The notes under the pieces: model-generated | What the model saw: the letters and a program-made list of their open reading frames with translations, nothing else | What the model was told of the DNA's origin: nothing | Databases searched by the model: none | Made by a program: the position numbers and the translations under genes | Source: Ignavibacteriales bacterium | GTDB lineage: Bacteria > Desulfobacterota_D > UBA1144 > Nemesobacterales > CSP1-2 | Direction of reading: 5' to 3' | Length of the DNA stretch: 35,641 bases | Assembly: GCA_050259195.1 (NCBI GenBank) | Contig: JBLNAE010000090.1 | Location: forward strand, 1 to 35,641 | Shown: positions 1 to 35,641 of the stretch, in pieces | Position numbering within the stretch: position 1 is the first letter of the stretch | How the letters are laid out: each line of letters opens with the position of its first letter

Positions 1-399
1 GTTGATACTCTAGATATACGACCTACAGCTGGAGTGATACTTAAACAGTTCACAGCACGGGACGTAATCTCTAAATGGGATGTAATGGAAGCCAGAGGGC
101 GAGCCACTTCAAGGACAGCCACAGAGTTTTTGGATACAGTTCAGAGAAATATGCCATTTAACATAAGAGCAATACAGGTTGATGGAGGATCAGAGTTTTA
201 TTCAGAGTTCGAGGAGGAGTGCCAAAGAACAGGAATCAAATTATTCGTATTGCCTCCAAAGAGTCCAAAGCTCAATGGGTGTGTTGAAAGGGCACAAAGA
301 ACCCATACTTATGTACTGAACCGTTACATTGGGTTGACCGAGGCTTTAAATTATGATAGGATATTTAAAACCGACGCCAAGGAAGGGGAGAATGTTTAA
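1..399 (+). mobile_element. Remnant of a DDE (rve/integrase-core) transposase, IS481/IS3-superfamily-like; open at the window 5' edge and C-terminally degenerate
   Basis: Frame 1 is open from nt 1 (VDTLDIRPTAG precedes the listed Met at 34). The translation has a DDE-core-like pattern: DTLD..., IRAIQVDGGSEF, KLFVLPPKSPKLNGCVERAQRTH. After RTH the expected family continuation is lost, and a stop follows about 30 codons later, abutting cdnL. Confidence 0.7.
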
Positions 400-886
400 G
401 ACTGGCGATATAGTTGTTCATCCGGCTCACGGCGTTGTAATAGTTGAAGGAATCGAAGTTAAGGAAATTTGTTGCACAAAAAAAATATTTTATATACTTA
501 AGGTCATTGATAGTGACGTTACTGTAATGGTGCCTACCGATAATACTCACGCAGTTGGGCTAAGGCGCGTGATTGCAAAGGCCGAGATTCCAAAAATATA
601 TGAGATACTCAAGAATAAAAAGAAAATGAACAATTCCACAAACGGCCATAAAAGCTGGAACAAAAGGTACCGTGAATACGGCGAAAAATTAAAGAGCGGG
701 AATATATTCGAGGTAGCTGAGGTTTTAAAAGATATATACCTCCTCCAGAATGAAAAAGAACTCTCCTTCGGAGAAAGAAGGATGATGGATGCCGCGCGGA
801 TGCTCTTGATTAAAGAGATCTCCATATCCAAAAATTCAGAAGAAGAATCGATTGCTGGAGAGGTTGAAAAGCTCCTCGATCAATAA
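392..886 (+). CDS. cdnL: CarD/CdnL-family RNA-polymerase-binding transcriptional regulator
   Basis: The N-terminus MFKTGDIVVHPAHGVVIVEGIEVKE...ILKV is the CarD_CdnL_TRCF-type Tudor-like module, followed by a helical C-terminal half. The ATG at 392 is preceded by GGAAGGGGAG; the track start at 353 lies inside the transposase remnant and lacks an RBS. Confidence 0.8.
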   Translation: MFKTGDIVVHPAHGVVIVEGIEVKEICCTKKIFYILKVIDSDVTVMVPTDNTHAVGLRRVIAKAEIPKIYEILKNKKKMNNSTNGHKSWNKRYREYGEKLKSGNIFEVAEVLKDIYLLQNEKELSFGERRMMDAARMLLIKEISISKNSEEESIAGEVEKLLDQ

Positions 887-936
887 GAGAGTAGAATTAA
901 TTATCTCGATTTCCTTATACTTCGATCCTTCGAGTT

Positions 937-1809
937 ATGCCAAAAGACATAGTGGACATAGAGGCTACCTTAAAGCTAGAGGGGCTCTCTTTTCGTATTT
1001 CGCCCCGCGTAAGGGGTCTAAGGACGGGTATTCATAAAAGTTTCCACAAAGGCATAAGCCCGGACTTTATGGAATACAAAGAATATTCCCAGGGTGACGA
1101 ACTCAGGCACATTGACTGGAGGCTTTACGGTAGACTCGATCGACTGTATGTAAAGAAATTCGAAGACGAGGTGAATCTAAACTGGTGCATACTAATTGAC
1201 AAGAGTGGCTCTATGGGCTACGCATCAGAAGAAACCTCAAAATTCGATTATGCCATAAGGCTCTCAGCAACCCTTGCATACCTGCTTCTTAAACAAGGAG
1301 ATGGCGTAGGGGTAACAGATTTTTCCGATAGAGGCGTAGATGTAATCTTGCCGCGATCAGGAACCACAAACCTCACTCCTATAGTGGAAAAACTCAAATC
1401 CCTCAGTCCCGGCGGAAAGGGTGCGCTCAAAGAGGCAGTGTTAAAGACAATAGAGAGAATTAAGATTGATTCAGTTTTCGTCTTGGTCTCTGACTTTCTT
1501 ATGGATTTTGAACCGATAGAAGAATCCATTAAACTCATTCGAGCGGCAGGAAAGGAGGTGATTGTTATCCACGTGCTCGATCCGGATGAAATTGATTTTA
1601 ACTTTGACGGATCAATCGAGTTTGAGGATATGGAAGAAGACATAAAGGTTCTTGTCGATGCTGGAGGTTTCAGAAATATCTACAGGAAAAGAGTAGGAGA
1701 GTTTATTCAAAAATTAAAATTTATATGCCACAAGAACAGATCAAGATATGTGCTTTCTCCGTCAAACACGTCCATCGAAGATGTGCTTATCCAAATTTCA
1801 AATAAATAG
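937..1809 (+). CDS. DUF58 domain protein (vWA-like, usual partner of MoxR-type ATPases)
   Basis: GIHKSFHKGISPDFMEYKEYSQGDELRHIDWR is the DUF58 signature. It is followed by the MIDAS-like LIDKSGSMGY. Confidence 0.85.
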   Translation: MPKDIVDIEATLKLEGLSFRISPRVRGLRTGIHKSFHKGISPDFMEYKEYSQGDELRHIDWRLYGRLDRLYVKKFEDEVNLNWCILIDKSGSMGYASEETSKFDYAIRLSATLAYLLLKQGDGVGVTDFSDRGVDVILPRSGTTNLTPIVEKLKSLSPGGKGALKEAVLKTIERIKIDSVFVLVSDFLMDFEPIEESIKLIRAAGKEVIVIHVLDPDEIDFNFDGSIEFEDMEEDIKVLVDAGGFRNIYRKRVGEFIQKLKFICHKNRSRYVLSPSNTSIEDVLIQISNK

Positions 1810-1817
1810 GAAAAAAG

Positions 1818-3770
1818 TTGAACTTCTCTTTTTTAAATCCATTCTTCTTAATTGGTCTTAGCGTAGTTACCTTTCCCATTCTCATACATCTGATATCCAA
1901 AAAAAGGGGGATCAAAAAGAGTTTCCCAGCCGTACGTTTTCTCATAGCTTCCCAAGGAGAAATCGCAAAAAGATCAAAATTAAAGGACCTAATTCTACTT
2001 CTTCTTAGAGCTTCGATCTTAATCCTTTTGGTCATTGTATTTTCAAAACCTGCTGTTTTTTCCTTTTCTCCCACGGGTGCGCAAGATGCGAGGTCTGTTG
2101 CAATTGTAGTTGATAACTCATTCAGCATGGGATACAAAGATAGTTTTAAAAAGACCAAAAACAGCGTGGAAAAACTCATCCAATCGCTTCCGGACGGAAG
2201 TTTCGCAGCCATTTTTCCTCTTATCCCGAATGAGAACACCAGACCCCAAGTCACACAAGATAGAGGAAAAATGGCAGAGGATTTAAAAAATCTGGAATTA
2301 TCATATGCCTTTGCAAATAACGAAAGAAAGCTCGAAGAGATATTCGGTTCACTTGAGAACGCACCCAATCAAAAGAAAGAACTCATATTCTTTACCGACT
2401 TCCAGAGAAACGGCTGGACAAGAGACGATTTCAGAAGAGAATGGTTTCTGCCGATTGATGTAAGTCCGACTTCGGAGATGGAAAACCGCGCTGTATCAGG
2501 CGTAGATTTTAAAGAGGAAGGGGATTCAATAAGAATTTCCGTTAAGATATTCAACTATTCAAAAAATCCTGTAAAGGACCTGCTCGTTACCGTGTTTCTT
2601 GGCAGTAATCAAATAAAGGGCTTCGTGGATGTGGAAGGAAAGAGCGAATGGATAAAGGATTTCGTCCTTTCTAAAGGTAGTATTCCTCAAGGTGAAATGT
2701 CCGGTAGGGTTGAAATCTCTCATGACAATCTTACGGCGGATGACATCCGATACTTTGCCCTCTCTCAAAATGGAGAGTCGCGGATTCTCATGGTTGACGG
2801 AGACCCTAGAGAGAATGCAAGACTTAGCGAGACTTACTATCTTGCGCGCGCCGTTGAAACGATTAGCGAGATACTACCACTCCGCATATCTACAAAAGAC
2901 AACGAATCGTTTCTTAACGAGGAGTTAAAAAACTACAACATAATTTTTTTGGCAAACGTTGGAGATGTAACTCCGCAAAAAGCCAATGAGATAGAGGAAT
3001 TTCTAAAAAACGGCGGAGCAGTTGTAATACTTCTCGGAGATCGAGTAAGAAGCGACGTATATAATGCGCTTTTCAAGGATGTTCTTCCCGCAGAGGTTGG
3101 AAGCTTATCGGAGGGCGATTACTCTCTCGGCGCTCGCAAGCCCGATGAATTCACAGAAGAAATTGATGAAAAATTCAGCCAAGTAAAAGTAAAAGAATTA
3201 TTTAGCCTCCGTCCAGCTAAAGACTCCTCTACGATTTTAGACGCTTCAAATAATTTTCCGTTTCTCATTCACAGAAAAGCAGGAAGAGGAAACATATTTC
3301 TATTTGCCTCAACAGCAGATACGGCTTGGAACAATTTTTCACTCACTCCGGTTTTCCTTCCAACTATAAAGAAAATATTCGACCTCTCATCTGCCGAGTC
3401 TCAGAGAAGAAATTTCCTTGTTGGTGAACCTGTCGACGTTAGTTTTCCAGAAGGAGTGGATGAAATAGAGATAGAGAATCCCCGGAGGGAAGAAATAAAA
3501 GTATATCGAGAGAGCCCCCGATTCACCAAAACTCTCATCCCCGGAATCTATACCGTGAAATTGGGTGAAGGAATAGGCTACAAATTCTGCGTAAACGTTG
3601 ACACTAGAGAATCAAACCTTGAGAAGATTTCACTAAAGGCCGCTTCTTCTCAGTCCACTGGGCAAAACGGATTGACCAAAGTCTTCAAAGAGATAGGGAG
3701 TTACTTTCTCTTTGGAGTTATCGCTCTTTTTATATCCGAATCGGTTCTCAGAGTCTTATATATGAGGTAG
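1818..3770 (+). CDS. BatA-N-terminal (double-TM) / vWA-like membrane protein with C-terminal TM anchor
   Basis: TTG start 9 nt after the DUF58 stop. MNFSFLNPFFLIGLSVVTFPILIHLISKKR is the aerotolerance-regulator BatA N-terminal motif. A DxSxS-like VAIVVDNSFSMGY follows, then a ThuA/GATase1-like YNIIFLANVGD...GGAVVILLGD segment and a hydrophobic C-terminal helix. Confidence 0.8.
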   Translation: MNFSFLNPFFLIGLSVVTFPILIHLISKKRGIKKSFPAVRFLIASQGEIAKRSKLKDLILLLLRASILILLVIVFSKPAVFSFSPTGAQDARSVAIVVDNSFSMGYKDSFKKTKNSVEKLIQSLPDGSFAAIFPLIPNENTRPQVTQDRGKMAEDLKNLELSYAFANNERKLEEIFGSLENAPNQKKELIFFTDFQRNGWTRDDFRREWFLPIDVSPTSEMENRAVSGVDFKEEGDSIRISVKIFNYSKNPVKDLLVTVFLGSNQIKGFVDVEGKSEWIKDFVLSKGSIPQGEMSGRVEISHDNLTADDIRYFALSQNGESRILMVDGDPRENARLSETYYLARAVETISEILPLRISTKDNESFLNEELKNYNIIFLANVGDVTPQKANEIEEFLKNGGAVVILLGDRVRSDVYNALFKDVLPAEVGSLSEGDYSLGARKPDEFTEEIDEKFSQVKVKELFSLRPAKDSSTILDASNNFPFLIHRKAGRGNIFLFASTADTAWNNFSLTPVFLPTIKKIFDLSSAESQRRNFLVGEPVDVSFPEGVDEIEIENPRREEIKVYRESPRFTKTLIPGIYTVKLGEGIGYKFCVNVDTRESNLEKISLKAASSQSTGQNGLTKVFKEIGSYFLFGVIALFISESVLRVLYMR

Positions 3771-3781
3771 CAGAATAGGTG

Positions 3782-5185
3782 CTAGCCAACTAAACTCACT
3801 CCGTCTATATTCCTGGGAATAGGCTTTCCAAGAAGATGGAGTATAGTGGGATAAAGATCTACAGTTCTTACAAAATCTTTTTTAATCTTCACATTTATTC
3901 CCAGAGGAACGAGAATCTGTTCTCTAAAAAGCGCGCCATGAGACGAACAATGCTCAGGGTTTTCATGTTTTGCCCTAAGATCAAAACCGGGTTTTGCACT
4001 GACCACCAAATCCCCGGAGCGCGGAGATTCAAGAAGCTGTATAATCTGAAGAAGCGCATCAGGATATTGCGTGTAGAAGCTATACCTAAGACTCTCGTCT
4101 CTATCCATTTTCTCAGGCAAACCATTATATCCAAATGGATCGCCGTAAGTCCTCTCATATCTTATATAACCGCTTTCATCCAGCCAAGCTAGCGCTTCCC
4201 CTCTTTCACTCTTAATCCTCGCCCTGCCCTTTTCATCAAGTCCTGCAACTATATCTATCTCATGTCTCTCAAGAAGAGCACTGACGAGTCCATTAAGTTC
4301 CTCAAAGGTACTTCTCCTCTCCCAGCCCTCGGAACTCTTTAGATAAAGATGAGTCATAGCGTTTCCCGAAATCATATTTGCGGCATTGGCATCCCTGTAG
4401 TGCTTAAATATTTTTGGATAATAAAACGTCTTAAATCCAAGCAGGTTCATAAACTCTACAGAATCAAAGTGAGAATGGGTTTGGCTAAGTCCGTGGTCGC
4501 TTGCGATTATAAGGAGAGTTTTGTCCAGCTTTCCTATATCTTCCAGGGCTTTTCCAATAAGCCCTACGCTTTCATCAATTCGCAGATAGGAGTCTACCAC
4601 TTTGCCGTGAAAGGGATGTGTCAGGTGAGAGTACGTATCAATTCCCAAAAACACAACATACGAAAATTGAGGATAGCTTTTCAAGGATTGAAGAAAGATC
4701 CCTCTCGATGCAATGTCAACCTCATCCCAGCGATGGTTAAAATGCCCTTTTATTTTATAGTACGCTCTTGAAAATCTGGTTTTGTCTCCTCTTAAACCCG
4801 CTCCACGCGAAAGCTCGCTTACTATGTTTACGGCTCTAGGAAACACCTCAAAAAGGGTTTGCGCGTCTTTGGAGATGTCCCGGTTCATGAGAAAGCTCTC
4901 AAGCCCCACATAGCTTCTGAAGCGGTAGGGAGAAAAAAACCTTTTGGAATAGAGTTTTCTGTCAAACCATCTAATGCCGGGAAGATTGCATCTCCCCGGA
5001 AACCTCCCTAATAGAAAAGGGGCATAAGCAGGTCCCGTCGTAGATGGAAAAACAGAGACGGCGTTTGTAAAGGTTCCCTTCTCAATTATGTATTTTGATA
5101 TGTTTGTAAGGTCTCCCCGTTTTAGAAGCTCCTCAAACACATCTGCCCTTGCACCATCTGCCATTATGAAAATACAGCTCTCCAA
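3782..5185 (-). CDS. Alkaline phosphatase superfamily protein (type I phosphodiesterase / nucleotide pyrophosphatase family)
   Basis: IFIMADGARAD, SVFPSTTGPAY, DTYSHLTHP and IIASDHG match the metal-ligand and nucleophile pattern of the AP/NPP family. Confidence 0.75.
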   Translation of the reverse strand: MESCIFIMADGARADVFEELLKRGDLTNISKYIIEKGTFTNAVSVFPSTTGPAYAPFLLGRFPGRCNLPGIRWFDRKLYSKRFFSPYRFRSYVGLESFLMNRDISKDAQTLFEVFPRAVNIVSELSRGAGLRGDKTRFSRAYYKIKGHFNHRWDEVDIASRGIFLQSLKSYPQFSYVVFLGIDTYSHLTHPFHGKVVDSYLRIDESVGLIGKALEDIGKLDKTLLIIASDHGLSQTHSHFDSVEFMNLLGFKTFYYPKIFKHYRDANAANMISGNAMTHLYLKSSEGWERRSTFEELNGLVSALLERHEIDIVAGLDEKGRARIKSERGEALAWLDESGYIRYERTYGDPFGYNGLPEKMDRDESLRYSFYTQYPDALLQIIQLLESPRSGDLVVSAKPGFDLRAKHENPEHCSSHGALFREQILVPLGINVKIKKDFVRTVDLYPTILHLLGKPIPRNIDGVSLVG

Positions 5186-5246
5186 TTTCTCGTTAAACTC
5201 CTATTTGGTTTATAACTAAATCCCTATGTCACGCAGCCATAATGTC

Positions 5247-5349
5247 ATTCCCGCACGCATTAAGCTTGTATCCGTATATTTTAAACGGGTGCGGGAATCC
5301 GGTATTAATGGATACCCAATGAATGCTTCCCGATTACTACATTCGGGAA
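5247..5349. repeat. Cluster of GC-rich palindromic (REP-like) units in the intergenic region
   Basis: Perfect 10-bp arms attcccgcac (5247-5256) and gtgcgggaat (5289-5298). A second hairpin pairs ttcccga (5327-5333) with tcgggaa (5343-5349), and a further attcggg copy follows. The units lie between the AP-family start and the glnE stop. Confidence 0.6.
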
Positions 5350-5418
5350 CAAGATTCGGGTATGACAATGGTGCAGATATCCAATTAATATTTCCGAGCA
5401 TGATAAAAAGAGTTATCC

Positions 5419-8199
5419 TTAAGAAAAATACTTGTCATAAATTTTCCTTATACGCTCGGTCTTGTAACTATATACTTCTTTTAATTTTTCACTGTTTTCT
5501 TTCATATTCAGCTCGAGCGCGAGTTTATGAAAGTCACTCTCGTATATTTCGCTTATAGACCTGTCATGGAGAAGCCTAAGCAGATTCTCAAGTTTCTTTA
5601 GAAAATAGAACCCTTCTTTTAATGTAATAAACTCTTTTTCCTCTAGCGCTCCGAACCCCCACAATCCCTCAAGGGCCTCCAGTGTATTGTGCTTTCTTAC
5701 ACCCTCACAGTGACGCCCGAATTTAAGCTGAAGCATCTGAACAAGAAATTCTATATCCACTATGCCGCCCCTTCCGGTTTTAAGGTTTAGCTTGAGCTTA
5801 TCTTCTCTTGCAATTTCTCTCTCCATCCTGGCGCGCAAGTGATGAATTTCTTTATGAAAATCTATTTCAATGGGTTTCTCATAGACAAAATATTCAACTG
5901 TTTTCATAACCTCTCTACCCAAATCCATATTCCCCGCAGAAGGTCTCCCTTTAATGAGAGCCTGCCTCTCCCAGAGTTTTGCACCATCCTCATGATATTT
6001 CTTGAAAGATTCAAATGACGAAACGAGCGCTCCAGCTCTTCCAGACGGCCTTAGCCTCATATCAATCTTGTACGCAAATCCCTCATTTGTTGGGATCGAG
6101 AGAATAGATATGATTTTCTGCCCCAGCCTTGAGAAGAATTCGTGATCGTCTCCTTTATATATGAAAATGAGGTCGAGGTCGGAATTATAACTCATCTCCA
6201 TGCCACCCAATTTTCCCATACCAAGTATTACCATATTGGATGTATTTCCTTTTCTTCCCGACCTGACTACGACAATTTCACCAGTAAGAGCAAGTCCCGA
6301 TTCGAGAATCGCCTCGGCAAGCATAGAGAGATAATTTCCGACATAGACCGCGTCTACCTCTTGATTCAAATCTCTGAGGCAGAGCCTCAGTGTCTCTACA
6401 TGCTTGAACCTTCTTATTGCATCAAGCTTACCTTCGTACTCCTTCTCTTCGCTTAGGATCCTTTTAAGCTCTTCAACCATCTCTTCTTTCGAGGTGAAAT
6501 CCCTTCTTGTGCCTTTAATCGTAAGCACATCGAGATACTCAGGATGCCTTATGAGAAAATTCGAAAGGTACACGCTCGTCGAAAAAAGCCTAGAAAGTAG
6601 CTCAAGTATATCAGGGTTTTCGGCAAGGAGAGCATAAGTGAATGTTCGCCATCCGATTCCAGATATAAACCTCTCAAGATTTCCGAGCGCGGCGTCGGGA
6701 TCAGGCGAGGTGATAACCTTGCCCAAGAATGCGGGTATTACCCTCCTTGCAAGAATTCTCCCCCTCTGTGTAAGCGCGCCCTTTTTTGAATCAAGAAGGG
6801 CAGATATAATCTCAATTGCGGTCTCAGGGTATTTAAATCCTAAGTTTTTTAAATCCTCCAGTGCTTCACTCCGGGGAACGTTTCCCTCTGTCAAGAAATC
6901 GGCGAGATCCCAAAACGCCTTCCCTCCCTCCTCAATCTTCTTTGACGGCTCATAAAAGAGTTGCCCGTAGATTCGAGAGACCTGAGAGGTTATTTTATCA
7001 TAGTACTTCTCAAATTCCTCTCCGTCTTTAAAACCCACCGTCTTTGCGAGCCTAAGGAGACTATTGGAATCTACAGGCAATTCGTGCGTCTGAAGCTCAT
7101 CCAATAATTGGATTCCGTGTTCCACCCTTCTTAAAAAGAGATATGATGCACCGAGTGTTTGGAAGACATCCTCGTCAACAATCTTTCTTTGCCTGAGTTT
7201 CTCCAGAGCCTTCAGCGTATTTTTTTCTCTCAGTTCCTCTATCGCTCCGCCGTTTATAAGTTGAAGCGCCTGCACAAAGAATTCTATCTCTCGAATCCCA
7301 CCCTTTCCGAGTTTGACGTCTCGCGCCCTGTGGAGCCTATCGAGTTTGGCCTTCATATCTTTTAAGTCTTCGACCGACATATAATCAAGGTGCTTTCTAT
7401 AGATGAAAGATTCAACCTCTTTATTGAACCTATATCCAAGTGAAATATCTCCCGCGACGGGTCTTGATTTTATAAGCGCAGCCCTCTCCCATGTATCGCC
7501 CCAATAAAAGTAATGTTCAAGAGCGCCTTCAAACGAAAGCGCAATAGGGCTTTTCCCCCCGCCGGGGCGAAGCCCCAGGTCAACCCTATAGAGAAATCCA
7601 TCTTCTGTAATGGCGCTGAGCGATTTAGTGATTCTCTCGGCGAGCTTAAAGAAACCATCGGGTCTTGTCGAGTCTTCGTAAATATAGATTAGATCAATGT
7701 CTGAACTCAGGTTGAGTTCCCTGCCCCCAAGCTTTCCCATGCCGATTATGACAAACCTTTCGGGAACTGATTTTTTGATCTCTCTTCTAAAGAACATAAA
7801 TGCCGCTTCTAAGACGCCGCTTGCCAGGTCTGAAAGTTCTTCCATTATTTCTGGAAAGGTCCCCAGATTCATTATGTCTCGGTAGACGATCCTTGATAGC
7901 TCCCTATACTTATATCGTCTTAGCCCAGACATAAAATCCTCTACGGACTTAGAGCGCTCCGCAATTCCCGTAGATTCCTCAACGAATTTCTCGGGCAATT
8001 TTTTCCCATGAAGAAACTCTGACCGAAGCAGTGCATTCAGAATCTCAGGGTCTTTTATTAAAATTCTTCCAAGAAACCGGCTGTATGACGAAATTGTATA
8101 GAGGAGAGCCTTTTTCTCCGGAGAGATTCTTTTATGGGCCTCTTTAAAACGCTTCAATACATTTTCTGCGTTTTCGGCATCCGGAAAGACACTATTCAA
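5419..8199 (-). CDS. glnE: Bifunctional glutamine synthetase adenylyltransferase / adenylyl-removing enzyme
   Basis: 926 aa with two nucleotidyltransferase modules (GMGKLGGRELNLSSDIDLIYIY and GMGKLGGMEMSYNSDLDLIFIY). Each is followed by a GlnE-type helical domain. Confidence 0.93.
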   Translation of the reverse strand: MNSVFPDAENAENVLKRFKEAHKRISPEKKALLYTISSYSRFLGRILIKDPEILNALLRSEFLHGKKLPEKFVEESTGIAERSKSVEDFMSGLRRYKYRELSRIVYRDIMNLGTFPEIMEELSDLASGVLEAAFMFFRREIKKSVPERFVIIGMGKLGGRELNLSSDIDLIYIYEDSTRPDGFFKLAERITKSLSAITEDGFLYRVDLGLRPGGGKSPIALSFEGALEHYFYWGDTWERAALIKSRPVAGDISLGYRFNKEVESFIYRKHLDYMSVEDLKDMKAKLDRLHRARDVKLGKGGIREIEFFVQALQLINGGAIEELREKNTLKALEKLRQRKIVDEDVFQTLGASYLFLRRVEHGIQLLDELQTHELPVDSNSLLRLAKTVGFKDGEEFEKYYDKITSQVSRIYGQLFYEPSKKIEEGGKAFWDLADFLTEGNVPRSEALEDLKNLGFKYPETAIEIISALLDSKKGALTQRGRILARRVIPAFLGKVITSPDPDAALGNLERFISGIGWRTFTYALLAENPDILELLSRLFSTSVYLSNFLIRHPEYLDVLTIKGTRRDFTSKEEMVEELKRILSEEKEYEGKLDAIRRFKHVETLRLCLRDLNQEVDAVYVGNYLSMLAEAILESGLALTGEIVVVRSGRKGNTSNMVILGMGKLGGMEMSYNSDLDLIFIYKGDDHEFFSRLGQKIISILSIPTNEGFAYKIDMRLRPSGRAGALVSSFESFKKYHEDGAKLWERQALIKGRPSAGNMDLGREVMKTVEYFVYEKPIEIDFHKEIHHLRARMEREIAREDKLKLNLKTGRGGIVDIEFLVQMLQLKFGRHCEGVRKHNTLEALEGLWGFGALEEKEFITLKEGFYFLKKLENLLRLLHDRSISEIYESDFHKLALELNMKENSEKLKEVYSYKTERIRKIYDKYFS

Positions 8200-8470
8200 T
8201 CTTAACTTTCCTCATCTTTTTCCCGCGGGTCTTGGATTTTGCGGACTTAGCCTCTTTAGACCTTAAAACATCGAATGGATTTGCCATCAAGTCCATTCCC
8301 GTTTTGATAAACTTTAGGGCAAAATCGGAAGCGAGTTTTCTCCCTTCTCTCTGCCCTAAAAGGTTCCTCACGCCTTTTATGGCAAACCCTGCCCCTATAA
8401 TGCTCTCAGTGGTAGCCCTTATAAAATGGTCCCTTGCCTTCTCCAGATCGGTTAGGTTTTTTTTCTTCAT
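8192..8470 (-). CDS. Small hypothetical protein with a lysine-rich tail, 8-nt overlap with the glnE start
   Basis: A 92-codon ORF whose stop overlaps the glnE ATG, suggesting translational coupling. No family was recognised and the SD is weak. Confidence 0.4.
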   Translation of the reverse strand: MKKKNLTDLEKARDHFIRATTESIIGAGFAIKGVRNLLGQREGRKLASDFALKFIKTGMDLMANPFDVLRSKEAKSAKSKTRGKKMRKVKIE

Positions 8471-8496
8471 ATCTCAATTTTACCATAAATCAAGTT

Positions 8497-8524
8497 TATA
8501 TATTAATTTCATTCAATTGTTCAA
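8497..8524 (-). promoter_or_regulatory. Candidate sigma-70-type promoter for the small ORF-glnE unit
   Basis: On the minus strand: TTGAAC, 16 nt, TATATA, ending about 25 nt upstream of the ATG at 8470. Confidence 0.3.
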
Positions 8525-8596
8525 CAAATTAATTGTGATAACCAATCCCGTCATATCATGCTGAACCCTTCACTACCATGGGATTAAAGAAGAGTT

Positions 8597-8701
8597 GTCA
8601 TTACGTGCGACTGAAGGGAGTGAGGCAATCTGTTGATTCTTTTTGGATTGCTTCGGGACGAAGCCTGTGCCGAGCATATACCAGGTGTCCCTCGCAATGA
8701 C
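8597..8701. repeat. Composite imperfect palindromic (REP-like) element
   Basis: Outer arms gtcatt (8597-8602) / aatgac (8696-8701) and inner arms gcaatc (8625-8630) / gattgc (8646-8651). The gtcatt...cgcaatgac motif resembles the gtcattcccgc unit at 5245. Confidence 0.5.
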
Positions 8702-8753
8702 GATTACAATTAACTATAACCAACTTATTAATCCACGAACCAACCCTATAAAT

Positions 8754-8790
8754 AAAAGAGGGGAACCCCCTCTGGAAGCTCCCCTCTTTT
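8754..8790 (-). terminator. Rho-independent terminator downstream of the radical SAM gene (symmetric A-run / T-run)
   Basis: Perfect 11-bp arms aaaagagggga (8754-8764) and tcccctctttt (8780-8790), GC-rich core, flanked by a T-run when read on either strand. Located 25 nt after the stop at 8815. Confidence 0.6.
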
Positions 8791-8814
8791 ATAATCAGAT
8801 TAGACTATTCGTGA

Positions 8815-10587
8815 TTAATGTTCGCAGTGGGCCTCACCGCCGCAGCATCCGCCGCTTTCGGCTTCTGCCCTTACCTCTTCGACATTGATCTTCATCTTCT
8901 TTGCAAGCTGTTTGAGTTCCTTGGGGAAGTTCTCGGCCTTCATCTTCTCAATTACCTGCTCGGCAGCCAGTCTGTAGCGGCTCTCTGTCCTTTCTCTAAA
9001 TACCATTCCGGTATTGTATGTGCAGAAGGGATAGATGAACCCATTTGGAGTTACGTAATGTATGACGCATCTCCTGACCCTCTCGATGCTGTAGTTGTAG
9101 TTATCCATAAAATGCATTCCGGCGGCAAACACGGATGGATAACCATCTAATTTCCCAAGATTGACCCTTCTCCTGTTTTTGTTCTCATACCCATCCAGGG
9201 TCTTGAGGAATCCTTCAAATGTAAGTCCATTAGGAGCGTTCTCCTGCTTGAAATACCTCTTTAGTCTCAGAAATGCCTTAGCCTGAGAAAGAAGGTTGAA
9301 GCTTGAGCCGGGCTTTATCTGATTTGAAATGTCATTTACTTCATTAAGCAACCCCTCCATATCCACAAACCTGGATACGGGAATAACCTTGCCTGTCCCT
9401 CTTTCCAGGAATAGATATGTCCCCATAGAGCAATGCGGGTGACATGAGACTGTAAGCGACGGTTTTCCCTTGAGCGCTCCTACGAGCCTGCCAAGGGGCA
9501 CTGAACATGCCATTGGGAACCAGTCCTCTTTTGCGTTTACATAGCCGGTCTGTTTCTCTACGTCATGTGCAAGGTCGCCCAATGTATATCTCATTGCCAT
9601 TCTCTGCTTCTTTGTGATTCTTCCTGTGAGGGATACGGGCTGATACGCCACTCCCTTTACAACGTCATAGTTATCAATGGCGAGCTGAAGCACCCTTCCT
9701 ACGTGGTGATTGTTAAGACCGTTAATGACCGTATCAACCAAGATGACGCTGAGTCCAACCTTTCTCGCATTCTCTATTGTCTTGAACTTATATTCAAGAA
9801 GAGGCTCTCCTCTTGTCTTTTTAAATATGGCATCATCAATTCCATCAAATTGCAGGTAGAAGCTCTCAACACCCGCCTCTTTACAGGCCTGAGCAAATTC
9901 TAAATCCGAGGATTTAATCCCGTTTGTATTTACCTGAATATACTCAAACCCCATTTCATGCGCGGTTTTCACAATCTTTAAAAAATTGGGATGCACAGTC
10001 GGCTCTCCACCCGAGAACTGAACCCTGTCGGATGCCACTGGTTTCTGTGTAAGGAGCGTCTCAAGCATCCTTATCACCTCGTCATAAGTAGGCTCATAGA
10101 GATAGCCAGCGGCGTTGGCGTTGGCAAAACATACAGGGCATGTAAGATTGCACCTGTTTGTCAGGTCTATAATGGGCAGCGAGCTTACACTTGTATGCAT
10201 GTTGCACAGTCCGCAATGCTCAGGGCATACAGTAGCGCTCTTCACCTTGGGGTTTTCAAGTCCTCTTTGATCCCCATACCACATTCTCTCGGCTTTGTAA
10301 TACATATCCGCATCAGAAAAAAACAGGTCTTGGATTTCTCCATGCTCAGGGCATTCCTTTGTCATCCACACCTTGCCATCCTCTTCATAAAGAACGGCGG
10401 GGATGATCTTCTTGCAGTCGGGACAAAGTGAATCCACAGTCTTGGGCAGTCCTGTCTTAATCGGGGTTATCTCGTATCCAAAGTAGGTCGTCTTAGGTTG
10501 ATCCTTCATCCAACCAAGCTCTTTGGTAGTCTCTCCATTTTCATTCCCTTTTCCATTCCCGTTCGATTTCTTAAATATCTCTAGCAT
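8815..10587 (-). CDS. Large radical SAM enzyme with an N-terminal Cys4 zinc-ribbon/rubredoxin-like knuckle and a Cys/His-rich C-terminal tail; possibly tetraether-lipid-synthase (Tes/GDGT-MAS)-like
   Basis: CX3CX2C motif in DLTNRCNLTCPVCFANA, followed by VQFSGGEPTVHP and IQVNTNGI. An upstream pair CPDCKK...CPEHGE is present and the tail is ESGGCCGGEAHCEH. A strong AGGAGG RBS precedes the start. The Tes-like assignment rests on recalled architecture only. Confidence 0.85.
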   Translation of the reverse strand: MLEIFKKSNGNGKGNENGETTKELGWMKDQPKTTYFGYEITPIKTGLPKTVDSLCPDCKKIIPAVLYEEDGKVWMTKECPEHGEIQDLFFSDADMYYKAERMWYGDQRGLENPKVKSATVCPEHCGLCNMHTSVSSLPIIDLTNRCNLTCPVCFANANAAGYLYEPTYDEVIRMLETLLTQKPVASDRVQFSGGEPTVHPNFLKIVKTAHEMGFEYIQVNTNGIKSSDLEFAQACKEAGVESFYLQFDGIDDAIFKKTRGEPLLEYKFKTIENARKVGLSVILVDTVINGLNNHHVGRVLQLAIDNYDVVKGVAYQPVSLTGRITKKQRMAMRYTLGDLAHDVEKQTGYVNAKEDWFPMACSVPLGRLVGALKGKPSLTVSCHPHCSMGTYLFLERGTGKVIPVSRFVDMEGLLNEVNDISNQIKPGSSFNLLSQAKAFLRLKRYFKQENAPNGLTFEGFLKTLDGYENKNRRRVNLGKLDGYPSVFAAGMHFMDNYNYSIERVRRCVIHYVTPNGFIYPFCTYNTGMVFRERTESRYRLAAEQVIEKMKAENFPKELKQLAKKMKINVEEVRAEAESGGCCGGEAHCEH

Positions 10588-10625
10588 GACACACCTCCTA
10601 GTTCATCTTTGTCAGAATATTATTT

Positions 10626-10641
10626 TGCAAGAATTATGCCA
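10626..10641 (-). promoter_or_regulatory. Sigma-54 (-24/-12) type promoter for the radical SAM gene
   Basis: The minus strand reads TGGCAT-aattc-TTGCA, with GG and GC at canonical spacing. The -12 element sits about 40 nt upstream of the ATG at 10587. Confidence 0.5.
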
Positions 10642-10704
10642 TCCACCCCATGTGTCTATTTTCAAAATTCTTTAATATCTACAGGAAAGTATGAAACTTT
10701 TAGG

Positions 10705-10718
10705 GCACATTGATGTGC
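10705..10718. promoter_or_regulatory. Perfect palindrome GCACAT-tg-ATGTGC, candidate activator (UAS) site
   Basis: 6+2+6 perfect inverted repeat about 70 bp upstream of the -24 element of the sigma-54-type promoter. Confidence 0.35.
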
Positions 10719-10843
10719 ACTAAGTATCTTTATAAGATGGTCTAAGAAAAAAGGAAAAAAGCCGGATAGCACTTTTAGTTAGAGTTTCTCTAGCTTTTTG
10801 GAATATAGAATTAATCTATGTTCAAAAATTAAAAATAAGTTGT

Positions 10844-10859
10844 TGCACATTTATGTACA
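10844..10859. promoter_or_regulatory. Second, near-identical palindrome TGCACAT-tt-ATGTACA
   Basis: Same half-site and spacing as the 10705 site, with one mismatch, about 140 bp further upstream. Confidence 0.3.
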
Positions 10860-10906
10860 AACTTGTTTCGCCTTCCACCATTTTTATCCCTGATAGCTAC
10901 ATCGGC

Positions 10907-13327
10907 TCATGTTAACCCTATCGGGTCTACATCAATCGAAACCTTAACCCTGCTAGAACCGGAGGCACGGGAAAGTGTATTCATAAGTTGCCTTGAGAAC
11001 CTATGAAGCATATTCAGGTCCGAAGATTCCATAAGCATCTGCCATCGGTATTGATTCCTTATCTTGTATATAGGAGAAGGGGACGGTCCGAGAATCTTTA
11101 TGGCGCCGATGAGGAGCTTTGATACCAATCTCCTTGCAATTTCACCCGACCCTTTAGCCACATTTGCCGTCTCGGATTCCGTTCTTCCGCCGAACCTAAA
11201 ATTTACAACCCTTGAAAAAGGCGGATACCCCAGTTCTTCACGGAGTTGTAACTCCTCATTTAGAAATCCTGTGCTATCATGCTCCACCGCAAATCTGATA
11301 CTGGGATGTTCAGGATTATAGGTTTGAATTATGACTCGTCCCGGATGATCACCCCTTCCTGCCCGCCCGGCAACCTGAGTAATCAACTGAAACGTCCTTT
11401 CACCGGCTCGAAAATCCGGAATTCCAAGGGCCAGGTCGGCAGAGATTACACCCACAAGGGTTACCCCCGGAAGGTCGTGGCCCTTTGCAACCATCTGAGT
11501 ACCGACAAGTATGTCTATCTCTCCTTTTTCGAGTCTTCCGTAGAGGTTAAGGAGCTTAACTTTCCCGCCCATAGAGTCTCTATCCATCCTTGCGACCCGT
11601 GCCTGAGAAAGCATCCTTTTAAGCTCCTCTTCTATTTTCTGAGTCCCCATGCCAATGGTTCTCAAATTCGCCTCGCATTTCCTGCAATTCTTTATAAACC
11701 TTTCCGAAATCCCACAGTAATGACACCTTAGTGAATCCTCTTTAATGTGATATGTAAGAGAAATGGTACAGTTTGGGCACATGAGCCTATCTCCACACAT
11801 TGGGCAGATTATAAGCGTCGAGAATCCACGCCGGTTAAGAAAAAGAATGGTCTGCCCCCCTCCGCTATAGTTTTCCTTAATCGCTCCCCTGAGCCTTTGG
11901 GAAAATATCTCACCCTTTTCTCCTCTCATATTCACTATCTCAACCTCCGGAAGCGGTCGGTCCTGAACCCTCAATGGGAGAGAGAGATACGTGAATTTCT
12001 CTTTGAGCGCATTGGCATACGATTCAACCGAAGGGGTTGCAGAGCCAAGCACAACCACGGCGTTTATCATCTTTCCCAAAACCAGGGATAAATCCCTTGC
12101 GTTGTAGCGCGGGGACTCGTCCTGTTTATAGGACGACTCGTGCTCTTCATCAACGACTATTACCCCCAGGTTTTTAAATGGGGCAAATATCGCAGACCTC
12201 GCACCTATAATTATCTTTACCTCTCCACGCCTTGCCATACGCCAGGCGTCAAATCTCTCACCGTCGCTAAGGGCGCTGTGTATTACTGCGACCTCCTTTC
12301 CAAATCTCCCGCGAAACCTCTTCACGAGTTGAGGCGTGAGCGAGATTTCGGGGACAAGAACAATTGCCTCTTTTCCATTTTTAATGACCTCTCCAATTAC
12401 ACGCAGATAGACCTCAGTTTTTCCGCTTCCGGTAACCCCGTGAAGAAGAAAGGAGGAGAATCTCCCCCGTCCTATTGCCTCTTTTATTTTATGGAAAGCC
12501 ATTTCCTGGTCGGGGGTAAGCTTAGGAGGAACTTCATCAGAAGAGGTCATTTCCGAAAACGGGTCTCTCGAAATTTCTTCATGTTCGATCTTTATAAACC
12601 CCCTATCCTCCAGCCACCGGATATGGCGACTTACGTCCCCAAAAACCTCTTTTATCTCTGTATACGGAACTCTCTCGTGAGTGAGTATAAAGTCAAAAAT
12701 TTGATATTTGGTAGAACCGATTCGCTTTGCTCCATCTCCCAAACTCGCATGTTCCTCTGCTACGATTATCTTTTCAATTTTCACCTTAGGATCTGAGGAA
12801 AGCTCATAACCAAAATCAATAAACCTTCTCCGCCTGAGGGAGTTTAGAATCTCATACGTTGCGCCCTCTACAATACCAAGAAGCCTTTTAACCGTGATTT
12901 CTCCAGAAATGGATAAGGTTTTGAGAATTAGTCTTTCAATTTCGTCCAATCTATCCTTGCCGGGTGGATTCGTCCCTTTTTCCGTAATCTTGATAACCTT
13001 TTTGAGAGTTATCCCCAATCCCCCCGGATGGGCAGATTTAAGAACAATCCCAAGCGATGTTAGATAATACCTTGCAATCCAGTTAAGAAACTCAAGCCTC
13101 TTTTCATCAAAGAGCGGCTCTTCATCCACAATATCTATTATCTCTCTAAGCGCTAACCCCTCAGGCGGTTTTCCAAATCCAACGGTGAACCCAAGAGCAC
13201 GCTTGCTCTTGAACGGAACCAGAACGCGCTTCCCAACTTGAATCCCGTCTTGAAGATACAGAGGAACTGAATAATAAAATGTCCCCTCATTCTGAATCGG
13301 AATTGCGACTCTTATGGTTTCTTTCAT
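10907..13327 (-). CDS. priA: Primosomal protein N' (replication restart helicase)
   Basis: 806 aa with Walker A LHGVTGSGKTEVYL and DEEH box VVDEEHESSYKQ. The Cys-rich zinc-binding insert is CPMCGDRLMCPNC...CHYCG...CRKC. Confidence 0.93.
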   Translation of the reverse strand: MKETIRVAIPIQNEGTFYYSVPLYLQDGIQVGKRVLVPFKSKRALGFTVGFGKPPEGLALREIIDIVDEEPLFDEKRLEFLNWIARYYLTSLGIVLKSAHPGGLGITLKKVIKITEKGTNPPGKDRLDEIERLILKTLSISGEITVKRLLGIVEGATYEILNSLRRRRFIDFGYELSSDPKVKIEKIIVAEEHASLGDGAKRIGSTKYQIFDFILTHERVPYTEIKEVFGDVSRHIRWLEDRGFIKIEHEEISRDPFSEMTSSDEVPPKLTPDQEMAFHKIKEAIGRGRFSSFLLHGVTGSGKTEVYLRVIGEVIKNGKEAIVLVPEISLTPQLVKRFRGRFGKEVAVIHSALSDGERFDAWRMARRGEVKIIIGARSAIFAPFKNLGVIVVDEEHESSYKQDESPRYNARDLSLVLGKMINAVVVLGSATPSVESYANALKEKFTYLSLPLRVQDRPLPEVEIVNMRGEKGEIFSQRLRGAIKENYSGGGQTILFLNRRGFSTLIICPMCGDRLMCPNCTISLTYHIKEDSLRCHYCGISERFIKNCRKCEANLRTIGMGTQKIEEELKRMLSQARVARMDRDSMGGKVKLLNLYGRLEKGEIDILVGTQMVAKGHDLPGVTLVGVISADLALGIPDFRAGERTFQLITQVAGRAGRGDHPGRVIIQTYNPEHPSIRFAVEHDSTGFLNEELQLREELGYPPFSRVVNFRFGGRTESETANVAKGSGEIARRLVSKLLIGAIKILGPSPSPIYKIRNQYRWQMLMESSDLNMLHRFSRQLMNTLSRASGSSRVKVSIDVDPIGLT

Positions 13328-13416
13328 ATACGCTTGGAGAGTCTAAACAGTTTCGGAAGGAGGTTCAATAGCAAGAGGGTTGAATTAGGAGTTTTAAAGT
13401 CTATTAATGATCTGGC

Positions 13417-14481
13417 TTATCCACTCAATCTAATGTTCCGAACTTCGTCGAGGAGTATTTTCATGCACTCCTGAGCCAATTGAGCCGAGGTAAAAAGTTG
13501 CTTCTCTCCATTCGATTGTCGCCACCCAAGCTCACCAGCAGCATCACGATCAAAGTCGAATTCAAATTTTTTTAACAATTGGGGCTGTCTAAACCGAATT
13601 TCACCTTTGCGAAATAATGAGTTGTCCAAAAGTATTATAAAGAGACGAGAGTATTTTAACGTGTTCGTATATCGCAACCCCCAAAATACGCTCAGACTGA
13701 GTCCTCGGGTAGACAATACTAACTTTATATCGTTTCGTTCTTTGCCAAAAGTTAACTCTTCATTATTAGCAGAAATCTTATCACAACACCTTTCTAGCTC
13801 ATCCAGCAACTTAGCGAGTTCGACATTTGCCGCCTGGACACCTTCAGTGGAGTCCAAAAATCTCTTGCGATCCTCCTGTACACGAATCTGATGAGCTATC
13901 TCCAGAACAGTTTCCTCATGCGGAGTTCCCCCAGCTTGCTGGACTCGTGTCTCTTTGAACTTAAGAGGTGGCATTGGCCTTAATTTGCCAAACTCAGGCT
14001 TCAGGATACGAGGTTGATTGGTAAGGCGGCGATAAAGGTTTTCATAGCCCTCTTCGGTCTCTTCGGTATCGAGCTTGTAGTATGTCACACTGCGAAGCAC
14101 AACAGGAATGTGAGCCAAATCTTGGGAAGAGAACAGCACAGGTATAAACTTGATGTTGTTGGCTTCGGCCTCGTAGAGTCCTTGGGTGATTATCGCCCCT
14201 TCCCATTTTGCACCCAAGCCTTTTCCAATTTCTTCCTCACCTTCAAATCGTCGCTCATATTTCTCGGTACACACTATGAGAACAAAGTCAGCCTCCTTAA
14301 TTTGTTTTCTCGTCCACTGCGGCCATCCCTCCCGTGGTGACTCTTCATACTGGTCTATATAGCAATCTATCCCATCGATACGCAGGCGGTTAGAAAGATT
14401 CAGTACGTGATCTTTGTGCTCAGGTGAATCATGGCTGTAGCTGATGAAGACCTTGGGATGTTTAGATTCGGTAGGTGTCAT
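13417..14481 (-). CDS. TIR/SEFIR-like domain protein with an unrecognised C-terminal domain
   Basis: The N-terminus KVFISYSHDSPEHKDHVLNLSNRLRIDGIDCYIDQY...WPQW...ADFVLIVCTEKY...GLGAKWEG matches the bacterial TIR/SEFIR-like pattern. Residues from about 175 to 354 (a coiled-coil stretch, then a beta-rich region) match nothing I recognise. Confidence 0.7.
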   Translation of the reverse strand: MTPTESKHPKVFISYSHDSPEHKDHVLNLSNRLRIDGIDCYIDQYEESPREGWPQWTRKQIKEADFVLIVCTEKYERRFEGEEEIGKGLGAKWEGAIITQGLYEAEANNIKFIPVLFSSQDLAHIPVVLRSVTYYKLDTEETEEGYENLYRRLTNQPRILKPEFGKLRPMPPLKFKETRVQQAGGTPHEETVLEIAHQIRVQEDRKRFLDSTEGVQAANVELAKLLDELERCCDKISANNEELTFGKERNDIKLVLSTRGLSLSVFWGLRYTNTLKYSRLFIILLDNSLFRKGEIRFRQPQLLKKFEFDFDRDAAGELGWRQSNGEKQLFTSAQLAQECMKILLDEVRNIRLSG

Positions 14482-14485
14482 GTTA

Positions 14486-14570
14486 CTAGAACCAGTCTCA
14501 TAAATGGTAGTAACTCTGTGTTTTCATAGCTTTTTTTGCGTTCTACCAGTATTTATGAGACCGCTTCTAG
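14486..14570. repeat. Long imperfect inverted repeat immediately upstream of the TIR-like gene start
   Basis: Arms at 14486-14510 (ctagaaccagtctcataaatggtag) and 14543-14570 (ctaccagtatttatgagaccgcttctag). The perfect 11-bp core is gtctcataaat / atttatgagac, with a 32-nt spacer. The left arm ends 5 nt from the ATG at 14481. Confidence 0.6.
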
Positions 14571-14604
14571 CCTTTACGTGTTATCTAATACATAAAAACA
14601 CGCG

Positions 14605-15003
14605 TTATCCAAATACTCCGATGTGATCCGGGGCGATTTTGACAATAACGCGCTGCTCTCCCGGCCCACGGTAGGGATATCTGTCAACCCCCAAATACTT
14701 CTTCGCAAGCCGATCTATATGGGTGTCCGCGCCGTTATGAGTCATCTCAACAACATGCCCACGAATCATCACCTGCTCGTAGGGATTTTCAGAATTTATA
14801 ACAGTTACCGCAACCCTGGGATCCCTGCGAAGATTTTTTGCTTTGGCCCGCCCCTCAGCAGTGTTAAAAATGACGTGTTCGCCGTCTGAATCTATCCAAA
14901 CAATGCTGACCTGTGGCGAACCATCCGGCATAAGGGTTGCAACCGCAGCAAAGTTTCTACCTTCAGTAATTAGCTTATGAGCAAGTTCTGGTAATTTCGA
15001 CAT
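14605..15003 (-). CDS. Pyridoxamine 5'-phosphate oxidase (PPOX) family flavin/deazaflavin-binding protein, Rv1155-like class
   Basis: 132 aa with AAVATLMPDGSPQVSIVW...VIFNTAEGRAKAKNLRRDPRVAVTV, the typical split-barrel PPOX-class pattern. An AAGGAGA RBS precedes the start. Confidence 0.75.
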   Translation of the reverse strand: MSKLPELAHKLITEGRNFAAVATLMPDGSPQVSIVWIDSDGEHVIFNTAEGRAKAKNLRRDPRVAVTVINSENPYEQVMIRGHVVEMTHNGADTHIDRLAKKYLGVDRYPYRGPGEQRVIVKIAPDHIGVFG

Positions 15004-15165
15004 GGCATTCTCCTTAGTAAAAAGTCTAAATTATAATTATACTCTAATCAGGAGAAGCACACAGTAAGAAAATAAAGAGTGGTCACGACTAAAGTTAATT
15101 CATGGAGCAGAGTTTTCTACCCACCCACAAGAGTTTTTATAAGTAGGAGCGAATCTTCTAAAGGG

Positions 15166-16317
15166 CTAACTCGGCTCTTCTTTTCCGGAAAGAAGTCTGT
15201 TCAGGATTTCTTTTTGTATGTCCTCAATTTCGGTTTTTACCCTTGAGAGTTCTTCAAGAGATTTTCCACGCTCTCTACATTCATCAAACAGGGCGTCAAC
15301 CTTTGAAAGCACGTGTCTTAATTTTGTCTGAGCCTCTATGTTCGCTTTAATGAGCATCTCCTCATTATCCCAGGGACGCTTTGCGTATGATTCAAGCTCC
15401 TTTGCCTGAACGAGCAATTCACGCGCGCGGTCTCTATAGCCGTGCAGTGACTGATAGATTATAGACTGAATCTCCCCTCTTTCACCCGGATCTCGCCAGA
15501 GGACATTTTCGAGAATGCTTAAATCGTTTTCATCAACCTCGCCTCTTCCATCAAGATATGCTCTCGCTTTAAGAAGGAGAACCGATTGTTTATAGCGCCT
15601 GTCCGAAAGGACAACTCCCTTCTTTTTGAGTTCATTTCTTATGCGGGAGATGAGCTTTATTATATGAGGCGGAATGCGAACGCCCTTCGTTTGAGATTGA
15701 CAGTGCTTGAGCTCCTCAACGGTTATAACGGTCTTTTTTCTCTCAACCTCGTCGGACTGTATCATTTTTATGAATCGAAAATCCTCTTTTATGTAATCCA
15801 CAACGTATCTGAGCAGAAACCTGTCATATAGAGCTTCAAGTTCATCTTCTTCCGATGGAAGCTCGTTGCTTGCTCCAAAGAGCGTAACAAGAGGAACCTC
15901 AGTCGCTTCCGTGCCATTGTAGAAAACTCTCTCATTCATAATTGTAAGAAGGGTGTTGAGTATTGAAGAACTCGCTTTAAATATTTCATCGAGAAAGGCA
16001 ATATAGGCTTCGGGCAATTTTCCGTTTACTACTCTTCTATATTCATCGTTCTCTAACCCCTTTAGACTCACGGCACCGAAGATCTCTTCAGGCGTGGTGA
16101 ATTTTGTAAGGAGCCACTGAAAGTATTTTGCTCCGGAGACCCTTTTACAGACCTCATGCGCAAGGAGCGATTTTGCCGTTCCCGGAGGACCGATAAGGAG
16201 TATGTGACAACCGCATAGGAGGGCGCAAAGAGTTCCCTCTACAACCTCGTCTCTTTCAAAAAACTCCCCCTTTAATTCTTCCTTTATCTTTTTTAAATTC
16301 TCTATTGCTCTTTCCAT
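15166..16317 (-). CDS. RavA/MoxR-like AAA+ ATPase with a coiled-coil C-terminus
   Basis: Walker A LLIGPPGTAKS, then FTTPEEIFG, Walker B AFLDEIFKASSSILNTLLTIMNER, and LFGASNELP...LEALYDRFLLR. These line up closely with my recollection of E. coli RavA. The ATG lies 16 nt inside the 3' end of gspK. Confidence 0.8.
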   Translation of the reverse strand: MERAIENLKKIKEELKGEFFERDEVVEGTLCALLCGCHILLIGPPGTAKSLLAHEVCKRVSGAKYFQWLLTKFTTPEEIFGAVSLKGLENDEYRRVVNGKLPEAYIAFLDEIFKASSSILNTLLTIMNERVFYNGTEATEVPLVTLFGASNELPSEEDELEALYDRFLLRYVVDYIKEDFRFIKMIQSDEVERKKTVITVEELKHCQSQTKGVRIPPHIIKLISRIRNELKKKGVVLSDRRYKQSVLLLKARAYLDGRGEVDENDLSILENVLWRDPGERGEIQSIIYQSLHGYRDRARELLVQAKELESYAKRPWDNEEMLIKANIEAQTKLRHVLSKVDALFDECRERGKSLEELSRVKTEIEDIQKEILNRLLSGKEEPS

Positions 16318-17402
16318 GAGATAATATTTACTCCCTGTGAATTTTGAGAAGTACTTTTTCTTACAACCGCTCTAATGACCCTGGCTATGGAATTTCCTCG
16401 TCCCAGGCTACCCGTAGATGTTATAGAAAACACGTCGCTTTTGCCCGTGGTTAGAACAACGCCACTTAAGCCAGCGCTGATTGGAATTGACGGATCGACA
16501 TTCTCCTTCTGCACTATTTCGCGCACCCTTCTTTGATCAATCACGGAGTTGTCTTTTCTCGCATCTATCACAGCATTGGCAATACTTTCCGCGGTATCAT
16601 CTCTTAGATCTTCTTGAGAGGCACTTCCTTGTCTTGGAAAAGCCGAAACCGATGCGCCCTCTAGCGCAGCCATCATCACGACCTTGGGAGCGGTGCTGAA
16701 ATTTATCTTTTTGTCCGTTGGATAAACCGTAACGTAGTCTTTAATTTTATTGAAGAAATCATCATCCATTCCGCTTATCATTCGAATTTCTTCAACGCTG
16801 TCCAGCGGCCCATCTTTTATCTGATAAGGATTTTGCAGCTTTGCATAGAACTCAGCATTTGCTCCGTTTGGGTCTTGGTCATTATTTTGCTGCCCCGATA
16901 TTGGATGGTCGAGCCAATTGATCAGGCTTGAGATAAAACGCGAGGATTTACCATTATCCACTCCCACCTTTCTGAAAAGCTCGGTAATCTCTTTGAGGAC
17001 CTGTTGGTCAACCTGATTCGTGATCTGGTTTACAATGGCATTGAGATTTACCTTTGATCGCTCATCAACAACCACAACGGATGCAACTCCGTCTCCAACT
17101 GGGAGAGAGGGAATCGTAATATCCCAGTACCCTTGGGAATTTCCGCTTTGGTCGCCGAGCAGACCCGAAATTGACGTTAGACTCTCAGGAGACTCATTCC
17201 TTATCGTTCCCGCAATTATGTATACACCTGACTTTGCAATGTATTGCGATTTCATAGCATCTCTTGAATTGGCCGATATTTCCGTATTTATTTGCGTGAA
17301 ATAGATGAGATCAACGACAAGAGTCGTAAGGATTGCGACGACAATAAGCACGATAATGAGCACAACGCCACTTTCGGATTTTCTTTTGAAGTTATTGTTC
17401 AT
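16302..17402 (-). CDS. gspK: Type II secretion system minor pseudopilin GspK
   Basis: N-terminal hydrophobic helix SGVVLIIVLIVVAILTTLV without the Glu5 pattern, plus size and position after gspJ. NLN...DQ-type GspK core motifs are present. Confidence 0.8.
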   Translation of the reverse strand: MNNNFKRKSESGVVLIIVLIVVAILTTLVVDLIYFTQINTEISANSRDAMKSQYIAKSGVYIIAGTIRNESPESLTSISGLLGDQSGNSQGYWDITIPSLPVGDGVASVVVVDERSKVNLNAIVNQITNQVDQQVLKEITELFRKVGVDNGKSSRFISSLINWLDHPISGQQNNDQDPNGANAEFYAKLQNPYQIKDGPLDSVEEIRMISGMDDDFFNKIKDYVTVYPTDKKINFSTAPKVVMMAALEGASVSAFPRQGSASQEDLRDDTAESIANAVIDARKDNSVIDQRRVREIVQKENVDPSIPISAGLSGVVLTTGKSDVFSITSTGSLGRGNSIARVIRAVVRKSTSQNSQGVNIISWKEQ

Positions 17403-17415
17403 GAGTTATTCCAAC

Positions 17416-17446
17416 TGTAGGGGCGACCCGGCGGGTCGCCCCTACA
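17416..17446. repeat. Perfect 14-bp-stem GC-rich palindrome between gspJ and gspK
   Basis: tgtaggggcgaccc-ggc-gggtcgcccctaca. It lies in the only sizeable (64-nt) gap in the pseudopilin block, and no U-run follows on the coding strand. Confidence 0.7.
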
Positions 17447-17466
17447 AATGCACTATTCAACCTCTT

Positions 17467-18225
17467 TTAATCCGCTATAGGAATTAATACAATAGAGTTA
17501 AACTCAAAGTCCTCTCCCTTGGCGCTTCTTAAGGTTAATGTTATGTCAACGGCTCTTGGAAGAGAGGATGTTTGCGCCGAATCCCAGTCATTGATGAATT
17601 CATCTCCATCAGTCTTCATATATGTAAGGGTAAATCCCACCACGCGCTCAGAAAGCGGGTATTCAATCGCGCTGGAGTCGCTCCCAACCCTTGGGTTTTC
17701 CCTTCTCATAAGAAAAAAGAGATCGCTCTGGGGAACCGGCTTCAAGTAATATGTGATCTCGGCTTGGTCTGAGTCCCCTGAGTTTATTCCTCCCGCGTGG
17801 GATAGAGACGTAAAGTCAACTGAACTACGCCCACCCTGTTGCTCCGCCTTTCCAACAAAAAAAGAGGATGCGGAAGCACCCTGAACCGGATAAATCATGC
17901 CCCTCGGATATGCCATTGATAAGTCTTCGGTCATCTTGGATATGATAACTCTCGCCTCATGATAAAGTTCAAGCTTGTCTTCGGCGGAATCCTTTGCGTT
18001 TACGATTTGGAAGAAAGAGGCATAGAGGACGGTTAAAACTATTGCCCCGATAAAAATGGCAAGGAGCACCTCAAGCAGTGTGAATCCTCCGGATCCGCAA
18101 TATTCCTGTCTCTGATTCAGTCGGTGAGATCGGGAATCCAGAGGGACGAAAGGGACGAATAGGAGCTTTCGGCTGATCTCGACCGTGAGGCTTGCGGTTG
18201 ATGGCATCCGATTGCTCTTGTTCAT
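17467..18225 (-). CDS. gspJ: Type II secretion system minor pseudopilin GspJ (start uncertain)
   Basis: Prepilin-type motif GGFTLLEVLLAIFIGAIVL. The track start at 18303 would overlap gspI by 53 nt. The first ATG after the gspI stop is 18225, which still leaves about 47 aa before the G|F cleavage motif. Confidence 0.75.
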   Translation of the reverse strand: MNKSNRMPSTASLTVEISRKLLFVPFVPLDSRSHRLNQRQEYCGSGGFTLLEVLLAIFIGAIVLTVLYASFFQIVNAKDSAEDKLELYHEARVIISKMTEDLSMAYPRGMIYPVQGASASSFFVGKAEQQGGRSSVDFTSLSHAGGINSGDSDQAEITYYLKPVPQSDLFFLMRRENPRVGSDSSAIEYPLSERVVGFTLTYMKTDGDEFINDWDSAQTSSLPRAVDITLTLRSAKGEDFEFNSIVLIPIAD

Positions 18226-18250
18226 CGCAATCACGGTTTTTAGAGAACCA

Positions 18251-18613
18251 CTACTTGAGGTTAGCCATCGCCAATGTGAGTTCAAACTCTTTTCTCCCTT
18301 CATCCCAGGTAATGAGTAAACGAACCGTTCTTATTTCCGTGTTGAGTCCCGGAACAGTTGCAGGCACTATGGAGAGAAACCATCTAAATCCAGGAGCCTC
18401 CGTGAAATCCCCCTGCTCCTGTCTCGGGTCCGGGAATCCCTCAAGCTCGATCTCCGCGAGTTTCCTTTGTGCTAGGGTCTCAGCAACAACAAGGTCTTTT
18501 GACCGAGAAGTAAGGATTAAATTTCTATTTACAGACCCCAAAAGCACGGCAAGTGCAGAGCCGAGTATTGCAACAGCAACGAGAACCTCAAGGAGAAGAA
18601 ACCCAGAATCCAT
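18251..18613 (-). CDS. gspI: Type II secretion system minor pseudopilin GspI
   Basis: MDSGFLLLEVLVAVAILGSAL prepilin motif. The ATG at 18613 gives a canonical short leader and removes the overlap with gspH; the track start was 18673. Confidence 0.75.
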   Translation of the reverse strand: MDSGFLLLEVLVAVAILGSALAVLLGSVNRNLILTSRSKDLVVAETLAQRKLAEIELEGFPDPRQEQGDFTEAPGFRWFLSIVPATVPGLNTEIRTVRLLITWDEGRKEFELTLAMANLK

Positions 18614-18644
18614 TGTAGAGAGGCAAAATTTTGCGTCTCTACTC

Positions 18645-19157
18645 TTATTTCTGAAAAAGGTCAACATACTCATCGAGAACTATGGTTCCCCCGGTATAGG
18701 GCTTTGTAGCTATTGTATAATCAACGCCTCCTTCGGTCTCCAGGTGAATCACGGCAGGCTCAACGAATCCGGTCGGCATAAACAGTATGAATTCTCCGCT
18801 TCCCTTTACACTCTTTCCAGGGCTTCGCTGAGTCATTATATCCTTAAAATAAACTCCATCAGGAAGCTTCTTTATCCCCAAAAGAGGGTCATCTGTAGGT
18901 GCCTTAAACTCATTTCCATCGAGAACCTGTATCCAGTATTCACCCCTATCAATATCAAATGCGAGCTTATAGACGGTTTTCTTAAAAATGGCCTCGCTGT
19001 AGAGATACATTATTGTTCCACTTAGTCTCCGTGATGCGCTTTTAATATTTACCTCAGTGATACTCTCAAACTTGGGTATGGCTACTAATAAGAAAGCACC
19101 TACCAGAACAATCACTACGGCAAGCTCTATAAGCGTAAACCCCTTTTTATCTTTCAT
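18645..19157 (-). CDS. gspH: Type II secretion system minor pseudopilin GspH
   Basis: MKDKKGFTLIELAVVIVLVG prepilin motif; 170 aa; 4-nt overlap with the gspG stop. Confidence 0.75.
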   Translation of the reverse strand: MKDKKGFTLIELAVVIVLVGAFLLVAIPKFESITEVNIKSASRRLSGTIMYLYSEAIFKKTVYKLAFDIDRGEYWIQVLDGNEFKAPTDDPLLGIKKLPDGVYFKDIMTQRSPGKSVKGSGEFILFMPTGFVEPAVIHLETEGGVDYTIATKPYTGGTIVLDEYVDLFQK

Positions 19158-19585
19158 TGAATGTTCCGACTCGATATATCGTCATCGCTCGGATAAACAC
19201 CATCGGGTCCGGGCGATATAATTTCATAAGAGCCGTCCTGGGTTTGATCGGGACCTATGTACTTAAACTCATTCCCCCACTGATCCTTAGGGACTTGGGG
19301 CTTATCAAGGTATCCTTCTCTCGCGTAGTTCTGGGGAATCCGTCCGACGGTTGGAGGGGCAGTCAAAGCTTCAAGCCCCTGTTGAGTTTCGGGATAAAAG
19401 CCATTATCAAGTTTAAACTGTTGTAGCCCACTCTCAAGGTTTTTGATCTGAATCTTTGTAGTCTCAACTCTTGCTTTTCCAAGCCTGCCTATAACATTCG
19501 TGCTCACTACATATGCAAGCCCAGCAATGATGACCAGAACCACCATGATTTCAATAAGCGTAAAACCGCCTTCTTGTGACCTCAT
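19154..19585 (-). CDS. gspG: Type II secretion system major pseudopilin GspG
   Basis: MRSQEGGFTLIEIMVVLVIIAGL, then KARVETTKIQIKNLESGLQQFKLDNGFYP and a C-terminal PGPDG...DDDISS calcium-site-like motif. Confidence 0.88.
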   Translation of the reverse strand: MRSQEGGFTLIEIMVVLVIIAGLAYVVSTNVIGRLGKARVETTKIQIKNLESGLQQFKLDNGFYPETQQGLEALTAPPTVGRIPQNYAREGYLDKPQVPKDQWGNEFKYIGPDQTQDGSYEIISPGPDGVYPSDDDISSRNIQ

Positions 19586-19595
19586 TTAAAACCTC

Positions 19596-20804
19596 CTATC
19601 TGCCAATAGTAGATGTTAAATCAAATATAGGAAGAAGAATTGCAAAAACTATAAACCCGATAACCACACCGATTGCCAGTATCATAACAGGCTCAAGCAG
19701 AGACGTAAGCGTAGAGACCGAAGTTTCGATCTGAAGGTCATATATATTTGCAATCTTTGAGAGCATCTCCTCCATCTCTCCAGTCTGCTCCCCCACGGTT
19801 ATCATTCGTGTCATAAGCGGCGGGAACACACCGCTTTCTCTCAAAGGCCCCGCAAGACTCGTTCCCTCCCTTACGTTTTCACGAACCTTTTTTAGGGTTT
19901 CGACGTAGACTGCATTTCCTAAGACCGCCTCTCCAATTTCGAGCGCATCGAGAAGCGGGATTCCACTGCCAAGAAGGGTCCCGAGCGTGCGCGTGAATCT
20001 CGATATTATGACCATTTTTATAATTTTCCCAAATATTGGGAGCCTAAGAATCAAACGATCGAATAATGCACTCCCGCGTTCAGTTTTGGTGAAGCGGTAG
20101 GCAATAAAAATCAAACCGACAAATAAAAGAAAAAGAGCGACGAGGTTGTGGCTTAGAAAATCACTAAACTTTATAAGCACTATTGTGATAAGCGGCAGGG
20201 CTTTTCGGCTTTCCTCAAATATTTTTGCTATCTTAGGGATAATGTATGTCATCATAAAAAAGAGAACACCGCTCCCTATAAAGAACATAAATATCGGATA
20301 AATAAGCGCGCTCCTTATACGTGATCGAAGAGCCATCTGTTTTTCAAGAAAATCCGCAAGTCTAAGGAGTACAATATCGAGTGTGCCGCTTGCCTCGCCC
20401 GCTTTTACGATGTTTATATAAAGATTAGAAAATGCGTTTGGATGCTCTCTGAGTGCGCCAGCTAAAGAACTGCCTTCGCTCACTCTGTCTCTTACATGAG
20501 TGAGCACCTGGCTGAGTTTTGCATCTTCCGTCTGTTCAGAGAGCGCAACAAGAGACGCTTCAAGCGGAAACCCTGCAGAAATAAGGGTAGAAAATTGCCT
20601 TGTCGTCACTACAAGCTCTCCCGCGTTTATACCTTTAAATAGAAAAAACTTTCTTGCCTTCTCCTTTTTAACCTCACCGAGAGAAGAGAGAAACATACTC
20701 TGACGCTTCAGCTTCTCAGTTGCGGCCTTAGGGGATTCGGCGTCTATCGTCCCCTGTACCGTCTTTCCCCTTTCGTTAATCGCTTTGTATTTATAAACAG
20801 GCAT
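19596..20804 (-). CDS. gspF: Type II secretion system inner-membrane platform protein GspF
   Basis: 402 aa with two GspF repeats (TRQFSTLISAGFPLEASL and TRTLGTLLGSGIPLLDAL) and three TM segments. Confidence 0.9.
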   Translation of the reverse strand: MPVYKYKAINERGKTVQGTIDAESPKAATEKLKRQSMFLSSLGEVKKEKARKFFLFKGINAGELVVTTRQFSTLISAGFPLEASLVALSEQTEDAKLSQVLTHVRDRVSEGSSLAGALREHPNAFSNLYINIVKAGEASGTLDIVLLRLADFLEKQMALRSRIRSALIYPIFMFFIGSGVLFFMMTYIIPKIAKIFEESRKALPLITIVLIKFSDFLSHNLVALFLLFVGLIFIAYRFTKTERGSALFDRLILRLPIFGKIIKMVIISRFTRTLGTLLGSGIPLLDALEIGEAVLGNAVYVETLKKVRENVREGTSLAGPLRESGVFPPLMTRMITVGEQTGEMEEMLSKIANIYDLQIETSVSTLTSLLEPVMILAIGVVIGFIVFAILLPIFDLTSTIGR

Positions 20805-20817
20805 CTTTTACAATCAG

Positions 20818-20871
20818 AATCCAGAATACAGGAGTCAGAAGTTTTCTTCTGGATTTCGAATTCTGACTCCT
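20818..20871. repeat. Two interleaved inverted repeats in the gspE-gspF intergenic spacer
   Basis: Pair A is aatccagaa (20818-20826) / ttctggatt (20847-20855). Pair B is aggagtcagaa (20830-20840) / ttctgactcct (20861-20871). The order A-B-A'-B' implies mutually exclusive hairpins or a pseudoknot. Confidence 0.55.
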
Positions 20872-20880
20872 AAATTCTAA

Positions 20881-22560
20881 TCACATCTCGTCCTCTTCCG
20901 TAACACGCATGACCTCGTCTATTGAAGTCAAGCCCTTAAGAACCTTTTCCGCACCGTCCATCCTCAGCGTGGACATTCCATGTTCAATCGCCTTTTTCTT
21001 TATCGTCGTAGAGTCCACAGCACTCAGCGTAAGACCTCGAATTTCGTCATCAATAATAAGGGTTTCAAATATCCCGCTTCTTCCGCTGTAACCCATATTA
21101 AGACACTCGCTGCAGCCCTTCGCCCGATACAGCCTCCCTCCTGGAAGTTCACCTCTATCAATATCTATTTTTTTCAGCTCATCCTCAAGGGGCGTATAAA
21201 GCTCCTTGCATGAGCGGCAGAGAAACCGAATGAGTCTCTGCGCCACGACAGCGATAAGAGAGGATGCTACAAGGAAAGGCTCGATTCCCATATCCACAAG
21301 CCTCGTTATTGCGCTTGCGGAGTCGTTTGTATGGAGTGTAGAAAAAACAAGGTGTCCCGTAAGCGATGCGTGGATCGCGATGTCCGCAGTTTCCCTGTCT
21401 CTGATTTCACCTACTAAGATCACATCTGGATCTTGACGCAGAACCGATCTCAGGCCGTTTGCAAACGTGAGGTTCACTTTTGAGTTTACCTGAATCTGGT
21501 TTATTCCCTGGATCTGGTACTCAATCGGGTCTTCAATCGTGATGATCTTTTTATCGGGAGAATTAATCCTCTCAAGGGCAGCATAAAGAGTAGTCGTTTT
21601 TCCGCTTCCCGTAGGGCCTGTGACAAGAATGATTCCATGCGGGCGATGAATAAGAGAATTTACCGTATCGAGTTTTTTACCCTCAAACCCCAGCTCTTCC
21701 AACTCAAGGAGAACCGTAGAGCGGTCGAGGAGTCTCATTACGACGCTCTCCCCGTGAGATGTGGGAACGGCAGATATACGGACGTCAACGTCGCGTCCTG
21801 CGATCTTTACCCTTATCCTTCCATCCTGGGGCTTTCTCTTCTCCGCAATATCAAGCTCAGCCATAATCTTTACCCTTGATATAATGGATGACTGAAGTCT
21901 CTTTGGAACCGCCGTTATTTTATGGAGGATCCCATCTTTTCTAAATCTCACAACGACATCTTTTTCAAAGCACTCTACGTGAATGTCGCTTGCCTTCTCC
22001 TTTACCGCCTGAAAAAGGAGCGAGTTTACAAACCTAATTATCGGCGCCTCGTCTTCTGCTTCAAGAAGGTCTTTAGGTTCCTGAAACTCGGACTCTGTAA
22101 TTCCCATCGTTCCATTTTCAATCCCATCCCTCATCTCCGTACCCCGCTCATAGACCCTGTTTATGCAGTCTATAACTACAGGACCGAGCGCAAGAAACGG
22201 CTCTACTTCACATCCAAAAAGCGACCTTACCTCATCAAGCGCATATAGGTCGAGAGGTGGGGCAAAAACCACTATGACCTTTCCGTCTCCCCTCTTTAAG
22301 GGAATCAGCTTGAACTTTTTTGCAAAGCTGATGGGAATGAGCTTTATAAGCTCCGAGTCAATCTCTCTCTCAGATATGGCGCTTATATGGGGAATTCCAT
22401 AGAACTCTGAAAGGACCTCCAGGGCTTCATCATCGTCCAAGATCTTTGATTTCAAAAACGCTTCTTCAAACTTTTCGCCGTTTTTATTATTGATTAGATC
22501 GTCAATCTTCCCCTGCGCCGCAGGGTTTCTCTCACTTATTATTTCCTCAAGCCTCTTCAC
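20881..22560 (-). CDS. gspE: Type II secretion system ATPase GspE
   Basis: Walker A VTGPTGSGKTTT, Asp/His boxes, and the tetracysteine CRSCK...CSEC. The track start (TTG at 22581) has no properly spaced SD. The GTG at 22560 sits 7 nt after AGGGGG and is preferred; the start remains uncertain. Confidence 0.9.
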   Translation of the reverse strand: MKRLEEIISERNPAAQGKIDDLINNKNGEKFEEAFLKSKILDDDEALEVLSEFYGIPHISAISEREIDSELIKLIPISFAKKFKLIPLKRGDGKVIVVFAPPLDLYALDEVRSLFGCEVEPFLALGPVVIDCINRVYERGTEMRDGIENGTMGITESEFQEPKDLLEAEDEAPIIRFVNSLLFQAVKEKASDIHVECFEKDVVVRFRKDGILHKITAVPKRLQSSIISRVKIMAELDIAEKRKPQDGRIRVKIAGRDVDVRISAVPTSHGESVVMRLLDRSTVLLELEELGFEGKKLDTVNSLIHRPHGIILVTGPTGSGKTTTLYAALERINSPDKKIITIEDPIEYQIQGINQIQVNSKVNLTFANGLRSVLRQDPDVILVGEIRDRETADIAIHASLTGHLVFSTLHTNDSASAITRLVDMGIEPFLVASSLIAVVAQRLIRFLCRSCKELYTPLEDELKKIDIDRGELPGGRLYRAKGCSECLNMGYSGRSGIFETLIIDDEIRGLTLSAVDSTTIKKKAIEHGMSTLRMDGAEKVLKGLTSIDEVMRVTEEDEM

Positions 22561-22629
22561 ATCAGTACCCCCTTTTTTCAAACCCCTTTTGCTGAAGGGA
22601 CATATTTCGCTTTAAAAGAAAATATTGAG

Positions 22630-25353
22630 TCATTGGAGTATCATGGGTTTCTCATAGCCCCTTTGCTGAAGGCGCATGTTTTGCTTCTGTCTTTCTTCAA
22701 GGATTTTCTGCATATCGGCTTCATCTTTAACTATCTTTGGTGAAAGAACAATCATAAGATTTACCTTTTGGCTCTGTGTCGTTTTAAACTTAAAAAGATA
22801 GCCAAGAATCGGAATATCGCCAAGGAGCGGAACCTTGCTTACGCTGACAGTTTCTCTATCCGAAACGAGCCCCCCAATTACGATTGTTTGGCCATCTTTT
22901 ACAACCACTGACGAATCGGCGCTTCTCGTGTTCGTTGCAATACCTAATTGCTGAGTGTTGAGACCGGCAGGTGCTGTCGTCGTATTAGAAACCTCTATGT
23001 GTATGTTTAAACTCAAGTAGTCGCCTTCGCCAATCTGAGGAACAATGTCAAGCAGTATACCGACGGGTTCACGGTCTATCGTCTGTACAGTAACGCCGCT
23101 TTGTGCGACGGTGCTTCCAGTAGGAAAGGGAATCACATCGGCTACGGTAATTTGTGCCTCCTGATTATCCCTTGTAAGAAGGCTGGGAGTAGAGAGAACG
23201 TTAGCATCGTTCAGAGAAGAAAGGGCTTGAACAAGGGCAGAATAGGCTGGAATTTGAACGCCATTAATATTGACCGTTTTACCAACAACCCCCAGGAATA
23301 ACCCAGATACGCCTCCAAGCGAAGTTGCCAAAGTCTGAGGGCTTGCCGCAACACCAAAAAGGCTCGGCAGCCCTGGAAGATTAGTTCCGACAAAGCCGCC
23401 CCCGTTATCAAATGTAAAACCGAGGCTAAAGCTTGTCCCAAGCGCTCTTAGATTGTTAAGACTCACTTCGAGTATCGCAGCCTCAACATACACCTGTTTT
23501 CTTCTTATATCCAGCTCATCAACAACCTTTTTTACAGTTTCATAATCCCTGCGCGAGCCTACAATTATAATGGAATTCGTAGCAGGGTCGGCTGTGATTC
23601 TTATACCCTCTGCGGCAACCGCCGAAATTCCGCCCCCGCTAGGATATTCCCTTTGAATTTGTCCTCCCACCGATTGTCCAACACCGCCAAGGGTCCCGGT
23701 TTGCCCACCTGGCAATAGAGTCCCCGTCTGCCCACCTTGGTATTGGCCTCCGAAGGTCCCCCCTCCCAATCCTCCTAGCCCACCCAATCCAGTGGTTCTT
23801 CCTCCTATTCCTCTACGTGTGGGCTGCGTGGGTGCCACAGCCCCGCCTCCTCCAGAGATTAAACTAGAGAGAACTCCAACCACCTCTGTAGCGTCTGCGT
23901 TTTGAAGGCGGATTACATAGATTCCCTGCTCCGGCTGCTCTATCTCAACGTCGAGCTTTTCAATCACCGCTTTAATCTTGGACATATCCTGAGGACGGGC
24001 AATTATTATGAGCGAATTAGTCCTTTCATCCGTGATTATTTTAAGCCCTAAAGCTCCCTGCTCTCCCCTAGCCGCTCCTGAAGTGGCACGGGTTGGAACA
24101 CGCGCAGGACGCCTTTGAACTTGCGGCTGAAACACGCCCGGCTGAGCAGGGGTTTCAACGCTTGGAGCCACACTCTCTCCACCAAAGATGTCCGTAAGCG
24201 TCGCGGCAACATCTGCAGCGTCAGCGTGTTTAATCTTTACGAACTCAATTCCGGTTTCCGCATCAATATTCCCAATGATTTTGAGGATTCTGTTAAGATT
24301 CGACGCCGTATCTATTATAATGAGCGTATTTGAAGACGGGTAAGCTATGACATCTCCCTCTTTCGAGACAATTGGCTTTAGCGCATTTGCAATCTCTACA
24401 GCGTTTATATTCTTAAGTGGAACGAGTCTTGTAACGAACTTATCTGAGGGAGAGCCGTATTCAAGCCCGATACCCGTAGGGAGGCTTTCAGTTTTTATCT
24501 CCCTCTTGGGGATTATCTTGCTTATGCTATCCTTTTTTACTATCGCAAATCCGTTTAAGTCCAAGATCGCCTCAAAGAGCCTGAGAGCGTTTTGTTTCTT
24601 AAACCCCTCCCTAGGCGTCACGATTGTTACCCTCTTGCCCTTTACCGATTCATCCAAAATGAACGTCTGCCCGGTGATTTCACTCATCGTCTGAATCAAG
24701 TCCCTTATGTCCATCTCATTCTGAAGGTTTATTATCTCTTCTTGAGGGGCAGTTGCCTGCGCCGCCTTGGGTTGATTTATCTGGGATTGCAGGAATTCTT
24801 CCTGAGACCTTACTCGTCTCCTTTGTGTAAAGGCCCTTTCTTGAGGAATCTCTAAAACCTGTCCTACGGTTACTCCGTCACTTTTAAGGCCGTTGGCATT
24901 TCTTAGTTCTTCGACTGAGACATGGAACCTTCTTGCTATACCAGATAATGTGTCTCCCTCTTTAACCGTGTAACTCGTCTTTTCCGCAGCGGGGAATTTC
25001 GTCTCTTGTTTCTCGGTACCGATATTTGGCGGTTGAGGAGAAACCTCTTTAGAAACCCCCGGAATCGGAGCCACAGTTTCTTCTTGTTCGACCTCTTCGT
25101 TTGTTTGGACCCCTTCTTTGTTGTTCTGAGCTATTGTACGCTGGCTTATTTCTCCGGTGAATGTTTTATCCAATTTTGTTGCCCTTTGTCCTTTCTTTTG
25201 AACCTGACAACGAGAGCAAAGTATCAAGGGGTTATTACTATGGTATCTGTTATATACATCGTCTTGGCGCGGCTGGGAAGAAACCCAATCGCGATATCCG
25301 TCTAAAGCCAAAATAAGCACAGAGATCAAAAAAGGCTGAAGGGCTTTTTTCAT
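22630..25353 (-). CDS. gspD: Type II secretion system secretin GspD with an N-terminal LysM domain and a Gly-rich insert
   Basis: Signal peptide, then Lys[30 protein letters not shown]...GQVLEIP (nt 24844-24972). N0-N3 repeats follow, then a roughly 75-aa G/Q/T-rich tract (nt 23629-23856). The secretin core is [14 protein letters not shown]...[14 protein letters not shown]. Confidence 0.9.
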
Positions 25354-25497
25354 ATCATGGGTTCCTCTTATCGTGTAGTCATTGAGAGCTCTATTTTCTT
25401 TCCGTAACTATATATTCTACCTCTGCGCCCAAATCCAATCTTCCGCCAATCGTTTTTTGACCCCTCCATCTAAGAACCCTTAGATCATTTATTTTTC

Positions 25498-26466
25498 TTA
25501 TCTGACCGTGTATTGATACGTCAGATCCTGCCCCCCTCTCGTAATATCTATACTGAAGCGGGACTGCTCTCTTAGCTCCTGAAAAACAGCGAAGGCGTTT
25601 TCAATGTTATCAAGCTCTACATCATTTATCCTGTGCACCACGTCCCCATTTCTAATTCCTATTCTAGAGAAAATGCTATTTGGTCTTACGGCAAAGAACC
25701 TCAGCCCGTCTTCCTGCGGAATGGCGCGGGCTTGGGTTAAAAGTTGGTTCGGATCACTCAGAGCATCATTCAGCATCTTTTGATCAATTTCATAAATCCC
25801 TTCAGCCACCTCCCTTATGCCCTCGCTCCCAATTTGCGGCGTGCCCGAATTCTGTGCAGAAATATTTTCTTTCCCACCCCGCGGACCCCTTCCCAATGAC
25901 GCAGAACCCCGACCCCACTGAGGCGAAGAGGCAGTGGAAGAGAAAACATTGCCCATATTTTTACACTTTATTGTCTCAGGCCCGTCAGAGCGCTCAACTA
26001 TGGCAATACAGTTTTCAACCTTCCCAAGCTTTACACTCTCAGATGTGATTATATCAATTACCTCTCCTGGAGAGTAGCCACGAACCTTGCCATTATCAAG
26101 GTTTTTAATAACAGCAGTAGATTTTTCCCCTGCATTAAGAACGGTTCCAAGAAGTTCAAGGTTAAGCGTAGTCTGAGGAACGCTGTTTGGAATCAGGTCA
26201 CCTGAACCCAAAGACGTATTTCTTAAACCAAATATATTTCTCTTTAATATAACGTTATAAGAATCATGGGAATATAATTGATTCGGTTTACTATTTACAT
26301 TTACATCTTCGAATATGGCACCTGAAGGAGGGCGAGCCTGGACCGACGGGGGAGACACCTTTTCTCTAATCCTATCGCTTACAATCTGAGCAATAGAGTA
26401 AGAAAGCCCTGCAAGAAGTATGAGATTTATGACCCAGATGTATTTTTTCAGAAGCGATACAATCAT
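25498..26466 (-). CDS. gspC: Type II secretion system protein GspC (TM-HR-PDZ)
   Basis: N-terminal TM helix and an HR-like segment (STAVIKNLDNGKVRGYSPGEVI...). The C-terminal PDZ is GLRFFAVRPNSIFSRIGIRNGDVVHRINDVELDN. It sits directly upstream of gspD. Confidence 0.75.
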   Translation of the reverse strand: MIVSLLKKYIWVINLILLAGLSYSIAQIVSDRIREKVSPPSVQARPPSGAIFEDVNVNSKPNQLYSHDSYNVILKRNIFGLRNTSLGSGDLIPNSVPQTTLNLELLGTVLNAGEKSTAVIKNLDNGKVRGYSPGEVIDIITSESVKLGKVENCIAIVERSDGPETIKCKNMGNVFSSTASSPQWGRGSASLGRGPRGGKENISAQNSGTPQIGSEGIREVAEGIYEIDQKMLNDALSDPNQLLTQARAIPQEDGLRFFAVRPNSIFSRIGIRNGDVVHRINDVELDNIENAFAVFQELREQSRFSIDITRGGQDLTYQYTVR

Positions 26467-26559
26467 TTAAGTAAATTGATTAATTATAGCTAACAAAATA
26501 AAGCGTTTTACTTTATAAGTCAAGAGCAATCTCACCTATATATTTACTTTTTCGAAGCA

Positions 26560-26584
26560 GGATGTATGGTCATACGTCCCTACA
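26560..26584. repeat. Imperfect hairpin related to the 17416 palindrome
   Basis: ggatgtat-ggtc-atacgtcc followed by ctaca. The cgtccctaca end is 9/10 identical to cgcccctaca at 17437-17446. It lies between the galT stop and the gspC start. Confidence 0.4.
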
Positions 26585-26599
26585 AAATAGAAATTTTCC

Positions 26600-27643
26600 T
26601 TATACGTTGTTTTTTATCTCCTCTCTCAGGTAATTGGCGGCTGCTTCCGGGGGCGTGGGATTTATAAAGAACCCTGCTCCCCATTCAAACCCCGCTATGC
26701 TCGTAAGGCGTGGAATTAGCTCCATATGCCAATGAAAATCAAAATCAATTGAATCCCAGTGCTGCGGTTGACCTGGACGTTTGAATTTAGGGGGAGACGT
26801 ATGGATCACAAAATTATAAGGTGGGTCGTTTAAGAGCTTTTTGATGGACGTAAGACAGAGTTTTAGCACAGGGGCTAGGTCTCTTAACTCCTCGTCACTG
26901 AGCATCGAAAAATCGTGCAGGTGTTTTTTAGGAAGTATCCACGTCTCAAAGGGAAAGCTCGAGGCAAATGGAGCCCATATAACATAGTCCCTTGTTTCAT
27001 AAATGATCCTTGTTCCAAACTCGATTTCCTGTTTTATAAGGTCGCATATAAAACACCTCTCCTTGGTCCTGAAGTTCTCTCTGCAACTGGCAAGCTCCTG
27101 CTTTACTATGGGTGGAACCATAGGAGTTGCGATGAGCTGTGAATGGGTGTGCGCAAGCGAGGCTCCGGCCTGAGCCCTGTGATTTTTGAATATTAATATA
27201 TAGCGAAGCCGAGGGTCGTGAAAGAGGTCCCTTATCCTCTCTCTAAAAGCCAAGAGCACATCCTTAATCCAATCCACATCGAGGTCGCCGAGACCTTTAC
27301 TGTGATCGGGGGTCTCTATAATTACTTCATGCGCTCCGGCGCCACTTACTACATCGAATATCCCCATTCCATATCTAATCGCGTTATCCTCTATCTGGAG
27401 TGCGGGAAATTTATTTGGAACGACCCTTACTCTCCACCCCGGAGAATTGGGTTTTGAGCCGTTCCTTATTGCAAAGATTTCAGGAGGGGTTTTTTCCTCT
27501 GAACCCTCGCAGAAAGGACACACAACTACCGTCTTGTCAGACTTATCATCTTGAGCAATCACATAATCACTCGGCCTTCTTGCCCTTTCAGGCGATATTA
27601 TTACCCATCTATTTCTAATTGGGTCGAACCTAAGTTCACGCAT
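26600..27643 (-). CDS. galT: Galactose-1-phosphate uridylyltransferase (HIT superfamily)
   Basis: RWVIISPERARRP, zinc knuckle CPFCEGSEEKTPPE, and the active-site HTHSQL (HxHxQ). Confidence 0.85.
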   Translation of the reverse strand: MRELRFDPIRNRWVIISPERARRPSDYVIAQDDKSDKTVVVCPFCEGSEEKTPPEIFAIRNGSKPNSPGWRVRVVPNKFPALQIEDNAIRYGMGIFDVVSGAGAHEVIIETPDHSKGLGDLDVDWIKDVLLAFRERIRDLFHDPRLRYILIFKNHRAQAGASLAHTHSQLIATPMVPPIVKQELASCRENFRTKERCFICDLIKQEIEFGTRIIYETRDYVIWAPFASSFPFETWILPKKHLHDFSMLSDEELRDLAPVLKLCLTSIKKLLNDPPYNFVIHTSPPKFKRPGQPQHWDSIDFDFHWHMELIPRLTSIAGFEWGAGFFINPTPPEAAANYLREEIKNNV

Positions 27644-27838
27644 TCAGTCCTCCAAACATTTGGCCAATAAAAGCCCAGTCATATATTAATTATCATGCAT
27701 TGGCAAAATAAAATTCCGCCAGAGTCGGCGCTTGGTTTATAGCTCGATTGGTTTATTGTTATTTGTTTATACATCTAATTTATATTGCATCTAATCCTAA
27801 TACTTTACTCATGCCTTTGTCAAGAATTTGTGTAGATT

Positions 27839-27858
27839 TGCACAGCCTCTACAGTGCA
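27839..27858. promoter_or_regulatory. Inverted repeat TGCAC-N10-GTGCA, candidate enhancer-binding-protein site
   Basis: Centred about 115 bp upstream of the sigma-54 -24 element at 27962. Confidence 0.3.
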
Positions 27859-27961
27859 TTAATCCCCACACAGGCGCATCTTTGCCTCTGACCGAAATCA
27901 TTCTACACGTAACTTCCCGCAATTAAAAACCAAAAAATCCAATTATAGATACGGAATCTGC

Positions 27962-27976
27962 TGGCACGAATATTGC
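27962..27976 (+). promoter_or_regulatory. Near-consensus sigma-54 (-24/-12) promoter upstream of rlpA
   Basis: cTGGCACGaataTTGCg matches YTGGCACGR-N3-TTGCW at every position except the last. It ends 70 nt upstream of the rlpA ATG, which has an AGGAGGA RBS. Confidence 0.55.
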
Positions 27977-28045
27977 GAAAAAAACTCATATCTACTTTTC
28001 ATCCTTTGATTTTAATAATGCTGAAGATTCTTCAGGAGGATAAAG

Positions 28046-28537
28046 ATGAAAAAATTAGTCAAGAACGTACTACTCCTTCTGATCTTACCGATCCTTCCGT
28101 TTTTCTCTTCTAAGTCCATTTCAAAAGAGAGTGTTCCAAATTCAGTAGAAAGCGCAACCACCGCAGAAAATCAAACGAGCGTTAAAGAAGGCCGAGCACT
28201 CAAGGTTCGCGCACAAATCGGCATTGCCTCATGGTGCGCCCATTGGCATGGTAAAAAAACGGCAAGCGGCGAGCATTTCAACATGTATGACCATACAGCC
28301 GCTCACAAGAGCCTACCATTGGGGACAGTAGCTAAAGTCACCAATCTGGAGAATGGAAAGCGCGTTATAGTGAAGATAAATGACAGGGGACCATATAAGA
28401 AAGGACGTATAATAGACCTCTCTCACGCCGCCGCTAAATCCATAGGAATGCTCAAAGACGGAACGGCTAAGGTAAAGGTCGAGGTAATCGCAATGCCCAG
28501 AGAAAAGGGCAATCTGCAAGCCAGTAACAGGAGTTAA
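28046..28537 (+). CDS. rlpA: Septal ring lytic transglycosylase RlpA-family protein (DPBB domain)
   Basis: Signal peptide, then GIASWCAHWHGKKTASGEHFNMYDHTAAHKSLPLGTVAKVTNLENGKRVIVKINDRGPY, the RlpA double-psi beta-barrel signature. Confidence 0.88.
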   Translation: MKKLVKNVLLLLILPILPFFSSKSISKESVPNSVESATTAENQTSVKEGRALKVRAQIGIASWCAHWHGKKTASGEHFNMYDHTAAHKSLPLGTVAKVTNLENGKRVIVKINDRGPYKKGRIIDLSHAAAKSIGMLKDGTAKVKVEVIAMPREKGNLQASNRS

Positions 28538-28556
28538 CATTTAGGAGAGACAGAGA

Positions 28557-28844
28557 ATGAGAAGGCTGTTTATATCTACATTCATCGCAGGGCTTATTTT
28601 TGGTGTAGGGAGTTCACTCGCCGTTACGAATGGAGACATAGATGGAATAAATACCGCGCCAAAGATAACAGAGATTATATGCGAGATAACCGACATTAAG
28701 GGCGATACGTTGGAAGCAAAAGACACAATAGGGGGGACTTATGAGTTTAAGACCGACGACATAAGAACGTTTGGAGAATTTAAGGTCGGTGATAATATTC
28801 ACCTAGAACTCAAAGATGGAAAAGCAGTTTCAATCTATAAATAA
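28557..28844 (+). CDS. Small secreted hypothetical protein
   Basis: AGGAGA RBS and a signal peptide, MRRLFISTFIAGLIFGVGSSLA|VT. 95 aa; no family recognised. Confidence 0.55.
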   Translation: MRRLFISTFIAGLIFGVGSSLAVTNGDIDGINTAPKITEIICEITDIKGDTLEAKDTIGGTYEFKTDDIRTFGEFKVGDNIHLELKDGKAVSIYK

Positions 28845-28889
28845 AGCCACAACGCACCAATATGTAATTCTCATGTCATCCACAACCAA

Positions 28890-29825
28890 TTATGGTTTGT
28901 GCTGGATGGAAAGGTTTGAAAGAATCCCACCCCCGCCTTTATCAAAAATTCTTCGGGCAAGCTCCTGTCCGGCAGATTTGTGATTTTGCACCGAGTCCTC
29001 GATTTCTTCTCTTATTACCTCTCCGCCGTCGGGAGAGGCTATCAGGCCAAGGATTCTAATTCTATCCTTCCGAACCGAAGCATGGCATCCTATGGGAATC
29101 TCGCAACTGCCGCCAAGCCATTCAAGAAACGCCCTCTCAGAAGAGACGGCGATCCTAGAATCTTCGTGATTAATTTGTGAAACCATCTCCGTTACTTCCT
29201 TGTCATCCTCTCTACACTCGACTGCCACTGCGCCCTGCCCGGGGGCAGGAACGAGAACATCAACGGAAAAGCACTCCGTGATTTCATCTCGAAATCCCAA
29301 TCTTTCCAAGCCCGCAAGCGCAAGCACAATGGAATCAAGCCCTTCGGTCTTTAATTTCCTCAATCTCGTATCAATGTTTCCTCTAAGTGGAAGAACTTGA
29401 ATATCAGGACGAAGATGGAGAAATTGAGCCTGACGCCTGAGACTGCTTGTCCCAATTTTCGCCCCCCTTGGAAGCTCGCGGAACTCAATGCCTCCATTTG
29501 AAACTAAAGCGTCTCTCGGATCATGTCTTTCAGCTACCGCTCCGATTATTAGTCCCTCGGGGAGAAACGTTGGAACATCCTTCATACTGTGGACGGCAAC
29601 GTCAATTTCCCACCGAAGAAGAGCCTCTTCAATCTCTTTTACAAACGCCTCTTTGCCGCCGATTTTGGAGAGCGGTGCGTCCAGGATTTTATCCCCGGTT
29701 GTTCGGATTCGATGTATCTCTACCTTTATCTGGGGGAATTTATCCTCTACGAGGCTCTTTATGAATCCCGCCTGCCAGAGCGCAAGCTGGCTTCCTCTAC
29801 TCCCAATCCTTAATTTCTGCCTCAT
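28890..29825 (-). CDS. hemC: Hydroxymethylbilane synthase (porphobilinogen deaminase)
   Basis: MRQKLRIGSRGSQLALWQA, followed by canonical HemC motifs (AVHSMKDVP, RGNIDTRL). The start is moved to the Met at 29825; the track start at 29867 adds 14 non-family residues read through the hemA remnant. Confidence 0.9.
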   Translation of the reverse strand: MRQKLRIGSRGSQLALWQAGFIKSLVEDKFPQIKVEIHRIRTTGDKILDAPLSKIGGKEAFVKEIEEALLRWEIDVAVHSMKDVPTFLPEGLIIGAVAERHDPRDALVSNGGIEFRELPRGAKIGTSSLRRQAQFLHLRPDIQVLPLRGNIDTRLRKLKTEGLDSIVLALAGLERLGFRDEITECFSVDVLVPAPGQGAVAVECREDDKEVTEMVSQINHEDSRIAVSSERAFLEWLGGSCEIPIGCHASVRKDRIRILGLIASPDGGEVIREEIEDSVQNHKSAGQELARRIFDKGGGGILSNLSIQHKP

Positions 29826-29979
29826 CTGCAACCCGGCTACAAGTGGAGAGCACAGAACACTCTTCAATGGTCTTCTTCTGGTATAGCTTGGTAAGCCCCT
29901 CTTGGGAGAATGAAAACCGCTCCCTTACCTCAACTGGAGTGTTCCTGTGATTTAGTCCTGTCAAAAATATCTGCATCAT
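29797..29979 (-). pseudogene. hemA: Glutamyl-tRNA reductase remnant (N-terminal ~50 codons only)
   Basis: MMQIFLTGLNHRNTPVEVRERFSF...ECSVLSTCSRV matches the conserved HemA N-terminus through the catalytic STC(N/S)R motif. The ORF then stops 10 codons later, overlapping the hemC start. Full-length HemA is about 420 aa. Confidence 0.7.
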
Positions 29980-30013
29980 CTTACATCTTAATTATGCCAC
30001 AGTTGCGTAATAT

Positions 30014-30667
30014 CTACCGTTGCTTACCTTTCTTTCTTATCTCCCAGGGTTTCATATCATTTTCCCAAAATCTCTGCTCTTTCCAAGGGTCGCCGTACAT
30101 GTGGTAGCCTCTGAGTTCCCAGAATCCGGGTTCATCTTCAATCATAAATTCTATCCCATTAACGTACTTTGCGCTCTTCCACGCATAAAGTTGAGGGATG
30201 ATGAGACGAAGAGGAAATCCGTGCTCAGGCTCAAGTGGCCTGCCATTGAGATTATAAGCAAAAAGAGAGTCTTCTTCGAGGAAATCCTCAACCGGAACGT
30301 TTGTCGTGTACCCCTCCATACAGTGAGCCATCAGATATTTCGCTTCAGGATTAGGGTCAACTAAATCATAAATAGTCCTTGTGCTCACCCCCTCCCAGAG
30401 CATGTTCTGTTTTGACCACTTTGTGACGCAATGAAAATCTGCGAGTACTTCTATTTTGGGAAGGCTCATAAACTCATCCCACGTGATCGTCTTTTTATCC
30501 TTCACTTCGCCGCCTATTACAAAACGCCACTTTTCTTTATTGAATGCCGGTCTCGGGCCAATGTCATACACCGGGAATTTCTGAGTCACCACCTGCCCCG
30601 GTGGAATTCTCTTCTGATGAGTAACTGTCGGGCTTACAATCTTTTTCATTCTACTTGTTTCATCCAT
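30014..30667 (-). CDS. Molybdopterin-dependent oxidoreductase, sulfite-oxidase family catalytic domain only (MsrP/YedY-like)
   Basis: FHCVTKWSKQNMLWEGV (Mo-ligand Cys context), GRPLEPEHGFPLRLIIPQLYAWKSAKYV, and EPGFWE. The first ATG (30667) has an AAGGA RBS; the track start at 30685 is a GTG. Confidence 0.8.
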   Translation of the reverse strand: MDETSRMKKIVSPTVTHQKRIPPGQVVTQKFPVYDIGPRPAFNKEKWRFVIGGEVKDKKTITWDEFMSLPKIEVLADFHCVTKWSKQNMLWEGVSTRTIYDLVDPNPEAKYLMAHCMEGYTTNVPVEDFLEEDSLFAYNLNGRPLEPEHGFPLRLIIPQLYAWKSAKYVNGIEFMIEDEPGFWELRGYHMYGDPWKEQRFWENDMKPWEIRKKGKQR

Positions 30668-30743
30668 TTTGTTTTCCTTAATCACAGAGAACAGGGAGAA
30701 AGAACTTAAAAATTTGTTTTCTCTTCCCGTAGCTAACGCCCCT

Positions 30744-31448
30744 TCAAAATGCCCCCCCTATGGGCATAATAACTATCTCTTCGGTTAAGGTCTCTTTTGG
30801 TTGTTTATAAATATTCACAACGGCTCTTGCAACGTCTTCGGGTTTCATCATCCTTGTCCTGTCCCAATTTCCCGGAATCTCTTTCCAGAGAGGCGTGTCC
30901 GTGGGCCCGGGAATTATAGCGGTGACCTTTATTCCCATCCCCCTGAGTTCCTCTCTTAGAGAATTCGTAAAGCCAAGAAGCCCGGATTTTGAGGCGCAGT
31001 ACGCAGACCAGTTGGGAAATCCCGCTTTAGAGGCAATAGAGACTATGTTGAATATGTGGTCTCCTTCTCTCATGAATCCAAGAGCATATTTTGTCATAAG
31101 AAAAGCCCCGGTCAAATTTACCCTAATCGTCTGCTCCCATCTAGATAAATCAAGGCGAGAAACAGATTCTACAAAAGCGACTCCCGCATTATTAACGAGG
31201 ACGTTTATGCCACCGCTAATCTGGGAAACCTCATTTATAAACCTTTCAACCTCCTCTTCAATCCCGATATCGCACACGATGGCTAAGGCTTCTCCCCCTC
31301 TTTCTTTTATCTCTCTTTCAACTGCCTTTATACTATCGAGCGTTCTTGCACAAATTGCAACCGCCGCTCCTCCTTTAGCAAATTCAAAGGCTATTTCTCT
31401 TCCTATTCCTTTTCCCGCCCCAGTAACAACCACGACCTCTCCATTCAT
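30744..31448 (-). CDS. Short-chain dehydrogenase/reductase; sepiapterin-reductase-like by context
   Basis: [12 protein letters not shown] Rossmann motif, NNAG, and the catalytic S...YCASK. A 4-nt overlap (ATGA) with the folE stop. Confidence 0.85.
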
Positions 31449-31999
31449 TTGTGATTTCCTATAAAGCTCAGGAACTCCATTCTCGTTCTTTCATCCTCCT
31501 TAAAACCCCCATGCATGGCACTTGTTATCATCTTGGCTTCTGCCTTTTTAATCCCCCTCATAGCCATACAGAGATGGTATCCCTCTGCAACAACTGCCAC
31601 TCCGTCTGGTTTTAGAACCTCGTTGAGCAAATCCGCAATCTCTATTGTCATTCTCTCCTGAACCTGAAGCCTTCGGGAGAACATCTCGACGATTCTCGGA
31701 ATCTTGCTGAGTCCAATTATCTTTCCGTTTGGAATATAGGCCACATGACACGTACCAAAAAATGGGAGCAGATGATGTTCACAGAGGCTGTAAAATTCTA
31801 TATCCCTTACAACCACCATCTCGTCGTATTTTATATCAAATATTGCACCGTTAATTATCTCATGTGGCGATACCCTGTATCCCGCAGTCAATTCTCTATA
31901 CATCCTGGAGATTCTATCAGGGGTGTCTTGAAGCCCCTGGCGCTCAGGGTCCTCTCCAATCTCAAGAAGAATCTCCCTTACTGCTTTCTCAATGCTCAT
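31445..31999 (-). CDS. folE: GTP cyclohydrolase I
   Basis: [34 protein letters not shown] and QVQERMT are hallmark FolE type-1 motifs. Confidence 0.92.
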
Positions 32000-32066
32000 G
32001 CTGTCGTCTTTCCTCCTAAAGAACTATTTAACTTTGGTCACAAATGAATACGGATATAAAATGATG

Positions 32067-32098
32067 CAAGATGCATGATTCATGATGCATCTTGTTTT
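32067..32098. other. Perfect 10-bp hairpin in the 114-nt PTPS-folE intercistronic spacer
   Basis: caagatgcat-gattcatg-atgcatcttg, followed by tttt on the plus strand. On the coding (minus) strand only a weak U-rich tract follows. Confidence 0.45.
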
Positions 32099-32113
32099 GC
32101 GGCAATTTGTGGC

Positions 32114-32539
32114 TCAATTGTTATCCTCGAAATATTCGAAGTAATTATCCGGTGTCTCCCAGAGCTTCAGGTGAAGAAGTCTGCCCTTGTCCATCTTAGG
32201 CTGGAGTTTTATCCATATATACCTTACTATGTTTTCCCCGGAAGGAGTAAATTCTCTGAAATATGGAATCTCAACGTCTAACCTCGTGTGATCGAGTTCA
32301 TCTATAATGCCCTTCATCACCTCGTCCAGATCGCCGAGATTTATTATCATTCCTGTATCCTGATGAATATCCCCCGTTACCTTAACCTCAACATAGTAGT
32401 CGTGTCCGTGCCCTTTAGGATTGTTGCATTTTCCGAATATCCGGCGATTTTCTTCATCAGAATACTTCTTTGCATTGAGCCTGTGGGCGGCGGAAAAATG
32501 ATAAATCTTCGTTAGAGCGCATACCTCTTTTCCCATCAC
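32114..32539 (-). CDS. 6-pyruvoyl-tetrahydropterin synthase, eukaryote-like type (paralogue B)
   Basis: FSAAHRL...DEENRRIFGKCNNPKGHGHDY...DTGMIINLGDL...LDH...GENI, very close to the animal PTPS pattern FGKCNNPNGHGHNY. Confidence 0.85.
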   Translation of the reverse strand: MMGKEVCALTKIYHFSAAHRLNAKKYSDEENRRIFGKCNNPKGHGHDYYVEVKVTGDIHQDTGMIINLGDLDEVMKGIIDELDHTRLDVEIPYFREFTPSGENIVRYIWIKLQPKMDKGRLLHLKLWETPDNYFEYFEDNN

Positions 32540-32958
32540 TCCCTCCAGTAATCCACGTACAGGTCAGGAGTCTCATAAAGCCTGATTCTGTGGAGCCTAC
32601 ACTCCGCAGTCCCTTCAAGTTTTTTCTCTATTAAATCCCACAAAACCCGTGATATGTTCTCCGTTGTGGGGATTAAATTCTTGAAATGCGGGTTATCCTC
32701 ATTTAGAAATTTGTGGTCAAAGTCCTTGAGAACATCATTTATTATCGGCTTTAAATTGTACAGGTTTATAATCATCCCCGTGTCCGGATCAACGCTGCCT
32801 TCAATAGTAACTTCGAGTATGTAGTTATGCCCATGACCATAGGGACTGATGCATTTGCCGAATACGGCTCTATTTGCTTCTTCATTCCATTTTGGGTTCC
32901 AGTAGCGATGAGAGGCAGAAAACTCTACCCTTTTTGTAAGAAGGGTTTTATATCCCAT
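32536..32958 (-). CDS. 6-pyruvoyl-tetrahydropterin synthase, eukaryote-like type (paralogue A)
   Basis: FSASHRY...FGKCISPYGHGHNY...DTGMIINLYNL...FDHKFLN...TTENI. AAGGAGA RBS and a 4-nt overlap with paralogue B. Confidence 0.85.
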   Translation of the reverse strand: MGYKTLLTKRVEFSASHRYWNPKWNEEANRAVFGKCISPYGHGHNYILEVTIEGSVDPDTGMIINLYNLKPIINDVLKDFDHKFLNEDNPHFKNLIPTTENISRVLWDLIEKKLEGTAECRLHRIRLYETPDLYVDYWRE

Positions 32959-33022
32959 AACGATCTCCTTGGATTTTTTTCGAAATTTTTAGAATTTGGC
33001 CTTTTCTATCTCTCTTCATCTC

Positions 33023-33049
33023 TATTTGATGCTCAGTGCGCATCAAATA
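33023..33049. promoter_or_regulatory. 10-bp-stem palindrome in the divergent intergenic region
   Basis: tatttgatgc-tcagtgc-gcatcaaata, between the pterin operon start (32958) and the plus-strand ORF start (33198). Confidence 0.3.
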
Positions 33050-33197
33050 ATATCATTTTAGATGAGTTATATTAGATTTCAGATGCCAAATATTAACACC
33101 TAAGCACGTATCAAATTTAGTATTATTATGATAACATAGATTAACAAGTGTTACTAATCCGTTTTCTTTTTCCCAACTCTGCGGTAGTATTTATTTG

Positions 33198-35641
33198 ATG
33201 AAAAGTAGTTCGGAAAAAGCTATTGAAGAACTTTTAGATAATCTGGAGAAAGAGCGAAAAAAGATTTGGATCGCAAGGGGCTCAGCGGAATTTCTGCTAG
33301 TTCTATTTGCTTCTCTGGGATTAGTCTCGCTCTTCTCATATGTCTACTCGAATAACGTTTATTTCTCCATACTCAAAATTCTAGCTATACTGACCTTATT
33401 CTTAGGTTTTGTAAAGTTCTTCATCTCTGCAATACTTAAAAAGGAAGAAAAAACCAAACTCGCCTTGGAGATTGAAAAAATATCCCCGGGCCTTGGAGAA
33501 GACACCCTAAACGCACTTCTTCTTGCGTCCGATCTGACCAAAACCCGAAAAGGACTGGGTGTTTCAAAATTCCTCACAGAAGCACACGTGAATGAAGTCG
33601 CCTGCAAACTCGAATCGCTGGATTTATCCCCCGCTCTGCCAAGAGAGAAAATAAAGACCTACAGAAAGCCCCTTGCCGCCATTCTTGTTTTATCCGTGGT
33701 TATATTGATATTTGCGCCAAGGGGGTTTCAACGCTTTTTATTTAGTGCCCATATCCTGCCCCCTTCAGAACCAAACCCTCTTGAGCTTGCGGATATTAAA
33801 GTCGAGTATAAGTACCCGGCTTACACGAAGCTCGCATCTCGAGTGGTGAAGGGAAGCACCGGAGATGTAAGAGCCATAAAAGGGACCCGTGTGATCTTTG
33901 AAGCGACTCCGCTGGGACCGTTAGCCGAAGGAGAAATTGTCATTCAAAACCATCTCCCCTCCCCCCTCGGCTGGGATAGAAGCAAGATCAAAAGCGAGTT
34001 TACAATCCTCTCAGATGGCGATTTTTTCATCCAAAATAAAAAGGAGAACCTCAGATCGAAGATTTTTAAAATCACATCCGATGAAGACAAGAACCCAAAA
34101 GTAGCCATCGAGTCTCCAGGTGGGAATGTTATAGAGATTGGGGAAAAGGAAAACCTGGACATTTCATATAAGGCCCAGGATGATTTCGGGCTTACAAAAC
34201 TTCTCCTTGCCTGGAAGACAAAGAGAGGCGAAGAGAGCAAGCCCATAGAGGGAATAACAAAAGAGCCAAAATCAATAGATGGCAAATTCACCTGGGATCT
34301 CAGCGGCGTCCAGTCAGAGCCAGACGAGATAATAGAGGTTAAGATAAATGCGTATGATAACGACACTGTATCGGGTCCTAAGGTCGGGACATCAAACGTG
34401 ATTATGGTTAAGCTCAATAATCCAAGAAAAAAACACGAAAATACTATAGCCTCAACAGAGAAGCTTTTAGAAGAATTTCTGGACGTTTTGGGAGACGATA
34501 TAGAGCATCGCTTTAATGAGAGGAACGTCAACGTAAGCGGCGTTGAAAAGGTTCAAGAGGGCATAATGGCCAAGATCGAAAAGGCAACAGGCTCTTTGGA
34601 TGAAATTCTGGAGAAAATGAAAAGCGATGATTTTTCAGATTATACGTATTTCTTAGGACTCTCGAATATGAAGGTAAGAATAAATGACATCCTGGGCCAA
34701 CGACGCGATTTGATCACCTCGTTTTCGGCGGCGGATTTTCTCCGTCTCGACGATCTTATAAAGAGAGAAATAAATGAGTTTGAAGATGATATTTTATTTC
34801 TAGATTCCACCCTCAGAGGAGAAAGGCTCAGAGAATCGCTCGTTTACGGAAGAGATGCGTTTGACAGATACAATGAACTTTCAGAACTCCTCAAGAAGCT
34901 CAAACAAGGAGGTAATGAAGAGACAAAAAAAGAGATTGAAAAAAAGATAGGAGAATTAAAGGGCCTCATGTCTCAGCTATCCCAAAAACTGAGTTCCATG
35001 AGTAGAGACACTCGTGAAGGATTTCTAAATCCCGATTCATTTAAGACACTGGATTTAGAGGGAAAACTAAATGAGATCATGAAACTGATTAATAAAGGAA
35101 AAATTGACGAGGCTCTGAATTTGCTCTCCGGCTTTGAAGGCAGCCTCCAAGAGATGATTGCCTCCCTTGAAAGCGGATCCCAGATGCTGAACTCTAATCT
35201 GCTCGCAAAGCAGATTACGGAGCTAAATGAGATCCTTGAGAGAATAAAGGGTTTAGAAAATGGAGAGAAATCTCTTAAAGAAAATACCCAAAACGTCAAA
35301 GACTCGCTTTTAAAAAATCAGTCTGGGAGGAGAAACCCGATTGATTTTGTGGAAAGAGAAAAAAAGAAGGTCGAGAGGTTAAAAAATCTCATTATGGAAT
35401 CAGAGGCTAAGATCTCCGGCAATATCGGAGCGCGTGAGTTTATAGAAGGCTCTCTTCTTACCAGGAGAATCATTGACGAATCCGACCAACTTAAGCACCT
35501 CCTTGAGGCACTTGAATTTAATGAGGCTCTGAAAGGAGCAAAGGACATTGAGGAAGGAACTATCGGCCTCAGAAACCTTAGCGACCTTGGAGTTGGCGAG
35601 GTTGCAAAAGCGAGCCGCGAGATAGAGCAGTCGGCAGAGCT
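33198..35641 (+). CDS. Large membrane-anchored coiled-coil protein, DUF4175-like; 3' end beyond the window (ORF not in the supplied track)
   Basis: I translated codon by codon: ATG at 33198, with an in-frame TAA at 33132 upstream, and no stop through 35641 (814 codons). There are two N-terminal TM helices (FLLVLFASLGLVSLF, ILKILAILTLFLGFVKFFISAIL) and a third (LAAILVLSVVILIFA). Beta-rich modules with DDFG and YDNDTVSGPKVG motifs follow, then about 400 aa of Glu/Lys/Leu-rich coiled coil. Confidence 0.8.
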   Translation, partial: MKSSSEKAIEELLDNLEKERKKIWIARGSAEFLLVLFASLGLVSLFSYVYSNNVYFSILKILAILTLFLGFVKFFISAILKKEEKTKLALEIEKISPGLGEDTLNALLLASDLTKTRKGLGVSKFLTEAHVNEVACKLESLDLSPALPREKIKTYRKPLAAILVLSVVILIFAPRGFQRFLFSAHILPPSEPNPLELADIKVEYKYPAYTKLASRVVKGSTGDVRAIKGTRVIFEATPLGPLAEGEIVIQNHLPSPLGWDRSKIKSEFTILSDGDFFIQNKKENLRSKIFKITSDEDKNPKVAIESPGGNVIEIGEKENLDISYKAQDDFGLTKLLLAWKTKRGEESKPIEGITKEPKSIDGKFTWDLSGVQSEPDEIIEVKINAYDNDTVSGPKVGTSNVIMVKLNNPRKKHENTIASTEKLLEEFLDVLGDDIEHRFNERNVNVSGVEKVQEGIMAKIEKATGSLDEILEKMKSDDFSDYTYFLGLSNMKVRINDILGQRRDLITSFSAADFLRLDDLIKREINEFEDDILFLDSTLRGERLRESLVYGRDAFDRYNELSELLKKLKQGGNEETKKEIEKKIGELKGLMSQLSQKLSSMSRDTREGFLNPDSFKTLDLEGKLNEIMKLINKGKIDEALNLLSGFEGSLQEMIASLESGSQMLNSNLLAKQITELNEILERIKGLENGEKSLKENTQNVKDSLLKNQSGRRNPIDFVEREKKKVERLKNLIMESEAKISGNIGAREFIEGSLLTRRIIDESDQLKHLLEALEFNEALKGAKDIEEGTIGLRNLSDLGVGEVAKASREIEQSAE

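Follow-up and report, generated by a model that had tools for sequence, protein, structure and literature searches.

A RavA-like MoxR ATPase gene conserved at the end of a type II secretion operon in Dadabacteria-type genomes

RavA-type MoxR ATPases are widespread. Why does the gene for one of them begin inside the last gene of a type II secretion system (T2SS) operon, and does the protein serve the secretion machine? A preliminary description of this locus stated that MoxR ATPases are not a known component of the T2SS, and we found no paper that links MoxR to a bacterial T2SS. The window (the whole stretch of DNA that we analyzed) is 35,641 nucleotides long. As described below, the link recurs in about 40 genomes, which suggests, without proving it, that the RavA-like ATPase serves the T2SS.

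By Pfam and NCBIfam, the genes upstream of the ATPase gene form one co-directional cluster, gspC-D-E-F-G-H-I-J-K (Table 1). The ATG of the ATPase lies 16 nt inside gspK, whose stop codon is the TAG at 16304-16302. An independent gene caller, run on this strain's public contigs, found the same two genes with the same overlap; it starts gspK at 17363 (353 aa). The gene caller and the ORF coordinates together confirm that the ATPase begins within the 3' end of gspK and is the last gene of a T2SS operon, as the preliminary description had it. Our scan of the window's ORFs of 100 aa or longer turned up no vWA gene and no gspL or gspM. Scans for promoters and terminators, as well as RNA folding of the 3' intergenic region, gave background-level results. 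As a separate observation, the LysM domain on the secretin GspD is kept in many related loci.

Table 1. Features of the T2SS operon and of its terminal ATPase gene (positions in the window)
Feature	Position	Strand	Remarks
gspC (delta type, PDZ), first operon gene	25498..26466	-	NF041515 GspC_delta, 161.5 bits (cut-off 150)
gspD, secretin with N-terminal LysM domain	22630..25353	-	Pfam
gspE (secretion ATPase)	20881..22581	-	N-domain matches PF05157; weak N1E match
gspF (inner-membrane platform)	19596..20804	-	T2SSF, 5e-62
gspG (major pseudopilin)	19154..19585	-	T2SSG, 8e-29
gspH	18645..19157	-	Pfam and NCBIfam
gspI	18251..18673	-	NCBIfam; 120 aa, 18251-18613, by gene caller
gspJ	17467..18303	-	Pfam and NCBIfam
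gspK (minor pseudopilin)	16302..17402	-	T2SSK_1st, 8e-19; NF037980 GspK, 131.6 bits (cut-off 130)
gspK/moxR overlap, 16 nt	16302..16317	-	gspK ends ..W K E x stop; moxR starts M E R x ..
RavA-like MoxR-family AAA+ ATPase gene	15166..16317	-	383 aa, ATG start
Walker A, GPPGTAKS	16168..16191	-	Residues 43-50; invariant across all aligned homologues
Walker B, FLDE	15985..15996	-	Residues 108-111; alignments with homologues and RavA
AAA_lid_8 all-alpha lid	15457..15666	-	Residues 218-287; Pfam, 1.8e-22
C-terminal helical element	15169..15447	-	Residues 291-383; no Pfam match

How RavA-like is the ATPase? When compared to the PDB with phmmer, residues 6-294 aligned to residues 9-305 of E. coli RavA (E = 3.8e-60), and hhalign against E. 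coli RavA gave E = 3e-49, with 40% identity across the aligned AAA+ module and AAA_lid_8. The strongest Pfam matches of the 383-aa protein are bpMoxR (PF20030; 6e-58), AAA_5 (5e-29), and AAA_lid_8 (1.8e-22). RavA gave the top Foldseek matches for the predicted model, and that alignment spans the ATPase chain, but its TM score of 0.42 derives from a poorly modeled AAA+ core. Residues 68-192 have pLDDT values under 50, so that only the lid and the C-terminus of the AlphaFold2 (AF2) model are usable. The motifs named in the preliminary description were all found, and they align column for column with E. coli RavA: besides Walker A, these are TTPEEIFG (residues 74-81), FLDEIFKA..LNTLLT..NER (residues 108-130), and ASNELP..LEALYDRF (residues 149-167). 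Walker A, Walker B, the "DRF" motif with R166, and the "SDRR" motif are invariant among the aligned homologues; SDRR, at residues 238-241, corresponds to the sensor-2 region and lies inside AAA_lid_8.

There was no Pfam match to LARA (PF20265) or to RavA_C (PF12592) in the 383-aa protein, while the E. coli RavA control matched both (LARA at 1e-39). Against the NCBIfam equivalog model for RavA, the ATPase scored 240.5 bits, below the cut-off of 681. Given that score and the lack of LARA, of a RavA_C match, and of an adjacent ViaA, we conclude that the ATPase is not an orthologue of RavA despite its RavA-like AAA+ module and lid. Assignment to the RavA subfamily, which had been proposed, thus stands for the AAA+ module and the lid but not for the protein as a whole, which misses the equivalog cut-off and has no sequence match to RavA_C.

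The protein has no signal peptide and no transmembrane segment (hydropathy over 19 residues peaks at 1.95, in the beta1/Walker A region). It is therefore predicted to be soluble and cytoplasmic, and any client in the T2SS should be cytoplasmic or at the inner face of the membrane. For the same reason, the protein is unlikely, on grounds of topology, to act directly on the secretin in the outer membrane or on the pseudopilus in the periplasm, which weakens the original proposal of an assembly chaperone acting directly on either one.

The C-terminus had been described as a coiled coil in place of a LARA-type domain. It is indeed helical and not LARA: together with the helix before it, the element (residues 291-383) is predicted by AF2 to form three long helices (277-313, 319-349, and 355-376) with pLDDT of about 90, from a shallow alignment of 25 sequences that are all at least 69% identical. 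There was no sequence match between this C-terminus and the triple-helical domain of RavA with hhalign. The element is conserved, with a dN/dS of 0.02-0.08 and 66% identity within the T2SS-linked clade, versus 43% in ViaA-linked relatives. K324, N326, Q330, and K352 are examples of residues specific to the T2SS-linked clade. However, it is not a T2SS-specific substitute. We considered whether it was an add-on for secretion and ruled this out, as it is common to the ViaA-linked relatives from Myxococcota and Bacillota.

Is the juxtaposition with gspK a one-off? Gene neighborhoods refute this. In 40 species-representative Dadabacteria-type genomes, moxR comes right after gspK and overlaps it by the identical 16 nt, and the link holds clade-wide. 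The ATPase ORF is intact, at 383 ± 1 aa, in 39 of the 40 genomes; the other (L036) has a frameshift. The overlap is invariant in length, with the motif NTGGAAAGANNNNTAG, in 33 of 33 loci, in L036, and in 6 further genomes. Across the T2SS-linked loci, identity falls to 58% for the ATPase and to about 50% for GspK, and the T2SS-linked ATPase is under purifying selection, as judged from a dN/dS of about 0.05 (0.04-0.06, with dS saturated). The 3' flank beyond the ATPase varies (a convergent Zn-ADH, SPFH genes, integrase fragments, SPOR, isochorismatase, or PNPOx plus bSEFIR). Because this flank is not conserved, the ATPase is the conserved 3' end of the operon and not part of a neighboring unit. 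We found no Dadabacteria-type copy of the ATPase apart from a T2SS operon.

Across loci, the 5-10 nt ahead of the ATPase start do not consistently carry a Shine-Dalgarno sequence, which fits a dependence of the ATPase on the translation of gspK. The ATPase gene is probably co-transcribed with the T2SS operon, and its translation is probably coupled to that of gspK.

The absence of an adjacent ViaA or vWA partner, also pointed out in the preliminary description, was borne out by the ORFs of the window and by about 40 related loci, none of which has a ViaA-type vWA gene downstream. When we searched for ViaA elsewhere in Dadabacteria genomes, the best 80 of 381 matches were all Binatia-like, with at least 41% identity.

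One lineage (L145-147) does without the ATPase gene at this position. Its gspC-K operon is kept and ends at gspK, which is followed by no L/M and no MoxR, and in a tree of GspE and GspF the lineage is nested inside the MoxR-positive clade. There is also no MoxR gene elsewhere in the 17- to 21-kb loci that we read; our alignment-based scan for MoxR, which gave at least 600 matches, provides no basis for calling MoxR absent from genomes like these. Since the T2SS genes are kept without a MoxR gene in the loci read, we conclude from gene content that the ATPase is dispensable in this lineage, at least for T2SS gene retention. Among complete Dadabacteria-type chromosomes, OY729416.1, OZ244197.1, and OZ244991.1 are MoxR-positive, and OZ244044.1 lacks a MoxR gene behind gspK. 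Marine Dadabacteria clades without a T2SS have been reported (bioRxiv 10.1101/2020.06.22.165886).

Where did the ATPase come from? Its closest relatives outside the clade are 36-57% identical and belong to Binatia, Myxococcota, Bacillota, Streptomyces, Chloroflexota, and archaea. In about 60 of 79 outgroup loci, a ViaA homologue lies just downstream of the ATPase (this partner family matches E. coli ViaA with 99.6% probability by hhalign), and no ViaA-linked relative belongs to a T2SS operon. In the tree, the T2SS-linked ATPases group together as one clade, sister to the outgroup relatives. This points to one ancient capture event, in which the adjacent ViaA was lost. A single capture means that the link between the ATPase and the T2SS amounts to one independent observation, and because overlapping genes are hard to separate, its apparent conservation is inflated. 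Also, orphan relatives in Binataceae adjoin recO, so this RavA-like subfamily can reside next to unrelated genes. In one Myxococcales locus (L077), pilT-pilC-pilSR lie within 6 kb of a RavA-like/ViaA pair; we took this to be chance, as the sister loci are without them.

RavA and ViaA act on membrane complexes at the inner membrane (PMC9489729, PMC3893208). For the ATPase at this locus, the most likely role, to which we give about an even chance, is that of a lineage-specific accessory chaperone dedicated to the T2SS. In the ancestor of the Dadabacteria-type lineage, the ATPase would have parted from its ViaA-type vWA adaptor and been captured as the terminal T2SS gene. It would then be made from the T2SS mRNA, and its synthesis would be tied to the translation of GspK, the low-abundance pseudopilin at the tip. 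The product would be a soluble MoxR AAA+ ATPase of the RavA clade, catalytically competent to judge by its intact motifs, presumably hexameric, and probably independent of ViaA. The hexamer may use ATP to remodel, or to help assemble, a cytoplasm-facing part of the T2SS. Any T2SS client is putative. GspE is one candidate, as a hexamer or through its N-domain, and the others are GspF with its cytoplasmic domains, GspC with its N-terminal tail, and the pre-pseudopilins before leader cleavage; alternatively, the client might be a secreted cargo that is matured before export. Several observations count against a T2SS chaperone: the protein is cytoplasmic, there is no vWA gene in the operon, the origin is single, and lineage L145-147 does without. 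Most steps of T2SS assembly take place in the envelope, and MoxR ATPases normally require a vWA adaptor.

The ATPase might also be more than an accessory. It could be an integral, ViaA-independent, cytoplasmic component of a noncanonical T2SS whose operon has no gspL/M, that is, a second hexameric motor that docks on GspE or GspF via the conserved three-helix C-terminus. Such a motor would act on the platform, by loading, activating, or resetting it, or on pre-pseudopilins, by extraction and quality control. We consider this unlikely; if true, the RavA clade would have, for the first time, a machine client that is structurally defined.

The main rival to an accessory chaperone is that the gene is a hitchhiker: it would have a general or respiratory-complex role of the kind proposed for RavA in E. 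coli, would have landed after gspK once, and would have no tie to secretion, with its position kept by vertical inheritance and the gene overlap. The single origin of the T2SS-linked clade, the secondary loss of the ATPase in L145-147 with the T2SS retained, the orphans beside recO in Binataceae, and the cytoplasmic location of the protein are as this rival would have them, and the known clients of RavA are Nuo, Frd, and LdcI (PMC3893208, PMC10585395). However, the overlap and the protein length are invariant across loci whose synonymous divergence is saturated and whose downstream flanks have turned over, and the adjacent ViaA was lost at the same point as the capture. In addition, we found no copy outside a T2SS operon in the Dadabacteria class, and the T2SS-linked clade shows stronger conservation of the C-terminal element than the ViaA-linked relatives do. 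On balance, a hitchhiker is possible but somewhat improbable. Alternatively, the ATPase might activate a T2SS-secreted exoprotein, or insert its cofactor, while it is still in the cytoplasm, much like MoxR, CoxD, and NorQ. A cytoplasmic location fits a step before export, operon membership would bring co-expression, and a MoxR member is typically dedicated to the maturation of one particular enzyme complex (PMC7159879). But no candidate cargo gene is conserved beside the operon, and the vWA adaptor is absent. T2SS cargo also usually folds in the periplasm, and we judge cargo maturation to be quite unlikely.

The preliminary description noted that the ATPase occupies the slot of gspL and gspM, and it could in principle replace them, by docking on or activating GspE at the inner-membrane platform of a T2SS without L/M. 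The position does match. Our scan for GspF relied on highly specific patterns and yielded few T2SS loci from outgroups, of which only one, from a related Desulfocapsa-type T2SS (L149), was informative, and its order is K-L-M. Furthermore, there is no gspL or gspM in the operon or in the roughly 10 kb around it in some 40 genomes, and GspE retains an N-terminal domain of the GspL-binding kind. The match is positional only, however: L145-147 keep gspC-K with neither operon L/M nor MoxR, the ATPase has no homology to T2SSL/GspL_C/T2SSM or PilM/N/O by Pfam (GspL and GspM from L149 do match), and it has no transmembrane segment and hence no bitopic topology. The L/M genes may also lie elsewhere in the genome. 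A replacement of GspL/GspM is therefore very unlikely. As for a role in NTP-dependent conflict or defense, either as a system of the bpMoxR-vWA-beta-propeller type or as the partner of a nearby bSEFIR/TIR protein, it was raised by the top Pfam match (PF20030) and by the bSEFIR/TIR protein encoded two genes downstream in the window. PF20030 does not discriminate, as E. coli RavA itself scores 1.5e-56; the match from PADLOC is only marginal; there is no vWA or beta-propeller neighbor; and the bSEFIR gene occurs in this strain alone, being absent from every related locus. With the partner genes missing and the bSEFIR neighbor not conserved, this explanation is effectively refuted, and we give it a negligible chance.

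A clade that lacks an adjacent ViaA and is wired into one operon offers a specific candidate client for RavA-type ATPases, namely, the inner-membrane machinery of the T2SS. For the T2SS field, the gain is a candidate accessory ATPase, encoded in a lineage without gspL/M in its operon. When type IV filament systems were surveyed on a large scale by guilt-by-association, no further systematic partners came to light (PMC6668835). Natural controls are at hand, in the form of the ViaA-linked sister genes and the T2SS of L145-147, which has no ATPase gene after gspK. The host lineage, Candidatus Dadabacteria, is uncultured, so the payoff hangs on heterologous reconstitution.

Among known systems, one of the closest is RavA-ViaA of E. 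coli. The AAA+ alpha/beta domain, the linker, and AAA_lid_8 align over RavA 9-305, the catalytic motifs are kept, and the nearest relatives outside Dadabacteria keep a ViaA homologue directly downstream. In contrast, the ATPase described here is without LARA, the RavA_C signature, and an adjacent ViaA, and its gene overlaps a T2SS operon, whereas E. coli has a ravA-viaA operon. GspA/ExeA with GspB/ExeB provides a precedent for a lineage-restricted accessory NTPase that is encoded with the T2SS and is thought to aid assembly. ExeA resides in the inner membrane, carries a peptidoglycan-binding domain on the periplasmic side, and acts in secretin assembly. Our ATPase is soluble, belongs to another AAA+ clade, and has no peptidoglycan-binding domain; here, it is the secretin GspD itself that bears a LysM domain. 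GvpN, CbbQ, NorQ, and CoxD, whose genes lie in the operons of their clients, are likewise MoxR-type ATPases that are genetically tied to one macromolecular assembly. Most client-dedicated MoxR ATPases pair with a vWA partner, such as CbbO, NorD, or CoxE, and none of these four ATPases is known to be associated with a secretion system. Finally, Makarova et al. (2016, PMC4858521) linked a pair made up of a vWA protein and a MoxR/GvpN ATPase to type IV pilus loci of thaumarchaea. That pair is archaeal, GvpN-like, and includes a vWA protein, whereas the ATPase here is bacterial, T2SS-linked, RavA-like, and without vWA; in both cases, a MoxR-family ATPase is conserved in loci of the type IV filament superfamily.

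An invariant overlap with gspK fixes the ATPase as the last gene of the T2SS operon in a Dadabacteria-type clade that comprises Candidatus Dadabacteria and unplaced MAGs. In the window, nine co-directional genes (gspC, gspD, gspE, gspF, gspG, gspH, gspI, gspJ, and gspK) lie upstream of it; the gspC product is of the delta type, with a PDZ domain. As the preliminary description had stated, the ATPase starts within the 3' end of gspK: the stretch from its ATG to the final base of the gspK stop codon is 16 nt long, and a gene caller reported the same two genes with the same overlap on the same strain's public contigs. Sequence scans did not identify a promoter or a terminator above background, so it is probably cotranscribed with the gsp genes. 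Because no consistent Shine-Dalgarno sequence was found across the related loci compared, its translation is probably coupled to that of gspK. Among the window's large ORFs scanned, we found no gspL, gspM, gspN, or gspO, and the reported lack of a vWA gene beside the ATPase was confirmed.

The preliminary description left it to be seen whether the linkage to gspK recurs across genomes, and it does. A genome scan with the ATPase protein gave 38 loci. Of these, 35 belong to Candidatus Dadabacteria, which the NCBI taxonomy treats as a class within Thermodesulfobacteriota, or to unplaced "Thermodesulfobacteriota/Deltaproteobacteria" MAGs. Every clade locus with upstream DNA keeps the full gspC-K order with the ATPase directly after gspK. 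In all 33 loci compared, the two genes share exactly 16 nt, and the motif there is NTG GAA AGA NNN NTA G; L036 (a related locus) and six further genomes from a GspF-based scan have this motif as well. The ATPase is 383 ± 1 amino acids long in all loci that read through; in one MAG (L036 and L135, on the same contig), the gene is frameshifted near codon 103, being either a pseudogene or wrongly assembled there. Within the clade, the most divergent ATPases are 58% identical to the window protein, and for GspK the minimum is about 50%. Synonymous sites in the ATPase are saturated, with dN/dS of 0.04 to 0.06 overall and 0.02 to 0.08 in the C-terminal element; the gene is evidently conserved and under selection. 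The downstream neighbor varies: a convergent Zn-dependent dehydrogenase is the most common, a PNPOx/F420 oxidoreductase is found in the window and its two closest relatives, and SPFH genes, integrase fragments, a SPOR protein, or isochorismatase occur elsewhere in the clade. Therefore, the conserved 3'-terminal gene of the operon is the ATPase. In no clade locus is it followed by a vWA gene, and it has no neighboring ViaA gene (ViaA is the vWA-domain partner of E. coli RavA); the absence of ViaA and of GspL/M refers to the operon with about 10 kb of flanking DNA on each side.

The window has several other features (see the table). A bacterial SEFIR/TIR-domain protein (PADLOC bSEFIR, 1.5e-62; Pfam SEFIR and TIR_2) is encoded there, flanked by a PNPOx/F420-type oxidoreductase gene and priA. 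It had no tblastn match in any related locus, including the 94%-identical L001 and L002, and integrase fragments are at the equivalent place in two loci (L004 and L005). It looks like a defense gene that was inserted only in this strain, in the variable DNA that follows the T2SS operon. About 12 kb from the ATPase gene are a DUF58 gene and a BatA-N/vWA gene, which typically accompany MRP-type MoxR (AAA_3) ATPases in Bat-like operons; here, carD is ahead of them instead of a MoxR gene. GTP cyclohydrolase I and, after it, two tandem 6-pyruvoyl-tetrahydropterin synthase paralogs, beside an SDR and a molybdopterin-binding oxidoreductase, form a pterin-type cofactor cluster that is unrelated to the ATPase.

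Features of the window and of related loci
Feature	Location	Strand	Remark
RavA-like MoxR-family AAA+ ATPase gene	15166-16317	-	383 aa; ATG start
gspK stop codon	16304-16302	-	TAG
GspE	20881-22581	-	
GspD secretin	22630-25353	-	
SEFIR/TIR protein	13417-14481	-	with 14605-15003 (-)
DUF58 and BatA-N/vWA genes	937-3770	+	
Pterin-type cofactor cluster	31445-32958	-	
Frameshifted ATPase gene	L036/L135, 10001-11151		
gspK ends, operons without the ATPase	L145, 10349; L146, 14345; L147, about 14314		
Orphan Binataceae loci	L047-L049, L052-L054, L056, L058-L065, L067, L078		e.g., L059 7989-9902
pil cluster and RavA-like/ViaA-like pair	L077, 1-10639		Myxococcales MAG

By sequence, the ATPase is a RavA-clade ATPase that lacks the LARA domain. 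All of the motifs quoted in the preliminary description are present in the 383-aa ORF, and its assignment to RavA stands in that the protein is RavA-like, but it is not a RavA ortholog. Pfam matches are bpMoxR (PF20030, 6e-58, residues 7-180), AAA_5, and AAA_lid_8 (residues 218-287), with no assignment for residues 290-383. RavA is the sole strong match in NCBIfam (240 bits, versus a cutoff of 681), and E. coli RavA gives the sole strong matches among PDB sequences (3.8e-60; residues 6-294 versus 9-305 of RavA). A profile of 25 ATPase sequences aligned to RavA with hhalign (E = 3e-49, 288 columns, 40% identity), and Foldseek with an AF2 model ranked RavA at the top. E. coli RavA itself matches PF20030 (1.5e-56) as well as LARA_dom and ATPase_RavA_C, neither of which is matched by the window protein. 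Walker A (43-50), Walker B (108-111), N151, R166, and SDRR (238-241) are invariant in homologs down to 35% identity, and judging by these motifs, the ATPase is catalytically intact. It is evidently soluble and cytoplasmic: no transmembrane segment or signal peptide was found, and hydrophobicity over 19 residues peaks at the beta1 strand that precedes Walker A. The AF2 model has a shallow MSA, a mean pLDDT of 67, and an unreliable core (residues 68-192); its confident part includes three long helices (277-313, 319-349, and 355-376). These may be the RavA triple-helical domain minus the LARA insertion, an equivalence that we infer from the model because hhalign did not match the C-terminus of the ATPase to that domain.

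Outside the clade, an alignment-based scan found at least 79 further loci (36 to 57% identity), and the matches listed include Binatia, Myxococcota, Bacillota, Streptomyces, Chloroflexota, Gammaproteobacteria, and archaea. None of the matches listed has a T2SS operon around the ATPase gene. In about 60 of the 79 loci listed, a vWA protein of roughly 510 amino acids is encoded immediately downstream, and hhalign shows that this family and E. coli ViaA are homologs (99.6%, E = 5.5e-25). In a neighbor-joining tree without support values, the T2SS-linked ATPases form one clade, sister to a Binatia/Myxococcota group that is ViaA linked in most members. The simplest history is that the T2SS operon captured a ravA-like gene once and that viaA was lost or relocated; when we searched for ViaA homologs, the 80 best matches listed were all Binatia-like. 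We also considered whether the helical C-terminus is a T2SS-specific invention, but ViaA-linked relatives have the same element, so it is not. Its identity is 66% within the T2SS-linked clade, 43% among ViaA-linked relatives, and 34% between the groups. A Binataceae subgroup is a second, independent context without an adjacent ViaA: recO follows the ATPase, and CoA-transferase and TldD/PmbA genes precede it. In one Myxococcales MAG (L077), pilT-pilC-pilS-pilR lie about 2-6 kb upstream of the RavA-like/ViaA-like pair, with a TPR protein between; this linkage is probably a coincidence, because the sister loci L073 and L075 do not share the pil cluster.

A Desulfocapsa-type T2SS (L149), whose GspF is 46% identical, has gspK-gspL-gspM in canonical order, so the ATPase does occupy the L/M position, as was first proposed. 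That it replaces GspL/M is nevertheless quite improbable: three related genomes (L145-147) have the same gspC-K operon, ending at gspK, and neither L/M nor the ATPase was found after gspK, where there is Rrf2/SufB or a convergent ORF with exbB-exbD-tonB. In a GspE+GspF neighbor-joining tree without support values, L150 and L019 branch off before these three genomes, which places the three within the ATPase-positive clade. It looks as if they lost the ATPase secondarily and kept the T2SS, a pattern that speaks against an indispensable ATPase and against a simple L/M substitute, and they provide a natural control lineage for a T2SS without the ATPase after gspK. The ATPase could instead be an operon hitchhiker, which we consider possible but doubtful. 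In GspE, the N-domain (residues 61-148) matches PF05157 (MshEN/T2SSE_N) and, weakly, the N1E family; on inspection by eye, the c-di-GMP-binding MshEN motif is not obvious in it. In canonical systems, this region binds GspL. The GspD secretin has an N-terminal, peptidoglycan-binding LysM domain (residues 128-170) ahead of N0, which tblastn matched in many Dadabacteria-type loci and did not match in L145-147, L142, L144, or L125. Elsewhere, GspA/ExeA gives the T2SS its peptidoglycan anchoring, and by analogy LysM may do so in cis.

There is perhaps an even chance that the ATPase is a dedicated T2SS accessory chaperone, which would act on a T2SS-related client. The initial proposal of a secretin or pseudopilus chaperone is not supported: because the ATPase is cytoplasmic, the secretin once assembled and the pseudopilus in the periplasm are implausible clients, and the candidates would be GspE, the cytoplasmic domains of GspF, the N-tail of GspC, prepseudopilins, or cargo before export. 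Maturation of cargo by the ATPase seems unlikely. A defense role, which the PF20030 match might suggest, is very improbable; E. coli RavA matches this family equally well, so the match does not imply a conflict system. An inner-membrane machine would be a reasonable class of client for the accessory chaperone, because E. coli RavA and ViaA work at the inner membrane, on membrane complexes (PMC9489729, PMC3893208, PMC10585395).

A full-text search of the literature found nothing that ties MoxR to type II secretion, pseudopilins, or gspK. In a genomic study of Dadabacteria, the only mention of the T2SS is that terrestrial clades have it. A survey of type IV filament systems that used guilt by association reported no further proteins with a systematic link to them, and the chlamydial T2SS is a precedent for systems without recognizable GspL/M (PMC6668835). 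The nearest precedent for the ATPase is a vWA and MoxR/GvpN gene pair that is linked to thaumarchaeal type IV pilus loci (PMC4858521); that pair includes a vWA gene, whereas the clade's ATPase stands without one beside it.
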